Shown: one piece after another, positions 1 to 64,000 of the stretch
Numbering within the stretch: position 1 is the first letter of the stretch
How the letters are laid out: each line of letters begins with the position of its first letter
Assembly: GCA_031458695.1 (NCBI GenBank)
Contig: JAVKJW010000005.1
Span: 20,390 to 84,389 of the forward strand
Reading direction: 5' to 3'
Length of the DNA: 64,000 nt
Source of the DNA: Candidatus Thermofontivivens primus
GTDB taxonomy: Bacteria; Sysuimicrobiota; Sysuimicrobiia; Sysuimicrobiales; Thermofontiviventaceae
Made by a program: the position numbers and the translations under genes
The notes under the pieces: model-generated
The model's database searches: none
What the model was told of the DNA's origin: nothing
The model's input: the letters and a program-made list of their open reading frames with translations, nothing else

Positions 1-371
1 TGATCCGGGAGACCCAGAAGATCGTTGGAGAGGCCATTCCTATTGCTCCCACCACAGTCCGCGTCCCCTCCATGGTGGGCCATGGGATCGCCCTCACTGT
101 GGAACTCAACCGATCGCTCTCCCCAGAGGAGGCCAAGGAGATCTTGCGCCAGGCCGAAGGCGTGGAGGTATTGGACGAACCCTCCACTGGGCGCTTTCCC
201 ATGCCCATCTACGCCGCGGGGCGTGACCCCGTCTACGTTGGCCGCATCCGCCGTGATCCTACCGTACCCGCAGGGCTCCACCTCTGGGTGGTAGGGGACA
301 ACCTGCGCAAGGGAGCCGCTTTGAACGCCGTCCAGATTGCCGAGACGATGATCTCCATGGGGCTCCTTTGA
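1..371 (+). CDS. asd: Aspartate-semialdehyde dehydrogenase, C-terminal part (5' end lies outside the window).
   Basis: ORF 72..371 translation (...GHGIALTVELNRSLSPEEAKEIL...GLHLWVVGDNLRKGAALNAVQIAE) matches the conserved ASADH C-terminal dimerisation domain. The frame is open to the window edge. It sits upstream of lysC and dapA. Confidence 0.8.
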   Translation, partial: IRETQKIVGEAIPIAPTTVRVPSMVGHGIALTVELNRSLSPEEAKEILRQAEGVEVLDEPSTGRFPMPIYAAGRDPVYVGRIRRDPTVPAGLHLWVVGDNLRKGAALNAVQIAETMISMGLL

Positions 372-405
372 CGCAGCTCTCAGGTATCAGGGTCCTCCTG
401 CGATC

Positions 406-1740
406 ATGCGCATCCTCGTCCAGAAGTTCGGAGGAACGACCCTGGCAACCCAGGAAGGCCGTGAGCTCGCCGCAGAGGCCATTCTCTGGGAACGTGCCAG
501 GGGGTATACCCCTGTTGCCGTTGTCTCGGCGCCAGGGCGGGAAGGGGACCCGTATGCAACGGACACCCTCTTGGGTCTCGCCAAGGACCTCGGCTCTGAG
601 CTAGATCCCCGCACCCTCGACCTCCTCCTCTCCTGTGGCGAGACGATCTCCGCCGCGCTCCTCACGCTGACGCTTTTACGCAAGGGGTGTCCAGCAGTTG
701 CGTTGACAGGAGCACAGGCGGGGATCATCACTACAGGGGAGTTCGGGAATGCCCGTATACTGCGAGTAGACCCCAGGAGAATCCTTGCCTCCCTCCAGCA
801 GGGAAAGGTTGTGGTGGTTGCAGGATTCCAGGGGGTTAGCGAGGACGGCGAGGTAACCACGCTGGGGAGGGGAGGGAGCGACACCACGGCAGTAGCGCTT
901 GGGGCCGCCTTGAAGGCGGAGAGGGTGGAGCTCTACAAGGATGTAGACGGGGTGATGACTGCCGATCCCCGCCTCGTGCCGAACGCTCAGCCCATCCGGA
1001 AGATCACCTACGATGAAATTGCGCAGATGGCTTGGCTCGGGGCGAGGGTGATCCATCCCCGTGCCGTGGACATCGCCAGGTTCCATCGAGTCCGCCTCGT
1101 CGTACGAAGGCTCTCCCGACCCGGACATGTGCAAGGCGAACATTCGGGAAGCCTGGGCCCTCTGCCCCATTCCCCTGAGGGCTCTGGAGAGGGGACCGTC
1201 CTCGTGAAGGATCCTGACCCCAATGCCCCCTCAGGGCACCCTTTTGCTGTGGAGGGAGAGGAGGAAGGAAGCGTGTCCATTGCAGATGGCCGCGTTGTCG
1301 TAGGTTTAGCCCATATCCCGCACCTCGCCCAGATCGCGCTCGAATGGCCTCCAGAGGAAGGCCTCGGCAGGGTCCTCGACGCCCTCACCGGGATTGCCGC
1401 AGAAGGGATCAGCATCGACCTCATCACGCTCCTCCCTGGCCGACTGTTGTTCACAATCGAGGAAGGGGTTTCGGAGAAGGCGGAACGCCTGCTTCTTGCG
1501 CGAGGGTTCCGCCCCCAAATCCGCCGCGGGTGCGCCAAGGTCTCTGTGGTAGGCGCCGGGATGCGCGGGGTTCCAGGGGTCATGGCTCGCGTCGTGAAGG
1601 CTCTCTATCACGCAGGGGTGGAGATCCTCCAGACCGCCGACTCGCACACAACGATCTCTTGCCTTGTCCCGCAGGAGAAGATGAAAGAGGCCCTCTGTGC
1701 GCTCCACGAGGAGTTCATCACTCCAGCACATACCCTGTGA
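406..1740 (+). CDS. lysC: Aspartate kinase.
   Basis: 444 aa. N-terminus MRILVQKFGGTTL..., amino-acid kinase fold, C-terminal ACT-like region. asd-lysC-dapA order. It has a roughly 35-aa low-complexity insertion (…PGHVQGEHSGSLGPLPHSPEGSGEG…) between the kinase and ACT parts. Confidence 0.9.
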   Translation: MRILVQKFGGTTLATQEGRELAAEAILWERARGYTPVAVVSAPGREGDPYATDTLLGLAKDLGSELDPRTLDLLLSCGETISAALLTLTLLRKGCPAVALTGAQAGIITTGEFGNARILRVDPRRILASLQQGKVVVVAGFQGVSEDGEVTTLGRGGSDTTAVALGAALKAERVELYKDVDGVMTADPRLVPNAQPIRKITYDEIAQMAWLGARVIHPRAVDIARFHRVRLVVRRLSRPGHVQGEHSGSLGPLPHSPEGSGEGTVLVKDPDPNAPSGHPFAVEGEEEGSVSIADGRVVVGLAHIPHLAQIALEWPPEEGLGRVLDALTGIAAEGISIDLITLLPGRLLFTIEEGVSEKAERLLLARGFRPQIRRGCAKVSVVGAGMRGVPGVMARVVKALYHAGVEILQTADSHTTISCLVPQEKMKEALCALHEEFITPAHTL

Positions 1741-1874
1741 CCTTTGCTGGGCTCTGTGGAACAAAAGGGTTTCTTCCTGGCTAACGAGAGGGGGTCCTCC
1801 TTTCGAGGAGGTCATGGAGTCCCCTCTGGCGAATCTCCTCCCCAAGCGATCAGGAGGCTGAGGAGGCGAGAAGC

Positions 1875-2768
1875 ATGGTGGAGTTTGGGCACGTGATCAC
1901 AGCCATGGTGACACCCTTCGATGAAGGGTTGAACGTGGACTACACCCGGGCGGCAGACCTTGCCCGCCGTCTCGTGGAGGAGGGGTCCGATTCCCTGGTC
2001 GTGGCGGGGACTACTGGGGAGTCCCCCACCCTCAGCGATGAGGAGAAGGTGCGCCTCTTCCGGACGGTCAAAGAGGCGGTTGGGGAGAAAGCAAAGGTGA
2101 TTGCGGGGACGGGGACATATGATACCCGCCATAGCATCCACCTAAGCAAGGAGGCCGAGAAAGCTGGAGTCGATGGGCTCCTTCTCGTCGTCCCGTACTA
2201 CAACAAGCCTTCCCAGGAAGGGCTCTACAAGCACTTCCGGGCAATTGCCGAGGAAACCCGCCTTCCCGCGATCCTCTACAACATCCCGGGAAGGACGGGC
2301 GTGAACATGCTTCCAGAGACGGTTGCGCGCCTCGCCGAGGTATCCAACATCGTGGGGATCAAGGAGGCGAGCGGGAACCTCGACCAAGTCTCGGAAATCC
2401 GCAGGCGGACCCCAAAGGAGTTCCTCATCTATAGCGGTGATGATAGCCTCACCTTACCTATCTTGGCCGTTGGAGGGATTGGCGTCATCAGCGTCGCCTC
2501 TCACCTCGCGGGGAGGCAGATCCAAGAGATGATCCGGTCCTTCCTGGGTGGGGATGTCCAGCGAGCTCTGGATTTGCACCTTCGCCTCCTCCCCTTATTC
2601 AAGGCCATGTTCGTCACCACGAACCCTGCTCCTGTGAAAGCGGCCCTTGCACTTGCGGGATTCCCTGTGGGGGGCTTGCGTCCACCTCTCGTGGAGGTTA
2701 CTGAGAAGGAGCGGGAAGTGATCGCTGCAGCCCTGAGGGAACTTGCCCTGGTAGAAGTGGGAGGTTGA
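1875..2768 (+). CDS. dapA: 4-hydroxy-tetrahydrodipicolinate synthase.
   Basis: 297 aa with DHDPS/NAL-family motifs ([14 protein letters not shown]). ATGA overlap with the next gene. Confidence 0.9.
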
Positions 2769-3424
2769 GGACCCTCCAAAGGATCTTTACGATCGTTGAC
2801 AGGACTCGTCCCCAGGAGGCAATAGTTTTGGGAGATGTGAAGGCGGAGTTGGAAAAGCTCCACCAACAAATCAAAGCGTGCGTGGCATGCCCCCTTCATA
2901 GGACACGGACCCAGGCTGTCCCGGGTGTGGGGAGCGCGCGGGCACGGGTGATGTTCATCGGGGAGGGACCTGGCCGGATGGAAGATTTGAAGGGAGAGCC
3001 GTTCGTGGGCCAGGCCGGGAAGTTCCTCGATAGCCTCCTTGCCTCAGTAGGGTTGACGCGGCAGGATGTGTACATCACCAACGTGGTGAAATGCCGCCCG
3101 GTGCGGGGAGCCCCTCCTTACGAGAATCGCCCCCCAAACGCTGAGGAGGTTAGTGCGTGCGCTCCCTGGCTTTCCCAGCAGCTTGCCCTCATCGCTCCCA
3201 AGCTCATTGTTACCCTCGGCCGTTACGCCATGGAAGTCTTTCTCCCAGGACGGAAGATCTCCGAAGTGCATGGGAAGCCGTTCTCCCAGGGTGATCGGAT
3301 CATCCTCCCCCTGTACCACCCGGCAGTAGCCCTCTACAGGGTTGATCAGAAGGAGACACTCATCAAGGACTTCCAGGTGATCCGGAAAGTGCTTACGGAG
3401 ATCTCCTCAGGAGCACGTGGATGA
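2765..3424 (+). CDS. Uracil-DNA glycosylase, family 4 (thermostable Fe-S type).
   Basis: 219 aa. CPL...GEGPG...GxAGKFLD and Cys pattern are typical of UDG family 4. Start ATG overlaps the dapA stop. Confidence 0.85.
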
Positions 3425-4254
3425 TGCTTCGCCTCGCCTTCCTCGGGATCATCCAGGGTTTGACCGAGTTCCTTCCTGTGAGCTCTTCCGCCCATCTCGT
3501 GTTCGCCGAGGCGATCCTAGGGATCCCGCGCCCTGGTGTCTTTCTGGAGGCGATCCTCCACCTCGGGACCCTTGTGGCGTTGGTTGTGGCTTTCCGGGAG
3601 GATCTCGTTGCAATCGCCAGAGGCTTCCTCCTGAGTCTCCTCCGGCCAAGGGAGTGGGTCAATGGAAACCCGCACAGACGGGGGATCCCGTGGGAAGGCC
3701 GGTTAGCCTGGCTCATCCTCGTCGGTTCGGTCCCGACAGGTCTCATGGGTCTTCTGTTTGAACAGGTGTTTGAGCAGATCTTTGCTTCCATCACCCTTGT
3801 GGCGATGTTCTTGTTGGTCACCGGGGCAATCCTCCTCGTGAGCGAACGGCGGTCAGCAAGCCGTCCTCTCCAGGAAGCACGTGTTCTGGACGCCCTCACC
3901 ATAGGGGTCGCTCAAGGGCTTGCCATTGCCCCGGGGATCTCCCGGTCGGGGATCACAATCGCTGCCGGGCTGTGGCGAGGAATGGACCGTGAGGCATCTG
4001 CTCGCTTTTCCTTCCTCCTAGCCATCCCCGCTATCCTGGGTGCCAGCCTCTACAAGGCCAAAGAGATGGCCCTTGCTCAAGCCATGGGAATCACCCCCTT
4101 CCAACTTCTCGTTGCTTTTGGGACATCTGTGGTTACCGGGTACCTCGCAATCCGGTGGATGCTGGAAATCGTCCGGCGCGCACGCCTTTTCTGGTTTGCC
4201 TACTACTGCTTGGGGCTCGGTCTCTTTGTCTTGATCTTCTCGCTGCTCCGGTAA
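3421..4254 (+). CDS. uppP: Undecaprenyl-diphosphatase (BacA/UppP).
   Basis: 277 aa polytopic membrane protein, start [26 protein letters not shown], the conserved UppP motif. Confidence 0.9.
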   Translation: MMLRLAFLGIIQGLTEFLPVSSSAHLVFAEAILGIPRPGVFLEAILHLGTLVALVVAFREDLVAIARGFLLSLLRPREWVNGNPHRRGIPWEGRLAWLILVGSVPTGLMGLLFEQVFEQIFASITLVAMFLLVTGAILLVSERRSASRPLQEARVLDALTIGVAQGLAIAPGISRSGITIAAGLWRGMDREASARFSFLLAIPAILGASLYKAKEMALAQAMGITPFQLLVAFGTSVVTGYLAIRWMLEIVRRARLFWFAYYCLGLGLFVLIFSLLR

Positions 4255-4299
4255 GAGGGACCCACCCTCCCCCGTCGAATCTTCCCACCTAGCGGGAAG

Positions 4300-6450
4300 A
4301 TGGCACGAAAGGAAACGGTGAAGCAGAAAGATCCCCGCAAGGCCAAGACACTAGCCGTTGCTTTCTTGGCCTTGATCTTGGGAGCGAGCCTCCTCCCCAG
4401 GGCTTCTGGGGCTATTCCGCCCCTTCTCGCCCTCTGGCAACGCCGCCTTGCTGGAGAAGGAGCTGTAGCGATCCCCCTCGTTCTCTTCCTCTTGGCAATA
4501 TTCCTTTGGCAAGGGAGGCGGCTCGGAGCTAGGATGGGAGGCCTCCTGGTGCTTACCTTGGGGAGCCTGGGGCTCCTCCAGAGCATCCGGGGGGATGATC
4601 CCTTTGGTGGCAAGGGAGGAGGTGCCATTGGGTGGGCCACACTTTGGGCCCTGCGCCGCTCGATGGGGGAGGTCTCCGCTTGGATCCTCTTGAGCCTTTC
4701 CCTCATCATCGGCTTTGCCCTCCTCACAGGGATCTCCTGGAAGGGAGTTGCGGGGGTCTTAGCCACTGGGGTCAAGTGGGTGTGGCGGGCTTTCGGAGTC
4801 GTGGGAAGAGGGTTCGTCTGTGGACTAGCGAGAATAAGAAAGCGGGCTCTGTGTCCCCGCCCTCTCCCGAGAAGGCCGCTGGTCGAGGAGGCATCTCCTG
4901 GAAAGACCCTTCCTTCCACCCAGGCGGGCGAACTGGTGGAAGAAATCACCGCTGGACCTCCCAGGATCCGGAGACCACGCGAGCCGAGGGAACCCGCACA
5001 GAAGGAAATCAAGCCACCCGTATCCCGGGAGGGATACCAGCTTCCCCTCCTTTCGCTTCTCAACGGGCCACAGGTCAAAGGACGGGAACGCACCGACCCT
5101 GTGGAGGTAGCCAGGGCTCTGGAGCGGACCCTGGAGAGCTTCGGGGTAGAGGCAAAGGTGATAGGGTTCCAGCAGGGGCCTGTTGTTACGAGGTACGAGG
5201 TCCAGCCCGCACCAGGAGTGAAGGTACAACGCATCACCAGCCTCAGCAGTGACATAGCCCTTAGCCTCGCGGCGAGGAGCGTGCGCATCGAGGCACCTAT
5301 CCCCGGCAAGTCCGCCGTGGGGATCGAGATCCCCAACGAGCGGGCGATGCTCGTGCCCATCCAGGAGGTCCTCGCCTCGGAGCAATTCTCCAAGGCTACC
5401 TCCCCTCTCGCCGTCGCGCTGGGGAAGGATCTCGCTGGGACCCCTGTGGTGATGGATCTCCAGGAGATGCCCCACCTGCTCATCGCCGGTGCCACGGGAT
5501 CAGGGAAGTCGGTCCTTCTCAATGTGATCATCGCAAGCCTCCTGTTCCGGGCGACCCCGCGAGAGGTCCGCCTCCTGCTGATCGATCCCAAGCGGGTCGA
5601 GCTTGCCCAGTACAATGGCATCCCCCACCTCCTCGCGCCAGTTGTCACAAGCCCGCGGGAAGCTGCTGGGAAGTTGAGGTGGATCCTTGGGGAGATGGAA
5701 AGCAGGTTTGCTCGGTTCGCCGAGGCGGGGGTCCGGAACATCCACGCCTATAACCATCGCTTCGCGAAAGATCCGCTCCCGTTCATTGTGATCCTCATCG
5801 ATGAACTTGCCGATTTGATGATGGTAGCCCCATCGGACTTCGAAGATATCATCTGCCGGCTTGCCCAGATGACGCGGGCTACAGGGATCCACCTCGTCGT
5901 GGCAACGCAGAGGCCTTCTGTAGACGTTATCACAGGGCTCATCAAGGCCAACATCCCCTCGCGCATCGCCTTTGCGGTCTCTTCCCAGGTAGACAGCCGG
6001 ACCATCCTCGACATGCCTGGGGCGGAGAAACTCCTCGGCCGAGGGGATATGCTTTTTCTTCCCATTGGCGCATCTAGACCGCTCCGCATCCAGGGCTCGT
6101 ATATCTCCGACGAGGAGATCGAGCGCCTCGTACAGTGGTGGCGGGACCAAGGAGGGCCTGTCTTCGAGCCGGAAGTCCTGGAGGCCGGGCAGGGTGAGGA
6201 GACCGGGGAGGAAGATTCCCTCTTGGAGGAGGCAGCCCGGATCATCGTGCGGGCGGGGTACGGATCCGTCTCCCTTCTCCAGCGGAAGATGCGCATTGGC
6301 TACGTCCGGGCCAGCCGGATCATGGACCAGCTCGAGGAGAAGGGAATCGTGGGGCCCGCACAAGGCAGCAATCCTCGGGAGGTCCTCGTCGGGCTTGACG
6401 ACCTGGAACACCTCTTTGCCCGCAAGAGGCGGGAGCGAAGCGAAATGTAA
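4300..6450 (+). CDS. ftsK: DNA translocase FtsK/SpoIIIE.
   Basis: 716 aa. N-terminal TM helices, Pro-rich linker, C-terminal FtsK motor (GATGSGKS Walker A, DELADLMM), gamma domain at the C-terminus. Confidence 0.9.
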   Translation: MARKETVKQKDPRKAKTLAVAFLALILGASLLPRASGAIPPLLALWQRRLAGEGAVAIPLVLFLLAIFLWQGRRLGARMGGLLVLTLGSLGLLQSIRGDDPFGGKGGGAIGWATLWALRRSMGEVSAWILLSLSLIIGFALLTGISWKGVAGVLATGVKWVWRAFGVVGRGFVCGLARIRKRALCPRPLPRRPLVEEASPGKTLPSTQAGELVEEITAGPPRIRRPREPREPAQKEIKPPVSREGYQLPLLSLLNGPQVKGRERTDPVEVARALERTLESFGVEAKVIGFQQGPVVTRYEVQPAPGVKVQRITSLSSDIALSLAARSVRIEAPIPGKSAVGIEIPNERAMLVPIQEVLASEQFSKATSPLAVALGKDLAGTPVVMDLQEMPHLLIAGATGSGKSVLLNVIIASLLFRATPREVRLLLIDPKRVELAQYNGIPHLLAPVVTSPREAAGKLRWILGEMESRFARFAEAGVRNIHAYNHRFAKDPLPFIVILIDELADLMMVAPSDFEDIICRLAQMTRATGIHLVVATQRPSVDVITGLIKANIPSRIAFAVSSQVDSRTILDMPGAEKLLGRGDMLFLPIGASRPLRIQGSYISDEEIERLVQWWRDQGGPVFEPEVLEAGQGEETGEEDSLLEEAARIIVRAGYGSVSLLQRKMRIGYVRASRIMDQLEEKGIVGPAQGSNPREVLVGLDDLEHLFARKRRERSEM

Positions 6451-6563
6451 GCAACAGGGGGTCGAAACCTTCGAGGACTTCTCGTTGAGGAAGCCAGGGG
6501 ATCAGTCCAGGAATGTAGGTATGAACTCACCTGGCGCAAATCTAAGGTGTTCGCGAGGAGTTC

Positions 6564-7547
6564 CTACTCCCGGGCGTAGGGGCGGCCGATGGTGCGAGGG
6601 AAGCGCCGTTGCCCAATCACGAGGGCAACCACGACGAGGGTCGTTACGTAGGGAATCATGCTCACGAAGTAGAAGGGGATTCGCTCTTTTACCCCCGGGG
6701 TCACGGCCACGGCAGAGGCGAAGCCATCCGCGAACCCGAAAAGCATCGCAGCACCAAGGGCAAGCAGCGGTTCGAGACCGGCGAATACCACGCAGGCCAG
6801 GGCGATGAACCCGCGGCCTGCCGAGATCTCCTTGACGACGGCGCCAAACCAGCCGAGAGGGAGGAACGCCCCGCCGATTCCTGCAAGCGCTCCCCCAAGG
6901 GTACTCGTGAGCAAGCGGAGGTGGTCCACTCGGAGGCCTGCAACGTCGACCGCTTCGGGCCTTTCCCCCACAGCCCTGATCCGGAACCCAAGCACCGTGC
7001 GGTGGAGCAGGAGATGGGCAAGGAAGGCAACCAGGACCGCGAACACCGTCACCGGGCTGACCTGTCCGAAGGGCGTGATCCACCTGGGGACCATAAGCTC
7101 GTTGGGGAAGATGTGGATCCCTGGGAATGCCCAGAGGCTGATGAGGAGGAAGGGGACGAAGCCTAGGGCAAAGATATTCAGACCCATCCCGGCGATGATC
7201 TGGTCTGCCCGCCCGTACACGCTGATCACGCCGAGGGCGAAGCCGAGGACCGCGCCAGCCAGCGCTCCTCCAAGGAGTCCCATGGCCCCGTTCCCGAACA
7301 CTTCCGCCGTCCACACCCCGGTGACGGAGGTAATCATGAAGATGCCCTCCAGGCCGATGTTGACGACGCCAGCCTTCTCGTTCACGCACTCACCCACCGC
7401 GGCAAGCGCAAGCGGCGTCATGGCCAGCAATCCCGCCTCAATCAGAGAGACTGGCCTCAGGCCGGCACGCTCCAGGGCCATCCCAAAGAGGGCAAGGAGT
7501 GCAATGGCCAGGAGGTACACCGCGGCCCGCCGGATCGCCTGGCTCAT
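6564..7547 (-). CDS. ABC transporter permease (nucleoside / BMP-family system).
   Basis: 327 aa polytopic membrane protein, in an operon with a second permease, a duplicated-NBD ATPase and a BMP-family binding protein. Confidence 0.85.
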   Translation of the reverse strand: MSQAIRRAAVYLLAIALLALFGMALERAGLRPVSLIEAGLLAMTPLALAAVGECVNEKAGVVNIGLEGIFMITSVTGVWTAEVFGNGAMGLLGGALAGAVLGFALGVISVYGRADQIIAGMGLNIFALGFVPFLLISLWAFPGIHIFPNELMVPRWITPFGQVSPVTVFAVLVAFLAHLLLHRTVLGFRIRAVGERPEAVDVAGLRVDHLRLLTSTLGGALAGIGGAFLPLGWFGAVVKEISAGRGFIALACVVFAGLEPLLALGAAMLFGFADGFASAVAVTPGVKERIPFYFVSMIPYVTTLVVVALVIGQRRFPRTIGRPYARE

Positions 7548-8587
7548 CGGATCCGCCTCCTTCGGAGCATCGCCCAGACCTCTGGAACCGCCAGCGTGAC
7601 CACAATGATCCCGTTTAGGGCGCGCACAAGCTCAGACAGGACTCCCGCCTGGTATTCCATGAGCCTCCCCCCATGCGCGAGCGCGCCGAACAGAAAGGCT
7701 GCCAGGATCCCCCCAAGAGGATGGTTCCGACCCACAAGGGCGACACCGATCCCATCAAACCCGAGCGTTGCGACATTCCCCAAGGTCGCATAGAGCGACC
7801 AGGCCGGGGGCCGGCCGATGATCTGGCTGGCCCCGGCGAGCCCAGCAGCAAGTCCGCCGATGACAAAACTCAAAAGAATGACGCGGTTCGCGTTCACCCC
7901 TGCATACCGGGCAGCATCAGGGTTCTCGCCACCCAAGCGGAGCTCATATCCCGCCCGCGTCCCCCATAGGTACAGGTAGATCGCAGCGCAGAAGGCGATG
8001 GCCACGAAAATTACGGCGGTCAACGTGGCATCTTCCGTGAGCACGGGGTAGCGCGCAGTGGGGAGGGCGGGAACGGTACGGTCCGCGCGGGTGGGATCCC
8101 CCAAGAAGTTGATGGCGAGATAGGTGGAGAGGTGAAAAGCGATCCAGTTGGCCATGATCGTGGAGATGACCTCGTGCACGCCCCGCCAGACCTTGAGGAG
8201 GGCAGGGATCATCGCCCACGCTGCACCGAAGAGCATTCCCGAAGCCGTTGCCGCCGCGATATGGATCCCAGGAGGGAGGGAAACCATGCCGGCAACAAAG
8301 GTCGTGCCAATGGCGCCGAGGTACATCTGGCCTTCTGCACCGATGTTGAAGAGGCCCGCGCGAATGCCGACCGAGAACGTCAAGGCCGTCAACATGAGTG
8401 GGGTGGCAAAGGCGATTGTCTCCAGAACGTCGGCTGGCGTACCGAATGCGCCAATGAATAAGGCCTGGTAGGCACGCAACGGGCTGTAGCCGAAAGCGCC
8501 CATGAGGAGAGCTCCAGCGGTGAGCCCAATGAAGATCGTGACCAGCGATTCAATCAGAGGTCGGGGAAGATGCCAGCGCGCTTTCAT
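7544..8587 (-). CDS. ABC transporter permease (nucleoside / BMP-family system).
   Basis: 347 aa polytopic membrane protein. Start overlaps the ATPase gene 3' end. Confidence 0.85.
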   Translation of the reverse strand: MKARWHLPRPLIESLVTIFIGLTAGALLMGAFGYSPLRAYQALFIGAFGTPADVLETIAFATPLMLTALTFSVGIRAGLFNIGAEGQMYLGAIGTTFVAGMVSLPPGIHIAAATASGMLFGAAWAMIPALLKVWRGVHEVISTIMANWIAFHLSTYLAINFLGDPTRADRTVPALPTARYPVLTEDATLTAVIFVAIAFCAAIYLYLWGTRAGYELRLGGENPDAARYAGVNANRVILLSFVIGGLAAGLAGASQIIGRPPAWSLYATLGNVATLGFDGIGVALVGRNHPLGGILAAFLFGALAHGGRLMEYQAGVLSELVRALNGIIVVTLAVPEVWAMLRRRRIR

Positions 8588-10118
8588 CTCTCCCTTTCGG
8601 GGTGATCCCTCCCATCATCAGCCCTATCTCTTCCCGGCTGAGCTCCTCGACCTTTCCCGAGCCGATGAACTGTCCCTCATACATCACTGCGATGCGGTCG
8701 CTGATCTCCAACACCTCGTCCAGGTCTGCAGAGACGAGGAGGACGCCCTTCCCCTCATCCCGCATCTGCACGAGGAGCTCACGGATGTACACCGTGGAGG
8801 CGATGTCCAGGCCTCTCGTGGGATGCACAGCAATCACCAGGACGGGTTCCTTGCTCAATTCCCTTCCTACCAGTAACCGCTGCTGGTTCCCTCCGCTCAG
8901 GCTGCGAACGGGGGTGTGCAGGCCTGGGGCTAACACGTTGAACCTCTCCACCAGTTGGCGGGCATAGGAAAGGATAGCATTCCAGTTGAGCCGTCCCATT
9001 CTTGTGGAGAAAGCTGGCTCACGTTGCCGGCTCAAAATGGAATTCTCGGCGAGGTCAAAGTTGAGGGCAAGGCCGAACCGGAGCCTGTCCTCTGGGATAT
9101 GAGCACCTCCTAGGCGATAGAGGTCGAGGGGGGTCAAGTGTTTGATCTCTGCTCCGTTGAGGGAGATCTCCCCGGAGCGGATGGGACGAAGTCCAGCGAG
9201 GGCCTGGACAAGCTCGCTCTGCCCGTTCCCCTCCACGCCAGCGATCCCAAAGATCTCTCCTGCGCGGACCTCAAAGGAGATCCCCTTCACCGCGAGGGCC
9301 CCCTGGTCGTTGGCAACTTGGAGGTTGCGGACGATGAGCACAGGATCTCCAGGAGGACGGCTGGACCGGCTCACGCGCGGAACAATCTCACGCCCTACCA
9401 TGAGCTCCGCAAGACGCTCGGGGGTTGCCTGGGCCGTGGGGAGCTCTCCCGTCACCTGTCCGTTGCGAAGTACCACAATCCGATCAGAGATCTCCATGAC
9501 CTCCCGGAGCTTGTGAGTGATGAACACAATGGATCTCCCAGTAGCCCTAAGACCACGCAAGAAGCGGAATAGGTCATGGACCTCTGTGGGGGTGAGCGCA
9601 GAGGTTGGTTCGTCGAGGATCAAGACCGAGGTCCCCTTGTAGAGCGTCTTCACGATTTCCACCCTCTGCTGGACCCCAATGGGGAGCGACTCCACCGGGA
9701 CATCCAAGGGGATAGAAAGGCCCGTCTCCTCAAGAAGCTCGGAGATCCGCTGGCGCGCCTTCTCAACCCGGAGGGCACCGAGGGTGGGGCTCCCTTCTTG
9801 GCCTAGGATGATGTTCTCGAGAGCTGAGAAAGGTGGGACCAGGGTGAAGACCTGGTGAACCATCCCGATGCCCACGCGCAAGGCGTCGGAGGGATTCCGG
9901 AACAGCACAGGGTGGCCATCGATGAGGATTTCCCCCCGGGTCGGTTGCAGCAGACCAGAGAGGATCTTCATCAAGGTGGTCTTCCCTGCCCCATTCTCCC
10001 CCAGGAGGCCGACGATCTCCCCGGGGTGCAGGTGGAAATCCACCCCGCGCAGAGCAACAGTCCCGTCGGGATATACCTTGTGAATGCCGCGCATCTCCAC
10101 GCGCGGTGCGGCGGCCAT
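8550..10118 (-). CDS. ABC transporter ATP-binding protein with two nucleotide-binding domains.
   Basis: 522 aa. Two Walker A motifs (GENGAGKTT, GVEGNGQSE) and two signature/Walker B sets. Typical of sugar/nucleoside-type CUT2 importers. Confidence 0.9.
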   Translation of the reverse strand: MAAAPRVEMRGIHKVYPDGTVALRGVDFHLHPGEIVGLLGENGAGKTTLMKILSGLLQPTRGEILIDGHPVLFRNPSDALRVGIGMVHQVFTLVPPFSALENIILGQEGSPTLGALRVEKARQRISELLEETGLSIPLDVPVESLPIGVQQRVEIVKTLYKGTSVLILDEPTSALTPTEVHDLFRFLRGLRATGRSIVFITHKLREVMEISDRIVVLRNGQVTGELPTAQATPERLAELMVGREIVPRVSRSSRPPGDPVLIVRNLQVANDQGALAVKGISFEVRAGEIFGIAGVEGNGQSELVQALAGLRPIRSGEISLNGAEIKHLTPLDLYRLGGAHIPEDRLRFGLALNFDLAENSILSRQREPAFSTRMGRLNWNAILSYARQLVERFNVLAPGLHTPVRSLSGGNQQRLLVGRELSKEPVLVIAVHPTRGLDIASTVYIRELLVQMRDEGKGVLLVSADLDEVLEISDRIAVMYEGQFIGSGKVEELSREEIGLMMGGITPKGRDESALASSPTSD

Positions 10119-10153
10119 AATGACCTCTCCTCGACTCCTCCCTCCAGAACATG

Positions 10154-10204
10154 GGCAGGGGCAAGCCTCTTCAGGAGCCGAATAGCCCGAAGCTTGCCCC
10201 TGCC
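10154..10204 (-). other. Perfect 13-bp-stem hairpin between the binding-protein gene and the ATPase gene of the ABC operon.
   Basis: ggcaggggcaagc ... gcttgcccctgcc with a 25-nt loop. No U-tract. Intra-operon position. Confidence 0.5.
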
Positions 10205-10238
10205 AGCGAGACGGATCTTGATTCTAGCTGGGCCAGGG

Positions 10239-11525
10239 CTAGCCCAGTTCCTTCCGCCACTTCTCGATGTCTGGCTTCGTCAGCACGAGGGGTACCGTGA
10301 CCGTGCCCTCCCGGATCTTCTTCTCCAGCTCGGCAACAGCAGCCCAGATCCACTGTGGTTGCGCCTCGCGCATCGCCTTGACCTTTGCACGGATCTCCGC
10401 TGGCGGGGCAGGGAGGACCTTCTTCCCCGTCAGCTTCTCGGCAGTCTGTCCCATCTTGATGAACTCGTCGAGATCGGCGAGCGTGGAGACTGAGATCCCC
10501 TCGGTGAGCTCACCAGCGACCTTAGTGCCGATCCCCAGGACCAGCGTCCCCTTGGTCTGCTTCACGAGGTCCCGGAACTTGCCATCCTTGACGAACTTTG
10601 TCGCATAGTAGACGCCCTTGTCCACGCGCTTCATCATGCTGGCGATGACGAAGCCCGGGTTGATCCAGTCCTGGTTGGCGTCGACGCCGATCCAGAACGG
10701 CGGGCCCATCTTCAGGCCCCTGGCCTTGGCGATTTCCTGTACCGCTTGGTTGATGCCAAGTCCCAGGGGACCGGCGATGTTGTACACCGCAACCGCATCC
10801 TTGGCGTACATCGCCTTTGCGGCTGCATAACCCTTGGGGATGTCGCTGAAGGTGCCGGTGTACGTCCAAAGGACAAAGTCCGTGCGATACTTAAAGGCTT
10901 TATCTGGCTTGTTCTTGAACATCCACTCCGTCGCCCACCGGGCCCCCCACTTGTAGCCGATCTCAAACTTCCAGAGGACGGGGATCTCAATGCCGAATAC
11001 TCCGCCAATGTAGGGTTTGTTGTAGTGGGCTGCCAGCAACGTGGCCAGGGCGCCCACGAGGGCGCTCCCCTTGTGCTCTTCGTACACGATATCCATCAGG
11101 TTGGGCAAAGGGTACTTAGCCGGGAACTTCTCCTTGATAATGGATTGGGCAAAGGTATCGATTCCCACGAAGTTCTTGTTGGGGAACCTCTGGGCGACCT
11201 GGGCGAGGGCATCGCTGAGCAGGAAGCCCACCCCCACAATGAGCTGGACATCTGGATCCCTGGCCGCAGTCGTCAGGTTGGGGACGTAATCGGCCTCCAC
11301 CTTGCTGATGAGCTCCACCATCTGGACGCCGAAATCCCTCTCCGCATCCTCACCGCCCTTGAATGCCATGTCGTTGAAGCTGAGGTCCCCCCGGCCTCCG
11401 ATGTCGGAGACAACGGCGATCTTGAAGCGTTTGGGGGCGGCCTGGACGAGTGCGTAGGGGAAGGACTGGAGCAGCAAAGCCGCGAGGATGATGAAAAGCG
11501 CCCCAAGCCACAACCGTGACTTCAT
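10239..11525 (-). CDS. BMP-family (PnrA-like) ABC substrate-binding protein, probably nucleoside-binding.
   Basis: Start placed at MKSRLWLGALFIILAALLL... (signal peptide) rather than the longer track ORF. BMP/Med-family fold. First gene of the transporter operon. Confidence 0.85.
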   Translation of the reverse strand: MKSRLWLGALFIILAALLLQSFPYALVQAAPKRFKIAVVSDIGGRGDLSFNDMAFKGGEDAERDFGVQMVELISKVEADYVPNLTTAARDPDVQLIVGVGFLLSDALAQVAQRFPNKNFVGIDTFAQSIIKEKFPAKYPLPNLMDIVYEEHKGSALVGALATLLAAHYNKPYIGGVFGIEIPVLWKFEIGYKWGARWATEWMFKNKPDKAFKYRTDFVLWTYTGTFSDIPKGYAAAKAMYAKDAVAVYNIAGPLGLGINQAVQEIAKARGLKMGPPFWIGVDANQDWINPGFVIASMMKRVDKGVYYATKFVKDGKFRDLVKQTKGTLVLGIGTKVAGELTEGISVSTLADLDEFIKMGQTAEKLTGKKVLPAPPAEIRAKVKAMREAQPQWIWAAVAELEKKIREGTVTVPLVLTKPDIEKWRKELG

Positions 11526-11789
11526 CGCCTCTCCCTCCTCTTTCGCATGTTGGCGGCCGGGGTCTTGGTTTGGAAAACCGTTCTCCCCGGAAGCCCCAGG
11601 GGACCTTGCCCGGCACACCACTTCTAAAACTACGTCACACCCTTCCCGGAAACCTGCAAAGAGATCTACGCAGCCAAAGGATTTTTACACCTCAGCGATA
11701 TGCAAAAAGGCAACCGCGCACGCGGCCACGAATTCATGATTGTAAAGCGGCTCTGTACCCAGCGAGGCGGTCGCGGAGGGGGAGAGGGG

Positions 11790-12683
11790 TTGGCCCGGAT
11801 TCTTGTCACCGGTGCAGCGAATGTGGATCTCATTGGCGCTCCTGCTGACCCGCTTATCCCAGGAGTGTCCAACCCTGGGACAATCGCGCTGGCCCCAGGT
11901 GGAGCAGCCCGGAATGTGGCCGAGCACCTCTCCCAGATGGGCCATGATGTGCACCTGATCACGGCTGTAGGGGATGATCCCTTCGGGAGGTGGGTCCTCG
12001 ACGCGACCGCGCAGGCGGGCGTAGATGTTTCCAGCGCTTTCCAGTTTCCAGGTCAGCGCACAGGGCTTTACCTTGCGATCCTCGACGATGGGGAAGTCAC
12101 TGCAGCAGTCTCAGCCACAGGGATCGTCGAGGAGCTGACCCCTGAATCCCTCCAGACGCGCGCACCGTTGTTTTCTCAGGCAGACATCGTCGTAGCAGAT
12201 GCGAACCTCCTTCCTGAAGCTCTCTGGGAGGTGCATCGCCTTTCCAGGAACGCTCTCCTATGCCTCCTTCCTGTCTCCCCCCAAAAAGCCACCCGCCTCC
12301 GCGGGATCCTGGCAGAGGCTGATCTCGTCGTGGGGAGCGCCAAGGAGGGAGAGGTCCTTGCTGGCCGCCCGTGTGGATCTCGGGCGGATCTCATCCTTCT
12401 TGGGAGGGCGATCCTCTCCCATGGCCCGAAGGTCGTCGCCCTCACGATGGGTGGAGAGGGTGCGGTGGTGATCACAGAGGATGCATACCTCTGGGCTCCT
12501 GCTCCCAACGTCAAGGTTGTGGACCCCACGGGAGCAGGGGATGCCTTCGCGGCAGGGATCATCCATGGAAGAGCCCTTAGGCTTCCCCTCCGGGAGATGC
12601 TGGAAGGTGCCATGGACAGGGCAGCCATTGCCCTCAAAGCTCGTGGGAATCTCTGGAGGCATCTTCTAGGAGATTCATCCTGA
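11790..12683 (+). CDS. pfkB-family carbohydrate/nucleoside kinase, probable pseudouridine kinase.
   Basis: Ribokinase-like N-terminus (ARILVTGAANVDLIG) and GAGD motif near the C-terminus. Immediately upstream of a pseudouridine-5'-phosphate glycosidase gene. Start is uncertain: the track ORF starts at 11700, and a TTG at 11790 preceded by GGAGG is my preferred start. Confidence 0.7.
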   Translation: MARILVTGAANVDLIGAPADPLIPGVSNPGTIALAPGGAARNVAEHLSQMGHDVHLITAVGDDPFGRWVLDATAQAGVDVSSAFQFPGQRTGLYLAILDDGEVTAAVSATGIVEELTPESLQTRAPLFSQADIVVADANLLPEALWEVHRLSRNALLCLLPVSPQKATRLRGILAEADLVVGSAKEGEVLAGRPCGSRADLILLGRAILSHGPKVVALTMGGEGAVVITEDAYLWAPAPNVKVVDPTGAGDAFAAGIIHGRALRLPLREMLEGAMDRAAIALKARGNLWRHLLGDSS

Positions 12684-12708
12684 TCCTCTTCAGAAGGGAG
12701 AGAGATCC

Positions 12709-13638
12709 ATGGGGGTCGAGATCCTCCACGCCTTCGTCGACCTCAGCCCTGAAGTGGCCGAGGCAATAAGCCAGGGTCTTCCTCTTGTTGCCCTGGAGAC
12801 CACAGTGGTCACCCACGGTCTCCCCTTCCCTTACAACCTCCAGGCGATGGAGGAGATGGAAAAGGCCGTTCGTGAGTGGGGAGCGGTCCCAGCAGCAATT
12901 GGGGTCATCCGGGGACGTCTCCGGATCGGCCTCTCTAAAGAGGACCTCAACTGGCTTGCAGAGGGGAAAGTGGAGAAAGCCACGGCGAACGACCTTGCGG
13001 CGATGGTGACGAAGGGCCAAAGCGCGGGGTTGACTGTCTCTGGGACCCTCGCCGCGAGTAGGCTCCTAGACATCCCTATCCTGGCTACGGGAGGGATTGG
13101 AGGAGTCCACAGAGGGGGATGGAGGACGTGGGATGTGAGCAGGGACCTCTACGAGCTTAGTAGGACCCAAGCGGCTGTTGTGTGTAGCGGGGTGAAGATC
13201 CTCTGTGATGTAGCGTTGACCCTAGAGCTCCTGGAATCCCTGGGGATAGGAGTGGTAGGGTTCCAGACCGATACCTTTCCTTATTTTTACCTGAGATCCA
13301 GTGGGCTTCCCATTTCCACCACAATGGCCGATCCGAAAGAGATTGCCAACCTCCTGCTTGTTCGGCGGAGGTTACACCAGCAGGAAGGGATCCTTGTGGT
13401 GCAACCCCTTCCAGAGGACTTAAGCCTTGAACGATCCATGGTGGAAGAGGCATTACGCGTGGCTGAGAGGAACGCGAGGGCGAAGGGGATCCGTGGGAAA
13501 GCGCTCACCCCGTTTCTCCTCCAGTCCCTCCATGCGCTTACCTCTGGAGCCACGGTCCAGGCCAACCTCGCGTTGCTCTCGTCCAATGCCCGGCTTGCCG
13601 CTCAGATCGCCTCTGCCCTCGCGGATCTCAGGAGGTAG
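12709..13638 (+). CDS. psuG: Pseudouridine-5'-phosphate glycosidase (IndA family).
   Basis: 309 aa. Conserved GGIGGVHRG...VVCSGVKILCD motifs of PsuG. Confidence 0.85.
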   Translation: MGVEILHAFVDLSPEVAEAISQGLPLVALETTVVTHGLPFPYNLQAMEEMEKAVREWGAVPAAIGVIRGRLRIGLSKEDLNWLAEGKVEKATANDLAAMVTKGQSAGLTVSGTLAASRLLDIPILATGGIGGVHRGGWRTWDVSRDLYELSRTQAAVVCSGVKILCDVALTLELLESLGIGVVGFQTDTFPYFYLRSSGLPISTTMADPKEIANLLLVRRRLHQQEGILVVQPLPEDLSLERSMVEEALRVAERNARAKGIRGKALTPFLLQSLHALTSGATVQANLALLSSNARLAAQIASALADLRR

Positions 13639-13692
13639 GTCCGAGGGGACCGTGGAAGTGTAAGTCCATAAGGAGGATTTCGGGGGCAGGAC

Positions 13693-14481
13693 TTGACCGA
13701 AGGAGAGTTGCCCGTCATGAGGGAATTGCAGCAGGGTGAGTTGGGGCTTGGGGAACTCCTGCGCCGTGCCAGGGAGAGAAAAGGGCTCTCCTACGTCGAC
13801 CTGGAGGCGATGACCAGGATCCGGAGGACCTACCTGAAGGCCTTGGAAGAGGAGAAGTTCGAACTACTTCCTCCACCTATATTTGTGAAAGGCTACCTGA
13901 AGATCCTCGCCCAGGCACTGGATATCGAGGAAGGTTCACTCCTCCACATCTACGCGCAGATATCCCAGCCTCCTCCTCAGGCTGAATTCGCCAAGGTTCC
14001 CATTGAGCCGGCTACCCCTCCCTCCCCATGGCGCCGCGTTGTGGTCCTTGCTACCCTTTTCCTCCTCGTGGTCCTCAGTGCTGTTGGGTACTACGCCCTG
14101 ACAGAGCTTAGACAGTTCCTCGCCCCTCAGCCCCAGGTGGAAACTACCTACATCCAACCGGAGCCATCCCAGGAAGCTTTTGGGGGAGACCAGGGAGCTA
14201 TCCAGGAATCCCCGCCTCCAAAAGCGCCACCGGCTCAAAGCGGGGTGCGTGTCGTGCTGAAGGCGAGTGGCAGGTCCTGGGTGCGGGTCATCGCCGACAG
14301 GGAGAAGGTGTTTGAAGGGTTCCTGAAGAGCGGTGAAATGGGAAGCTGGGAGGCGTCGGAGGAGATCACCATCCGCGTTGGAAATGCTGGGGGTGTTGCG
14401 GTCTCTGTGAACGGCTCCACCTTTACTCCCATGGGAAAGCCAGGACAAGTCGTCGAGCAAACTTTCACCTCCTCTCCATAG
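13693..14481 (+). CDS. rodZ: RodZ-like cytoskeleton protein (XRE-type HTH, TM helix, C-terminal DUF4115-like domain).
   Basis: N-terminal HTH (LGELLRRARERKGLSYVDLEAMTRIRRTYLKALEE), one TM segment, Pro-rich linker, C-terminal beta domain. Confidence 0.7.
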   Translation: MTEGELPVMRELQQGELGLGELLRRARERKGLSYVDLEAMTRIRRTYLKALEEEKFELLPPPIFVKGYLKILAQALDIEEGSLLHIYAQISQPPPQAEFAKVPIEPATPPSPWRRVVVLATLFLLVVLSAVGYYALTELRQFLAPQPQVETTYIQPEPSQEAFGGDQGAIQESPPPKAPPAQSGVRVVLKASGRSWVRVIADREKVFEGFLKSGEMGSWEASEEITIRVGNAGGVAVSVNGSTFTPMGKPGQVVEQTFTSSP

Positions 14482-14511
14482 CCTGAATCCTTGTTGCAAG
14501 AATTACATTTT

Positions 14512-14540
14512 TCTTTTATACTAGAATCACTTGATTGTTT
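14512..14540 (+). promoter_or_regulatory. Sigma-A-type promoter upstream of cinA.
   Basis: TTGCAA, 17 bp, TATACT in an AT-rich intergenic stretch about 70 bp before the cinA start. Confidence 0.5.
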
Positions 14541-14609
14541 TTCGGCGAGGGTTGAGTAAAGGGAGAGCGGGGTCCTCCGTCCAAGTAGTTAGGGAAACAA
14601 GGCCTGAGG

Positions 14610-15875
14610 TTGGAGATGCGTGCTGAGATTATTTCCGTGGGGACCGAACTGCTCCTTGGCCAGATTGTGGACACCAATGCTACTTTCCTGGCCCAGGTCC
14701 TGGCCGAACTCGGGATTGACCTCTATTTTAAGACCACCGTGGGGGATAACTGGGCGCGTATCCAGCAGGTAACAAAAGAGGCGCTGTCCCGTTCCGATCT
14801 CCTCCTCTTTACGGGGGGGCTCGGCCCTACAGAGGACGATCTCACCAAGGAGGCAGTGGCAGACCTCCTGGGGTTAGAGCTGGTACGGGAGGAGAGCGTG
14901 GAAGCCCATATCCGCGCGTTGTTTGAACAGCGTCGTCGACCCCTGGTGGAATCCGTGCTCAAGCAAGCCCTCATCCCCAGGGGGGCCAAGATCATTCCAA
15001 ACCGGTGGGGAACCGCTCCCGGGTTGATCATCGAACACGGGGAGAAGATCCTGATCCTTCTCCCGGGGGTTCCCCGCGAGATGAAAGGGATGGTCCGGGA
15101 AGGGGTCATCCCTTATCTCCACTCCAGAGGGTTCACAGGGAAGGAAGTCATCCGTTCCCGCATCCTCCGGATCGCAGGGGCGGGAGAGGCATTGGTCGAA
15201 GCAAAGCTGGCCGGCCTTCTCTCGCGGGCAAACCCGACCATTGCCTTCTTGGCCCATCGGGGAGAGGTCCACGTCCGCATCACCGCGAAGGGGAACCCTG
15301 AGGAGGTAGCAGCAATGCTGGAGGCTGCGGAACAGGAAGTTCGCGGGCGTCTGGGCGAGCTTGTCTTTGGAATCGATGAGGAAAGCCTGGAGGAAGTCGT
15401 GGGCCGCCTCCTGCGTGGCCGTCGCCTAACCCTTGGGGTTGTCGAGTCGTGTACAGGTGGCCTCCTCTCCCACCGGTTGACCAACGTCCCCGGGAGCTCG
15501 GAATACCTTGTGGGAGCTGCGGTGCCCTACACGAAGCGGGCGAAGATGCAGCTTGGCCGGTTGAAGGAAGCACTTCTTAGAGAGGCGGGCGAGGTGAGCC
15601 CGGAGGTGAGCGTGGCCATGGCCAGGGAAGCGAGGGCGCTCTTGGGGAGCGATCTTGGGCTGTCAGTAACTGGGGTGGCTGGGCCCCAACGCGTAGGGGA
15701 ACTTCCTGTAGGAACTGTGTATATCGCCCTTGCCGCACCGGAAGGGGAAGAGGTAGAGGAGCACCGGTTTGGGGAAGAACCTGGGCGCGAGGGGATCAAG
15801 TGGCTCGCATCCCAGGCTGCGTTGAACTTGCTACGGCTTTACCTTCTTCGGGGTCTCAACGGGAGGAGATCGTGA
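14610..15875 (+). CDS. cinA: Competence/damage-inducible protein CinA (MoeA-like domain plus CinA C-terminal deamidase domain).
   Basis: 421 aa, MEMRAEIISVGTELLLGQIVDTNATFLA..., canonical CinA N-terminus. Sits upstream of recA as in Bacillus. Confidence 0.9.
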   Translation: MEMRAEIISVGTELLLGQIVDTNATFLAQVLAELGIDLYFKTTVGDNWARIQQVTKEALSRSDLLLFTGGLGPTEDDLTKEAVADLLGLELVREESVEAHIRALFEQRRRPLVESVLKQALIPRGAKIIPNRWGTAPGLIIEHGEKILILLPGVPREMKGMVREGVIPYLHSRGFTGKEVIRSRILRIAGAGEALVEAKLAGLLSRANPTIAFLAHRGEVHVRITAKGNPEEVAAMLEAAEQEVRGRLGELVFGIDEESLEEVVGRLLRGRRLTLGVVESCTGGLLSHRLTNVPGSSEYLVGAAVPYTKRAKMQLGRLKEALLREAGEVSPEVSVAMAREARALLGSDLGLSVTGVAGPQRVGELPVGTVYIALAAPEGEEVEEHRFGEEPGREGIKWLASQAALNLLRLYLLRGLNGRRS

Positions 15876-16465
15876 ACCGCGAGCAGCCACGTCTTCATCG
15901 CGTGTTCATCGCCGTGGAGCTTGATCATCAGCTCAGGGAGAAGGTTGTTCATATCCAGCAGGCCCTCAAGGAGTCAGGCGCGCACATGCGGTGGGTCCAG
16001 CCCCAGAACCTCCATTTTACCCTCCGGTTCTTGGGGGAACTCCCTTTGGCTGAGGTGGCCAAGGCAAAGATCGCCGTGCGCGAGGCAGGCCGCAGGGCCT
16101 CTCCATTCGCGATCCATCTCAAGGGGGTAGGGGCTTTCCCTAGCCTGGAGCGCCCCCAGGTGGTCTGGATCGGTGTTGGGGAGGGGGAGGCTGAACTCGC
16201 TAGGCTTGCTGAAGCCGTCAGCCTTTCCCTGGCGCGATACCACTTTCCCAAAGAGGACCGGCCGTTTACTGCCCACCTCACCCTTGGCAGGCTGAAGACG
16301 AGCAGGAACTGGGGGGATCTCGTCCGCCTCCTGCGCTCCCTGAAGGATGTGGATGTGGGCGATCAGCGCGTGGAGGCTATGGTGGTGATGGAGAGCCGCC
16401 TCACTCCGAGCGGGCCCATCTATACCCCTCTGGAGACAGTTCTCCTGGGGGAAAATGGGGCTTGA
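15872..16465 (+). CDS. thpR: RNA 2',3'-cyclic phosphodiesterase / 2'-5' RNA ligase (LigT/ThpR, 2H family).
   Basis: Two H-x-T/S-x motifs (HFTLRFLG, HLTLGRL). GTGA start overlaps the cinA stop, preceded by GGGAGGAG. Confidence 0.8.
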   Translation: MNREQPRLHRVFIAVELDHQLREKVVHIQQALKESGAHMRWVQPQNLHFTLRFLGELPLAEVAKAKIAVREAGRRASPFAIHLKGVGAFPSLERPQVVWIGVGEGEAELARLAEAVSLSLARYHFPKEDRPFTAHLTLGRLKTSRNWGDLVRLLRSLKDVDVGDQRVEAMVVMESRLTPSGPIYTPLETVLLGENGA

Positions 16466-16490
16466 CAATCAAACATATGTTTGGTATAGT
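16462..16490 (+). promoter_or_regulatory. recA promoter (TTGACA, 17 bp, TATAGT) with an embedded palindromic LexA (Cheo-type) box CAAACATATGTTTG.
   Basis: Seen directly: cTTGACAatCAAACATATGTTTGgTATAGT about 30 bp upstream of the recA ATG. The 14-mer is a perfect palindrome of the GAAC-N4-GTTC class (AAAC/GTTT variant). Confidence 0.7.
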
Positions 16491-16516
16491 GAGTTCAAGC
16501 AAAGAGGGAGGTAGTC

Positions 16517-17587
16517 ATGATGAATGAGCGTCAGCGTGCTCTCGAATTAGCCCTCACCCAGATTGAGAAGCAATTTGGAAAAGGATCGATCATGAAACTT
16601 GGCGAGGCAAGCGCCAAGCTCGCAGTGGAAGTGATCTCCACGGGTGCCCTTTCCCTCGATGCTGCCCTTGGCATCGGGGGAGTCCCGCGGGGCAGGGTGG
16701 TGGAGATCTACGGCCCTGAAGCGTCGGGGAAGACCACCTTGGGGTACCACATCATTGCTGAGGCCCAACGGGAAGGGGGAATTGCTGCTTTCATTGACGC
16801 GGAGCACGCGCTTGACCCCAACTATGCCCGGGCGATTGGCGTGGATGTCGACAACCTCTATATCTCCCAGCCCGACTCCGGGGAACAGGCCCTGGAGATC
16901 GCGGAGATGCTTGTGCGAAGCGGGGCTGTGGACGTGATTGTCATCGACTCAGTGGCCGCCCTCGTCCCCCGGGCTGAGCTCGATGGGGAGATGGGGGATG
17001 CTCACGTGGGGCTTCAGGCAAGACTCATGTCCCAGGCGCTCCGCAAACTCGTCGGCGCCATCAGCAAGTCCCGCACCACTGTCGTGTTCATCAACCAGGT
17101 GCGCGAGAAGATCGGGGTAATGTTTGGGAACCCCGAGACCACGACGGGAGGGCGCGCACTAAAATTCTACTCCTCTGTCCGCATGGAGATCCGAAGAACC
17201 GAGAGCCTGAAGTCTGGGGAGGATACAGTGGGCATGCGCGCCCGGGTGAAGGTCGTCAAGAACAAGCTGGCCCCGCCCTTCAAGGAAGGGGAGGTGGAGA
17301 TTCTCTACGGGAAGGGCATTTCCAAGGCAGGGAATATCCTCGACATGGCTGTCTCCACTGGGATCATCACCCGTAGCGGCACGTGGTACACCTATGGGGA
17401 CATCCGGTTGGGCCAAGGGAGGGAGAATGCCCGGGATTTCCTGGAGAGCAACCCTGAGCTTGCCCACGAGATCGAGGACAAAGTGCGGGAGAAACTGGGG
17501 CTTCCTAGGTTGAAGACGGTAGGGGAGGTTAAAGCATCCGACCCGGAGCAGGTACGCAAAGAGCCTCAGGCAAAAGTGAAGGCGTAA
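16517..17587 (+). CDS. recA: Recombinase RecA.
   Basis: 356 aa. Walker A GPESSGKTT, L1/L2 loops. Unmistakable RecA. Confidence 0.97.
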
Positions 17588-17670
17588 GCGGGCGAGCTCC
17601 CTCCTGAAGATAGGAGTACCACTCCACAGGATCTACTTCGGGTGTTGGTGGGGTACTTGGGAGAGCGACG

Positions 17671-18312
17671 ATGGTCACCGTTCGACGAATTCGTTCTCTT
17701 CCAGGCGCTGTGGAGAGGGCTATCGTGGAGGTGGAGGGAAAGGGGAGATTTTTGGTCTCAAGAGGGCTTGCGGCGGAGTTAGAAGTAGGGATGGCCCTCG
17801 ATGATCGGCTCCTTAGGAGGCTCGCGAGCGAGGACCTTTTGCACCGTGCGCTGCAAGTTGCTCTCCGGCTTTTACGCATCCGCCTGTACAGCAGGGCAGA
17901 AATGACCCTCCACCTTAAAAGGCGCGGATTCCCTCCCCAGATCGTGACGAATGTGATCCGCATGTTAGAGCAGCAGGGAGTTCTCAACGACCTCCAGTTT
18001 GCCAAGACTTGGATCACTGGGGTCATGGCGAGACGACCAGCGTGGCAGAAGAGGCTAGAAGCGGAGCTACGGGCAAAGGGGGTGGTGAAGGAGGTGATCG
18101 CACAAGCGCTCGATGAGGCCCTCTCCGGGACTACAGAAGTTGAGGTTGCGCGGGAAGTTGCCCTCCGTCGCCTCCGGGCGTATCATCGCTTTCCCCCGGA
18201 GGTGCAACAAAGGCGTTTGATCTCCTTCCTCCAGCGCAGGGGGTTCACTCCCGAGACAGCTACATCTGTGGTGAGGGAGCTTGTGCGGGAGGAAGGATCT
18301 CGTGAATCCTGA
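17671..18312 (+). CDS. recX: RecA regulator RecX.
   Basis: 213 aa, three-helix-repeat RecX family, directly downstream of recA. Confidence 0.85.
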   Translation: MVTVRRIRSLPGAVERAIVEVEGKGRFLVSRGLAAELEVGMALDDRLLRRLASEDLLHRALQVALRLLRIRLYSRAEMTLHLKRRGFPPQIVTNVIRMLEQQGVLNDLQFAKTWITGVMARRPAWQKRLEAELRAKGVVKEVIAQALDEALSGTTEVEVAREVALRRLRAYHRFPPEVQQRRLISFLQRRGFTPETATSVVRELVREEGSRES

Positions 18313-18321
18313 GGGCACGTC

Positions 18322-21300
18322 ATGGGGAAACGAAGACACCGCAACCTGGCTTCGAGGACGAGGAAAGGCGAAGAAAGTGAGGACCAACTCCCCTTGGGCC
18401 TCGAACCTCCCTCTGTAGAACTCCTCCATGCGGGGCTGCCGCATGAATCGAGAGTGGCGGAGGAGCCTGCTGAATTCCTGAAGGAGTTGGGGGAGCTCTC
18501 GGTCAGCAGGATCCTTGCTGACCTCAACGAAGAGCAAAGGCGCGCAGTCACCCACGGGGAAGGGCCTCTCCTGATTGTTGCAGGCGCAGGCACCGGAAAG
18601 ACCACGGTGATCACCCGCCGCATTGCCTATCTTATCGCGACGAAGCGGGCGAGACCACGGGAGATCCTGGCGCTCACCTTCACCGACAAGGCCGCCGCGG
18701 AGATGGAGGAGAGGGTAGACCTCCTCGTTCCCTATGGGTATGCGGACGTGTGGATTAGTACATTCCACGCGTTCGGAGACCGGATCCTTCGGGAGAATGC
18801 CCTGGAGATCGGCCTTAACCCAGACTTCCGCATCCTCTCCAAGGCGGAGCAGATCATCTTTTTCCGCGAGCACCTTTTCGACTTTCCATTGGACTACTAC
18901 CGCCCGCTCGGTGACCCTACCAAATATGTAGAGGCAATGATCACCCTATTCAGCCGGGCAAAAGATGAGGATGTGAGCCCGGAGGAGTACCTGACGTATG
19001 CAGAAAAACTCCTTGCAGAGGCGGATCCAACTGACCCTGAAGCAGTGCAAGAGGCTCGCAGGCAACTCGAGATTGCCCGTACGTACCAGCGCTACCAGGA
19101 ACTCCTGGCGAAGGAAGGCCTCGTGGACTTTGGAGATCTCATCACCCTCACGCTCAAGCTCTTCCGGGAGCGACCGCATGTCCTGCGGCGCTATCAAGAG
19201 CAGTTCAAGTATATTCTCGTCGATGAGTTCCAGGACACGAACTACGCCCAGTTCCAGCTCACCAAGCTCCTGGCCAGCCGACATGAGAACATCACCGTGG
19301 TGGGCGATGACGACCAGAGCATCTACAAGTTTAGGGGGGCTGCGATTAGCAACATCTTGAACTTTATGGATACCTATCCGCACGCCACCCAGATAGTCCT
19401 TACCAGGAACTATCGTTCTTCTCAGCTCATCCTCGATGCCGCCTATCGCTTGATCCGGTACAACGACCCCGATCGTCTGGAGGTCAAAAACCAGCTGGAC
19501 AAGCGCCTGTTCGCCGTCCATATGGAGGGACAGCCTGTTCGACACCTCCACTTTGATTCACTCTCCAGTGAAGCGGACGCGGTTGCAAGCATCATTGCGG
19601 AGAAGGTGGAGAAAGGTGCATACCGGTATAAGGATTTTGCCATCCTTGTTCGCTCCAACAACGACGCCGACCCTTTCCTGCGTTCCTTAAATATGAGGGG
19701 GATTCCCTTTCACTTCAGCGGGGGGCAGGGGCTCTACCAGCGGGAGGAGATCCGCCTGGTCATGGCTTTTCTCCGATCTCTCACTAACCCGTATGACAAC
19801 CTAAGCCTCTACCATCTGGGAAGTTCCCCCCTCTACCAGATTGACCCCGGGGACCTCGCCCGTTGCCTTGCCGTGGCGAATCGCAAAAACCGCTCCCTGG
19901 AGCACATCTTCGACCAGCTCCACGCGTACGAGGAGTTGGAGGAGGTCTCCCCAGAGAGCCGTGCTGCCATCGCCAAGCTCGTGGAGGACCTCAAAGAGAT
20001 GCGTTCCTTTGCTCAGCACCACGTGACCGGCCGGGTTCTCTACGAGTACCTCGTGAACCGGACAGGATATATCCGGCGCCTCGTTGCTTCAGGCAATGTG
20101 GAGGACGAGATCAAAGTCGCCAACCTGGCGAAGTTTTTCGACATTGTGGCCAAAGTAGCCCAGCTCCTGCGCTACGACAACGTGCACGCGTTCGTAGAGT
20201 ACATGGATAAGCTCATCGAAGCAGGGGATGATCCCACAGCTGCGGAGCTCTCCGGTCCCGACCTCGATGCAGTCCACGTCATGACCGTGCACAAGGCCAA
20301 AGGCCTGGAGTTTCCCGTGGTCTTCCTGGTGAGCTGTGTCTCCGATCGCTTCCCGACCCGGAACCGCAACGAGGGGTTGAGCCTGCCTGATCCTCTGATC
20401 AAGGACATCCTCCCCAGCGGCGATTTCCACCTCCAGGAGGAGCGGCGCCTGTTTTACGTGGGGATGACACGGGCCCAGAAAGAACTCTACTTGACAAGCG
20501 CGCGGGACTATGGGGGGGTTCGGCCACGGAAGGTAAGCCAGTTCGTCCTTGAAGCGATGGATATGCCCAAGGTGGATCCTGAGGTAGCAAAGGCCTCGGC
20601 GGTGGAAGCCATCGAACGGCATGCGCCGCCTGTGGTGGAGTCCTTGATGGGCCAGCCACTTCCTGAGGACAGTCCCCTCATCCTCAGCTTCCGGCAGATC
20701 GACGACTACGATACGTGCCCGCTCAAGTACAAATATATCCATATCCTTCGCGTCCCAGTGATGCGGGATCACCGGGTGGTTTACGGCGCAGCCCTCCACG
20801 AGGCCGTGCGAGAGTATAACCGGAGGAAAGCTCGGAACCAGCCGATGAGCCTGGAAGAGCTCATTTCGTACTTCGAGCGGGTCTGGACAAACGAAGGGTT
20901 CGTCAGCCGGGAACACGAGGATTACCGGTTTGAGGAAGGCCGCCAGGTCCTGCGACAGTTCTTCCTATTCGAAGAAGGTAGTGGGGTTACTCCCACCCTC
21001 GTGGAGATGCCCTTCAGCTTCCAGCTTGGGAAGACGCGTGTAAAGGGGAGGTGGGATCGGGTAGACGTCCACGGGGACGAGGTCGTCATTGTGGACTTCA
21101 AGACGAGCGATGTCCGCGACACGAAGGAGGCCAATAGGAGGACCAGGGAGAGCCTCCAGTTGGCCATTTACGCACTCGCCTACAAGGAGGTCTATGGACG
21201 CCTCCCCTCTTGGGTAGAGCTCCGTTTTTTGGGGAGTCAGCAGGTACTGGTGGGGCGTGCAGAGCCGCATGAGGAGTATATCCGCGAAGCGATAGAGGTG

Positions 21301-21420
21301 ATCGAGAAGGTAGCTAAGGGGATTCGGGCACAGCGCTTTGTGGCCACGCCAGACTTCTACCGGGCGTGCAGGTTTTGTGCTTTCAACCAGATTTGTCCTT
21401 ACACCGCAGCAGGGGAGTGA
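18322..21420 (+). CDS. UvrD/PcrA-type superfamily-1 helicase fused to a C-terminal Cas4/AddB-like PD-(D/E)XK nuclease with a 4-Cys Fe-S cluster.
   Basis: 1032 aa. N-terminal helicase motifs (AGAGTGKTTV, DEFQDTNYAQ, VGDDDQSIYKFRGA, QNYRS, TVHKAKGLEF). C-terminal nuclease (C-x...RWDRVD...IVDFKT...QLAIYALAY...CRFCAFNQIC). Starts 9 nt after the recX stop. Confidence 0.85.
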   Translation: MGKRRHRNLASRTRKGEESEDQLPLGLEPPSVELLHAGLPHESRVAEEPAEFLKELGELSVSRILADLNEEQRRAVTHGEGPLLIVAGAGTGKTTVITRRIAYLIATKRARPREILALTFTDKAAAEMEERVDLLVPYGYADVWISTFHAFGDRILRENALEIGLNPDFRILSKAEQIIFFREHLFDFPLDYYRPLGDPTKYVEAMITLFSRAKDEDVSPEEYLTYAEKLLAEADPTDPEAVQEARRQLEIARTYQRYQELLAKEGLVDFGDLITLTLKLFRERPHVLRRYQEQFKYILVDEFQDTNYAQFQLTKLLASRHENITVVGDDDQSIYKFRGAAISNILNFMDTYPHATQIVLTRNYRSSQLILDAAYRLIRYNDPDRLEVKNQLDKRLFAVHMEGQPVRHLHFDSLSSEADAVASIIAEKVEKGAYRYKDFAILVRSNNDADPFLRSLNMRGIPFHFSGGQGLYQREEIRLVMAFLRSLTNPYDNLSLYHLGSSPLYQIDPGDLARCLAVANRKNRSLEHIFDQLHAYEELEEVSPESRAAIAKLVEDLKEMRSFAQHHVTGRVLYEYLVNRTGYIRRLVASGNVEDEIKVANLAKFFDIVAKVAQLLRYDNVHAFVEYMDKLIEAGDDPTAAELSGPDLDAVHVMTVHKAKGLEFPVVFLVSCVSDRFPTRNRNEGLSLPDPLIKDILPSGDFHLQEERRLFYVGMTRAQKELYLTSARDYGGVRPRKVSQFVLEAMDMPKVDPEVAKASAVEAIERHAPPVVESLMGQPLPEDSPLILSFRQIDDYDTCPLKYKYIHILRVPVMRDHRVVYGAALHEAVREYNRRKARNQPMSLEELISYFERVWTNEGFVSREHEDYRFEEGRQVLRQFFLFEEGSGVTPTLVEMPFSFQLGKTRVKGRWDRVDVHGDEVVIVDFKTSDVRDTKEANRRTRESLQLAIYALAYKEVYGRLPSWVELRFLGSQQVLVGRAEPHEEYIREAIEVIEKVAKGIRAQRFVATPDFYRACRFCAFNQICPYTAAGE

Positions 21421-21872
21421 GCATATATCCCATTTCGTATAGAGAAAACGCCATTCCTACTCTGCGTGGGTATGCTTTCCGCTTCGCGAAGGAGGGGGTG
21501 CAATCGGGTGGGGTCATCGTTAGCCCGTGGAGGGAGGAGTTGATCCGAGCGATTCAAGAGAGGCGGATCCTCCATCTCACCTATCAAAAGAAAGGGGGAT
21601 CTGTGGAGAAGTACGTTATCGCTCCATGGGATTTGGTCCCAGGAGGTGAGACAGGTGAGGAGCTCCTTGTGGCCTTTGCCTATAACCGGAACGATTTCCG
21701 CTCGTTCCGCTTGAGCAGGATCCTGAGCATCCGGGAGCTAGGAGAGGAATTCGACCCACGGGAGTTCTATCCGAGGCTCGCTACGTGGCCTCCTCGTTGG
21801 CATGTCCTGCGCGCGTGGCCCCTTCAGGAAGGCGAATATCCCGCGGGGAAGGGAGGCCTGGGAAGGGGATGA
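21417..21872 (+). CDS. Stand-alone WYL-domain protein (no HTH).
   Basis: About 151 aa. ILHLTYQKKGGSVEKYVIAPWDLV...LLVAFAYNRNDFRSFRLSRILSIRELGEEFDP matches the WYL domain signature. GTGA overlap with the helicase-nuclease stop and ATGA overlap with the next gene. Confidence 0.7.
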   Translation: MSIYPISYRENAIPTLRGYAFRFAKEGVQSGGVIVSPWREELIRAIQERRILHLTYQKKGGSVEKYVIAPWDLVPGGETGEELLVAFAYNRNDFRSFRLSRILSIRELGEEFDPREFYPRLATWPPRWHVLRAWPLQEGEYPAGKGGLGRG

Positions 21873-22981
21873 TCAAGTTGCTCCACCTCTCAGATGTCCA
21901 TCTGGGGGCGCGGTTCCAGATGCTGGGTGAGCGAGGACGAGAACATCGTCGCCAGCTGCAGGAGACCTTCGCTAGGGCCATTGGGATAGCGTGCGAGGAG
22001 CCCGTGGACCTTGTCCTCATCGCTGGCGACCTGTTCGATTCCCCCCACCAGTCAGAATCCACCATCTCCTTTGTGCGCGAACAGTTTCGCCGCCTGGAGG
22101 CGAGGGGAATCCCGTTGTGTCTGATTGCCGGGAACCATGACCCTTTCGAAGAGGGGGGCGTCTACGCGGTCGGACGATTCGAGCAGTGCAGCAACGTCAC
22201 CCTGTTTGGGACCACCCCGGGAAGCAAGGTATTCTCCCAGCTCGACCTCACTGTGTTCGGGAGCTCCCCATCCCCTGGCTCTGGCCGCAGCCCGCTCGCA
22301 GGCTGGAAGGTAGAACGGCAAACGCGCTTTGCTGTGGGCTTGGTCCATGGGAGCATCTACCGTTCAGGGCAAGTGGAAGGCCCAGCGACAATCCACCCCG
22401 AGGAAATCCGGGGTCTCGGGCTCGACTATCTTGCGCTTGGCGACTGGCACTCTTGCCAGCGGGTCCTGGGGCCGCCCACCACTGCTTGGTACTCAGGTTC
22501 CCCTGAGTTCTTAAGCCTCGACCAGGAGGGGGCGGGCCATGTTCTTTTGGTGACACTGGAGGAGCCTGGCTCTGTGCACGTCCGGCCTGTTCGTGTGGGT
22601 CGAAGGTCCTACAAAAAAATTGAACTCGAGATCTCCGCCCTCCCTGTGGAGGAGATCAAGGCCCGGATCCTCCAGGAGGCAGATCCTGATCTCATCATGG
22701 ACGTGATCCTCAAGGGGTTCATCCAGCCCGGGATCTCTATTTCAGCAGCGGAACTGGAAGAGGATCTGGGTGGGCATTTCTTCCGCTTGCGTGTGCGCAA
22801 CGAGAGTTCCCTTCGGCTGGAGGACTTGGACGAGCAGGACTTCCCCGAAGGAACCGTTCTGGGGAGGTTCGTTCGCTTAATGCGAAAGAGAATGGAGGAA
22901 CTAGACCCTGCAGAGCGTCCCCTCCTTGAGGAGGCACTCCAGCTTGGGGTGGGACTTTTGCAGGGGAGGGAGGTCCTCTAG
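21869..22981 (+). CDS. SbcD/Mre11-family metallophosphoesterase nuclease (YhaO-like).
   Basis: MIKLLHLSDVHLG...DLVLIAGDLFD...GNHD calcineurin-like motifs. Translationally coupled on both sides. Confidence 0.85.
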   Translation: MIKLLHLSDVHLGARFQMLGERGREHRRQLQETFARAIGIACEEPVDLVLIAGDLFDSPHQSESTISFVREQFRRLEARGIPLCLIAGNHDPFEEGGVYAVGRFEQCSNVTLFGTTPGSKVFSQLDLTVFGSSPSPGSGRSPLAGWKVERQTRFAVGLVHGSIYRSGQVEGPATIHPEEIRGLGLDYLALGDWHSCQRVLGPPTTAWYSGSPEFLSLDQEGAGHVLLVTLEEPGSVHVRPVRVGRRSYKKIELEISALPVEEIKARILQEADPDLIMDVILKGFIQPGISISAAELEEDLGGHFFRLRVRNESSLRLEDLDEQDFPEGTVLGRFVRLMRKRMEELDPAERPLLEEALQLGVGLLQGREVL

Positions 22982-25146
22982 TGCGCCTTCGTCGCCTTCG
23001 AGTACGACGCTTTCGTCGCCTGCGGGGCTTGGAGATCACCTTCCATCCAGGTCTCAACGTCATCGTCGGCCCGAACGAGGCAGGCAAGTCCACTCTCCGC
23101 GAGGCGATCATCATGGCTCTGTATGGGAACGCCGCGACGACCTCCCAGGCAATCCGGGAAAGCACCCGCTCCTGGGGCTCGGATCGTCCTGCGGTCCTTG
23201 AGCTGGAATTTGAGGCGGACGGGGAGGTCTACACCCTGGGCAAGGATTTCCACGGACGCAAGGTCTTCTTGCGCGACAGCAAGGGGAACAACTGGGAGGG
23301 ACACGCGCGGATCCAGAGGGAGATCGGGACTCTTCTTGGGTTTCCCAACGAAAATCTCTATCGGTCCACTGCGCATGTGGCCCAGGCAGAGCTTGACCGG
23401 CTATCCACTGACACCCCGGATATCGCCAAGGAGCTTTCCAGGATCATCACCGGTGGAGGACAGGATGCGAACGTGGTAACGGTCCTTCACCGGCTTGAGC
23501 AAGCGATCGAAGCCCAACGGAAGGGGCTCCAGCGGTACGCCAAAGATCCGGGGCCTATTAAGCGACTGGAGAACATTGTGACTTCCCTCGAGGGGCGGCG
23601 GGCGGAACTTCTCCAGAAGGCCCAACAGGCCATCCAGAGCCGCAAGGAGATTATCGAGGTGAGCAAAGAGCTTGAACGGGCTGCAACCACACTGACCATC
23701 AAAGACAACCTTCTCAAGGTGAACCAAGAGCTCATGCGCGTTGAGAACCGCCTGCAGGAACTCAAAACACAGGAATCTCAGTTGGGAGACCGGATAAGGA
23801 AAATTCACCAAAACATCCTCAAACTTTCACAGATCAAAGAGGAGATTGCTGCGCTCATTGGGGAGGGAGAGGTTCCAGACGAGGAGACGATGCACAAGCT
23901 CCGGGAAACCTACGCTTTTTATTCCGGCGCAGCATCGCGTGCCGAACGCCTAGCCGAAGAAGTAAGGGCAATGGAGGGAAGCCTCGCTCAGTTCCCGCGA
24001 TTCGCCGGGCGGGCCGTTTCCGCTCTTCTCACCCTCGCGACAGTGAGCCTCATCGCTAGCATGGTCCTCTCCGCGTGGAGGGGGATCGTGTGGGGGGGTC
24101 TTACGGCCCTGCCAGGGGTCCTCTTTCTCCTTTTCGCTTACAATTTCTGGAAAATGGAGGAGGCGCGACGCATCGAGGAAGATCGGCTGGAAGCCCGGCG
24201 AAAAGAGCTGGAGGTCGCGCGCAGGGATGCTGGCAAGTTCGAGGAGGAAATGCGCCAATTGCTCAAGGAACTGAGGTGCAATAGCCTGGAGGAGGCCACT
24301 CGCCGGTATGAGCATTACCAACGCCTTGTCGGGGAGCAAAGAGCCCTTGCGCAGTCCCTCCAAGACCTCCAGGGGGATCAGACGGTAGAGACCTTGCAAG
24401 AACAGTATCAGGATATCCAGCGGGAGATCTTCGTGCGAACGGAATACTTGAAGAACCCAGAGGTAGCGGCGAAGCGCCTTCTCCCCCTCGAAGTGCAACA
24501 CCTAGAGGAAGAGGTGGAACGTCTCAGAACCCAGGTGCGTCAGCTCGAGCAGAGGAAGCAACGGCTTGAGTGGGAGATTGAGCATTACTCCCCCGCCCTC
24601 GAGGAGCTCAAGGAGGTTGAGGAGCAGCTCGACGAGAGCAAGGAGCGCCTCCAGCTGGAGAGGAATCGCCTGCGCGTCTACGAAATGGCCTATGAAGTGC
24701 TACGGGAAGCGCACCAGCAGGTTATGGTCCCTGCCCGGGAGGTGGTCAGCTCCCTGGCAGGGGAATACCTCAAGGTCCTCACGGGAGGACGCTACCATCG
24801 CGTGCGCATGGCCGAGGATTCCCTCCAGGTGGAGGTCTGGGTGGACGAGGCGCAACGGTGGATCGCCCCCAAAGAGCCAGAATTTAGTCGTGGGGCCATC
24901 GATCAAGTCTACCTTGCGACCCGCCTCGCGCTCGTCGAAGTCCTTGCCCAGGGGAAATCCCCGCCCCTTGTGCTGGACGACCCCTTCGTCCACTTCGACG
25001 AGGAGCGGCTCCAGGCTGCCATAGACCTGATCAGGCGGCTTTCCTCCCGTTACCAAGTGCTGCTGTTCACGTGTAGGCGAGAGTACAGCAAGTATGCCGA
25101 CCACCTCATTCACATTGACACCCTCTCGGGGATAGGGATACAATAG
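22981..25146 (+). CDS. SbcC/SMC-like ATPase with long coiled coil and two internal transmembrane helices (YhaN/SbcE-like).
   Basis: 721 aa. N-terminal Walker A (GPNEAGKST), C-terminal signature/Walker B (LVLDDPFVHFD), heptad-rich middle. Hydrophobic pair ...AVSALLTLATVSLIASMVLSAW...LTALPGVLFLLFAYNFW... in the middle of the coiled coil. GTG start overlaps the sbcD-like stop. Confidence 0.8.
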   Translation: MRLRRLRVRRFRRLRGLEITFHPGLNVIVGPNEAGKSTLREAIIMALYGNAATTSQAIRESTRSWGSDRPAVLELEFEADGEVYTLGKDFHGRKVFLRDSKGNNWEGHARIQREIGTLLGFPNENLYRSTAHVAQAELDRLSTDTPDIAKELSRIITGGGQDANVVTVLHRLEQAIEAQRKGLQRYAKDPGPIKRLENIVTSLEGRRAELLQKAQQAIQSRKEIIEVSKELERAATTLTIKDNLLKVNQELMRVENRLQELKTQESQLGDRIRKIHQNILKLSQIKEEIAALIGEGEVPDEETMHKLRETYAFYSGAASRAERLAEEVRAMEGSLAQFPRFAGRAVSALLTLATVSLIASMVLSAWRGIVWGGLTALPGVLFLLFAYNFWKMEEARRIEEDRLEARRKELEVARRDAGKFEEEMRQLLKELRCNSLEEATRRYEHYQRLVGEQRALAQSLQDLQGDQTVETLQEQYQDIQREIFVRTEYLKNPEVAAKRLLPLEVQHLEEEVERLRTQVRQLEQRKQRLEWEIEHYSPALEELKEVEEQLDESKERLQLERNRLRVYEMAYEVLREAHQQVMVPAREVVSSLAGEYLKVLTGGRYHRVRMAEDSLQVEVWVDEAQRWIAPKEPEFSRGAIDQVYLATRLALVEVLAQGKSPPLVLDDPFVHFDEERLQAAIDLIRRLSSRYQVLLFTCRREYSKYADHLIHIDTLSGIGIQ

Positions 25147-25383
25147 CCTAAGGTGCACCGGACTCGTCTTCCCTGAGGGCCTGTGGGAATCCCGCCAGGG
25201 AGCTGCAGGAGAACTGCACTGGACGATGCACCAGCAAGGAAATCCTGAGACCCCCTTGCTTGAGAGTGAGGTGGGCTGTCAGGAGCGACGTACCTGAAGG
25301 GGCCCGCACATCTCTGGGCCTATCAAAATCTCCAGGGGGCTCCCCTGGGGTACACAAGGAGGTGAACAGCCATCGACCCCGCG

Positions 25384-26916
25384 TTGGTTTCCTACGCGAT
25401 CGCGGCCGGGCTGGGGTTGGTTGGATTCCTCCTTGGATACCTCCTGCGCAGGTTCGTCGCCGAGGCGAAGATTAAATCAGCGGAAGAAGCTGCCCGCCGG
25501 ATACTCGAGGATGCAAAGAAGGAAGCGGAGGCAAAGAAACGTGAAGCGATCCTCGAAGCGAAGGATGAGGCATACCGGATCAAGCGGGAAGCTGAACGGG
25601 AGATCCGCGAGCAACGGGCAGAGATTCAGCGTCTCGAGCGACGTATTGTGCAACGCGAGGAATCCTTGGACCGCAAGGCGGAAGCCTTGGAGCGTCGAGA
25701 GCGTGCCCTCATCCAGAGAGAGCAGGAGGTTTCAAAGGCCAGGGAGGAGGTAGAAGCGCTTCGGAGGGAGCACCGCCTTGAGCTTGAGCGCATCGCAGGT
25801 CTAACCTCAGAAGAGGCCAAAGAGCAACTGCTGCGCGAGATCGAGGCGGAGGTTCGCCACGAGGCGGCCCAGCTCATCAAGAAAGTGGAGGAGCAGGCAA
25901 GGGCAGAAGCCGACCGCCTTGCCAAGGAGATCATTGCCCTTGCCATTCAGCGGTGTGCTGCCGACCACACCGCCGAGGTTACTGTATCGGTGGTCCCCCT
26001 GCCCAACGAGGATATGAAGGGAAGGATCATCGGTCGTGAGGGGCGGAACATTCGTACTCTGGAGACCCTCACAGGTGTGGACCTGATCATCGACGATACC
26101 CCAGAAGCGGTGACCATTTCCTCCTTTGATCCCATCCGCCGGGAGATCGCCAAGATCACCTTGGAAAAACTCATTGCCGATGGGCGGATCCACCCAGCGC
26201 GCATCGAGGAGATGGTGGAGAAGGCGCAGCGGGAACTCGAGGCCAGGATCCGGGAGGAAGGGGAGCGTGCCGCATTTGAGGCGGGGGTCCACGGCTTGCA
26301 TCCCGAGGAGATCAAGTTGCTTGGGCGCCTCCGGTTCCGGTACAGCTACGGTCAGAACCTCCTCCAGCACTCCGTGGAGGTCGCGCTCCTGGCCGGGCTC
26401 ATGGCCTCCCACCTGGGTGCTAATGTAGCCCTGGCAAAACGCGCAGGGCTGCTCCACGACATTGGGAAGGCCCTCACCCACGAGGTAGAAGGGACACACA
26501 GCGCCATCGGGATAGACATTGCCAAACGCTACCACGAGCCCCCGGAGGTTCTGAACGCCATCGCCTACCACCATGGCGAGGAGGAGGCCAAGTGCATCGA
26601 GGCGATCCTCGTCGCTGCTGCTGATGCCATCTCTGCCAGCAGGCCAGGCGCCAGGAAGGAGACTGTGGAGATGTACCTGAAACGCCTGGAGAACCTGGAA
26701 CGCTTGGCGAGTTCCTTCGATGGTGTGGAGAAGGCATACGCTATCCAGGCTGGTCGGGAGGTCCGGGTGATTGTCAGACCCCAGGAGGTGGATGACAGCG
26801 GCGCAGTTCTTCTGGCACGCCAGATCGCCAAGAAGATCGAAGAAGAACTGGAGTACCCCGGTCAGATCAAAGTTACCGTCCTGAGGGAGACGCGTGTGGT
26901 GGAGTACGCAAAGTGA
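25384..26916 (+). CDS. rny: Ribonuclease Y (TM anchor, coiled coil, KH and HD domains).
   Basis: 510 aa. End-to-end similarity to RNase Y ([17 protein letters not shown] motif, HD domain). TTG start. Confidence 0.9.
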
Positions 26917-26938
26917 AACCGGCCGGGGGATCCTCTCT

Positions 26939-27739
26939 ATGAAGGTACTCATGGTTGGCGACATCACCGGCAGGCCCGGGCGAAGGGTTCTTATGCGCTT
27001 CCTCCCCCACCTTCGCCAGAAGTTTGAGGTAGATTTCGTCATCGCCAACGGGGAGAACGCCGCAGGAGGAACCGGGTTGACCAAGGCAACAGTAGAGGAG
27101 ATCTTTGCATGTGGCGTTGACGTCATCACAGGGGGGAACCATACTTGGCACCACCGCGAGATCTACGAAGTCCTCAATAGCCACCCTAGGGTCTTGCGGC
27201 CGGCAAACTACCCTCCTGGGGCCCCTGGACGAGGATCCCTCGTTGCGCAAGGCCCCAGGGGGCAGCGGGTTGGCGTCGTCAACCTCCAAGGCCGGGTGTT
27301 TATGCAAGAACTCGAGGATCCGTTCCGGGTAGGGCTAGAGGAGGTGGAAAAACTCCGGGAGGAGACTCCCCTGATCTTTGTGGATATCCACGCCGAGGCC
27401 ACTTCGGAGAAGATGGCCCTCGCCTGGTTCCTGGATGGCAAGGTCTCTGCCGTCCTTGGCACGCACACCCATGTACAGACGGCTGACGAACGCATCCTTC
27501 CAGGGGGGACTGCTTACATCACCGACGTTGGGATGACAGGGCCGCGGGATGGAATCATCGGTATGGAGAGGGAGGAAGTCATCCAGAGGTTCCTCACCCA
27601 GCTCCCCGTGCGCTTCCAGGTTGCTAAGGGAACAGCCCAGCTTGATGCCGTTCTCGTTGAGGTTGACGAGCAAACTGGGAAGGCTCTTGCCATCCAGCGG
27701 ATCCATCTGGTCGAAGGGTTCGGGGAAATGGACCCGTAA
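26939..27739 (+). CDS. ymdB: YmdB-family 2',3'-cyclic-nucleotide phosphodiesterase (metallophosphoesterase).
   Basis: MKVLMVGDITGRPGRR..., TIGR00282-like. Follows rny as in Bacillus. Confidence 0.85.
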   Translation: MKVLMVGDITGRPGRRVLMRFLPHLRQKFEVDFVIANGENAAGGTGLTKATVEEIFACGVDVITGGNHTWHHREIYEVLNSHPRVLRPANYPPGAPGRGSLVAQGPRGQRVGVVNLQGRVFMQELEDPFRVGLEEVEKLREETPLIFVDIHAEATSEKMALAWFLDGKVSAVLGTHTHVQTADERILPGGTAYITDVGMTGPRDGIIGMEREEVIQRFLTQLPVRFQVAKGTAQLDAVLVEVDEQTGKALAIQRIHLVEGFGEMDP

Positions 27740-27833
27740 AGAGCGAACTCTTTGTGAATTTTGCCGGGGACCTCAGGATTTCCGAGAAGCCTCCCGCAAG
27801 CGGTGAAAGAAGTTCGCAGAGGTACTCAAGGAG

Positions 27834-28664
27834 ATGCGTGTGGACCTTCACACCCACACCACTGCCTCAGATGGGCTCCTTTCCCCACGAGCCTTGGTGG
27901 AGGAGGCTGCCCGCCTGGGTGTGGCGATCCTCGCAATCACGGATCACGATACGACCGACGGGATCGAGGAAGCACTCGAGGTAGGCAAGGAGCTGCGCGT
28001 AGAGGTTATCCCAGGAGTCGAGATCAATACAGACGTTCAGGGCGCGGAGATCCACGTCCTGGGATACTACATCGACCACAGAAGCGAGTGGTTTCAAGGG
28101 ACCTTGCGTCGCCTCCGAGAGAGCCGCCTCGACCGTGCTACCAGGATGCTCGCCAAGCTGGCCAATTTGGGGATCCGCCTGGATCTCCAGCGAGTCCTCG
28201 CCCTTGCGCATGGGGGATCCGTCGGGAGGCCCCACCTCGCCAGGGCGATGGTAGAAGCTGGCTACGTCTCCACTCCTGAGGAGGCATTCAGGCTGTACCT
28301 TGGACGAGGGGGCCCCGCGTACGTGGAACGGGAGAGATTTACCCCTGAGGAGGCGGTACAGGTCATCCTCCGCGCGGGCGGAGTTCCTGTGCTTGCACAC
28401 CCGGGTCTGAGCAACCGGGATGGACTTGTGCCAGATCTCGTCTCCGCTGGCCTCATGGGGATCGAGGTCTACTATCCCGAACACTCCCCTGCGCAAGTGC
28501 AGCACTACCTGGCCCTGGCGAAGAAGCTTGGTCTCCTCACCACAGGGGGTACCGACTTTCACGGAGGCGATCTTGCCCCACGGGTCCAGGTTGGGAGCGT
28601 AGAAGTACCTCTGGAGGTAGTTACATTGCTTAAGGAAAAGGTGAGACTGGTCCGAGGCTCATAG
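27834..28664 (+). CDS. PHP-domain phosphoesterase (TrpH/YciV-like).
   Basis: MRVDLHTHTTASDGLLSP...ITDHDT..., PHP fold, 276 aa. Confidence 0.85.
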   Translation: MRVDLHTHTTASDGLLSPRALVEEAARLGVAILAITDHDTTDGIEEALEVGKELRVEVIPGVEINTDVQGAEIHVLGYYIDHRSEWFQGTLRRLRESRLDRATRMLAKLANLGIRLDLQRVLALAHGGSVGRPHLARAMVEAGYVSTPEEAFRLYLGRGGPAYVERERFTPEEAVQVILRAGGVPVLAHPGLSNRDGLVPDLVSAGLMGIEVYYPEHSPAQVQHYLALAKKLGLLTTGGTDFHGGDLAPRVQVGSVEVPLEVVTLLKEKVRLVRGS

Positions 28665-28687
28665 ATCTCGAACAGGGAGGCTTAAGG

Positions 28688-28900
28688 ATGCGTTGCCCGA
28701 AGTGTGGCACGGAGAACCCTCCTGGGAAGATCGTGTGCCGGAAGTGCGGCGTTCGCCTGAGGCCGCAGGCAACGTCCCAGGAAAGTGTGATCGGGGAGGA
28801 AGTAGTGGTGAGGTGGGTCCGTAGGGACCTTGGCCAGCTGGTTGTTGTTCTGGTCATCCTCATCACCTGTGGAGCTCTCCTGGGCTTTCTCTTCCGGTAA
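28688..28900 (+). CDS. Zinc-ribbon microprotein with C-terminal TM helix.
   Basis: 70 aa. CPKCG...CRKCG zinc ribbon, then LVVVLVILITCGALLGFLF. RBS-like AGGGAGG upstream. Ends exactly where selA begins. Confidence 0.5.
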   Translation: MRCPKCGTENPPGKIVCRKCGVRLRPQATSQESVIGEEVVVRWVRRDLGQLVVVLVILITCGALLGFLFR

Positions 28901-30345
28901 TGGGGGCAATGGCCAGGGGAGGGCCCATGGACCCGAAGGCCTCGCTCCGTCAGCTCCCCCAGGTTGAGCGTGTCCTCGCCCATCTGGACGCCGAGGGGTA
29001 TCTTCTCCGCTATCCCCGCGCGCTGGTTGTGGCTTGTGTCCGAGAGGTGCTAGAAAAGAAGCGCCAGATCCTCATGAGGGAAGATCTCCCCACCGTAGAT
29101 GTCTCCATAGAGGCCATCCTCCGCGAGGCCCGTGCTCTGATCGCACGAAAAAGCCTACCCTCTCTGCGAAGGGTGATCAATGCCACTGGAGTCATCCTCC
29201 ACACCAATCTTGGTCGTGCACCCCTGAGCGAGGCCGCAAGGAGGGCGGTTGCAGAAATGTCCAGCTATTCCACCCTAGAAGTCGGCCTGGAGGGGCGGGG
29301 AAGAGGCTCTCGGCATGCCCACATCGAGTCCCTTCTTGTCCAGGTGACTGGGGCAGAGGCAGGGTTTGCTGTGAACAACAACGCCGCAGCTGTCCTTCTT
29401 GTCCTGACGGCCCTTGCCCAGGGGAAGGAGGTCGTTGTGTCCCGGGGAGAGCTCGTGGAGATCGGAGGGACCTTCCGGATGCCCGATGTCATGGCGGCAA
29501 GCGGGGCCAAGCTCGTGGAGGTGGGAACGACAAACAAGACCTACGTGTGGGATTATGAGCGTGCCATTACCTCCCAAACGGCCCTTCTCCTGAAGGTTCA
29601 CCGAAGCAACTTCACTCTCCGGGGATTTGTGCATGAGACCGCCCTCCCAGAGCTCGTCCAACTCGGGAGGCGCGCGGGTATCCCAGTGATGTACGATCTC
29701 GGTAGCGGTGCCCTCCTGGACCTTGGCCGCCGTGGTCTACCCCAGGAACCAACTGTTGGGGAGGCGGTAAAAGCAGGGGTGGATGTGGTGACCTTCAGCG
29801 GGGACAAGCTCTTGGGAGGTCCCCAGGCAGGCTTGATCGTTGGCCGGAAAGAAGTCCTCAGGCGGATCCAATCCCATCCCCTTGCCCGAGCCTTGCGCAT
29901 CGACAAGCTCAACCTTGCTGCTCTCGTAGCAACCCTTCGCCACTACCTTGATCCCGAACGTGCGTGGCAAGAAGTACCCGTCCTACGCATGCTGTCGGCT
30001 CCCCAGGAGGAACTGGAAAGGCGGGCTCGCCAGCTTTGTGGAAGATTAGAGGAGATCCTCAGGGGAACTGCAGAGACGACTGTGGTAGAGACGGCCGCTG
30101 AGGCCGGCGGGGGCTCCCTCCCTGAAGCCCATCTTCCCTCCTATGCGGTGGCCATCCGTCCCCTTACCGAACCCGTGGAAAAATGGGATCAAAGGTTGCG
30201 CTCCCTTCCCCTCCCCCTCATCGGGGTGATTCGGGAGGATGCCCTCCTCCTTGATGTTCGTACACTTCTCCCCGGTGAGGAGGAGGAAGTGGTCGAGGTA
30301 TTTCGAACCCTCCTTACCCCGGATACACGAGAAATCATCACGTGA
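28900..30345 (+). CDS. selA: L-seryl-tRNA(Sec) selenium transferase.
   Basis: PLP-dependent SelA family (...[18 protein letters not shown]...). Start may be the downstream ATG ([10 protein letters not shown]...) at about 28927. Confidence 0.85.
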
Positions 30346-30352
30346 AACGGCT

Positions 30353-32299
30353 ATGCGGCAGTTCGTCATTGGTACGGCAGGCCACATCGACCACGGCAAG
30401 AGTGCCCTCGTGAAAGCTCTTACCGGCATGGACCCCGATCGGCTAGAAGAAGAAAAGCGACGGGGGATGACCATTGATCTTGGGTTTGCTTATCTTGACC
30501 TCCCAAGCGGGCGAAGGGTTGGGATCGTGGATGTCCCTGGACACGAGAGACTCATCCGGACGATGCTTGCCGGTGCGACTGGGATCGATCTTGTCCTTTT
30601 GGTCGTGGCAAGCGACGAGGGAGTGATGCCCCAAACGCGGGAACACTTGGACATCCTGCGTTTCCTGCACCCGAGCTGTGGCGTCGTGGTGCTCACTAAG
30701 ATCGACCTCGTTGAAGATCATGCTTGGCTCGCCCTCGTCCAAGAAGAAGTTGCTCAGCTGGTGGAGGGGACCTTCCTGCAAGGAATGCCGGTTATCCCTG
30801 TCTCCGCCAAGACCGGGGAAGGCCTCGACGTGCTCATACGAACCATCGATAAGCTTCTCGACGAGATCCCTCTACACCCCCAGGAGGGCCCTGTCCGTCT
30901 CCCTGTAGACAGGAGTTTCGTCATGCCTGGATTTGGGACTGTGGTCACAGGGACGCTCTGGAGCGGGCGGATCCGGCCGGGAGACGTTCTGGAACTGCTT
31001 CCGTCAGGGAAAGAGGTGCGTGTTCGAGGCATCCAGAGTTATGGGCAGTGGGTGGAGGAGGGAATCGCCGGGACCCGTGTTGCCCTGAACCTCGCGGGAA
31101 TCTCCAGGGAGGAGGTCCAACGAGGGGACGTCCTTGTCACCCCTCAAGCCTTTACCCCTGCGACGCTCCTCGACGTGCGCGTCGAGCTTCTTCCTCAAGC
31201 ACCGCCCGTTGCCCATATGACCCGCCTGCGCTTCTACCTGGGGACAGCAGAGGCGTTTGGTCGGCTTGCCCTTCTGGACCGGGAGGTCCTTGGTCCCGGG
31301 GAGAGCGCTGTTGGCCAGGTCCGGCTGGAAACCCCTGTTGTGGCAGCACGCGGGGATCCATTTGTCCTTCGACGCTACTCCCCCCTCCAGACCATCGGTG
31401 GGGGAAAGGTAATCTCCTCCGCTCTCGCGAAGCGCAGGCGAGGGGATTCCTGCGCTCTGGCAGAAATCCTCGCCCTGGAACGAATGGGTGAAGATGAGCT
31501 TGCCGAGAGGTTCACCTGGGAAGCAGGGTATAGGGGGATCACAATGGAAGAACTCTCCCAGCGCCTAGGACTCGCCCTGCCCACGGTCTACGAACTCATC
31601 CAGAAAATGTCCAGCGCGGGGTCAGCGATCCTCCTTGGGAGCAGGATCTTCCATTCGAAGGTTTTGGAAGACCTCAAGGAGGCGATCCTCTCGGCGCTCG
31701 CCAGCTACCACAGCGAGGCTGCATGGCGAGTGGGGATGCCCCGGGAAGAACTCAAGAAAAGGGTGTTTCGGGGTGGGGATGACCGCCTCTTTTCCCATGC
31801 GTTGGAGGACCTCCAACGGGAAGATCCCCTGGGAGGGCTCTCTGGGGAACCCTCCCAGGGAAAGGTGGCACTTAAAGGTTCGTTGGTCCGCCTCGAGGGT
31901 CATCGCCCGGTGAGAACAGAAGTGGAGGAGAGGTGCCTCCAGCACCTTCTCCGCATCTACGCCGAAGGTCGCTTCACGCCTCCTTCCAAGGAGGAGGCCT
32001 TTGCGCTCCTCCCAGAAGATCGGGCCGTCCTAGAACGCATGTACCAAGCTGCCTTGGACGAGGGCCTCCTTGTCGAAGTCAGACCTGGCATGGCATTCTC
32101 CCACCAAGCCCTGGAGGAGATGAAGATCATCGTCCTCCGGCATATCCAGGAGCATGGAGGGATCACCGTAGGAAACCTCCGTGATCTCCTTGCAACCAGC
32201 CGGAGGTATGCCCTCGCCGTTCTGGAACATTTCGATGCCTTAGGCCTCACGAGGCGCGTAGGAGATCGGCGGATTGCTGCCCACCGTTGGTTGGAGTAA
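30353..32299 (+). CDS. selB: Selenocysteine-specific elongation factor SelB.
   Basis: [25 protein letters not shown]... GTPase domain, beta barrels and C-terminal winged-helix domains. Start is 8 nt after the selA stop. Confidence 0.9.
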
Positions 32300-32351
32300 A
32301 TTCCGCTGGTTTTTCCAGAAGCCCAGCAAAACTCGATCAAGATTTTGCTGG

Positions 32352-32669
32352 CTACTCAGTGGGCTTTTCCTCTGGAGCCGCTTTCGGCCGTGCAACCCTC
32401 GGGCGTGCCCTGCGTACAGCACGCCTGCGCACTGCTCTCCTCCCCCTCACAGCCCGTCGGCGTGCGACGCGTCGGACTGGTGCAAGCAAGGATCGACCTT
32501 TCGTTAAAGCGCCGTGGTAGCGCGTCGCATCTTGCGAAACTTGCTTCAAACGTTGAATGAGCGTTGCAAGTGCCTCTGCATTGTTCTCTAACCAGAACCT
32601 TCGGATGGACATCTCAATTGCCACAAGGGAGTTCTCAAGCTCTTTATCAACGACTTTTGCACGTGCCAT
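32352..32669 (-). CDS. Hypothetical small protein in an AT-rich island: helical N-terminus, Arg-rich C-terminal tail.
   Basis: Strong RBS (ACAGGAGGTGACAGAGT ATG). N-terminal roughly 60 aa (MARAKVVDKELENSLVAIEMSIRRFWLENNAEALATLIQRLKQVSQ...) lie in low-GC DNA. The distal Arg/Ala/Val-rich tail lies in GC-rich DNA and may be read-through noise, so the true stop is uncertain. Confidence 0.3.
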   Translation of the reverse strand: MARAKVVDKELENSLVAIEMSIRRFWLENNAEALATLIQRLKQVSQDATRYHGALTKGRSLLAPVRRVARRRAVRGRRAVRRRAVRRARPRVARPKAAPEEKPTE

Positions 32670-32943
32670 ACTCTGTCACCTCCTGTGATTTTCTTTCTCC
32701 AAAACGCTCCCCCTTTCCTCGTGCTTCTCCAAAAAACAGATTAACACCGAATACTGCTTCCTACAATCCAAGCGGATCATCGTCCATCAAAGAGTTGGTA
32801 AATGTCCGGGCATATATTTTGATAAATTTGCCGTGTTGCGTCGATCATGGAAAGGAACGGATGGTTTTGTGAGTATCAAGAAGGGGTCAAACGTCATGAA
32901 GAAGAATGACACTCACAAGAGTTGCTGAGCGGAGGGAGGGACG

Positions 32944-34581
32944 ATGCCCTATCGGATGGGCGCACACAGCTTGGCGAAGGCTTTCAGGAGAGAGGGAGTG
33001 GATTGTATCTTTACCCTCTGTGGAGGACACATCATGCCGATCTACGAGGCGTGCCTGGACGAGGGGATCCGTATCATCGACGTGCGCCATGAACAAGCTG
33101 CTGCGTTCGCGGCAGATGCCTGGGGGCGGATGAAGCGTCGGCCTGGCGTTGCGGTGGTCACTGCAGGGCCTGGGATCACGAATACCGTCACAGCCGTTGC
33201 CAACGCATTCAAGGCAGGAACGCCGCTGGTCGTGATCGGCGGACAGGCCCCTCTCCTCCGTCTAGGGAAGGGAGATCTCCAAGAACTCGATGCGTTGAGC
33301 ATCCTGCGACCAATCACCTGTTGGGCCGCTCGCGCATGGACCGCTAACCGCCTTGCGGAGATGACCCACACCGCCTTTCACGAGGCAATGTCCAGGCGCG
33401 GGCCGGTTTTCCTGGAGGTCCCCATGGATGTCCTCCTCGAACCCGCCGGCGAGGAATCCCCCCAAATGCGACCAGGCCCCATGCAGCTCCATGGAGAGCC
33501 CTCCAAGGTGAAGGAGGCTGCCCAGCTCTTAGCGACCGCGGAGCGGCCTGTCCTCATGGGAGGGAGTGACCTCTGGTGGTCGGGAGCGGAGGAAAGCCTT
33601 ATGCGCTTTCTCGAGGTCCTTCCCTTGCCTGTCTACCTTAACGCAATGGGGCGGGGGATGCTTCCACCCGACCATCCCTGCTTCTTTGCCCTTTCCAGAG
33701 GGTGGGCACTGCGGGAAGCCGATGTCGTCCTTCTCATCGGGACCCCCATGGACTTCCGGTTAAATTTCGGGCGGGCCTTTGGAGAGAAAGCGAAAATCGT
33801 CCAGGTGGATCGAAATCCTGGGAACATTGGACAGAATCGGGAGGTTACCATTGGAATCTGGTCGGACGCACGCCCTTTCCTGGAGCTTGTAGCAGAGGAG
33901 ATCGCTGCGATCCCCCACCGTCGGAGCTCCCGCTCCTGGGTAGAGGCTGTCCGGCAGATCGAGCAACAACGACGGCAGGAACGGATCCCTCTCGAGGAAT
34001 CCGAAGCAATCCCCATTCATCCACTTCGCCTGGCCAGGGAGCTTGCAGATGTTTGTAGTGAAAACACGATCTTTGTCGGGGATGGCGGAGATGTGGTGTC
34101 GATCGCGGCGACGATCATTCACCCGTACCGGCCAGGGCATTGGCTTGATCCGGGGCCGATGGGCACCCTTGGGATGGGCGTTCCTTTTGCTCTCGCGAGT
34201 AAGCTGGCCTATCCGGAGAAAGAAGTGATTGCGCTCTTTGGCGATGGGGCTATCGGGTTCTCCATCATGGAGTACGATACCGCCGTGCGCCATGGAATTC
34301 CCTTCATTGGGATTGTCGGCAACAACGGGCAGTGGGCGCAGATCCGGTATGGCCAGGTTAGCATGTTCGGGGAAGAGCGTGCCGTCGCTACGAAGCTGCG
34401 AGTGGCGCGATATGAGCAGGTCGTGGAGGCATTGGGGGGCTATGGGGAGTACATTGAAGATCCGCGGGAGATCCGGCCTGCCCTCGAGCGCGCACGAGCA
34501 TCGGGAAAGCCGGCGCTCCTCAACGTCCGGCTGGATGAGACGTACTACAGTGACGCGACAAAACGCCTCTATAAGCTCTGA
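32944..34581 (+). CDS. Thiamine-diphosphate-dependent enzyme of the acetolactate synthase / oxalyl-CoA decarboxylase family.
   Basis: 545 aa. N-terminal Pyr domain (…DVRHEQAAAFAADAWGRM…GPGITN…), central domain, C-terminal PP domain (GDGAIGFSIMEYDTAVRHGIPFIGIVGNNGQW). Confidence 0.85.
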   Translation: MPYRMGAHSLAKAFRREGVDCIFTLCGGHIMPIYEACLDEGIRIIDVRHEQAAAFAADAWGRMKRRPGVAVVTAGPGITNTVTAVANAFKAGTPLVVIGGQAPLLRLGKGDLQELDALSILRPITCWAARAWTANRLAEMTHTAFHEAMSRRGPVFLEVPMDVLLEPAGEESPQMRPGPMQLHGEPSKVKEAAQLLATAERPVLMGGSDLWWSGAEESLMRFLEVLPLPVYLNAMGRGMLPPDHPCFFALSRGWALREADVVLLIGTPMDFRLNFGRAFGEKAKIVQVDRNPGNIGQNREVTIGIWSDARPFLELVAEEIAAIPHRRSSRSWVEAVRQIEQQRRQERIPLEESEAIPIHPLRLARELADVCSENTIFVGDGGDVVSIAATIIHPYRPGHWLDPGPMGTLGMGVPFALASKLAYPEKEVIALFGDGAIGFSIMEYDTAVRHGIPFIGIVGNNGQWAQIRYGQVSMFGEERAVATKLRVARYEQVVEALGGYGEYIEDPREIRPALERARASGKPALLNVRLDETYYSDATKRLYKL

Positions 34582-34609
34582 GAAATGTGATCCCAATCGA
34601 AGGATCGCC

Positions 34610-34704
34610 GGAGGGGGATGGGGCCTGGTGGTCCTCCTGGTCTTCAAAACCAGTGACGAGCCTGGATGGCCCGTGGTGGGTTCGATTCCCACACCCCTCC
34701 GCCA
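34610..34704 (+). tRNA. selC: tRNA-Sec (selC), anticodon UCA.
   Basis: Hand-folded. 8-bp acceptor GGAGGGGG / (A)CCCCTCC (terminal G.A mismatch). Anticodon stem CTGGT/ACCAG with loop CTTCAAA. Long variable arm TGACGAGCCTGGATGGCCCGTGG. T-arm GTGGG-TTCGATT-CCCAC. Discriminator G plus encoded CCA. Classic bacterial 8/5 tRNA-Sec architecture. Confidence 0.85.
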
Positions 34705-34753
34705 GAGGGTCTCTGCGCACCTTTGCTGAAAAATTTTGCTGAGGAGTGATCGC

Positions 34754-35230
34754 ATGGACGAGATGGCCATTCAAGACTTCTATCCTGACGAGCTGAACTA
34801 TTGCTATGGGTGTGGCCAGCTCAACGCGGATGGCCTGAAGCTAAGGAGTTTCTGGATAGGGGAGGAGGCGGTCGCCCAATTCACGCCTCGTTCCTACCAC
34901 ACCGCCATCCCTGGCTACGTCTACGGGGGGCTCATTGCTTCCTTGATCGATTGCCACAGTACAGCGACCGCTGCCGCGGCGAGCTACCAAGCAGAAGGAC
35001 GGGAGATGGGGACGGAGCCACCATTTCGATTCGTCACAGCATCGCTCCACGTGGACTATCTCCGCCCTGTTCCCATGGGTGTAGTGCTGGAGATCCGGGG
35101 ACGGGTGAAAGAACTCAAGGGACGGAAGGCTGTTGTACAATCCGAGGTGTTCGCCAATGACGAGGTTTGCGCCCGCGGGGAAGTGGTTGTAGTGCAGCTC
35201 CCCGAGCACATGGTCCCGAAGAAATCTTAA
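34754..35230 (+). CDS. Hotdog-fold acyl-CoA thioesterase (PaaI/YbgC-like).
   Basis: 158 aa. ...PGYVYGGLIASLIDCHSTATAAAA... matches the 4HBT motif. RBS GAGGAG. Confidence 0.8.
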   Translation: MDEMAIQDFYPDELNYCYGCGQLNADGLKLRSFWIGEEAVAQFTPRSYHTAIPGYVYGGLIASLIDCHSTATAAAASYQAEGREMGTEPPFRFVTASLHVDYLRPVPMGVVLEIRGRVKELKGRKAVVQSEVFANDEVCARGEVVVVQLPEHMVPKKS

Positions 35231-35344
35231 CCTGCAGTACCCCGAAAAACCTCTTTTGGCTTTGGCCAGCCTCTTCTTCCACAGGGTCCTGATCAAGATA
35301 CCCGCATTCGTGGGAACAGGAAGCAGGAAGCGCTTCGCATCGCC

Positions 35345-36070
35345 CTACTGCGCTTTTCGTTCCTTGAGCAAGCGAAGTAGGGGAATTTCCTTGAGCAGCT
35401 TCTCGCTGATGTATTGCCAGAGGATGCCAGGAGGGCGTGGTCTGGAGGTCCGGGTTTCAATGACCTGGGTAGGAGTCACGATCCAATCGACGGGCACATC
35501 GTAGGGATCAAGGTCGATCTCTTCCACTACTTGGACATCGTGTACCGTCGTCACGATGGGCGTCCGCTCGTCGACAAGACCAAGCTCGCATAGGATGGCA
35601 AATTCTAGCTCGCTGTAGCCTTCCCCTTTGCCAATCCGCGCCCCATCGGGCGTCACAGCCACCGAGCCGACCACGATGAGGTACGGCCGAGGGAGGTTGT
35701 CAAGTCCTGCCTCCTTTCCGTAGTGGAATGCACCTTTGATCGTTGCAGCTTCCTCGAGCCTGGGCTGGGGGATCTCCCGGGGATCCAGGATCAGGAACCC
35801 AGACCGTAGACGGGGTGCTGGCATGAGCACTTCCTTCCCTGCTCGCAGGGCCAACCGACGTATCGGAAGTTGCGGGGCGTCTGGATTGACCTTCACGCGT
35901 GTGGCTTTTCGAAAGATGTCAAGCTCTGCAAGGCGCCGTGCAGCTTCTTCTGCCCCAGCGAAGTTAGGAATGCGGCCATAGACAGGGCGAGGGAAACGGG
36001 CGATCCCCTCCCGCTCCATCCGGCTCCAGATACGCCTGCGGATGTCCTCCTTAGACGCCATCAGGAACAT
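35345..36070 (-). CDS. 5-formyltetrahydrofolate cyclo-ligase-fold family protein.
   Basis: 241 aa. ...LIVVGSVAVTPDGARIGKGEGYSELEF... resembles the MTHFS GxGxGYYD region. Start placed at the internal ATG (MFLMASKEDIRRRIW...). Confidence 0.6.
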   Translation of the reverse strand: MFLMASKEDIRRRIWSRMEREGIARFPRPVYGRIPNFAGAEEAARRLAELDIFRKATRVKVNPDAPQLPIRRLALRAGKEVLMPAPRLRSGFLILDPREIPQPRLEEAATIKGAFHYGKEAGLDNLPRPYLIVVGSVAVTPDGARIGKGEGYSELEFAILCELGLVDERTPIVTTVHDVQVVEEIDLDPYDVPVDWIVTPTQVIETRTSRPRPPGILWQYISEKLLKEIPLLRLLKERKAQ

Positions 36071-36122
36071 GGTTCGGCCTCCACTCCTGCGTTCCTCCAG
36101 CGGGCTCTCTCCAGTTCCGCGT

Positions 36123-36359
36123 TTACCCATCCAGGAGCTCGAAGACGCTGGAAAAGACACTGGGCTTGTAGGGGTAGCCACAGAGCGTGCAGGTTCCAGT
36201 GGCATCCCGCAGGACCATACCGCAAGCAGGACAGTTGGTGAGGAGGGGAACGCCACAGACGGGACAGAAATCGGGGAACCCACGAGGGTCACTCGCACTC
36301 CATGTGAACGCGCACGCTGGATCAGGACATACAGCAAAGAACTCGAGTGACCTCGCCAT
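36123..36359 (-). CDS. Cys-rich double zinc-ribbon microprotein.
   Basis: 78 aa with four C-x2-C pairs (CPDPAC, CPVCG, CPACG, CTLCG). Confidence 0.5.
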   Translation of the reverse strand: MARSLEFFAVCPDPACAFTWSASDPRGFPDFCPVCGVPLLTNCPACGMVLRDATGTCTLCGYPYKPSVFSSVFELLDG

Positions 36360-36560
36360 CTCTTACCCCATGACAAACTCCGAGTGGAAGGACCTCCTCC
36401 TTTGCATACAATCGGCCCTTGAACCACCGACTTGAACCTCCTGCGCATCACTCCATCCCCTTTCTCTATGGGGGATCCCCAGGGATTTTAACCAATATCC
36501 GTTCATGTCGTGTGGTGTTCGTCCGATCATTATGAGATGAGAACACCGGAGGATGGGGGA

Positions 36561-37043
36561 ATGGCAAGGTACAGGAGTCGCCTCCCAGTTAAGGAATTCC
36601 AAGTCATCCACCGGTTCTGCCTGCACAAACCGGGGAATGTCCGGCGATTCCTGGGCCTCTCCTCCCGGGAGGCGCACGAGCTCAGTGGCCTCGCTCTCGC
36701 CGGGGTCGTGAACACCTCGGATGAGGTCATCTATATTGACCACTGCTTGAGTGAACCTGAGAAAGAATTCACAGAAATCCACGAGCTCGTGCACGCGCGG
36801 CGCCAGATAAACGGGGAGGAGCTCCAGGATTACGATCTTGAGGAGATCTACGTGGAGCTGGAGACGATCGCCCGCACCCGTAGGCCTACGTTGTTGAGCC
36901 TTTTCCCGAATACCCTCCTCATTCTCCTCCACGACTACCTTACCGAAAGGGGCCGCCTGAAACCGGATCGGAAGCAAGATCTTGCCAAGATTTACAGGAA
37001 GATCGAGGCTCTCATTGCCCTCATGTGCCCTGGGCGTTCCTAA
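36561..37043 (+). CDS. ImmA/IrrE-like (M78/DUF955) HExxH metallopeptidase-domain protein, orphan.
   Basis: ...EPEKEFTEIHELVHARRQ... matches the ImmA signature R-F-T-x-A-H-E-L-G-H. GGAGGA RBS 8 nt before the ATG (MARYRSRL...). No HTH partner nearby. Confidence 0.5.
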   Translation: MARYRSRLPVKEFQVIHRFCLHKPGNVRRFLGLSSREAHELSGLALAGVVNTSDEVIYIDHCLSEPEKEFTEIHELVHARRQINGEELQDYDLEEIYVELETIARTRRPTLLSLFPNTLLILLHDYLTERGRLKPDRKQDLAKIYRKIEALIALMCPGRS

Positions 37044-37166
37044 GGTGGGCCAAAGGATCTATAGGCTTCTTCCTTTCCCCTTTGTAAAACTAGTTTCCAC
37101 CGGAGCCTTGCTGCCAAAAGATTTGGCTGGGGTTCCATTGTTTGTTATGGTATAATTTGGGAAGCT

Positions 37167-38516
37167 ATGGAAAGGAAGTTCTGTATCATCACCTATGGCT
37201 GCCAGATGAATGTCCGGGACTCGGAGGCAATGGCCGGGATCCTCCTCCAGATGGGGTATAACCCCACGGAGGACCCCGAGGAAGCCGACGTGATCCTCCT
37301 CAACACCTGTACCGTGCGGGAAGGCGCTGAGGAACGAGCTTACGGACGGATCAACGAACTGCATGCTCTCAAGCGCCGCAAACCCCACCTCATCATTGGC
37401 ATGGCTGGGTGCATCCCTCAGAAGGACCGGGAGCGTGTCTTCGCAAAAGCTCCTCACGTTGACCTCGTGTTCGGCGTCCACAACATCCATCGTCTCCCTG
37501 AGCTCCTCCGGCAGGCGAAGGAGGGATGCATGCCTGTGTACGAGGTCTACAGGAGGCCTCCAGAGGACCTCCCCCGTCTTCCTGCCCTGCGGAAGAACAA
37601 GATCAAGGCCTACGTGAATATCATCCACGGGTGCAACAAGTGGTGCACCTTCTGTATCGTCCCCCTCACGCGCGGACCCGAACGAAGCATCCCTCCTGAC
37701 CAGGTGCTCGCGGAGATCGAAGAGCTTGCCAGGGAGGGCTACAAAGAAGTTACCCTCCTTGGCCAAAATGTGGACTCCTATGGCCACGATCTACGGCCCA
37801 AGGTGGATCTCGCGGACCTGCTCACCATGGTCCACGACGTTGAGGGGATCCAGCGCATCCGGTTCACAACCTCTCATCCCCGGGACATGACGCTGAAGCT
37901 CATCAAGACGGTGGCTGCCCTGCCGAAGGTCTGTGAGCACATCCACCTCCCTATCCAAGCAGGGGATGACCTGGTTCTCTCCCGGATGCGTAGGGGGTAC
38001 ACCGTGGCGCAGTACAAGGAGATCGTCGCCGCCATCCGGGAGCACATCCCTGGGGTCAGCATCACCACGGATGTGATTGTGGGGTTCCCTGGAGAGACAG
38101 AGGAACAATTCGAGAATACCCTCCAGCTTTTGGAGGAGATCCGGTTCGATGCCGTCAACAGTGCGATGTATTCCCCGCGCGAGTACACCCGGGCGGCCAC
38201 CTTCCCGGACCAGATCGATGAGGAGACTAAGAAACGCCGGCTGTGGAGGCTGAACTCCCTCCAGGAACGCATCGCCCTTGAAATCAACCGTGAGCTCGTG
38301 GGAACGCGCCAGGAGGTTCTTCTGGAAGGCAAAGGGGAAAAGGGAGGCCTTGTTGGTCGGACTCGCACGAACAAAGTCGTTGTAGTAGAGGGAGATGGCT
38401 TCCATCTGGAAGATGGAGACAAGCTTGCGGGGCAGACAGTTGACGTCTTCATCACGGACGCAGGTTCCTGGGTCCTCCGCGGGCGCCTAGTCAAAGGATC
38501 CCTCGTTGCAGTATAA
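37167..38516 (+). CDS. miaB: tRNA-i6A37 methylthiotransferase MiaB (radical SAM MTTase).
   Basis: 449 aa. UPF0004 N-domain (ITYGCQMNVRDSE), radical-SAM CNKWCTFC, TRAM C-domain. Preceded by an extended -10 (TGgTATAAT). Confidence 0.9.
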   Translation: MERKFCIITYGCQMNVRDSEAMAGILLQMGYNPTEDPEEADVILLNTCTVREGAEERAYGRINELHALKRRKPHLIIGMAGCIPQKDRERVFAKAPHVDLVFGVHNIHRLPELLRQAKEGCMPVYEVYRRPPEDLPRLPALRKNKIKAYVNIIHGCNKWCTFCIVPLTRGPERSIPPDQVLAEIEELAREGYKEVTLLGQNVDSYGHDLRPKVDLADLLTMVHDVEGIQRIRFTTSHPRDMTLKLIKTVAALPKVCEHIHLPIQAGDDLVLSRMRRGYTVAQYKEIVAAIREHIPGVSITTDVIVGFPGETEEQFENTLQLLEEIRFDAVNSAMYSPREYTRAATFPDQIDEETKKRRLWRLNSLQERIALEINRELVGTRQEVLLEGKGEKGGLVGRTRTNKVVVVEGDGFHLEDGDKLAGQTVDVFITDAGSWVLRGRLVKGSLVAV

Positions 38517-38741
38517 GGATCCCACCGACCTCTTTTGGTAAGATTTCGCTGGGCTGCGTAGCGTTGCTCCCTTCTGGGAAGATTTCCGCACTTGCGCTTG
38601 CACATCTCTCTACTGGCCAAGCGGAGGATTTCGGAAGGAAACCACGAATTCTCATCCCAAGGCACCCACGGGAGAGGGCCTGAGCTCATTGCAGGAAGGG
38701 AGGCGGGAGGTCCGAGATCGTTGACGGAACGCGTCACTCCT

Positions 38742-41507
38742 ATGCTCGAGCAGTACCGCCGCTTGAAGTCGCGGCACCCAGACGCTCTTCTTTTATTCCG
38801 CCTGGGTGATTTCTACGAGCTCTTTGAGGAAGATGCCCGCATCGCCGCGCGTGAACTCCAGCTCGTGCTCACGTCACGGTCGTTCAGCAAGGATGTGCGG
38901 CTCCCCATGTGCGGCGTCCCCCACCACTCTGTAACCTCCTACATCGCCCGCCTGATCGAACGAGGATACAAAGTAGCAGTCGTCGAGCAGTTGGAGGATC
39001 CCAGGAAGGCGAGAGGGCTCGTGAAACGGGATATCGTCCGGGTGATTACCCCCGGGACGGTGGTGGAGGAAGAGCTGCTCAAGGGATACCGGGAGAATTT
39101 CCTCGTAGCCATCGCCCACAGGAAGCAAGGATATGGGCTCTCCTTCGTGGATCTTTCCACGGGCGAGTTCGCCACCTGCCAGATCACCGGGCCGGGGGCC
39201 TGGGATCTCCTGATCGAAGAACTCCACCGCTTGCGACCGAGCGAATACATTCTCCCCGAGGGCCTCAGCCGCGATGAACGAGTCCGGCAAACGCTCCTTG
39301 AGATCGGCCCTGCGCGTATCTCCCCCCTTGACGAGAAAGCGTTCGATCCCGAGATTGCGCGCGCCCGCCTCCTGGAACACTTTGGGGTGCTCTCCCTGGA
39401 AGCTTTTGGGTGTGCAGAGCTTCCGTTGGCCATCGCCGCGAGCGGAGCGATCCTCCAATACCTGAAAGAGAATCAACCCTCTGCCTTCCTGGATCCTCGC
39501 ATCCAAGGGCAATCCCTCATGCACCTCCAACGCCTCGTCACGTACTCCCCTGAAGGATACATGCTCCTGGATGGGATCACTCGGCGCAACCTAGAGCTGA
39601 CGGAGAGCCTGCGCGATGGAACCACCCAGGGAAGCCTCCTTGATGTGCTGGATCATACCGTCACTCCCATGGGCAGGCGTCTCCTGCGAAGGTGGATCAA
39701 TCAACCCCTTCTCGATCTCTCTCAGATCCACGAGCGCCTGGACGCGGTTGGGGAGCTCGTGGAGGACAACCTGTTCCGTGGGGACCTGGGTGCCGCCCTT
39801 GAGGGGATGTCCGATGTGGAACGACTGACAGGCCGCATTGGGTTTGGGACTGCCAACGCCAGGGATCTCGTCGCCCTCAAGCGATCCCTCTTGCGCCTTC
39901 CCAGAATCAAGGAGGTGCTCCAGGGGGCGCGCACTGGACGGTTGGTCTTCCTACGAGAGAACCTGGATGACCTCCAGGATGTCTGCCGAACCATCGAGGA
40001 GGCCATTGTAGAGGATCCTCCCATCCAGCTCAAGGAAGGGGGGTTGATCAAGCCAGGATACAGCGCCGACCTGGATCACCTCCGGGAGGTGGCTGCGCGG
40101 GGGAAAGGCTGGCTGGCGGAATTGGAGGCAGCCGAGCGGGCCCGTACCGGGATCAAGGGGCTACGGATCCGGTATAATGAGGTCTTCGGCTTCTTCCTCG
40201 AGGTGCCCAGGAGCCAGAGCCACCTTGTCCCTCCGGAGTACGAGCGTCGGGCAACGATTACGCACGCCGAACGCTTCATCACTCCTGCGCTGCGCGCCAA
40301 AGAGGGAGAGATCTTGGGGGCGGAGGAACGGATCAGGGAGCTCGAGTACGAGCTCTTCGTGGAAGTTCGCACTAGGGTGGCGAGGGAGGTCGCACGCCTC
40401 CAGGAAACGGCAAGGATCTTGGCTGAGCTTGACGTGCTTGCCTCTCTGGCAGAGGCCGCAGCGCGATATGGGTATGTGAAGCCAATCGTCGATGAGGGCG
40501 ATGAGATCGAGATCCGGGAGGGACGCCACCCCGTGGTGGAGCGCTATCTCCCAGAAGGGAAGCGGTTCGTCCCGAACGATACCATGCTCAACCTCACCCA
40601 TCACCGCCTGATCCTCCTCACCGGGCCCAACATGTCAGGCAAATCGGTGTACATCCGGCAGGTCGCCTTGATCGTATTGATGGCCCAGATGGGGAGCTTT
40701 GTCCCAGCTTCCCACGCCCGGATCGGGCTTGTGGACCGCATCTTCAGCCGAGTGGGGGCGACGGACGACATCTCGCAAGGGAGGAGCACTTTCCTTGTGG
40801 AGATGAGCGAGACGAGTTATATCCTACACCACGCAACTACCCGGAGTCTTGTCATTCTTGATGAAGTAGGGAGGGGTACAAGCACCTACGATGGGATCAG
40901 CCTCGCCTGGGCGGTGGCGGAGTACTTGCACAACCACATCGGTGCGAAAACGCTCTTTGCCACGCACTTCCACGAGCTGACTCGCCTCGCTGGCAAGACA
41001 GGGGAGGAGGGGAGGTCCGGGCAACTTGGCAAGAGGGTCGGCAGAAGGTTCGTTCCCATGCCGCACCCTCAACTCCCAGGAGCGAAGAACTACACCATGG
41101 CTGTGAAGGAGCAGGGAAGCGAGATCCTCTTCCTGTACCGGGTGATCCCAGGGACCACGGATCGGAGCTACGGGATCCATGTGGCTCAGCTTGCCGGCCT
41201 TCCTGCTCCAGTGATCTCCAGGGCTCAGGAGATCCTCCAGATACTGGAACGGGCGAACGGCGCGGTTCCGCTCAGAGAGGGAGAAGGGGAAGTGATCCCA
41301 TTCCCGCGGGTCGACGAGGCGCGCGGGAAGGTCTTGGATACCCTCGCCAGCGTGGACATTGCATCGACGACCCCTCTTGAGGCGTTGAACCTCTTGTATC
41401 ATTTGCAGCAACAGGTTCGTGAGGCCAGGGTCCAGGGGATGGAGCACCTCAGGAGGGGACCTCGCCAAGATCTCCCGAGAGATTTTGGTGAGGTGGCACC
41501 GCGATGA
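38742..41507 (+). CDS. mutS: DNA mismatch repair protein MutS.
   Basis: Start at MLEQYRRLKSRHPDALLLFRLGDFYELF (the track ORF begins upstream). Walker A GPNMSGKS. Roughly 60-aa insertion near the C-terminus. Confidence 0.9.
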   Translation: MLEQYRRLKSRHPDALLLFRLGDFYELFEEDARIAARELQLVLTSRSFSKDVRLPMCGVPHHSVTSYIARLIERGYKVAVVEQLEDPRKARGLVKRDIVRVITPGTVVEEELLKGYRENFLVAIAHRKQGYGLSFVDLSTGEFATCQITGPGAWDLLIEELHRLRPSEYILPEGLSRDERVRQTLLEIGPARISPLDEKAFDPEIARARLLEHFGVLSLEAFGCAELPLAIAASGAILQYLKENQPSAFLDPRIQGQSLMHLQRLVTYSPEGYMLLDGITRRNLELTESLRDGTTQGSLLDVLDHTVTPMGRRLLRRWINQPLLDLSQIHERLDAVGELVEDNLFRGDLGAALEGMSDVERLTGRIGFGTANARDLVALKRSLLRLPRIKEVLQGARTGRLVFLRENLDDLQDVCRTIEEAIVEDPPIQLKEGGLIKPGYSADLDHLREVAARGKGWLAELEAAERARTGIKGLRIRYNEVFGFFLEVPRSQSHLVPPEYERRATITHAERFITPALRAKEGEILGAEERIRELEYELFVEVRTRVAREVARLQETARILAELDVLASLAEAAARYGYVKPIVDEGDEIEIREGRHPVVERYLPEGKRFVPNDTMLNLTHHRLILLTGPNMSGKSVYIRQVALIVLMAQMGSFVPASHARIGLVDRIFSRVGATDDISQGRSTFLVEMSETSYILHHATTRSLVILDEVGRGTSTYDGISLAWAVAEYLHNHIGAKTLFATHFHELTRLAGKTGEEGRSGQLGKRVGRRFVPMPHPQLPGAKNYTMAVKEQGSEILFLYRVIPGTTDRSYGIHVAQLAGLPAPVISRAQEILQILERANGAVPLREGEGEVIPFPRVDEARGKVLDTLASVDIASTTPLEALNLLYHLQQQVREARVQGMEHLRRGPRQDLPRDFGEVAPR

Positions 41508-43123
41508 CCATCCGCATCCTGGACCGTTCCGTGGTCGAGCGCATCGCCGCGGGAGAGGTTATCGAACGTCCAGCCTCTGTGGTCAAAGAACTGATTGAGA
41601 ACGCCCTTGACGCCGGCAGCACGGCGATCCACGTAGAGATCCTCGACGGCGGCCTCTCCTATATCCGGGTCAGCGACAACGGGTGTGGGATGACTGCAGA
41701 GGACGCGGTGTTGGCCTTAGAGCGCTTCGCCACGAGCAAGATCTCTTCAAGCGAGGACCTAGATAAGATCCGTACGCTAGGGTTCCGAGGAGAGGCCCTA
41801 CCGAGCATCGCATCAGTGAGCCGCCTGGAGCTTGTGACACGGGCCTCCCCTGCACCAGAGGGGAGGCGCCTGATCGCGGAGGGAGGGGCGGTTACCGTTG
41901 AGGCGGCCGCTAGTCCTGTGGGGACCAGCGTCACAGTCCGCGACCTCTTCTACAATACCCCTGCACGCCGGAAGTTCCTCAAATCTCCTCTGAGGGAGGC
42001 CGAGCTGGTGCAGAGGACGGTCCTCCGGTACGCCCTCGCCTACCCGCAAGTTGCCTTTCGCCTCACCATTGACAGAAGAGAGAGCCTAGTACTCCCCCAA
42101 GGGAAGCTCCTGGATCGGATCGCTGCCCTGTGGGGGAGGGAGGTTGCTTCGGAGATGCTGGAGGTCCAGTGGGAGGGTGTTGATCTCCACGTGTGGGGGT
42201 ATGTCAGCCGGCCTACCATCGCCAAGGCAAGCCGGGAATTCCAACACCTCTTTGTCAACGGCCGGCCAGTACGCCCAGGATTTCTCTCTGTGGCCATAGA
42301 ACGTCCCTACCATGGCCTCCTCCCGCCGGGGAGGCACCCTCTCGCGGTCCTCTCCCTGGTGATCCACCCATCCCTCGTCGATGTGAACGTCCACCCCCAA
42401 AAGGCGGAGATTCGGTTCCTCCAGGAGAGGTCAGTCTACTGGGCGATTTCGCAGGCGATCGGAAAGGCGCTCTCTCGCATTTCCCCTGAAGAGATTCCCC
42501 AGCAGGCTTGGCCATTCCCCGAAAGTAGGGCTGAGGAAGTTCGAGAAACCCCCACCCCCTACATTGGAGACCTCCGTGTCTTGGGCCAGCTACACCACAC
42601 CTATATCCTTGCGATAGATCCTCAAGGGCTCTGGATTGTGGACCAACATGCCGCCCACGAGCAGGTTCTCTTTGAGCGGATCCTCAAAAACCCTAGCCCT
42701 GTGATCCTTTCCCCGCCAGTGAGCCTCCAGGTCCCCCCTCGGGAAGGGGAACTCCTGCGTACCTTCCAGGAAGTTCTTGAGGCGATTGGCGTCGAGATGG
42801 AACCATTTGGGGGCCAGACCATTCTCATCCGCTCCGTCCCTGAGGTTGCTAAAACCGTAGACCTCACCGAGCTCCTAGTCGAAATCGGCGGAGTTCTTGA
42901 TCGCTACAGAGGTAGTCTCTCTGAACACCTCCGAGAGCAGTTGGCAATGAAGGTTGCATGCATCGCTGCCTATAAGAGCGGGGATCCTCTTACTCGTGAG
43001 CAGATGCAATCCCTTCTGGACGAGCTCCAGACCGCCTGGTCCCCTGCAACCTGCCCTCACGGCCGGCCAACCTTCGTGATCCTCTCCGTGGAGGAATTGG
43101 AGCGGAGGTTTCTGCGGAGATGA
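41504..43123 (+). CDS. mutL: DNA mismatch repair protein MutL.
   Basis: GHKL ATPase N-terminus (IAAGEVIERPASVVKELIENALDAG). C-terminal dimerisation/endonuclease domain with DQHAAHE motif. Confidence 0.9.
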   Translation: MTIRILDRSVVERIAAGEVIERPASVVKELIENALDAGSTAIHVEILDGGLSYIRVSDNGCGMTAEDAVLALERFATSKISSSEDLDKIRTLGFRGEALPSIASVSRLELVTRASPAPEGRRLIAEGGAVTVEAAASPVGTSVTVRDLFYNTPARRKFLKSPLREAELVQRTVLRYALAYPQVAFRLTIDRRESLVLPQGKLLDRIAALWGREVASEMLEVQWEGVDLHVWGYVSRPTIAKASREFQHLFVNGRPVRPGFLSVAIERPYHGLLPPGRHPLAVLSLVIHPSLVDVNVHPQKAEIRFLQERSVYWAISQAIGKALSRISPEEIPQQAWPFPESRAEEVRETPTPYIGDLRVLGQLHHTYILAIDPQGLWIVDQHAAHEQVLFERILKNPSPVILSPPVSLQVPPREGELLRTFQEVLEAIGVEMEPFGGQTILIRSVPEVAKTVDLTELLVEIGGVLDRYRGSLSEHLREQLAMKVACIAAYKSGDPLTREQMQSLLDELQTAWSPATCPHGRPTFVILSVEELERRFLRR

Positions 43124-44073
43124 TCCCACATGGTCCTTTGATCGTCATCTGTGGCCCCACGGCGGTCGGGAAGACCGCTGCGAGTATCGAGGTTGCCAAG
43201 GCAATTGGGGGAGAGATCATCTGTGCAGATTCGCGGACTGTCTACCGATACATGGATATTGGGACCGCCAAGCCGACGGAGGATCAGCGGCGGCAGGTTC
43301 CCCATCACCTCCTGGACGTAGCTGACCCCTCCGAAGTCTTCACCGTCGTCCAGTTCGTGGCAATGGCCGAGGAGGCCATCCGGAGCATTCATGAAAAGGG
43401 GAAGGTTCCCCTTCTGGTAGGGGGTACGGGCCTCTACATCCGTGCGGTAGTGGACGGGCTGACGATCCCAATGGTTCCCCCGAACTGGGAGCTTCGGTCC
43501 CGCCTGGAGGAGGAGGCAAGGAAGTTCGGACCAGAGGCCTTGCACCGCCGGCTCGCCGAGACTGACCCCGTCGCGGCACAACGCATTCACCCTGGAAACG
43601 TCCGGAGGGTCATCCGAGCGCTGGAGGTGTACGCGGCCACAGGTCGTCCCATCTCTTCCATGCAGTCCCGCAAAGGATCTCCCTATACTGTCACCATGAT
43701 CGGCCTTACCCTGGACCGGCCAAAGCTCTATGCACGCATCGCAGACAGAGTCTATACACAAATCCACCAGGGCCTCGTGGAGGAAGTCAGAAGCCTCCTT
43801 GCGCGGGGATATTCCCGAGAGCTCCCTGCTATGCAAGGGCTCGGATACAAGGAGATTGCGGGGTACCTGCAGGGAGAGTACTCGCTGGAGGAGGCGATCC
43901 GGCGGGTGATTGTCAACACCCGCCGCTACGCCAAACGGCAGTTTACCTGGTTTCTCCGGGATCCCCGGATCCAGTGGATCGACGTGGACGATCTTTCTCC
44001 CCCTGAAATAGCAAGGAGGATCCTCGGCTTGCTGGGGGAGATTGGAGCTCGGGGGAAGAGTGTGGTACCATGA
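43120..44073 (+). CDS. miaA: tRNA dimethylallyltransferase MiaA.
   Basis: ICGPTAVGKT P-loop, 317 aa. ATGA overlap with mutL. No hfq downstream. Confidence 0.9.
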   Translation: MIPHGPLIVICGPTAVGKTAASIEVAKAIGGEIICADSRTVYRYMDIGTAKPTEDQRRQVPHHLLDVADPSEVFTVVQFVAMAEEAIRSIHEKGKVPLLVGGTGLYIRAVVDGLTIPMVPPNWELRSRLEEEARKFGPEALHRRLAETDPVAAQRIHPGNVRRVIRALEVYAATGRPISSMQSRKGSPYTVTMIGLTLDRPKLYARIADRVYTQIHQGLVEEVRSLLARGYSRELPAMQGLGYKEIAGYLQGEYSLEEAIRRVIVNTRRYAKRQFTWFLRDPRIQWIDVDDLSPPEIARRILGLLGEIGARGKSVVP

Positions 44074-44177
44074 GGCAAATAGATGGAACAAGGAGGCGGA
44101 TTCGCTCGCCCAGCGAAGGAGTCTTGGCGTAATCTTTTGGTAAGACCTCTTAAGGGTACTGGAGGGGAGGAAAGGGT

Positions 44178-45350
44178 ATGGAGTCCAAGAGGTTACAGCG
44201 AGTCCCAAGTTACCTGTTCAGCGATCTTGACCGGAAACAGGAGGCTCTGCAAGCCCAGGGAATGGATGTGATCAACCTGGGGGTAGGGGACCCTGATCTC
44301 CCCCCGCCTCCTCATGTCGTAGAAGCGCTGCGGCAGGCACTCAACGAACCGGCAAACCACCGGTATCCCCCTTACGCGGGAACGAAGGAGTTCCGGGAGG
44401 CGGTTGCCCAGTGGTACCAGCGAAGGTTTGGGGTGAGCCTGGATCCAGACCGCGAGGTACTCGCACTGATCGGTTCCAAAGAAGGACTGGCTCATCTCCC
44501 GTGGGCCCTCCTCGACCCTGGCGACGTTGCGCTTGTACCCGACCCAGGTTACCCGGTGTATAAGACAGCTGTCTTGCTGGCAGATGGGGAACCCTTCCCA
44601 GTTCCATTAGATCCTCAAAGTGGCTTCCTTCCTGATTTGGAGACTATCCCTCCAGAGATTGCACGGAGGGCGAAGGTCTTCTTTCTGAATTATCCAAACA
44701 ATCCTACAGCAGGTGTAGCAACCAAGGAGTTCTTCAGGGACCTTGTGAAGTTTGCACAAGATTATGGTATTATCCTTGTGCAGGATAACTCCTATTCTGA
44801 GATCGCCTATGATGGATATAGACCCCCGAGCCTCCTAGAGGTCGAGGGGGCCAAAGAGGTAGGGATTGAATTCCACTCGCTCTCTAAGACATACTGTATC
44901 ACGGGGTGGCGCATTGGGTTTGTCGTGGGCAATCCCAAGGTGGTAGGAGCGCTTGGGAAGCTCAAGACGAACCTAGACTCGGGAGTGTTCCGGGCAATCC
45001 AACATGCGGGAACGGTGGCCCTCAATGGGCCTCAGGACGAGGTCCTCAAGCGGTTGGAGGTCTTCCAACGGCGCAGGGATCTTGTGGTCAACCGCCTCCG
45101 GGAACTTGGGTGGGAGGTGCCGCTTCCCAAAGCAACGTTTTATATCTGGCTCCGAACCCCCGATGGTTCAACTGCGAGAACCTTCGCAGAGACCGTGTTG
45201 ATGCGGACCGGGGTGGTGGTCACTCCTGGAAGCGGGTATGGTGAGAGGGGAGAAGGATATGTCCGCCTCTCGATCACTGTACCCGATGCCCGCCTTGAGG
45301 AAGCCCTCAACCGGATCACCGAAGCATTCAAGGGCTTCGGGCAAGGTTGA
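44178..45350 (+). CDS. Class-I PLP aminotransferase, probably LL-diaminopimelate aminotransferase (DapL type).
   Basis: 390 aa. N-terminus ...YLFSDLDRKQEALQAQGMDVINLGVGDPDLPPP..., typical of LL-DAP aminotransferase / AspB-like enzymes. Confidence 0.75.
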   Translation: MESKRLQRVPSYLFSDLDRKQEALQAQGMDVINLGVGDPDLPPPPHVVEALRQALNEPANHRYPPYAGTKEFREAVAQWYQRRFGVSLDPDREVLALIGSKEGLAHLPWALLDPGDVALVPDPGYPVYKTAVLLADGEPFPVPLDPQSGFLPDLETIPPEIARRAKVFFLNYPNNPTAGVATKEFFRDLVKFAQDYGIILVQDNSYSEIAYDGYRPPSLLEVEGAKEVGIEFHSLSKTYCITGWRIGFVVGNPKVVGALGKLKTNLDSGVFRAIQHAGTVALNGPQDEVLKRLEVFQRRRDLVVNRLRELGWEVPLPKATFYIWLRTPDGSTARTFAETVLMRTGVVVTPGSGYGERGEGYVRLSITVPDARLEEALNRITEAFKGFGQG

Positions 45351-45407
45351 TAGGTTCCTTCTGGGGTCACTGAAGATCGGCAGAGGCAGGGATTCACTAA
45401 AGGGGAG

Positions 45408-47222
45408 ATGGGAAGCCTGGAAAGGATCCATGGCCTGACGAAAGGGATCAAGGAAGAGCACCGGAAAGCTTTGGAAGCCCTCCGGGGGTTCACCATTCCT
45501 TCGAACGTCATTTGCACCCCAGAGCTTGCTGGAGAGATCGCCTACCTAAGTCACGTCATTGGGAGAGATGTGGGTGTCCTCGTGGACCGTCACGGATCGG
45601 TCCATGAGGTCGTACTTGGCCACCGGTGGGGGTCGTGGTTAGAGGAGATCCCGCCACGGAGTGGCTCCCAACCACTTGCTGGGCTTCGCCTCATCGAGGC
45701 CCATCCCGTGAGGGACGGGAGGCCCACGGATGCGGAGCGAAGGCTCCTGTTTGACGCGGGCCTCGACCTCCTCGTCACTCTCGGTTCTGCCGATGGCTTG
45801 CCTACGGAGGCGTGGATCGCTACTTTGGGGGCATGCGATGGTCGTCTCACCATCCATGAAGAGGGCCCCTACACCATGGACACCCTTGCGCACCTTGACC
45901 TCGCCTATCGCGTCCGCTCAGCCGAAAAAGCCCTCCGTTCCACTCTGTTGAGGCCTATCAGGGCTCCGACAAAGGAACGGGCAATTCTTGTGGCCCTTCA
46001 AAGGGGTGGAGGCGCGGATTGGGAGATAGAGGACTCCCTGGAGGAGCTCACCCGTCTTGCGGAGACCGCAGGAGCCCAGGTGGTGGGCGTGATCACCCAA
46101 CAACGCAAGAGCCCTGATCCAGCCACGTTCATCGGTCGCGGGAAGGTCCAGGACGTTCTGCGTATGAGCGATGAAAAGGAAGCGAACCTGGTGATCTTTG
46201 ACGATGAGCTTACCCCAGCACAACAGCGGAACCTGGAGCAAGCACTTGGGCTCAAGGTCATCGACCGTACCGCGCTCGTCCTGGACATTTTTGCTCGGAG
46301 AGCGCGGACACGAGAGGGCCGTTTGCAAGTAGAACTCGCCCAGTTGCAGTATATGCTCCCACGCCTCGCAGGGAGGGGCGTCTGGCTTTCCCGCCTCGGA
46401 GGCGGCATTGGAACACGAGGCCCTGGCGAGACGAAACTGGAAGTGGACCGGAGGCATATTCGAAGCCGCATCACCGACTTGAAGCGAGAGATCCAGGAGA
46501 TCAGCCGGCACCGTCGGCTCCACCGGGAGGCCAGGAAGGAGGCGGTACTTCCGGTAGTGGCCCTTGTGGGGTACACCAACGCCGGCAAGTCGACCCTCCT
46601 AAATGCTCTCACCAACGCGAATGCTTTCGTGGAGGACAAGCTCTTTGCCACACTGGATCCTCTCGTCCGGAAGGCGATCCTTCCCGATGGGCGAGCGGTC
46701 CTGTTCGTGGACACTGTCGGGTTCATCCGGAAGCTCCCCACCCAGCTCGTGGCAGCCTTCCGGGCAACTCTGGAGGAGGTTGTAGAATCCACCTTGCTTG
46801 TCCATGTCGTGGATGCCACCCACCCGCGCAGGCTGGAGCAGGTTCAGGTGGTCAATGCGATTCTAGAGGAGCTAGGAGCTTTAGAAAAGCCCGTCGTATA
46901 TGCCTTGAACAAGGTGGATGCACTTTCTCCACAGGAAGTGCAAAGGATCCAGATGGAGATTCCCGAGGGCGTACCAGTCTCGGCGTTGTATCATAGAGGC
47001 CTTGCAGACCTCCTTGCGCGTATCTCCGAGCGCCTCCCTGGTCGCCCTGAACGCCTTCACCTGCGGATTCCTTATACAAAAGCAAGGCTTCTAGCGGAAA
47101 TTCGCGAGCGTGGGAAGGTCCTCGCAGAGGAGTTTAAAGAGGAGTGGATAGAGATAGAGGCAGAGGTACCCCCCGCGGCAGCGAACCAGCTCAGAGCTTT
47201 CTTGCACGCCGAAACGCAGTAG
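45408..47222 (+). CDS. hflX: GTPase HflX with a roughly 170-aa N-terminal extension.
   Basis: HflX N-domain, G-domain (GYTNAGKSTLLNAL, DTVGF, NKVD) and C-domain. The extra N-terminal region has no recognisable motif. Confidence 0.85.
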   Translation: MGSLERIHGLTKGIKEEHRKALEALRGFTIPSNVICTPELAGEIAYLSHVIGRDVGVLVDRHGSVHEVVLGHRWGSWLEEIPPRSGSQPLAGLRLIEAHPVRDGRPTDAERRLLFDAGLDLLVTLGSADGLPTEAWIATLGACDGRLTIHEEGPYTMDTLAHLDLAYRVRSAEKALRSTLLRPIRAPTKERAILVALQRGGGADWEIEDSLEELTRLAETAGAQVVGVITQQRKSPDPATFIGRGKVQDVLRMSDEKEANLVIFDDELTPAQQRNLEQALGLKVIDRTALVLDIFARRARTREGRLQVELAQLQYMLPRLAGRGVWLSRLGGGIGTRGPGETKLEVDRRHIRSRITDLKREIQEISRHRRLHREARKEAVLPVVALVGYTNAGKSTLLNALTNANAFVEDKLFATLDPLVRKAILPDGRAVLFVDTVGFIRKLPTQLVAAFRATLEEVVESTLLVHVVDATHPRRLEQVQVVNAILEELGALEKPVVYALNKVDALSPQEVQRIQMEIPEGVPVSALYHRGLADLLARISERLPGRPERLHLRIPYTKARLLAEIRERGKVLAEEFKEEWIEIEAEVPPAAANQLRAFLHAETQ

Positions 47223-47230
47223 GGATTTAT

Positions 47231-47845
47231 CTAATGCAAACGCCGGATGAGTGCAATAGCTTTCCCCAGGATGACCACGTCCCGGACGAGAATGGGCTCC
47301 ATGGCGGGGTTTTCTGGTTGCAACCGGATGTACTCGCGCTCCTTGTAGAATCGCTTGACTGTCGCTTCGTCCTCCAGAAGGGCAACGACGATATCTCCGT
47401 TCTCGGCAGTCTGTTGCCTGCGTACCAGAAGAAGATCACCGTCGAAGATCCCGGCACCGACCATGCTGTCGCCACGAACGCGGAGTAGGAAAACTTCCTC
47501 GCCACGCACGAAATCCCAAGGAAGAGGGAAGACATCTTCGATATTCTCCACGGCGAGAATAGGCTGCCCTGCCGTGACCCGGCCGATAATCGGAACGGGC
47601 ACAACCCGCTTCATGGGAAGGCTTGTCTCATCACGGAGGATCTCGATGGCTCGGGGTTTTGTGGGATCCCGGTGGATATATCCTTTCTTTTCCAAGGCGG
47701 CAAGGTGGCTGTGGACCGTTGAGCTGCTGGTCAGTCCAAGGGCGCGCCCGATCTCCCGCACTGAGGGTGGATATCCTCGGGAACGTGTGTACTCCTGGAT
47801 ATACGAGAGGATTTCCCGCTGCCGTTTTGTCAGGGCTTTGCTCAT
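47231..47845 (-). CDS. lexA: SOS repressor LexA.
   Basis: Start at [19 protein letters not shown]... (wHTH). C-terminal S24 peptidase with Ser-Lys dyad (GDSM ... VKRF). Confidence 0.9.
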
Positions 47846-47904
47846 AGGAAGCCCTCCTTCTGAAGTCTTCACCGGGCAGATTATACCACAACTTCCATCT
47901 TTTG

Positions 47905-47920
47905 GCAAACATTTGTTCGC
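47905..47920. promoter_or_regulatory. Cheo-like LexA box in the lexA / DUF72 divergent promoter region.
   Basis: gcAAACATTTGTTCgc, same class as the recA box. A second palindrome, TGTTTAttatgTAAACA, lies about 20 bp away at about 47940-47957. Confidence 0.55.
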
Positions 47921-48055
47921 AAAGAACTTATTTCGCATAATGTTTATTATGTAAACAACCTTCTTTGAGAAGGGCGTTGAGGTATCGCTCCCCGCTGAGG
48001 AGTAAAATAAAGGCCGGAGCCACACCTTCTCCTCGCGAATGGTAGGGTCGACAGG

Positions 48056-48853
48056 ATGGCAAGGGCATGGATCGGTACTTCAGGATATAACTATGCCCAC
48101 TGGGAGGGAGTCTTCTATCCTCAAGGGTTGCCAGCACGTAAGTGGCTTTCTTACTATGCTCAGAGGTTTTCCATCGTCGAGTTGAACGTCACGTTTTACC
48201 GACTTCCACAGAAGAAAACCTTTGAGACGTGGGCGAAGACAGCGCCTGAAGGGTTTGTCTTTGTTCTCAAAGGGAGCCGTTTCATTACGCACATTAAGCG
48301 GTTAAAGGAAACGGAAAGCTCTCTCTATATCCTGTTCGACCAGTCCTCACCTCTTGCGGACAGGATCGCCGCCGTCCTCTGGCAGCTCCCTCCACGCTTC
48401 CGGGCGGACCTGGAACGCCTGGAAAGCTTCCTGCAGGCTCTGCGCGCTTCTCCCTTGGCCCAGCGCTACCGCCATGCTTTCGAGTTCCGGGATATGACGT
48501 GGTTCCGCGATGACATCTACGAGATCTTGAAAAAGCACAATGTCGCCCTCGTCCTTGCAGATTGGCCCTTCCAGGTGCTCGGGCCAGGGATGAAAGCCCA
48601 GCACATTGACAGGGAGGCGATCCAGGTCCCCCATACTGCCAATTTCGTCTATCTCCGCCGACACGGGCCCGGGGCGCTGTTCAGCAGCAACTACCCGGAG
48701 AGGATGATCAAATCTGACGCAGAGGCAATCCAGAAGTGGCTCGCGGAGGGCCGGGAGGTCTATTGTTTCTACAACAACGATGTCGCTGGCTATGCCGTCA
48801 AGAATGCGTTAAAGCTGAAGGAGCTGGTAGAAGGAAAGGGATCAGCGTCCTGA
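48056..48853 (+). CDS. DUF72 (UPF0759, YecE-like) family protein.
   Basis: [22 protein letters not shown]...[15 protein letters not shown]... is canonical DUF72. Divergent from lexA. Confidence 0.8.
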
Positions 48854-49741
48854 GGATGAAATGACAATAGCATCTAACCGAGTAGCGGCTTCACGGGCAG
48901 AAGGGTGGATAACGAACCCGAAGAGGACCACGATGAACTTTCCAGGAAGCTGCGGAGCTAATTGGGTAGCCTTGCGGACAGCTGCCTCCACGTCACGGCC
49001 ATAGATTCGACTCTTTACCTCACCCACCACGGCTACTACTTCACCATCCTGGGTTCCCTCCCCGTAGAAATCCACCTCCACCTCTTGGCCATCTACGGTG
49101 AAGAAATGACGATCCAACACAGGAACTTGAATCCCATAATGCTGGGCGAGGTAGGCGGGAGTCACCTCGCGAGCAAGGTCTTCGAGGGTAAAGCCTATGG
49201 TTTCGCTGAGGCGGAAAACTTGCTGTGAAAGGGTACGGACGGTCTCTTCTGTCCTCGCTTGTGCCTCAGCGAGCCTGGCAACGGCCTCTTCAAGGCGCCC
49301 TACACGTTCTTCAGTCCTCGCTTGTGCCTCAGCGAGCCTGGCAACGGCCTCTTCAAGGCGCCCTACACGTTCTTCAGTCCTCGCTTGTGCCTCAGCGAGC
49401 TTGGCAATGGCCTCTTCAAGGCGCCCTACACGTTCTTCAGTCCTCGCTTGTGCCTCAGCGAGCTTGGCAATGGCCTCTTCAAGGCGCCCTACACGCTCTT
49501 CAGTCCTTGCTTGTGCCTCAGCGAGCTTGGCAACGGCCTCTTCAAGGCGCCCTACACGCTCTTCAGTCCTTGCTTGTGCCTCAGCGAGTTCTCCCAGCCG
49601 AGTCTCTGTCCTAACTTGCGCCTCAGCGAGCCGATCGACGCGCTCGGCAAGCACTTGAAGGGTACCCTGCGTCTGTGCCTGAGCTTCGGCCAAGCGGGCA
49701 AGAGCAGATTCTAACCTGTCCACGCGAGGATCGCGCAACAT
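48842..49741 (-). CDS. Coiled-coil protein with 21-aa tandem repeats and a C-terminal PD-(D/E)XK-like (DUF3782-like) domain.
   Basis: About six copies of AEAQARTEERVGRLEEA(V/I)A(K/R)L. C-terminus ...EVEVDFYGEGTQDGEVVAVVGEVKSRIYGRD... has the D...E-x-K nuclease-fold signature. Sigma-A-like promoter (TTGACG, 17 bp, TATGCT) upstream. Confidence 0.6.
   Translation of the reverse strand: MLRDPRVDRLESALARLAEAQAQTQGTLQVLAERVDRLAEAQVRTETRLGELAEAQARTEERVGRLEEAVAKLAEAQARTEERVGRLEEAIAKLAEAQARTEERVGRLEEAIAKLAEAQARTEERVGRLEEAVARLAEAQARTEERVGRLEEAVARLAEAQARTEETVRTLSQQVFRLSETIGFTLEDLAREVTPAYLAQHYGIQVPVLDRHFFTVDGQEVEVDFYGEGTQDGEVVAVVGEVKSRIYGRDVEAAVRKATQLAPQLPGKFIVVLFGFVIHPSAREAATRLDAIVISSSGR
49245..49620. 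repeat. About six near-identical 63-bp tandem repeats (coding, in the coiled-coil gene).
   Basis: Unit tcttcagtcctcgcttgtgcctcagcgagc(c/t)tggcaa(c/t)ggcctcttcaaggcgccctacacg(t/c), repeated head-to-tail. Confidence 0.85.
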
Positions 49742-49890
49742 ACGCCCTCATTCTCCGTTTGAAGCATATCGGCTTATTCCCTCTACGTCAAGGGTCGCAC
49801 GACGCAGCTCGCGCTCGTCCGGTGAGCATGGATCCATTTCGGCTACCGGGGCGAAGCGGTAGCAGTGGGTAGAGTGAGGGATGAGGGGGG

Positions 49891-51177
49891 CTAACGAAGG
49901 TGACGGAAGACCTCTCGTGCAGCTTCTACTGTACGCTCGATCTCTTTCTCGCTGTGGGAAAGGGAGACAAACCAAGCCTCAAACTGGGAGGGTGGGATGT
50001 ATACCCCTCTCTCCAGCATCCCCCAGAAGAAACGGCTGAACTGCTGCTTGTCGGAACGGTTCGCGTCATCGAAATTCTCAACAGGACCTTCTGTGAAGAA
50101 CACGGTGAGCATAGATCCAACTCTGTTCACGGTCACAGGAATCCCTGCTTCTCTTGCTGCTTCCCTTAATCCTTCCGCCAACCGCACCCCAAGCTTCTCC
50201 AGCCGGCCGTATGGGTCCGTGGTCCGGAGGATCCGCAACGTAGTCGCCCCGCATGCCATAGCCACGGGGTTCCCGGAGAGCGTTCCTGCTTGGTACACCG
50301 GACCGAGAGGGGCAACGAGCTTCATGATCTCTCGCGGTCCTCCAAAAGCGCCCACAGGGAATCCGCCACCAATAATTTTCCCCAGGCAAGTGAGGTCTGG
50401 AAGAACCCCGTACAAAGCTTGTGCGCCTCCATAGCTCACGCGAAATCCTGTAATCACTTCATCAAAGATGAGCAACGAACCCGAACCCTTGGTCAGCCTG
50501 CGTAACCCTTCAAGGAACCCAGGCTTTGGGGGAACTACTCCCATGTTCCCGGCGATGGGCTCGACGATGACAGCCGCGATGCGTTCGCCATATAGTTGGA
50601 AAGCCCGCTCCACAGCTTCGAGGTCGTTATAGGGAAGGGTCAAGGTCATCTCCGCAATTGCCTGGGGGATTCCGGGCCGCGTTGTGATTCCGAGGGTGGC
50701 GATCCCGGAGCCACCTTGGACGATGAGCCCATCGGAATGCCCGTGGTAGCCCCCAGCGAATTTCACCACTAGATCTCTGTTGGTATACGCTCGGGCCAGC
50801 CGGACCGCGCTCATGACCGCTTCTGTCCCCGAGTTGACCATGCGCACCATTTCCACCGAGGGTACTCCTTCCACGATCAGTTGGGCAAGATCTACCTCCC
50901 ATGGGGAAGGCGCTCCGAAGCTGCTCCCCAGCCGGAGAACCTGGGAGGCAACCTCCACCACCTCTGGGTGGGCGTGCCCAAGGATCAACGGTCCCCAGGA
51001 GCACACGTAGTCGATGAATCTGTTGCCATCCACGTCTATAAGATAGGCCCCTTCCCCCTTCGCAATGAAAAAGGGGGTCCCTCCGACAGCTTGGAATGCG
51101 CGTACAGGGCTGTTTACGCCTCCTGGGATCAAGTTGCAAGCCTGGGCATAGAGCTGTTGTGACCGATTCTGTATCAA
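49891..51177 (-). CDS. hemL: Glutamate-1-semialdehyde 2,1-aminomutase.
   Basis: 428 aa, class-III aminotransferase, highly conserved GSA-AM N-terminus. Confidence 0.9.
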   Translation of the reverse strand: MIQNRSQQLYAQACNLIPGGVNSPVRAFQAVGGTPFFIAKGEGAYLIDVDGNRFIDYVCSWGPLILGHAHPEVVEVASQVLRLGSSFGAPSPWEVDLAQLIVEGVPSVEMVRMVNSGTEAVMSAVRLARAYTNRDLVVKFAGGYHGHSDGLIVQGGSGIATLGITTRPGIPQAIAEMTLTLPYNDLEAVERAFQLYGERIAAVIVEPIAGNMGVVPPKPGFLEGLRRLTKGSGSLLIFDEVITGFRVSYGGAQALYGVLPDLTCLGKIIGGGFPVGAFGGPREIMKLVAPLGPVYQAGTLSGNPVAMACGATTLRILRTTDPYGRLEKLGVRLAEGLREAAREAGIPVTVNRVGSMLTVFFTEGPVENFDDANRSDKQQFSRFFWGMLERGVYIPPSQFEAWFVSLSHSEKEIERTVEAAREVFRHLR

Positions 51178-52385
51178 CTCTCCACACCTCCGCCGGCCAG
51201 GATTCTGGCGACATCTTCCTGGAAGGGGAAGCTCCCCGGCTCGTAGGCACAGAATGGATCCTCCGCAAGAGGATCAGCGCTGACTCCGAAGGCCCTGGAC
51301 CTGGATCCTCCGCAGACTGTGCGGAACTCGCACCTCCCGCACCTGCCCCGCAGCTGATCTGGGTCCCGCAGCGATCGAAAGAGGGGAGAGCTCCTGTATA
51401 ACTCTCCGAGCGGGGTCAGACGGACGTTTCCAACTCCAAGAGGCAGAAATCCGCTCGGGAAGACCTCTCCGAGGTGGTTGATGAACACGAACCCCTTGCC
51501 GGCGTTAACGTCAAGGGGAGGACGCCGCATCTTTCCTGGGATCTCCCCCGCCCCTGGGAGGTGCACGCGCTCCCGCAGCTTGCGGTACGTTGGCCCAAGG
51601 GGCAGGATCTCCTCGGGAGGGATCCCCCGCTGTTCCAGGATGGTTCGCTGGACCACCACGCGTTTGTAGTGATGGCCCTCTGTGGTCTTCACCGGGAGAA
51701 CCTTGGAGACATCGTAAAGAAAGTGCATGACATCTTCAAACTCCTGTGGGGTGAGCTGAGGAAGACCCTTTCCCCTCCCTGTGGGAACTAAGAAGAAGAT
51801 GCTCCAGGTCATCACCCCCCTACTCCGGACCAGCTCGAAGATGTTGGGGAGGTCATCGAGGTTGTGAGGGGTAACGGTGGTGTTGATCTGCACCTTCAGC
51901 CCACAGGATCTCGCCGCATCCCAGCCCCGCAGGGTCCAATGATAGACCCCATCCACCCTGCGGAAACCATCGTGAATTGCGGGAGTAGATCCGTCGACGC
52001 TGAAGGAAATGGCCACGGCTCCTGCCTCCCTTAGCCTGCGGATGTTCTCCGGCGTCAGCGTTGGAGTTCCCGAGGGTGATACGGAGACAGGAAGCCCCTT
52101 CTCCGCTCCGTACCGGACGAGGTCAAACAGATCCTCCCGCTTGAAGGGATCTCCCCCTGTCAGGATGAACAGGGGCGGAGGAGGGATGAACTCAGCGACC
52201 TGATCGATGAGCCTGTATCCCTCCTCTGTGGTCAGCTCCCCTTCCTCTCGTTCTGGGATTGCAGAGGCTCGGCAGTGGACACAGGCGAGATCACATGCCC
52301 GCGTAACCTCCCAGATCACCAGAAACGGGCGCTGATTCAGATCGTAGGTAGGATGTCGAATTGTCTTTACCCGTGAGGTGTTCAT
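51174..52385 (-). CDS. Radical SAM / SPASM-domain protein, AhbD/NirJ-like (heme-branch maturase).
   Basis: CDLACVHC cluster motif, C-terminal Cys-rich SPASM (CGRCEFRTVCGG...C). Embedded between hemL and hemB, overlapping hemL by 4 nt. Confidence 0.75.
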   Translation of the reverse strand: MNTSRVKTIRHPTYDLNQRPFLVIWEVTRACDLACVHCRASAIPEREEGELTTEEGYRLIDQVAEFIPPPPLFILTGGDPFKREDLFDLVRYGAEKGLPVSVSPSGTPTLTPENIRRLREAGAVAISFSVDGSTPAIHDGFRRVDGVYHWTLRGWDAARSCGLKVQINTTVTPHNLDDLPNIFELVRSRGVMTWSIFFLVPTGRGKGLPQLTPQEFEDVMHFLYDVSKVLPVKTTEGHHYKRVVVQRTILEQRGIPPEEILPLGPTYRKLRERVHLPGAGEIPGKMRRPPLDVNAGKGFVFINHLGEVFPSGFLPLGVGNVRLTPLGELYRSSPLFRSLRDPDQLRGRCGRCEFRTVCGGSRSRAFGVSADPLAEDPFCAYEPGSFPFQEDVARILAGGGVES

Positions 52386-52388
52386 CCT

Positions 52389-53372
52389 TCAACTCCTTTC
52401 CCTGAGCCAATGTGCCGCATCCTTGGCGAAGTACGTGAGGATCACGTCTGCACCTGCACGCTTGATCGCCGTAAGGATCTCCACGACTGTGGCTCGCTCA
52501 TCCAACCACCCTTGTTGGGCCGCTGCCTTGACCATGGCGTACTCCCCACTCACGTTGTAGGCAGCGGTTGGCATGCGAAACAGCTCTTTGATCTTCGCTA
52601 GGATATCCAAATTGGGAAGGGCAGGCTTGACCATGACCATATCTGCCCCTTCCTCGATGTCCAGGGAGACTTCCCGGATCGCTTCTTCGCGGTTTGCGAT
52701 GTCCATCTGGTAAGAGCGCCTGTCGCCAAACTTCGGTGCGGATTCGGCTGCCTCCCGGAAGGGTCCGTACAGGGAGGAAGCGTATTTGGCTGCGTAGGCC
52801 AGGATGGCGATGTCTTGGTATCCTGCCCCATCCAGGGCCTCGCGGATCGCCCGGACTTGGCCATCCATCATCCCCGAAGGGGCGATGATGTCTGCTCCGG
52901 CTGCAGCTTGGCTGATGGCGATTTCGCGATATCGGTCAAGCGTCCGATCATTGTCCACAGTCCCGTTGCGGACGATCCCACAGTGGCCGTGCGAAGTATA
53001 CTCGCACATGCACAGGTCAGTGATCAGGAGAAGCCTCTCACCGAACTCCTCCCGGATCCGCCGGAGCGCCCGTTGGATGATCCCGTTGGGGTCACTCGCG
53101 CCACTCCCTTCAGGGTCCTTCCGAGCGGGGATGCCAAAGAGGATCACAGCCGGGACACCGACCTCCACGAGTTCCTCGCACTCCCGCACCAAGCTGTCCA
53201 GGGTGTGTTGGTACTGACCGGGCATCGAGGCAATGGGTTCCGGTGCGGCGATCCCCTCCTTCACGAACAGGGGAGCGACGAGGTCGAACACCTCGAGCCT
53301 CGTCTCCTGGACCATCCTCCGGAGAAGAGGGTTGCGGCGCAACCTCCGCATCCTGACGACAGGAAAGCTCAT
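52389..53372 (-). CDS. hemB: Porphobilinogen synthase.
   Basis: Start at MSFPVVRMRRLRR.... Active-site Lys region and metal-binding Cys/Asp residues conserved. Confidence 0.9.
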   Translation of the reverse strand: MSFPVVRMRRLRRNPLLRRMVQETRLEVFDLVAPLFVKEGIAAPEPIASMPGQYQHTLDSLVRECEELVEVGVPAVILFGIPARKDPEGSGASDPNGIIQRALRRIREEFGERLLLITDLCMCEYTSHGHCGIVRNGTVDNDRTLDRYREIAISQAAAGADIIAPSGMMDGQVRAIREALDGAGYQDIAILAYAAKYASSLYGPFREAAESAPKFGDRRSYQMDIANREEAIREVSLDIEEGADMVMVKPALPNLDILAKIKELFRMPTAAYNVSGEYAMVKAAAQQGWLDERATVVEILTAIKRAGADVILTYFAKDAAHWLRERS

Positions 53373-54184
53373 CTTCCTCCCTCCCCTTTCTTCCAACCCA
53401 GGTTCCCAACCAGGGCCCGTACGAGCCCCTCGCTCGTATACTCTTGGGCTACAGCGTCCACCCGGATCCCCAGGTTCCTTGCCGCCTCTGCAGTCACAGG
53501 GCCAATGCACGCCACAAAGACACGGGAGAGGGCGTCGATGCCGCCCTCACCCACCATCACTAGGAAGTTCCGAACGGTGGAGGGGCTGGTGAATGTGATG
53601 GCGTTCACCACTCCCTTGTTCAGCAACTCCCGGATTGCCTCCCCGTTCTCCATATCAGGGACGGTTCGATACGCAGGGACGACGTCCACCTTGGCGCCGA
53701 GCTTCTCTAGCTCCCTCGGGAGGAGATCCCTCGCCTCCTCCGCCCTTGGCAAGAGGATCCGTTTCCCGCGGAGATCGTAGTTGGAGAAAGCCTCCACGAG
53801 CCCTTCCGCTCGATACTCTTTTGGGGATAGAGTGACCCGGATTCCCTGCTCCTCCAGGGCTTCCCGGGTTGCAGGGCCGATGGCCGCAATCTCCATTGCG
53901 AGAAGCTCCCTCGGATCCCTGTGGAGGGCTTTCATCCGTTCCAAGACAGCCCTAACTCCGTTCGCGCTGGTAAACACAACCCATTGATAGGAGGAAAGGT
54001 TCGCTAGCGCGTGGTCCAGCCGCTCGTAGCTCTGGGGTGGGATGATCCGGATGGTGGGGTAGAGCAAGCATTCCGCCCCCAGCTCCTCAAGGGAATGGAC
54101 CAGGTCCTTCGCCTGCTCCCGAGGCCGTGTCACGAGGATCCTCCAGCCGGAAAGAGGCTTGTGCAAGGTCTCACCCCCGCCCAT
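53369..54184 (-). CDS. hemD: Uroporphyrinogen-III synthase.
   Basis: 271 aa HemD fold, between hemC and hemB. Confidence 0.8.
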   Translation of the reverse strand: MGGGETLHKPLSGWRILVTRPREQAKDLVHSLEELGAECLLYPTIRIIPPQSYERLDHALANLSSYQWVVFTSANGVRAVLERMKALHRDPRELLAMEIAAIGPATREALEEQGIRVTLSPKEYRAEGLVEAFSNYDLRGKRILLPRAEEARDLLPRELEKLGAKVDVVPAYRTVPDMENGEAIRELLNKGVVNAITFTSPSTVRNFLVMVGEGGIDALSRVFVACIGPVTAEAARNLGIRVDAVAQEYTSEGLVRALVGNLGWKKGEGGR

Positions 54185-55082
54185 CCCTTTGGAGAACGGC
54201 CTCCGTAAATATCTCGGGGCTCTCTGCGCTCAGCTGCTCTCGCAGTAGCCAAGCAGCCTCTTCCGGAGAAGCGGCGCGCACGCTTCCTCGCAGAATCCGA
54301 CCGGCACGGGTCCCGACCATCCCGGAGAGGGAGATCCCGTCCTCCTCCACGGTGGCATAGGCGCCAACGGGGATCCGGCACCCTCCCCCGAGCACGCGGA
54401 GGAACTCCCTCTCTGCTTGGACTGCCTTTCTGGTCGGGAGATGATCGAGGGCACTGACAAGATCAAGAATGGGCTTGTCATCTGCCCTTACCTCGACCGC
54501 GAGCGCTCCCTGTCCTGGCGCTGGCAACATGATCTCGAGAGGGAGCACCTCTGTGATCTCTTGGGCCCGACCTAGCCTGTGCAGCCCTGCACTCGCGAGG
54601 ACGATCGCCTCACAATCCCCCTGGGAGAGCTTCCTGAGACGGGTGTCAACGTTCCCCCGGATCCCCAGGATGGTCAAATCCGGACGGAAGGCCAGAAGCT
54701 GGACTGCGCGGCGTTCGCTGGTTGTCCCAATCCGGGCCCCTTCAGGAAGGGTCGCAAGCGTGTGGCCTTCCCTGGAGATGAGCGCATCTCGGGGATCTCC
54801 CCGAGGAGGGATTGCCCCGATCACCAACCCTGGGGGTTGTTCTGTGGGGAGGTCCTTGAGGCTGTGGACTGCGATGTCGATCTTCCCAGCCAGGAGCGCC
54901 TCCTCGAGCTCTCGGGTGAAGGCACCAGGCCATGCATCGACCCTTCCCCGGTCTCCGGAGGTTGTGATGATAACCTCTTCAAAGGAAGCATCTGGCCGGG
55001 CTCTGGAGAGCTGTTCTATGACCCAGCGGGTCTGGGCTCGAGCAAGGGCGCTCCCCCGGGTGCCCACGCGTACCCTATGCAT
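54171..55082 (-). CDS. hemC: Hydroxymethylbilane synthase.
   Basis: MHRVRVGTRGSALARAQT... is canonical HemC. Confidence 0.9.
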   Translation of the reverse strand: MHRVRVGTRGSALARAQTRWVIEQLSRARPDASFEEVIITTSGDRGRVDAWPGAFTRELEEALLAGKIDIAVHSLKDLPTEQPPGLVIGAIPPRGDPRDALISREGHTLATLPEGARIGTTSERRAVQLLAFRPDLTILGIRGNVDTRLRKLSQGDCEAIVLASAGLHRLGRAQEITEVLPLEIMLPAPGQGALAVEVRADDKPILDLVSALDHLPTRKAVQAEREFLRVLGGGCRIPVGAYATVEEDGISLSGMVGTRAGRILRGSVRAASPEEAAWLLREQLSAESPEIFTEAVLQRDGRG

Positions 55083-56442
55083 GAGGGTTTACCTCCTGAA
55101 ACCCGGATCTCGTCCTCGGGTCCTGGTCCCCAAGATCGCGCGCCTGAGACCTCAAATCCAATGTCTGAAGCCTACTTTCCGCCGCCCCGTCCAACCCGAA
55201 CATCTCCCTGACCGCCTCAAGGGAGGCAGTTTCACCGTACGCCACCTTCCGCTTCAAGGAGACGACAGGGAGGTGGAGGAGTTTCTTGACCAAGGCGGAA
55301 GTCATGGCTTCCACGATTTCCCTCTCCCGTTCTGTGAGGTGCCCAAGTCGACGTATTGCTTTTCGCACCTCCGCAGCACGGATCATCTCGGCGCGAGCGT
55401 AGAGCTCCGCGATCGTTGGGGCAACTTGGCGCGTTCGGAGCCAGCGGGCGAACTTCTCCACCTCCTCGGCGATGATCCTCTCCGCCCTTGGTACTTCCTC
55501 CATGTTCTCGCGAATCCGCTCGTTGACAATCTCCTGGAGTCCCTCCAGATCGTAGAGGTAGACGTTAGGGAGAGTTCGTACCCGCGGGTCGATATCCCGG
55601 GGGACAGCGATATCGATGAGGAGGAGGGGATGCGTGCGGCACTTCGCAGCTTCCTCCATCAGTTCCAGGGAGATGACAGGATGTGGAGCTGCTGTTGAGC
55701 TGATGACGATATCGACTTCCTTGAGGGCGTCCGGGAGATCCTGGTATGTGATCGCTTGCCCCCCGTATCGTTGAGCGACCACGGATGCCCTCTCAGGGGT
55801 GCGGCTCACCACGAGGATTCTTCCCGTCCCATGCCTGCGAAGAGCTTGGAGGACCAGCTCGCTCGCCGCTCCCGTCCCGATGACCAGGATCACGCGACCG
55901 CGGAGGTCCCCGAAGAGCTTGCGGGCGAGCTCGACAGCGACGGAGCTAATAGATCTCCCATGGCCACCAATTCGAGTCTCCTTCCGCACCCGCGCCCCCA
56001 CCCGGATGGCCTGGCGGAACAGAGCAGAAAGGTATGCCCTGGCTGTGCCTACAGCTGACGCTTGTTTCAACGCATCGCGGACCTGTCCAAGAACTTGGCC
56101 TTCCCCCACCACCATGGAGTCAAGGCCTGAGGCAACGGTGAACAAGTGCTTCGCAGCATCAAGGTCTTGGAGCTGGAACAGGTATTCCTCCAGAACCTCG
56201 AGCGGGACGTCTCGAGATCCCCCGAGGAACCTCATGATCGAGGAAACGCCCGTGGAGACGTCAGGGGTAGCTACGTAGACCTCCGTGCGGTGGCATGTGG
56301 TGAGGAGGACCGCCTCCTTGATGCCTTCCAGCTGGCAGAGCTCAAGTAAAGCCCCAGTGATCGAGCCGGGCGCGAACGTGAATCGTTCTAGAATCTCAAG
56401 AGGTGCGGACCGATGACTCACGCCGACGGCGACGATCTCCAT
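55075..56442 (-). CDS. hemA: Glutamyl-tRNA reductase.
   Basis: Start at MEIVAVGVSHRSAPLEILE.... Catalytic Cys in TCHRTEVY. NADPH-binding GTGAASE. Confidence 0.9.
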   Translation of the reverse strand: MEIVAVGVSHRSAPLEILERFTFAPGSITGALLELCQLEGIKEAVLLTTCHRTEVYVATPDVSTGVSSIMRFLGGSRDVPLEVLEEYLFQLQDLDAAKHLFTVASGLDSMVVGEGQVLGQVRDALKQASAVGTARAYLSALFRQAIRVGARVRKETRIGGHGRSISSVAVELARKLFGDLRGRVILVIGTGAASELVLQALRRHGTGRILVVSRTPERASVVAQRYGGQAITYQDLPDALKEVDIVISSTAAPHPVISLELMEEAAKCRTHPLLLIDIAVPRDIDPRVRTLPNVYLYDLEGLQEIVNERIRENMEEVPRAERIIAEEVEKFARWLRTRQVAPTIAELYARAEMIRAAEVRKAIRRLGHLTEREREIVEAMTSALVKKLLHLPVVSLKRKVAYGETASLEAVREMFGLDGAAESRLQTLDLRSQARDLGDQDPRTRSGFQEVNPHA

Positions 56443-56446
56443 GCCT

Positions 56447-57118
56447 TCACCCTCTCCTCCCCTCCTCGTATCCTTCCATGAGGACGACGAGGATCCGGTC
56501 CATGAACCGGTCAAGCCGGCGTAGCCATTGGACCCGATTCTCAGGGTGAATCTCTTTTCGCTTGGTCACGACCTCGGTCATAAGCCGCTTGATAAACAGG
56601 AAACTTTCTGCGGCCTCCTGGGCCAACAGGTTCTTCTTCCCAGCGAGCAACCCTATACCCCGCCCGGCAACCATCCCTTCCTCCAAGTAGTGTTGCTGCT
56701 GTGGACCACCTCGCAGGTACTTCAGCAATGCACGCAGGAGTTGCCGTCCAAGGACCCGCATTTGGTGCTTGGCTTCCTCATCGAAGGCTTCGTACCATCT
56801 GCGAGTCATGTACCACTCCCGGACAGGCTGCACCACAAGATGATTGCCGGTCCGTTCAATCTCCTCCACGATCGAACCGACGCGGTGCTGCGGGTGCGGC
56901 TGCGTGAGCAACGCCTCGATTTGCTGGCGGGAAAACCGCCGGTGCCCCCCGGGGGTTCGAAAAACTTGGATTTTGCCAGTATCGGCCCACTGGCGTAGGG
57001 TGCTAGGATCCACTCCAAGGAGGAGACTGGCCTGACCCAGGGTCAGCCACTCCGATTGCCCAGCATACTTGCCCCGTTTTCCAACAGTTTCGTTCAAAGG
57101 AGCCGCCCCCGCTTTCAA
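56447..57118 (-). CDS. Excisionase/MerR-superfamily HTH regulator with a C-terminal domain of unknown function, upstream of the heme operon.
   Basis: LTLGQASLLLGVDPSTLRQWADTGKIQVFRTPGGHRRF is an excisionase-type HTH. It is followed by a helical domain of about 150 aa. Confidence 0.5.
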   Translation of the reverse strand: MKAGAAPLNETVGKRGKYAGQSEWLTLGQASLLLGVDPSTLRQWADTGKIQVFRTPGGHRRFSRQQIEALLTQPHPQHRVGSIVEEIERTGNHLVVQPVREWYMTRRWYEAFDEEAKHQMRVLGRQLLRALLKYLRGGPQQQHYLEEGMVAGRGIGLLAGKKNLLAQEAAESFLFIKRLMTEVVTKRKEIHPENRVQWLRRLDRFMDRILVVLMEGYEEGRRG

Positions 57119-57668
57119 TAGCTATAGGGCATATACTGGGAAAATCTATAAAATCCTCCTTGAAACTATGGAAATCTCCAAAAGTGATACCACCTCTAAA
57201 ATAACTACGATCTTGCTCCAAGAGAATCGGGCCACGGACTGATTTGCTGTCAGGTCACAGGAGGATGTTGAGGAGCCTTCTCGAATTTGGAAGAACCTCC
57301 CCCCACCCTGCTCCCTTGCCTGCGCCAGCCCAATCGCCGTGTTCAGGACAAGGAGGTTGGTCGGGTGCATCATCGTAATCCTGAAACAGCCTGTGAACGT
57401 AACTATTCCCGGGAACAGGAGGAAAGTCGCGTTGATCGCGAGAATTTTGGAGCTTATCTTGTGGTTTGGAAACCACTGCATCCCTATACCTGTGGAAAAA
57501 GGATAGCGGCGCGCTTGTAGGGTCCTTGGCTTTCTGGCGATCCCCGGCTTGGGAGGCCTTTTGTGCTGGAGGATATAATGGTAATCTCAGAAAGGTCCAG
57601 GCACAGTGAAAGACTCCCGCAGGGTATGGAACGAATCGTGCCTAGAAGGTCTCTATGGGAGGGTTCTT

Positions 57669-58010
57669 ATGCGCGTTGAGTTCCTGTACTGGGAGGAGTG
57701 TCCTTCGCACGAGGAGGCGCTCGCCCGCCTGAAGGCCGTCCTGGCAGAGGAAGGGTGCGAGGCTACCGTGGAGGTCATCCGTGTGGAGACCGAAGAACAA
57801 GCAGAGGCGCTACGGTTTCCGGGTTCTCCCACCATCCGGTTCGATGGAAAGGACATCGTCCCTGTGCCTGAAGGGACGCGTTTTTCTCTCACCTGCCGTG
57901 TCTACCACCTCGAGGATGGCAGGGTATCCCCGCTTCCCTCCAAGGAAATGATCCGCAGGGCCTTCAAGGAGGCCCTCGCATCAAAAACAACCGAAAGGAG
58001 GTCTCTGTAA
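57669..58010 (+). CDS. Small thioredoxin-fold protein (C-P-S-H motif).
   Basis: MRVEFLYWEECPSHEEA.... GGGAGGG RBS. TAATG overlap with the downstream redoxin gene. Confidence 0.45.
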   Translation: MRVEFLYWEECPSHEEALARLKAVLAEEGCEATVEVIRVETEEQAEALRFPGSPTIRFDGKDIVPVPEGTRFSLTCRVYHLEDGRVSPLPSKEMIRRAFKEALASKTTERRSL

Positions 58011-58546
58011 TGGCTGCCCTTGAGATCGGTGCTTCTCTCATCCCCTTCGCCCTTCCCGGAACCGACGGGAAGATTCACCGGACCGAGGACTACCAGGATA
58101 AGCGAGCGCTCGCAGTCATTTTCACCTGTAACCACTGCCCTTACGCCCAGGCCTGGGAAGGGCGGTTGATCCAACTCCAACGAGAGTATGCTTCCCGAGG
58201 AGTTCAGTTCCTCCTGATCAACCCCAACGATGCTACCAAGTACCCGGAAGATAGTTTCGAGAATATGGTCCGCCGGGCAGAAGAGAAAGGATATCCGTTC
58301 CCTTACCTCAGGGATGAGGACCAGACCGTCGCCCGGGCTTACGGAGCCACAAGGACCCCAGAGATCTTCCTATTCGACCAGGATCGGGTGCTAAGATATC
58401 ACGGAGCTCCGGACGACAACTACGAAAACCCCGCAGCGGTGAGGAAGCACTACCTAAGGGACGCCCTGGAAGCCGTCCTGTCGGGCAGATCCCCCCAGCC
58501 TGCCCAAACCCCTCCGGTGGGGTGCACGATCAAGTGGAAATCGTGA
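58010..58546 (+). CDS. Thiol-disulfide oxidoreductase of the redoxin / AhpC-TSA (TlpA-like) family.
   Basis: ...AVIFTCNHCPYAQAW... CxxC in the thioredoxin fold, 178 aa. Confidence 0.75.
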   Translation: MAALEIGASLIPFALPGTDGKIHRTEDYQDKRALAVIFTCNHCPYAQAWEGRLIQLQREYASRGVQFLLINPNDATKYPEDSFENMVRRAEEKGYPFPYLRDEDQTVARAYGATRTPEIFLFDQDRVLRYHGAPDDNYENPAAVRKHYLRDALEAVLSGRSPQPAQTPPVGCTIKWKS

Positions 58547-58596
58547 TCCTCCACTCCGTTCAGGATGACGATATGGTACAATAGGGCAGGAGTAGT

Positions 58597-58672
58597 GCGC
58601 CCGTAGCTCAGGGGACAGAGCGGCTGCCTTCTAAGCAGCGGGTCGGGGGTTCGAATCCCTCCGGGCGCGCCA
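58597..58672 (+). tRNA. tRNA-Arg (anticodon TCT).
   Basis: Hand-folded. Acceptor GCGCCCG/CGGGCGC, D-arm GCTC...GAGC, anticodon stem GCTGC/GCAGC with loop CTTCTAA, T-arm GGGGG-TTCGAAT-CCCTC, CCA encoded. Confidence 0.85.
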
Positions 58673-58780
58673 ATTCGTGAACCTGGTTTTCAGGTTTTCG
58701 CCCTACACAGGTCCCCAGCGTAAAGGGTTCTTGTATCATCGAATTTCCTTCAAACCAACGGAAGTTGTCGAGGAGGGAAG

Positions 58781-59899
58781 ATGCGTATCACACGGATCGA
58801 AGTCTATGGCTACACGTTGACATACATCCATGGTGAGTACAGGATGTCCGGAGGCCGCAGTGTTCGGGAACTCCCATCCACGGTGGTCCGGGTTCTCACA
58901 GATACCGGCGTAGAGGGCTGGGGGGAGGTATGCCCGCTGGGTTCCACGTATCTTCCTGCCTTCGCAGAAGGGGCGAGATCCGCGCTGCGCCTACTTGCCC
59001 CCGCCCTGATTGGCGCAGATCCTAGGAACCTTTCTGAAGTCCACGAGCGGATGGAATCAGCTCTCAAAGGCCACGCGTATGCCAAGAGCCCACTTGACAT
59101 TGCGTGTTGGGACATCCTCGGGAAGGTGACTGGCGAGCCCGTCGTAACCCTTTTGGGTGGCAGGAGGCAGGATCGGTTCCCCTTGTATATGGCTGTCCCT
59201 ATGGGGTCCCCGGAGGAGATGCGGGCCTACGTGCAATCCCGCAAAGCAGAAGGAATCAGAAGGTTCCAGTTAAAGATAGGTGGCAACCCACGGGAGGACG
59301 CCGAACGCGTGCGGAAGGTGATCGAGGGAACAGACGAGGGGGATCTCGTGATCGCCGATGCCAATGGCGGGTGGAGGCTTCAAGACGCGATTGGAGCAGT
59401 GCGGATGATGGAAGGATATCCCCGGCTCTTCTTGGAGCAGCCCTGCCCTACTCTGGAGGAATGCCGGGCGATCCGAAGGATGACTACCCTTCCAATGATC
59501 TACGATGAGCTTGTCACGGACATCCCTTCCCTGTTGGTCGCGATCCAGGAGGGTGGTGCCAGCGGTATCAATTTGAAGATCAGCAGGGTCGGTGGCCTAA
59601 CGAAAGCACGTCAAATCCGAGACCTCGCTGAAGCCCTGGGGGTTTCCCTTACCATTGAAGATATGTGGGGTGGAGATATCACAACTGCTGCAGTAAGCCA
59701 CTTGGCTGCTAGCACGCGCCCTGATCTCTTGTTTACCGTTTCCTTTATGAACGATTGGGTTCAGGAGCATATAGCAGGGTACGAACCTCGCTCTGTAGGT
59801 GGGTTTGGTAGGGTGCCTATGGGTCCGGGATTAGGGATCCAAGTCGATCTGAAATCCCTTGGAAAACCTCTGCTGAGTATCCCGACAAACGTCTTTTAA
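58781..59899 (+). CDS. Enolase-superfamily enzyme (mandelate racemase / muconate-lactonizing / dipeptide-epimerase class).
   Basis: 372 aa. Capping domain plus TIM barrel with KxK region and metal ligands (D...E...D). ...DANGGW... motif. Confidence 0.85.
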   Translation: MRITRIEVYGYTLTYIHGEYRMSGGRSVRELPSTVVRVLTDTGVEGWGEVCPLGSTYLPAFAEGARSALRLLAPALIGADPRNLSEVHERMESALKGHAYAKSPLDIACWDILGKVTGEPVVTLLGGRRQDRFPLYMAVPMGSPEEMRAYVQSRKAEGIRRFQLKIGGNPREDAERVRKVIEGTDEGDLVIADANGGWRLQDAIGAVRMMEGYPRLFLEQPCPTLEECRAIRRMTTLPMIYDELVTDIPSLLVAIQEGGASGINLKISRVGGLTKARQIRDLAEALGVSLTIEDMWGGDITTAAVSHLAASTRPDLLFTVSFMNDWVQEHIAGYEPRSVGGFGRVPMGPGLGIQVDLKSLGKPLLSIPTNVF

Positions 59900-60013
59900 C
59901 CTGAAATTTTGCCGGATTCCTTCTCTCACTGGAGAGAAAGAGAAAAAGATTCACAATCCCTTGGCACGTGTTCTTATGGTATAATGAAATAAACGAGAGC
60001 TACGCGCGGGACG

Positions 60014-61420
60014 ATGAAGATCCTTCTCATCCAACCGAGGCGGAGCTCAGGTTTAGGCTTTCACCCCCATGCCCTCGTCGAGCCGCTTGGGCTCGAAATG
60101 GTGGCTGGCGCGCTCGACGCACATCAAGTGAGTATCCTGGACCTCCTTCCTTCAGAGAACCTCCAAGCCGCCCTCGAGTCTTTCCGCCCCGACGCATGTG
60201 GGATCAGCTGTACCTTCACCGTGGACGTTTATCGAACCTTAGAGATCGCAGCGAAGATCAAAGAGATCCTTCCTCACTGCTTCGTTTTTGTCGGTGGGCA
60301 CCACGCTACACTGAACCCTATGGATTTCTTCCAAGGATCCGTGGACGCTGTCATCCTGGGAGAGGGCGAGACGATAGCACCTGCGTTGCTCCGGGCCCTT
60401 CAGACAGGTGAAGACCTTCGGACCGTTCCCGGCCTCATGCTCTTCACCCCTGAAGGGCCGTACTTCACAGGTTTGCGTTCGCTCCTCGAAGATCTCGATC
60501 ATCTACCGTTCCCAGCCCGTCACCTCACCGCACCCTACCGCCGTCACTATCACTTAGGACTCAATCCCATCGCCACTGTGGAGACGGCACGGGGGTGCCC
60601 GTATCGCTGCAACTTCTGTAGCGTCTGGCGCTTCTACCGGAAGCGCTTTCGCTCCAAGAGCCCAGAACGGGTAATCGCCGAGTTGCTCGCTACGCCAGGA
60701 TCTCAGGTCCTTTTTACAGACGACAACTTCCTCACGGATATCCGTCGGGCCTTCCGTATCGCGGAGTTGGTGCGGCAGCATAGGATCCGCAAGGAGTTCC
60801 TTTTTCAGGCGCGCAGCGACAGCATCGTGCGGCATCCTGAGGTCATCACGGAGTGGCGCAAGGCAGGTCTATCCAGCGTCTTTATCGGTTTTGAGAAGAT
60901 CGACGATGAGGCCCTGGAGAGTGTCGAGAAGCGCAACAGCGTGGCGAACAATGAGCGTGCCCTGGAGATCCTTCGTCGTCTCAAGATCCGTGTCGTTGCC
61001 TCCTTTATTGTGGACCCCAATGACGGGCCAAACGAGTTTTCACGGTTGCGCGCGTACGTCCGACGGCTCCGCATCCGAACACCCACATTCTCTGTGCTCA
61101 CGCCGCTTCCTGGGACACAGCTGTTTGAAACACTCCGCCAGCGCTTGACCACCACCAATTATGAACTCTTCGATCTCCTGCATGCAGTACTTCCCACGCG
61201 CCTCCCCCTCCCGGAGTTCTACCGGGAGATGGCCAGGCTCTATCGTTCTGCTTACCTTGGCCAGTTTGCAAATTGGTTGAGCACTGCTCGTGCGTTAACT
61301 GCAGGACTGGTGCGTGGCCGAATCTCTCTGGGACGTGTGAAAGACAGTGTCCTCGCCGGATGGAACCTCTTTAACCCGCGCAGCTACCTTGCCGATCATG
61401 CGCGCACGGCAATGGGGTGA
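60014..61420 (+). CDS. B12-binding (class B) radical SAM enzyme.
   Basis: N-terminal cobalamin-binding Rossmann-like domain (MKILLIQPRR...), radical-SAM CPYRCNFC. Preceded by an extended -10 (TGgTATAAT). Confidence 0.85.
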   Translation: MKILLIQPRRSSGLGFHPHALVEPLGLEMVAGALDAHQVSILDLLPSENLQAALESFRPDACGISCTFTVDVYRTLEIAAKIKEILPHCFVFVGGHHATLNPMDFFQGSVDAVILGEGETIAPALLRALQTGEDLRTVPGLMLFTPEGPYFTGLRSLLEDLDHLPFPARHLTAPYRRHYHLGLNPIATVETARGCPYRCNFCSVWRFYRKRFRSKSPERVIAELLATPGSQVLFTDDNFLTDIRRAFRIAELVRQHRIRKEFLFQARSDSIVRHPEVITEWRKAGLSSVFIGFEKIDDEALESVEKRNSVANNERALEILRRLKIRVVASFIVDPNDGPNEFSRLRAYVRRLRIRTPTFSVLTPLPGTQLFETLRQRLTTTNYELFDLLHAVLPTRLPLPEFYREMARLYRSAYLGQFANWLSTARALTAGLVRGRISLGRVKDSVLAGWNLFNPRSYLADHARTAMG

Positions 61421-61449
61421 AAAATCATTGGGAAAGGAGGGTTCCAGAG

Positions 61450-63051
61450 ATGGCAAACGGACTCATTCTTCATCCATCCCGTTTCAGTGGCCCAGTGGAA
61501 ACTTCCCATGAGATCGAGCGAGGATCCCTGGCAAAAACCAAAGGACGTCTGCCGGGGTACTTCCACACCCTTGTTGTTGATCGTCTCGTCGACCTTTCGG
61601 ATCATCTCCTGCGCAATGACCGCCTACGCTCGCTCCTCATGCGTCAGGTCGAGCGGCTCTTGATCCGCTACCTGGAAGAGCAGACCCGCGGTTCCCCCCA
61701 TCCCAGAAGGGTGGAAGAGGACAAGCGGGACATGCTCCTTGCTTTGGCTCGCTCCATTGACCGGGGTTTGCGGGAGGGGGTGATCTCTCCTCACGTCAGC
61801 CGCACGCTCCTCCGCACTGTAATCTTCAACGTAATCACCCGCAGCACCAGGGAGGTCGCAGAGGCCCGCGCCCGTTTTTCTGCAGAGCATGGTGGCTACG
61901 GACCACCGGCTTTCCTTGTACTCAGCCCGACGAAGATGTGTAACCTACGCTGCACAGGTTGTTACGCGAACGCAGGTCCATCCCCTGAGAAGCTTGAATG
62001 GGAGGTCTTCGACAGGATCATCGAGGAAGCGAAGTCGCTGTGGGGGGTGCGTTTCTTTACTATCTCCGGTGGCGAGCCGTTGATGTACCAGTCACAGGGG
62101 AAAGGCATCCTCGATGCTGCCAAAAAGCACTCGGATTGTTTCTTCCTCATGTTCACCAATGGGACCCTGATCACCGACCGTGTGGCAGCCCAGATGGCGC
62201 AGGTGGGCAACCTCACTCCCGCGATCTCGCTCGAGGGATGGGAGGCCCGGACAGATGCACGGCGGGGTCCAGGGGTTTATCGAAAGGTCCTCCAGGCGAT
62301 GGCAAGGCTGCGGGAAGCAGGGGTTCCTTTCGGCATCTCCCTGACCGCCACAAAGGAGAATTGCGAGGAGATTCTCTCCAATGAGTTCCTGGAGTTCTTC
62401 TTCGAGGAGCAGAAGGCGCTCTACGGCTGGCTTTTCCAGTACATGCCCATCGGCCGCTCCTATACCCTTGACCTCCTGCCCACGCCTGCCCAGCGGGTGT
62501 GGATGTGGCAGAGAACATGGTACTTCATCCGGGAACGCGGGTACTTCCTGCCAGACTTCTGGAACTGCGGGACCGTATCCAACGGGTGTATCGCCGGGGG
62601 GCGCGAAGGAGGGTATCTCTATATTGATTGGAACGGCAAGGTGATGCCCTGTGTCTTCGTTCCCTACTCCGCCGTGAACATCCACGAGATCTACCGCAAG
62701 GGAGGTACCCTGAACGATGCCTGGGAAGCGCCTTACTTCCAGGCGATCCGGCGGTGGCAGTGGGAGTATGCCCTCGGCAAACAGAGGCTCGAGGACCATG
62801 GAAATTGGCTCATCCCTTGCTCCATCCGGGATCACTATGATGTGTGCCGGCGCCTCCTCGATACCTACCACCCGGAGCCCGAGGATGTGAGCGCCGCCGA
62901 AGCCCTCCAGGATCAGGGATACTTAGAGGGGATGCTGGCATACGATCGAGCGCTAGCAGAAGCCTTCGATCCCATTTGGAGGAGGGAGTATTTGGAGGTG
63001 GAGCACGCCAAGAAAAAGGAGGGAGCGGTGTCCGGAAGGTTCTCCGCTTAG
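61450..63051 (+). CDS. Radical SAM enzyme with C-terminal SPASM-like Cys cluster and a roughly 140-aa N-terminal extension.
   Basis: CNLRCTGCY (C-x3-C-x2-C). Downstream Cys-rich CGTVSNGCIAGG...C...C. RBS GGAAAGGAGGG 8 nt before the ATG. End follows the track. My hand count of the stop differed by a few nt. Confidence 0.75.
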   Translation: MANGLILHPSRFSGPVETSHEIERGSLAKTKGRLPGYFHTLVVDRLVDLSDHLLRNDRLRSLLMRQVERLLIRYLEEQTRGSPHPRRVEEDKRDMLLALARSIDRGLREGVISPHVSRTLLRTVIFNVITRSTREVAEARARFSAEHGGYGPPAFLVLSPTKMCNLRCTGCYANAGPSPEKLEWEVFDRIIEEAKSLWGVRFFTISGGEPLMYQSQGKGILDAAKKHSDCFFLMFTNGTLITDRVAAQMAQVGNLTPAISLEGWEARTDARRGPGVYRKVLQAMARLREAGVPFGISLTATKENCEEILSNEFLEFFFEEQKALYGWLFQYMPIGRSYTLDLLPTPAQRVWMWQRTWYFIRERGYFLPDFWNCGTVSNGCIAGGREGGYLYIDWNGKVMPCVFVPYSAVNIHEIYRKGGTLNDAWEAPYFQAIRRWQWEYALGKQRLEDHGNWLIPCSIRDHYDVCRRLLDTYHPEPEDVSAAEALQDQGYLEGMLAYDRALAEAFDPIWRREYLEVEHAKKKEGAVSGRFSA

Positions 63052-63122
63052 TAGGGCTACTCTTCCCTCTCCTTGCTCTCTTCACGCCTCGGGGGATTCC
63101 TGCAATCGTCGCGGGAGCGCTC

Positions 63123-63587
63123 TTGGGAATCCTCCTGATGTTGGAGGGGGGAAGGCTCTTCTATGTGCAGTTCAACGAATTCCTTCTCCGATGTGGGATC
63201 CTTCGGGAGAGGGAGCGAAGAAAACTCAGCGCAATTACCTGGTTCGTGCTCGCTTCCTTTCTCCTTGCGTTGTTCGCTTCAGAGAAAGCAGCAATTGCCG
63301 CGTGGCTGTATGCCCTCTTCGGGGATTGGATGGCAGCAGTTGTGGGCACGCGCTGGGGAAAGCACCGCAAGGGGGAGAAATCGCTTGAGGGCACTACTGC
63401 CAACCTGCTGGCCTGCCTTTTCCTCGCTTTGCTTGTCTCCCCCTCGCTCAAGTTCCCACTCGCCGTGGCGATTGCTGGGGCATTGGTGGCAACGGTGGTA
63501 GAGCTTATCCCCCTTCCCCTTGACGACAATTTCACTGTTCCATTCCTGGCCGGGTTTGTGATGCACTTTCTTGAGAGGATACGCTGA
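63123..63587 (+). CDS. Small polytopic membrane protein of the CTP-dependent polyprenol/phosphatidate kinase (DolK / CdsA / phytol-kinase) superfamily.
   Basis: ...LYALFGDWMAAVVGTRWGKHRKGEKSLEGTTANLL... resembles the CdsA/dolichol-kinase C-terminal motif. Start uncertain: TTG at 63123 or ATG at 63138, in the frame of the longer track ORF. Confidence 0.55.
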   Translation: MGILLMLEGGRLFYVQFNEFLLRCGILRERERRKLSAITWFVLASFLLALFASEKAAIAAWLYALFGDWMAAVVGTRWGKHRKGEKSLEGTTANLLACLFLALLVSPSLKFPLAVAIAGALVATVVELIPLPLDDNFTVPFLAGFVMHFLERIR

Positions 63588-63630
63588 GAGAGTTTCTCCA
63601 GAGGTGAGAAAACGCCATCCATCGATGTAA

Positions 63631-63665
63631 CCCCAGCAAAATCTCTTGTCGAGATTTTGCTGGGG
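63631..63665. other. Perfect 15-bp-stem hairpin (ccccagcaaaatctc TTGTC gagattttgctgggg) in the leader of the downstream peptidase gene.
   Basis: Seen directly. Followed at about 63768-63792 by a second perfect palindrome, gcgaagtcttt TGC aaagacttcgc. Confidence 0.6.
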
Positions 63666-63865
63666 ACCCGTTATGCAAGAGGGGCTCCCAGCAAGCGTCC
63701 AAAGACTTTTGTCGGGGTACTTAAATCCCTTGTCAAGCGGAGCAATGTGTGCAAAAATCTGGATCCCAGCGAAGTCTTTTGCAAAGACTTCGCTCGAGCT
63801 ATGGAGAGGATTGACGCGGAGGGCGTGGGGATCCAAACTGGAACTAGTGAGAGCGGGAAAAGGCC

Positions 63866-64000
63866 ATGCTCCCGGGAGGTCCCTTTTCTGAACAGAAGGC
63901 ACAGGCAGAGCTTCTGCGGCTCTTAGCCATTCCCAGCGAAACAGGTCATGAGCAAGCGATCATTGCCTACCTGGAGAGTAGGCTGGAAGCTCTGGGACTC
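63866..64000 (+). CDS. N-terminus of an M20/M42-type metallopeptidase (truncated by the window end).
   Basis: MLPGGPFSEQKAQAELLRLLAIPSETGHEQAIIAYLESRLEALGL resembles the N-terminal region of M20/M42 peptidases. No stop before the window edge. Confidence 0.4.
   Translation, partial: MLPGGPFSEQKAQAELLRLLAIPSETGHEQAIIAYLESRLEALGL

Follow-up and report, generated by a model that had tools for sequence, protein, structure and literature searches.

SelA makes Sec-tRNA(Sec) from Ser-tRNA(Sec), SelB carries Sec-tRNA(Sec) to UGA codons with a downstream SECIS element, and selC is the gene for tRNA-Sec. In the locus studied here, from an uncultured lineage of Armatimonadota, selA and selB are neighbours, and the locus differs from known sets of sel genes in two respects: selC is found 2.3 kb downstream with two unrelated genes in front of it, instead of directly after selB or far off, and a gene for a small zinc-ribbon membrane protein stands before selA. 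How did selC come to be set apart, and do the genes interspersed with the sel genes have anything to do with selenium? A first-pass annotation of this DNA had proposed that selC was displaced by an insertion and that the intervening enzyme or the small membrane protein might be linked to selenium metabolism. We favour, with a probability of about 85%, the reading that this is a canonical selenocysteine (Sec)-decoding locus with an old 2.3-kb insertion between selB and selC, in which the passengers have no selenium role and the membrane protein gene is tied to the rny-ymdB-PHP block. The features concerned, numbered by their position in the window (the whole 64-kb stretch of DNA that was analysed), are the following.

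28688 to 28900, plus strand: ZnTM, 70 aa, N-terminal CxxC...CxxC zinc ribbon and C-terminal transmembrane (TM) helix (Pfam, orthologue alignment)
28927 to 30345, plus strand: selA, L-seryl-tRNA(Sec) selenium transferase, 472 aa (TIGR00474, Pfam SelA, Se-cys_synth_N)
30353 to 32299, plus strand: selB, selenocysteine-specific elongation factor, 648 aa (TIGR00475, SelB winged-helix domains)
32319 to 32353, no strand assigned: hairpin between the convergent selB and orf105 (folding)
32352 to 32669, minus strand: orf105, lineage-restricted small protein, 105 aa (Shine-Dalgarno, conservation)
32670 to 32943, no strand assigned: AT-rich spacer between the divergent orf105 and ThDP genes, GC 0.456, core of the low-GC island of the first-pass annotation
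32944 to 34581, plus strand: ThDP-dependent enzyme, 545 aa, of the 2-hydroxyacyl-CoA lyase (HACL) / oxalyl-CoA decarboxylase (OXC) / benzaldehyde lyase branch
34610 to 34704, plus strand: selC, tRNA-Sec, anticodon UCA (ARAGORN, Rfam RF01852)
34754 to 35230, plus strand: hotdog-fold (4HBT) acyl-CoA thioesterase, 158 aa, directly 3' of selC (Pfam 4HBT, 49.7 bits)

As in E. coli and many other bacteria, selA, selB and selC are all present, and each passes curated models. SelA matches the NCBIfam equivalog of the PLP-dependent Sec synthase over its full length (TIGR00474, residues 16-469; 588.1 bits, cut-off 267.9), along with Pfam SelA (500 bits) and Se-cys_synth_N. SelB passes its own equivalog (TIGR00475; 369.7 bits, cut-off 242.25) and joins an EF-Tu-like GTPase core to C-terminal winged helices (Pfam GTP_EFTU, D2, Beta-barrel_SelB, SelB-wing_2 and SelB-wing_3). 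The selC gene, originally called by hand, was recovered by ARAGORN at identical coordinates (34610-34704) as a tRNA-SeC with anticodon TCA, and scores 76.9 bits against Rfam RF01852 (gathering score 47). Its fold in ARAGORN has the 8+5 acceptor/T-stem geometry of a tRNA-Sec (8-position acceptor stem, 5-bp T stem) and a 6-bp D stem; the variable arm is long, position 73 is G and the gene encodes the CCA end. In the closest relative (L083), the anticodon stem carries a compensatory change (CCTGG/CCAGT to CCCAG/CTGGT). The adjacency of selA and selB is borne out, with 7 nt between the selA stop codon (30343-30345) and the selB ATG (30353) on the same strand. A selA-selB operon was described by Romero et al. 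2005 (PMC1273633), who state that selD is usually apart from it; here too the two genes are tightly spaced, and selD was not found within the 64-kb window. The locus sits in a conserved housekeeping neighbourhood (recA-recX-...-rny-ymdB-PHP ... miaB-mutS-mutL-miaA). NCBI proteins MDR7434322-26 ('Armatimonadota bacterium') match proteins of the window, and the names already given there include zinc ribbon domain-containing protein, L-seryl-tRNA(Sec) selenium transferase and thiamine pyrophosphate-binding protein.

The first-pass annotation had ZnTM fused onto the front of selA, ending exactly at its start. This TAATG overlap is an artefact of the longest ORF, which begins at the first ATG (28900). 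In both L083 (MDPK...) and the 472-aa NCBI protein MDR7434323.1, selA begins with the ATG at 28927, in front of which stands GGGGAGGG. This leaves 26 nt between the two genes, so that ZnTM is a gene of its own; GGGAGG lies 9 nt 5' of its ATG. At the other end, the segment 32296-32356 folds with -19.2 kcal/mol (z = -3.7), a stability reached by 0 of 200 shuffled sequences. Judging from this folding, the hairpin at 32319-32353 probably acts as a terminator in both directions and marks the end of the selAB transcript. Spacing and folding together suggest that ZnTM, selA and selB probably form a single, tightly spaced transcription unit on one strand, and ZnTM is probably its first gene.

Does this position make ZnTM part of the Sec machinery? 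That the 70-aa zinc-ribbon and TM protein exists was correctly recognised: its two CxxC knuckles score above the Pfam gathering scores of DZR (27.8 bits, cut-off 27.3) and Zn_Ribbon_1 (27.3 bits, cut-off 25), its C-terminus is hydrophobic, and its substitutions relative to L083 are biased to third codon positions (15/15/32). Across 13 aligned orthologues, M1, R2, C3, C6, C17, C20, R23-L24-R25, D47, L48 and G66 are invariant. The family comprises 165 clusters, and all matches with a phylum-level name are Armatimonadota (a few are named just 'bacterium'). Generic zinc-ribbon membrane proteins (DZR/Zn_Ribbon_1; JGI label 'uncharacterized membrane protein YvbJ') share the CxxC-X10-CxxC ribbon with one TM helix behind it, whereas ZnTM is only 70 aa long, is devoid of an extracellular domain and forms a distinct Armatimonadota family with a fixed place after the PHP phosphoesterase gene. 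Searches of ZnTM, Zn78 and orf177 against PADLOC and PHROGs gave nothing meaningful.

In more than 20 loci of deep divergence (rny 71-80% identity), ZnTM lies 5-45 nt before selA on the same strand, which, together with the conservation of the family and of its Cys, RLR and D-L motifs, could mean that in Armatimonadota it truly belongs to the sel operon as an accessory or regulatory component. Such a component might, for example, tether SelA/SelB to the membrane or regulate them, or couple translation of the operon to metal or selenium status. We consider this unlikely, as the association breaks down in both directions: three loci (L086-88) keep ZnTM after PHP, followed by valS, with no selAB within 18 kb, and in another (L023) selA comes directly behind PHP without ZnTM. 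In L013, moreover, only the TM half is left and the cysteines are gone, and among 80 loci scanned ZnTM was never found upstream of selA outside Armatimonadota. The more specific proposal that ZnTM, as first cistron of the sel operon in this phylum, is an unrecognised and dispensable accessory factor of Sec synthesis or delivery seems to us quite improbable; if it were true, ZnTM might bring SelA/SelB to the membrane or tune the translation of selAB by coupling. In every locus examined that has ZnTM, the gene lies behind the PHP gene of the rny-ymdB-PHP block. The patterns of gene order thus point to a phylum-specific small membrane protein whose position appears tied to rny-ymdB-PHP and not to selA, and the suspected link of the microprotein to selenium is not supported.

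The displacement of selC is supported by the gene order of relatives (about 100 related loci compared). Three Armatimonadota lineages (L095, L096 and L097) share the order rny-ymdB-PHP-ZnTM-selA-selB with the window and have only 22-65 nt between selB and selC, as do loci of two other phyla (L009 and L032). In the window, and likewise in its relatives at genus level (L001, L083-85), 2.2-2.3 kb separate the two genes and hold orf105 and the ThDP gene, which occupy the junction only in this group (rny 97% identical). A sister clade (L002, L004, L007, L013, L021, L036, L080, L081, L089) has 1.3-2.8 kb at the junction, with minus-strand genes for secreted proteins that are unrelated to orf105 and the ThDP enzyme. 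The compact junction in other lineages and the restriction of orf105 and the ThDP gene to the window's group thus indicate that the junction was opened by an insertion, as had been surmised. By parsimony over a handful of lineages, unrooted, the ancestral arrangement in the phylum would be selB followed immediately by selC. A 2.3-kb module would then have been inserted at the selB/selC junction long ago in the window's lineage, consisting of the minus-strand gene for an orphan basic protein, a divergent AT-rich promoter region and the gene for a HACL/OXC-like ThDP enzyme. The insertion would have left selC, which starts 28 nt past the stop codon of the ThDP gene, behind that gene and ahead of the hotdog thioesterase. 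Relatives that carry the module are 78-85% identical in protein sequence, so the insertion is not recent; it is old, and has neither integrase nor repeat scars.

In enterobacteria, genomic islands are put in at selC by an integrase, and the variable gene content beside tRNA-Sec in our loci recalls them. Could the 2.3-kb segment, or its AT-rich part, be a recently acquired island integrated at the tRNA-Sec gene? The selC site does take insertions, since in a sister population (L082) foreign DNA is joined within the tRNA-Sec gene and breaks the anticodon loop (the foreign genes gave nothing meaningful against PADLOC and PHROGs). The segment also contains the 300-bp span of lowest GC in the window (0.44), and orf105 is an orphan. 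Against this, the hallmarks of a tRNA-targeted integrative island, an integrase and a partial-tRNA repeat at the far end, are both lacking: no integrase or recombinase domain was found within 28.4-37 kb (Pfam, NCBIfam), no integrase, transposase or phage gene was detected with Pfam, NCBIfam, PADLOC and PHROGs, and no convincing direct repeat, whether derived from the tRNA or not, flanks the segment. A search for insertion scars across 32200-34800 gave short two-copy matches only, compatible with chance; one of them, a 12-mer (AAGATTTTGCTG / AAAATTTTGCTG, at 32339 and 34730), was judged a chance match. Furthermore, the tRNA is intact and has the insert on its 5' side instead of at its 3' end, the GC content of the ThDP gene (0.60-0.63) is typical of the genome, and a module shared by relatives of such divergence is not recent. 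An island of the enterobacterial kind is thus very unlikely here.

Nor does base composition set the segment apart. The first-pass annotation had described a 0.6-kb low-GC island; a low-GC stretch is real, but it measures about 0.4 kb (32500-32940) and its GC matches that of other spacers, the intergenic part (0.456) not being below three of them in the window (0.445-0.455). We regard this "AT-rich island" as a divergent promoter region plus the 5' end of orf105. The AT-rich region has diverged in L082, where it is shorter by about 75 nt, whereas coding DNA on either side is conserved. A scan for promoters and terminators gave counts not above shuffled expectation, including a single sigma-70-like site (32819-32848, plus strand) that is itself not above chance. 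An Rfam scan of the whole window found tRNA-Sec and tRNA-Arg only, and the AT-rich gap gave no match to a riboswitch or any other RNA. The small minus-strand ORF at its edge is a genuine gene, with a GGAGGTG Shine-Dalgarno upstream of its ATG and a 108-aa counterpart in L082 and L083 at 90-92% protein identity (tblastn). Its product, orf105, is helical in its N-terminal half and rich in arginine in its C-terminal tail, matches nothing in Pfam, NCBIfam, PHROG or PADLOC, and recovered its own cluster only when 1.84 billion representatives were searched exhaustively with HMMER.

The 545-aa enzyme between selB and selC is present as described (32944-34581), with the three ThDP-enzyme domains (TPP_enzyme_N, M and C; PF02776, PF00205, PF02775) all above the Pfam cut-offs. 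It stays below every NCBIfam equivalog cut-off: its best match, the uncharacterised PRK05858-type NF004516, falls narrowly short (575.1 bits, cut-off 587), and the scores are lower for HACL (NF058623, 368, cut-off 600), OXC (NF006721, 285, cut-off 557; TIGR03254, 268, cut-off 739) and biosynthetic acetolactate synthase (TIGR00118, 323, cut-off 538), the small regulatory subunit of which has no gene adjacent to the ThDP gene. Each of the nearest solved structures is a CoA-dependent lyase or decarboxylase (HACL 7PT1-4, OXC/HACS 8VZx, E about 1e-79). The enzyme shares the three-domain ThDP fold family of actinobacterial HACL (PDB 7PT1-4) and of OXC/HACS (8VZx, 2C31, 2Q27) and aligns to these structures over its full length (E about 1e-79 to 1e-59), a likeness in sequence that stops short of the curated cut-offs for both. 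Most likely, it acts on an acyl-CoA substrate, and one homologue is encoded directly after an acyl-CoA ligase gene.

Co-occurrence of the ThDP gene with sel genes, put forward in the first-pass annotation as a check on their functional link, is contradicted on both sides: three homologues from other lineages (50-53% identity) have no sel genes within 6 kb, and more than 20 syntenic sel loci are without the ThDP gene. In Solirubrobacter (L049, L050, L075), a ThDP gene stands between selA and selB. It was considered as a recurrence of the link and rejected; it is the biosynthetic ilvB (TIGR00118, 739 bits), of a different subfamily and on the opposite strand, and we treat it as a coincidence.

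The thioesterase gene behind selC, with GAGGAG 7 nt upstream of its start at 34754 (in agreement with the gene called in L001), raises a further question. The ThDP gene, selC and the thioesterase gene lie on the same strand with spacers of 28 nt and 49 nt, an arrangement kept in L083-85 (thioesterase 76% identical), and HACL and OXC, the nearest structural relatives of the ThDP enzyme, release formyl-CoA. The two enzymes might thus be a pair producing formyl-CoA or formate, co-expressed with tRNA-Sec and feeding a selenocysteine-containing formate dehydrogenase, which would make the insertion selenium-linked after all. This is highly improbable, given that the 64-kb window has no gene for formate dehydrogenase or another selenoprotein, that homologues of the ThDP gene elsewhere adjoin neither sel genes nor a thioesterase gene, and that both genes are absent from all other syntenic sel loci. 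In L082 unrelated DNA takes the place of the thioesterase, and the ThDP enzyme misses the HACL and OXC equivalogs. The search for in-frame TGA codons in six frames, very noisy at 59% GC, gave no selenoprotein candidate, in line with the first-pass annotation; the only long in-frame TGA pairs turned out to be ordinary adjacent genes (Pfam), in one case hemB and a radical-SAM gene, in the other recX and a gene for a UvrD-type helicase-nuclease. We conclude that orf105 and the two enzymes are passengers, for none of which a role in selenium metabolism could be demonstrated.

The tempting association between the ThDP enzyme and selenium is thereby removed as unsupported. For this uncultured lineage of Armatimonadota, the Sec-decoding genes selA, selB and selC are confirmed, the value of which lies mainly in correct annotation. 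The analysis also defines a family of small zinc-ribbon membrane proteins, apparently specific to Armatimonadota and fixed in place after rny-ymdB-PHP, and it shows that in this phylum insertions recur at two places, the junction between selB and selC and the selC gene itself.

The window has intact, canonical genes for SelA, SelB and tRNA-Sec. The genes called at this locus by the first-pass annotation were all recovered: adjacent selA and selB (both above their NCBIfam cut-offs), a zinc-ribbon and transmembrane (TM) microprotein (ZnTM), a small minus-strand ORF (orf105), a thiamin-diphosphate (ThDP)-dependent enzyme and a hand-identified tRNA-Sec gene (selC).

28688-28900: ZnTM, 70 aa; good Shine-Dalgarno, Pfam DZR and Zn_Ribbon_1 above thresholds, hydrophobic helix at its end
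28927-30345: selA (longest ORF from 28900); TIGR00474 588 bits, cut-off 268; Pfam SelA and Se-cys_synth_N
30353-32299: selB; TIGR00475 370 bits, cut-off 242; GTPase core, beta-barrel and winged-helix domains
32352-32669, minus strand: orf105, 105 aa; GGAGGTG ribosome-binding site
32944-34581: ThDP enzyme, 545 aa; all three ThDP-enzyme domains
34610-34704: selC, tRNA-SeC, anticodon TCA

Between the stop codon of selA and the ATG of selB lie 7 nt. Of the two tRNA genes that ARAGORN calls across the window, one is the tRNA-SeC, at the coordinates of the hand call, and the Rfam model agrees (RF01852, 34610-34700, 76.9 bits for a gathering score of 47). The fold shows bacterial hallmarks (8-position acceptor stem, 5-bp T stem, 6-bp D stem, long variable arm, G73 and encoded CCA). 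The microprotein had been described as fused onto the front of selA. They are instead separate genes spaced by 26 nt, because SelA of the closest relative (L083) starts with MDPK, corresponding to the window ATG at 28927, and the NCBI annotation of the identical SelA (472 aa) also starts there. GGGGAGGG precedes this ATG, and the TAATG overlap of the two genes arises when the longest ORF is read from its first ATG.

We scanned GTDB species genomes for SelA, which gave 80 loci, and look-ups of ZnTM and ThDP homologues gave 16 more; in the sel-bearing loci, window proteins were mapped by tblastn and tRNAs called by ARAGORN. The order rny-ymdB-PHP-ZnTM-selA-selB is common to a large Armatimonadota clade, and three classes follow selB.

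Organisation of the selB-selC junction at the compared loci.
Class a: L095, L096, L097 (Armatimonadota), with L009 (Aminicenantes) and L032 in other phyla; 22-65 nt, gap empty
Class b: L002 (Ca. Fervidifonticultor secundus), L004, L007, L013, L021, L036, L080, L081, L089; 1.3-2.8 kb, with one or two minus-strand genes for proteins of ~400-460 aa that have signal-peptide-like N-termini and no Pfam hits
Class c: the window, L001 (same sequence), L083-85 (rny 97%, SelA ~84% identical); 2.2-2.3 kb, with orf105 (108 aa in relatives, orf108) and the ThDP gene; a 4HBT thioesterase gene 3' of selC

In five class b loci (L002, L004, L013, L036, L089) the gap genes are paralogous and share the motif C-x-I-x-EG-x-GI-x-GV; selC is followed there by a gene for a ~150-aa secreted protein, ilvD, and then mutS.

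The comparison of locus order upholds the earlier suggestion that selC was displaced by an insertion. Class a, the compact arrangement, includes L096, which is the nearest outgroup of the window by rny identity (80%), and loci outside the phylum. Parsimony therefore favours an originally contiguous selB-selC pair whose junction was opened by insertion, the cargo differing by lineage. The insertion is old: the module is common to genomes whose proteins are just 78-85% identical, the GC content of the ThDP gene is typical of the genome, and the insert has no integrase, transposase or phage genes and no flanking repeats or tRNA fragments.

The selC gene itself appears to remain an insertion target in the lineage of the window. 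L082, from a sister population of L083, has orf108 and the ThDP gene as in class c, but its tRNA-Sec gene is truncated: it is identical as far as CTTCAAAAC of the anticodon loop, beyond which comes unrelated DNA with genes for a coiled-coil protein of 430 aa that matches no family and for a PhdYeFM-type antitoxin (L082 11674-13611 compared with L083 14829-14923). ARAGORN calls no tRNA at this site and Rfam gives just 28 bits. In L083-85, of the same species group, tRNA-Sec is intact and followed by the thioesterase gene. The junction, 1.9 kb before the end of the L082 contig, reflects either the entry of a mobile element into selC or a join made in assembly.

Thirteen ZnTM orthologues align over their full length, with invariant M1, R2, C3, C6, N10, G13, C17, C20, R23-L24-R25, D47-L48 and G66, followed by the hydrophobic tail. 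A profile search delimits a family of 165 clusters, each of 69-75 aa, in which all hits bearing a phylum-level name are Armatimonadota (a few are called just 'bacterium'). The gene comes after the PHP gene in every locus examined, and selA lies 5-45 nt 3' of it in more than 20 loci. A functional link of the microprotein to selenium had been raised as a possibility, but three natural variants separate ZnTM from selA. L086-88 have the order lexA-rny-(183 aa)-ymdB-PHP-ZnTM and then valS (ZnTM homologue at 9001-9222 in L086), with no selA, selB or tRNA-Sec within 18 kb; in L023, selA directly follows PHP, leaving no space for ZnTM; and in L013, ZnTM is reduced to its TM half and has lost its cysteines. 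ZnTM thus goes with the rny-ymdB-PHP block and selA can do without it; we consider it improbable that ZnTM serves the sel operon in some dispensable capacity.

The top NCBIfam model for the ThDP enzyme is NF004516 (PRK05858-type, 'acetolactate synthase'), at 575 bits just below the cut-off of 587; it also scores below the cut-offs for 2-hydroxyacyl-CoA lyase (HACL; 368, cut-off 600), oxalyl-CoA decarboxylase (OXC; 285, cut-off 557) and biosynthetic acetolactate synthase (ALS; 323, cut-off 538). The nearest solved structures are actinobacterial HACL, OXC/HACS and benzaldehyde lyase (E 1e-79 to 1e-66). Our best guess would be an acyl-CoA substrate, as hinted by the downstream hotdog thioesterase and by an acyl-CoA ligase gene directly 5' of one homologue (L092). 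The first-pass annotation had proposed a link between this enzyme and selenium, to be given up if relatives had the gene without sel genes nearby, and its homologues elsewhere do lack them. The nearest homologues beyond the genus-level group show just ~53% identity; those with names, few in number, belong to other phyla (Gemmataceae, Poribacteria, Entotheonellaceae). Three homologues have neither sel genes nor common neighbours in their 6-kb flanks, and the other syntenic sel loci, outside the genus-level group of the window, have no ThDP gene. Solirubrobacter loci L049, L050 and L075 were considered as a recurrent ThDP-sel link. Their gene, between selA and selB on the opposite strand (L050 11090-12760; likewise in the others), is a true ilvB of another subfamily, the biosynthetic ALS large subunit (TIGR00118, 739 bits), and we treat it as a coincidence: a second, independent ThDP-superfamily gene splitting a sel locus.

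At 7671-9567 of L094, in a single instance, the gene for a distant ThDP homologue of 50% identity precedes one for a 365-aa protein without Pfam hit and two for small proteins that have a Pfam UGSC domain; selenoproteins are known in this thioredoxin-like family.

The proposed 0.6-kb AT-rich island holds in part: the 300-bp span with the lowest GC in the window (0.44) is there, but the AT-rich stretch covers ~0.4 kb (32500-32940). It comprises the 5' third of orf105 and the 274-bp divergent intergenic region before the ThDP gene, whose GC (0.456) is not below that of three other promoter-bearing spacers in the window (0.445-0.455). In L082 this spacer has diverged and is ~75 nt shorter, while the coding DNA on either side aligns well, a pattern typical of intergenic regulatory regions. 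A 12-nt inverted repeat just 5' of the ThDP start (32867-32918; TTGTGAGTATCA / TGACACTCACAA, 28 nt apart) lies in a segment missing from L082 and is therefore not conserved. The orf105 product, helical in its N-terminal half and Arg-rich in its tail, is a lineage-specific orphan: it is 90-92% conserved in L082/L083 and matches nothing in Pfam, NCBIfam, PHROG or PADLOC, and when 1.84 billion representatives were searched exhaustively with HMMER, no relatives turned up outside its own cluster.

Their spacing suggests that ZnTM, selA and selB are co-transcribed. This transcript would end at a stable hairpin between the convergent selB and orf105 (-19.2 kcal/mol, z = -3.7), a putative terminator judging from its folding. 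If so, selC, which shares its strand with the ThDP gene (stop codon 28 nt before it) and the thioesterase gene (start 49 nt after it), would probably be transcribed from the promoter region of the ThDP gene, or from a promoter within that gene, and then processed out.

The window is core-genome DNA. Upstream of the sel region are lysC, dapA, ftsK, cinA, recA, recX, a UvrD-type helicase-nuclease gene, sbcD, sbcC, rny, ymdB and the PHP phosphoesterase gene; downstream are a 5-formyl-THF cyclo-ligase (MTHFS)-like gene, miaB, mutS, mutL, miaA, hflX, lexA and then a heme biosynthesis cluster. No selD, formate dehydrogenase or other candidate selenoprotein gene was found within the 64 kb, and a six-frame scan for in-frame TGA returned ordinary adjacent genes and nothing else, in agreement with the first reading. 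Between the MTHFS-like gene and miaB are a gene for a second small zinc-ribbon protein (36123-36359, minus strand; 78 aa, DZR-like, without TM helix) and a weak M78/IrrE-like peptidase ORF (36510-37043, plus strand); the corresponding place in L083 has neither the 78-aa gene nor the MTHFS-like gene. Beside tRNA-Arg (56447-58546) are a 223-aa minus-strand ORF, by guess an HTH regulator, a 134-aa ORF with ...EECPSHEE... and a 178-aa AhpC/TSA-type redoxin with a CNHCP motif, all three with Cys throughout and no in-frame TGA.

ZnTM and SelA are identical to NCBI MDR7434322 and MDR7434323 of an 'Armatimonadota bacterium' MAG, whose same contig has a 541-aa form of the ThDP enzyme (MDR7434326) in the same 90% cluster as that of the window. 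The names that these bear already are zinc ribbon domain-containing protein, L-seryl-tRNA(Sec) selenium transferase and thiamine pyrophosphate-binding protein. The overall significance is low: a selenium role for the ThDP enzyme is without support and ZnTM is tied upstream by position, while the idea of an insertion was right, and the locus is an ordinary, auto-annotated selenocysteine locus with an old, lineage-specific insertion between selB and selC.

Follow-up and report, generated by a model that had tools for sequence, protein, structure and literature searches.

A coding 63-bp tandem array in a predicted coiled-coil-stalked PD-(D/E)XK nuclease of Candidatus Thermofontivivens primus

What kind of protein is encoded by a gene that carries a run of nearly identical 63-bp units, and what would follow from changes in their number? 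The question is raised by a gene in a stretch of 64,000 nucleotides of Candidatus Thermofontivivens primus (contig JAVKJW010000005.1, positions 20,390 to 84,389), referred to here as the window. The reading that we favor, with somewhat better than even confidence, is that of a stand-alone protein in which a heptad coiled-coil stalk of ~175 residues is joined to a PD-(D/E)XK nuclease domain, that is, a homo-oligomeric, coiled-coil-tethered endonuclease the length of which changes by in-frame duplication. The features of the locus are collected in Table 1. The choice of start codon matches the N-termini of the homologs, which follow the consensus M-x-L-x-x-R-[IV]-D-R-L-E. The promoter candidate was obtained in a consensus scan that yielded one site against 0.5 expected, and this supports it weakly. 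Paralogs of the 299-residue protein were not found within the 64-kb window. The plus-strand ORFs lying over the array (49197..49658 and others) were rejected as artefacts of the repeat.

Table 1. Features of the gene and its upstream region (positions in the window)
Feature	Position	Strand	Basis and remarks
Complete gene, 299 aa	48842..49741	-	ORF list; ATG start; stop codon 48842..48844
63-bp tandem array, 5.5 copies	49245..49588	-	TRF; encodes 21-aa three-heptad units LAEAQARTEERVGRLEEA[VI]A[KR]
Stalk, residues 5-179	49205..49729	-	Full-length AF2 model, heptad-phase analysis
Hinge between stalk and nuclease domain, residues 180-185	49187..49204	-	pLDDT <50 at residues 176-183 (full-length model)
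Segment following the hinge in the coding direction, spanning E187/E222/D224/E241/K243	48857..49186	-	
E187, motif I, first core helix	49181..49183	-	E in 114/116 family representatives
E222-V-D224, motif II, strand beta-2	49070..49078	-	E222 = E in 106/116; D224 = D in 64/116, N in 52/116
E241-V-K243, motif III 'ExK', end of strand beta-3	49013..49021	-	E in 112/116; K in 98/116, R in 12/116
Sigma-70-like promoter candidate TTGACG-17-TATGCT	49763..49791	-	In 149-bp gap after hemL
Purine-rich Shine-Dalgarno-like stretch GGAGAATGAGGG	49745..49756	-	3-11 nt 5' of ATG, read from sequence

Tandem Repeats Finder (TRF) describes the array with a period of 63, 97 % matches, zero indels, and a score of 625. 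The unit codes for LAEAQARTEERVGRLEEAV/IAK/R, which is the 21-residue heptad-like repeat of the original prediction. The predicted period was also recovered, but the count of about six near-identical units was not: TRF gives 5.5 copies, strictly a lower bound because two truly identical adjacent units could have collapsed, and of the seven AQx[RK]T[ED] modules in the protein (starting at residues 41, 55, 76, 97, 118, 139, and 160) the seventh, more diverged one sits just upstream of the array. As the unit length in bp is divisible by 3 and by 21, a change in copy number alters the length of the protein and not its frame, which rules out phase variation by frameshift.

Arrays of this kind invite the suspicion that they, or their copy numbers, are artefacts of assembly caused by collapsed or over-extended repeats or by the chimeric joining of strains. 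Two public MAG contigs of sister strains do break off in the array: JAVKHS010000077.1 (98.5 % identical) enters it at the 3' end and covers three identical units (partial or full) before it stops, and JAUQQG010000087.1 (99.9 % identical) enters it at the 5' end and stops at nucleotide 291 of the gene. The exact 299-residue product is, moreover, absent among ~15 billion catalogued proteins, in which its 90 % cluster is also not on record. An artefact is nevertheless highly improbable. Every full unit is distinct, with units W1 to W4 differing by 1-2 nt from their neighbor in a stepwise manner along the array. The longest exact repeat inside the array measures 87 nt, every k-mer of at least 99 nt being unique, so that a single path exists for 150-nt reads or k = 127 graphs and the array can be resolved. 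Neither the frame nor the heptad register is disturbed, at least 2-3 units are seen independently in the sister strains, and comparable or longer arrays are present at many loci of the family, such as L029 (126 bp × 4.2), L018 (84 bp × 6.6), and L010 (63 bp × 7.8).

As both sister contigs stop inside the array, no polymorphism in copy number could be observed directly; an ortholog-specific 30-mer, used in a metagenome scan for a direct comparison of copy number, gave no match. Strain-specific changes are visible at the level of the unit. Every full unit in the window has the synonymous codons ACT and CGC, while all assembled units of the 98.5 % identical sister strain have ACA and CGG. The mean number of differences per 63-nt unit is 3.75 between the strains, 2.2 inside the window, and 0 inside the sister strain. 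Between strains, the units have thus diverged ~4 times as much as the flanks, which predict 0.94 differences per unit. This indicates that unit variants are homogenised per strain, in other words, concerted evolution. The two strain-specific synonymous sites and the excess divergence of the units bear out the earlier suggestion that the near-identity of the repeats reflects recent expansion or ongoing gene conversion.

The tandem repeat is a habit of the whole family and not a peculiarity of the window gene. The family comprises 795 clusters (50 % identity, E ≤ 1e-3), and 212 homologs were retrieved at E ≤ 1e-3 using the C-terminal 132 residues as the query. Its members, all of which are named 'hypothetical', occur in bacterial and archaeal MAGs, many of them from hot springs or thermophiles. 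Near-identical tandem repeats are present in 62 of 282 family proteins, with periods solely of 7, 14, 21, 28, or 42 residues. Measured on the DNA, the stalk arrays repeat every 21, 42, 63, 84, 126, 147, or 168 bp, many with 92-100 % identity. The stalk belongs to the same length class modulo 7 in 92 of 120 close homologs, and the distance from one AQx[RK]T[ED] module to the next is divisible by 7 in 466 of 468 cases. This 7n periodicity could be due to pure mutational bias rather than to selection on the register, because slippage depends on homologous stretches, and these recur here at intervals of 42 or 63 bp.

In the full-length AF2 model (pLDDT 91.9), the stalk is one unbroken α-helix of ~26 nm. 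Its heptads are canonical (a = V/I/Q, d = L/T, e = E/A, g = R/A). Hydrophobic residues are confined to two heptad phases (0.66 and 0.67 vs ≤0.20), also more than 70 residues away from the nuclease domain, and the register is unbroken up to that domain. The β-layer motif (the A-T-K-x-D/E nonad) is missing from the stalk, the conserved module being AQxRTE in a canonical heptad frame. Given the β-branched V/I at a, Leu at d, and the R(g)/E(e) pairs, the stalk is most likely a parallel, in-register homo-oligomer, probably a dimer. β-Layers are characteristic of trimeric coiled coils and, as related crenarchaeal stalks have them, the dimeric state is not secure.

The model shows the C-terminal ~110 residues in a predicted PD-(D/E)XK (restriction-endonuclease-like) fold in which the catalytic-type residues E187, E222, D224, E241, and K243 are intact, and the domain is presumably active. 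The active-site signature of the superfamily is represented in the window protein by E187, D224, and E241-V-K243; the D...E-V-K signature that had drawn attention to the gene reads D224...E241-V242-K243 in the raw sequence. By a count of residues on the predicted strands, made independently of model coordinates, D224 would face E241 and E222 would face K243 in a β-hairpin. The nuclease domain gave nothing above threshold in Pfam, NCBIfam, PADLOC, and PHROGs, and the full-length protein matched coiled-coil noise only (SMC, Rad50, JetC, tape-measure, XhlA). When the single domain and two profiles were used as queries against PDB sequences, the only matches were spurious (NUS1, HPRT, tropomyosin). 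The nuclease activity, the substrate, and the oligomeric state of family members are here as we infer them.

It is possible, albeit unlikely, that the domain is a catalytically dead restriction-endonuclease fold that only binds DNA or a partner, in which case the protein would be a structural or adaptor coiled coil. In the family, Asn often takes the place of the motif II aspartate (Table 1), and at least 90 % of the close clade have Arg instead of the motif III lysine; catalysis is therefore perhaps not the selected function in every member. In addition, searches for a DNA-recognition domain, a partner gene, or an operon were negative, and two members of the family alignment A3 weakly match the 'inactive REase' Pfam family NA-iREase3 (E 0.025). 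In the window protein, on the other hand, no residue of the E...ExD...ExK set is missing. E187, E222, and E241 are each retained by more than 90 % of the family, which is hard to account for without metal binding, and the best structural relatives of the domain are active nucleases.

These best structural matches are NucS and EndoMS (PDB 2VLD, 5GKE); other fold neighbors are the nuclease domains of Can2, Card1, HamA, Shedu, NucC, and Cap4. Since lexA is 0.8 kb away and mutS-mutL lie within ~10 kb in the window, the matches could be taken to point to a DNA-repair endonuclease of the NucS/EndoMS type, possibly linked to the SOS response. We consider such a role quite improbable. Only the nuclease fold is shared with NucS, at 14 % identity and without a match at the sequence level, and the window protein does not match the NucS family in Pfam (PF01939, DUF91). 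In NucS, an N-terminal β-barrel domain serves for dimerisation and DNA binding, whereas the N-terminal part of the window protein is a helix of ~175 residues. The synteny with lexA and mutSL is confined to two sister strains, the other family loci are elsewhere, and a conserved repair context was not found. The presence of two family copies in several genomes would also be unusual for a core repair gene.

A coiled-coil-tethered nuclease is not a new architecture: it has been in the literature since 2007, and the gene joins a catalogued and widespread family. The DUF1626 or PDDEXK_10 proteins (PF07788, COG5493) are coiled-coil PD-(D/E)XK proteins (Knizewski et al. 2007, PMC1913061; Steczkiewicz et al. 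2012, PMC3424549). The window family resembles them in its architecture, its occurrence in thermophilic archaea and scattered bacteria, its patchy, HGT-like distribution, and its routine mis-annotation via coiled-coil similarity. However, the window protein does not match PF07788 even at E ≤ 10, and only 3 of 36 diverse family members do so weakly (best E 0.013). The position of the motif III lysine is often occupied by Thr in DUF1626, whereas it is K or R in the window family. Moreover, the wider window family bears a newer and separate Pfam label, PF26618/DUF8196. This is the precomputed label of most wide-family members; a 'weak' precomputed PF26618 match is on record for P0001, the C-terminal 132 residues of which are identical to those of the window protein, and local Pfam scans gave no PF26618 match. 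A literature search for DUF8196 yielded nothing.

DUF3782 (PF12644) represents the stalks of prokaryotic PD-(D/E)XK endonucleases, among them that of Tcar0761, the structure of which was solved by Lupas and co-workers (5APZ; Hartmann et al. 2016, eLife, PMC4786415). The window protein has the same order of domains, with the coiled-coil stalk N-terminal to the endonuclease domain. Crenarchaeal stalks contain β-layers, while the bacterial representatives lack nonads and related periodicities (PMC4786415), and the strictly heptad stalk of the window family fits this bacterial description of heptads without nonads or β-layers. According to the original prediction, proteins like this one are sometimes mislabelled 'chordopoxvirus fusion protein' (DUF3782). 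The underlying coiled-coil similarity is confined to a minority of the family: at E < 1e-3, DUF3782 is matched by only 9 of 105 representatives (best 4.9e-5) and the chordopoxvirus A27 family Vac_Fusion (PF02346) also by only 9 of 105 (best 6e-12). The window protein itself stays below both Pfam cut-offs. It is not among the DUF3782 matches, for which a close relative, P0107, reaches 16.8 bits (cut-off 24.4), and it scores 22.5 bits for Vac_Fusion (cut-off 24) with residues 59-89 of the repeat helix only. No family member carrying the name 'chordopoxvirus fusion protein' was found in the public sources searched or in the literature. A relationship with A27 was rejected, as there is no homology beyond the coiled coil, and the match is an annotation trap.

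The window gene is placed between the hem operon and DUF72/lexA. Across the family loci, no recurrent neighbor gene or operon was found, the sole recurring cluster being the antisense frame of the repeat itself. A nucleotidyltransferase/HEPN pair is present within ~1.5 kb on two of three annotated long contigs, one of which also has a PIN toxin, and DUF1626 REases have been listed in operons with MNT and HEPN genes (Anantharaman et al., PMC3710099). Together with the fold neighbors named above, the patchy distribution across phyla, and the two copies in several genomes, this is what would be expected of an effector in a defence or toxin-antitoxin-type conflict system (e.g., one linked to MNT/HEPN), the variable stalk of which would be under diversifying pressure from phages or inhibitors. 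The neighborhood as a whole makes this doubtful. A Pfam census of 121 neighbor ORFs (≥100 aa) at 28 loci gave housekeeping and metabolic families without enrichment of TA, defence, or mobile-element functions. The position of the window gene also speaks against it. The nuclease domain has 0 matches in PADLOC-DB v2, where the full-length protein matches solely coiled-coil parts of JetC, LmuB, and DruC, and none in PHROGs. No relatives were detected by tblastn in phage and plasmid collections, and the fold matches in BFVD are generic PD-(D/E)XK folds. The nuclease modules of type IIS/IIM restriction enzymes and CRISPR/CBASS ancillary nucleases (FokI, MspJI/AspBHI, Can2/Card1, NucC, Cap4) are accompanied by domains for recognition or sensing (DNA-binding, SRA-like, CARF, SAVED); unlike these dimerisation-dependent nucleases, the window protein has a coiled coil only, without a sensor or partner genes. 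A horizontally spreading accessory nuclease fits better than a core repair enzyme, because the gene is solitary and patchy and often occurs in two copies per genome.

In the coiled-coil-tethered endonuclease that we propose, the oligomeric stalk, built from the conserved AQxRTE-containing module, would bring at least two nuclease domains next to each other for joint cutting of nucleic acid, by analogy with the dimerisation-dependent relatives NucS, FokI, and Hjc. The length of the stalk would shift through in-frame tandem duplication or deletion of whole multiples of the heptad (here 63 bp, or 21 residues), brought about by replication slippage or unequal recombination between units and followed by homogenisation inside the lineage. 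As each step is a multiple of 7 residues, a change in length would leave the register of the coiled coil and the orientation of its nuclease heads as they were. A further proposal, to which we give little credence, concerns the module itself, which places a polar Q(a)/T(d) layer in the core every 14-21 residues, in seven copies. It might be a functional unit, either as a binding site for an ion, a partner, or nucleic acid or as a 'ruler' that determines how far the nuclease heads extend; rapid slippage, adding and removing modules, would then be a contingency mechanism that tunes valency or reach among thermophilic bacterial and archaeal strains.

The analysis provides a structure-based annotation, that of a predicted coiled-coil-stalked PD-(D/E)XK nuclease, for the gene and for a family of ~800 clusters, the public records of which are 'hypothetical' or mislabelled via coiled-coil similarity (prefoldin, seryl-tRNA synthetase, phasin, 'TOPRIM nuclease'). 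It also identifies a coding tandem repeat as the point at which this lineage's contigs break off in public short-read MAGs, truncated 'partial' proteins in the databases being a symptom of this. The family is a clear natural example of a coiled coil whose length changes by whole heptads as a result of recent tandem duplication, and strains with 98.5 % identity reveal its concerted evolution. Should the length of the stalk or the number of modules turn out to be functional, the family would be a tractable system for the study of coiled-coil length tuning.

The stalk-nuclease ORF contains one strong tandem array, found with Tandem Repeats Finder as the original prediction had proposed. The earlier description of gene and array is accurate, except that the "about six" copies of the 63-bp unit are 5.5, strictly a minimum, since assembly would merge any neighbouring units that were truly identical. 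In the coding frame, the unit specifies 21 residues or three heptads, LAEAQARTEERVGRLEEA[V/I]A[K/R], in agreement with the heptad-like repeat that had been described. The full units of the array (W1 to W4) are not identical: neighbouring units change stepwise by 1-2 nt; two of the changes are synonymous, one swaps V and I, and one swaps K and R. Exact repeats inside the array reach 87 nt at most, and k-mers of 99 nt or more are all unique across the region. Plus-strand ORFs running antisense through the array (49197..49714; 153, 129, and 151 aa) were rejected as repeat artefacts.

Features of the locus (window positions) and of its product (residue numbers; conservation among 116 full-length family representatives), with stalk arrays of related loci
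Feature	Position	Strand	Remarks
mutS, mutL, miaA, aminotransferase, hflX in series, then lexA on the opposite strand	~38600..48025		Annotation from sister contig L001
DUF72 gene	48056..48853	+	Converges with stalk-nuclease gene
Terminator-like match	48748..48761	+	Inside DUF72 gene; sole match in scanned region
Stalk-nuclease ORF	48842..49741	-	ATG start, 299 aa
3' overlap with DUF72 gene	48842..48853		12 nt
Tandem array in stalk-nuclease ORF	49245..49588	-	Period 63 bp, 5.5 copies, 97% matches, no indels, score 625
Haem/tetrapyrrole cluster (hemL, radical-SAM gene, hemB/ALAD)	49891..53510 and beyond	-	
Radical-SAM gene in hem operon	51174..52385	-	Stop overlaps hemL start
Hinge	176-183		Short, low-confidence in full-length model
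Nuclease domain	186-295		Full-length model
E187	187		Catalytic-type, first core helix; 114/116
E222 (of E222-V-D224)	222		Catalytic-type, beta-2; 106/116
D224 (of E222-V-D224)	224		Catalytic-type, beta-2; D in 64, N in 52 (45%)
E241 (of E241-V-K243)	241		Catalytic-type, end of beta-3; 112/116
K243 (of E241-V-K243)	243		Catalytic-type, end of beta-3; 98/116, R in 12
R245	245		99/116
H279	279		96/116
P280	280		106/116
Array, locus L005			63 bp x 2.9, 100% identity
Array, locus L021			63 bp x 2.6, 99% identity
Array, locus L006			84 bp x 3.1, 97% identity
Array, locus L029			126 bp x 4.2, 97% identity
Array, locus L019			42 bp x 5.7, 95% identity
Array, locus L018			84 bp x 6.6, 92% identity
Array, locus L010			63 bp x 7.8, 89% identity

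Two public contigs, both from sister strains, cover the locus. JAVKHS010000077.1 (GCA_031432455.1; 98.5% identity across 10.6 kb) reaches the array from the nuclease side and breaks off after three units or part-units that are identical to one another; JAUQQG010000087.1 (GCA_030550015.1; 99.9% identity across 4.7 kb) enters from the hemL side and ends at gene nucleotide 291. The repeat demonstrably breaks assemblies, and the exact 299-aa product is absent among ~15 billion catalogued proteins. That both sister contigs stop inside the array would fit a pure artefact of assembly, but such an origin is very improbable: the units of the window array are all distinct, so that ordinary reads can resolve it, whereas the breaks in the sister strains are explained by assembled units that do not differ from one another. 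Another family member (L005, CAYZKQ010000023.1) has a run of N at ~2150..2250, within its stalk repeats and flanked by 63-bp x 2.9 and 84-bp x 2.7 arrays; the run may reflect masking or a gap that the repeat left in the scaffold.

At two synonymous positions, every full window unit has ACT and CGC, whereas every assembled unit of the 98.5% identical strain has ACA and CGG. Per 63-nt unit, the copies in the window differ from one another by 2.2 on average and those of the sister strain by 0; comparison between the strains gives a mean of 3.75, for which flank divergence predicts just 0.94. Such a pattern is the signature of units homogenised by gene conversion or unequal exchange, or else expanded anew and independently once the strains had separated, and supports the recent expansion or ongoing gene conversion that had been proposed.

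Repeat expansion is a habit of the whole family, i.e. the homologs of the C-terminal (nuclease) domain. Near-identical tandem repeats occur in 62 of 282 family proteins, with periods of only 7, 14, 21, 28, or 42 aa; the window protein has the top repeat score, and P0175 (6.5 x 14 aa), P0205, P0236, and P0148 are comparable. At the DNA level, most of the loci retrieved have young arrays in their stalk region, all with periods that are multiples of 21 bp. This rule may reflect either selection for register or simply the spacing of homology available to slippage. In Candidatus Fervidifonticultor sextus, an unannotated 122-aa ORF upstream of a family member contains a tandem repeat of another, unrelated kind (33 bp x 4.2, 83% matches) at L002 3860..3997, identical in sequence to L008 1542..1679.

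The stalk keeps a strict heptad register. When phases are counted towards the N-terminus from the conserved Gly that opens the domain, hydrophobic residues are confined to two phases (fractions 0.66 and 0.67 in close homologs, 0.63 and 0.61 in the wide family; at most 0.20 in the remaining phases), a pattern still present more than 70 residues away from the domain. The length class modulo 7 is identical in 92 of 120 close homologs, with stalks of 15-211 residues in the wide family and ~183 in the window protein. Beyond the pattern, an AQx[RK]T[ED] module is conserved in sequence itself; seven copies are present in the window protein, the clade maximum, and up to eight in the wide family, and successive modules are 14, 21, or 28 residues apart (multiples of 7 in 466 of 468 spacings). 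A parallel dimer is classically marked by beta-branched residues at a, Leu at d, and g/e' Arg-Glu pairs. The window protein has V/I/Q at a, L/T at d, E/A at e, and R/A at g, and by established coiled-coil rules its stalk would be such a dimer. Beta-layers are a feature of trimeric coiled coils; as they are present in crenarchaeal DUF3782 stalks (PMC4786415), the stalk may instead be a trimer. The nonad beta-layers of crenarchaeal stalks are absent from bacterial ones (Hartmann et al. 2016, PMC4786415).

In the full-length model (pLDDT 91.9), a single uninterrupted helix (residues 5-179, ~26 nm) is followed by the hinge and the nuclease domain. The C-terminal 132 aa gave no above-threshold match in Pfam, NCBIfam, PADLOC, or PHROGs. 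Matches of the full-length protein to SMC, Rad50, JetC, tape-measure, XhlA, and Vac_Fusion (22.5 bits vs a cut-off of 24) all fall on the repeat helix. Lower structural matches of the nuclease domain include N.BspD6I, HamA, Shedu, SdaI, FokI, Card1, CdiA-CT toxins, NucC, and Hjc. The D...E-V-K signature noted earlier was recovered as D224 and E241-V-K243. By residue count along the predicted beta-2/beta-3 hairpin, D224 would face E241 and E222 would face K243, which would be the canonical geometry. Departures at D224 and K243 are the chief grounds for a less probable alternative, an inactive nuclease fold: Asn replaces D224 in nearly half of the representatives, and Arg replaces the motif III Lys in at least 90% of closest-clade sequences. 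The window protein retains the canonical Lys, and the three glutamates are each kept in >90% of representatives. The Asn in motif II and Arg in motif III may mean that the family is divided into active and inactive members, or that its active site is arranged in an unusual way.

Close homologs of the C-terminal domain number 212 (65-82% identity), and when 1.84 billion cluster representatives were scanned exhaustively with HMMER, 795 clusters passed E<=1e-3 and 373 passed E<=1e-10. Members occur in bacteria (Sysuimicrobiota/'Armatimonadota', Acidobacteriota, Bacillota, Anaerolineae, Aminicenantia, Aerophobetes) and archaea (Sulfolobales, Bathyarchaeia, Thermoproteota, Asgard lineages), with two copies in several genomes. 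The window comes from a hot-spring bacterium, whose close relatives stand in GenBank as MAGs under the name 'Armatimonadota bacterium'; related MAGs with family members are classified as Candidatus Sysuimicrobiota. Source records call every member either 'hypothetical protein' or, misled by the coiled coil, prefoldin, phasin, seryl-tRNA synthetase, AcrA, or 'nuclease with TOPRIM domain'. A precomputed label, PF26618 (DUF8196), is attached to most of the wide family. By HMM criteria, the window protein is in neither PF07788 nor PF12644; it appears to belong to the sister group labelled DUF8196, with a weak PF26618 match for P0001, the sister protein with an identical C-terminal 132 aa.

The gene follows a hem cluster (hemB, radical-SAM gene, hemL) after a 149-bp gap with a sigma-70-like promoter match; to judge by sister contig L034, the cluster continues upstream with uroporphyrinogen-III synthase (HEM4) and porphobilinogen deaminase. 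A scan found no terminator-like site between the DUF72 and stalk-nuclease genes. Past DUF72, lexA, hflX, and mutL-mutS form a repair/SOS-flavoured neighbourhood. This synteny is shared with sister strains only and is not kept for other family members; three long homolog-bearing contigs have unrelated neighbours. No gene recurs beside family members in 31 loci, no relatives were found in phage and plasmid collections, and the window holds no paralog; the gene is therefore an accessory one that stands alone and is patchily distributed. For 121 flanking ORFs (28 loci, ORFs >=100 aa), a Pfam census gave housekeeping and metabolic families, and an apparent 'conserved neighbour' cluster proved a false signal from antisense frames of the repeat. 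DUF1626 REases occur in operons with MNT and HEPN genes (PMC3710099), echoed by MNT/HEPN pairs near family members at two loci; the census showed no general toxin-antitoxin or MNT-HEPN association. In two genomes (L002 4086..5832, L003 7904..8603), family members have toxin-antitoxin-like pairs, PIN with a small partner and Pol-beta nucleotidyltransferase with HepT/HEPN, no more than ~1.5 kb away.

The window protein has the architecture of DUF1626 (Knizewski et al., Steczkiewicz et al.) and DUF3782 endonucleases. The function of DUF1626 was listed as unknown and its distribution is patchy and HGT-like (Steczkiewicz et al. 2012, PMC3424549); the coiled-coil stalks of the endonuclease family (Pfam DUF3782) were described by Hartmann et al. 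(2016, PMC4786415). By analogy, the window protein would work like these coiled-coil endonucleases. We consider it somewhat probable that it is a homo-oligomeric, coiled-coil-tethered PD-(D/E)XK endonuclease, in which the coiled coil would carry the nuclease heads and the stalk would gain or lose whole heptads by slippage and conversion. Fold, motif, helix, register, arrays across the family, and homogenisation at strain level are established here; nuclease activity and oligomeric state are predicted. The kind of system is already known; the gene is a well-documented example of it and a useful caveat for annotation and assembly.
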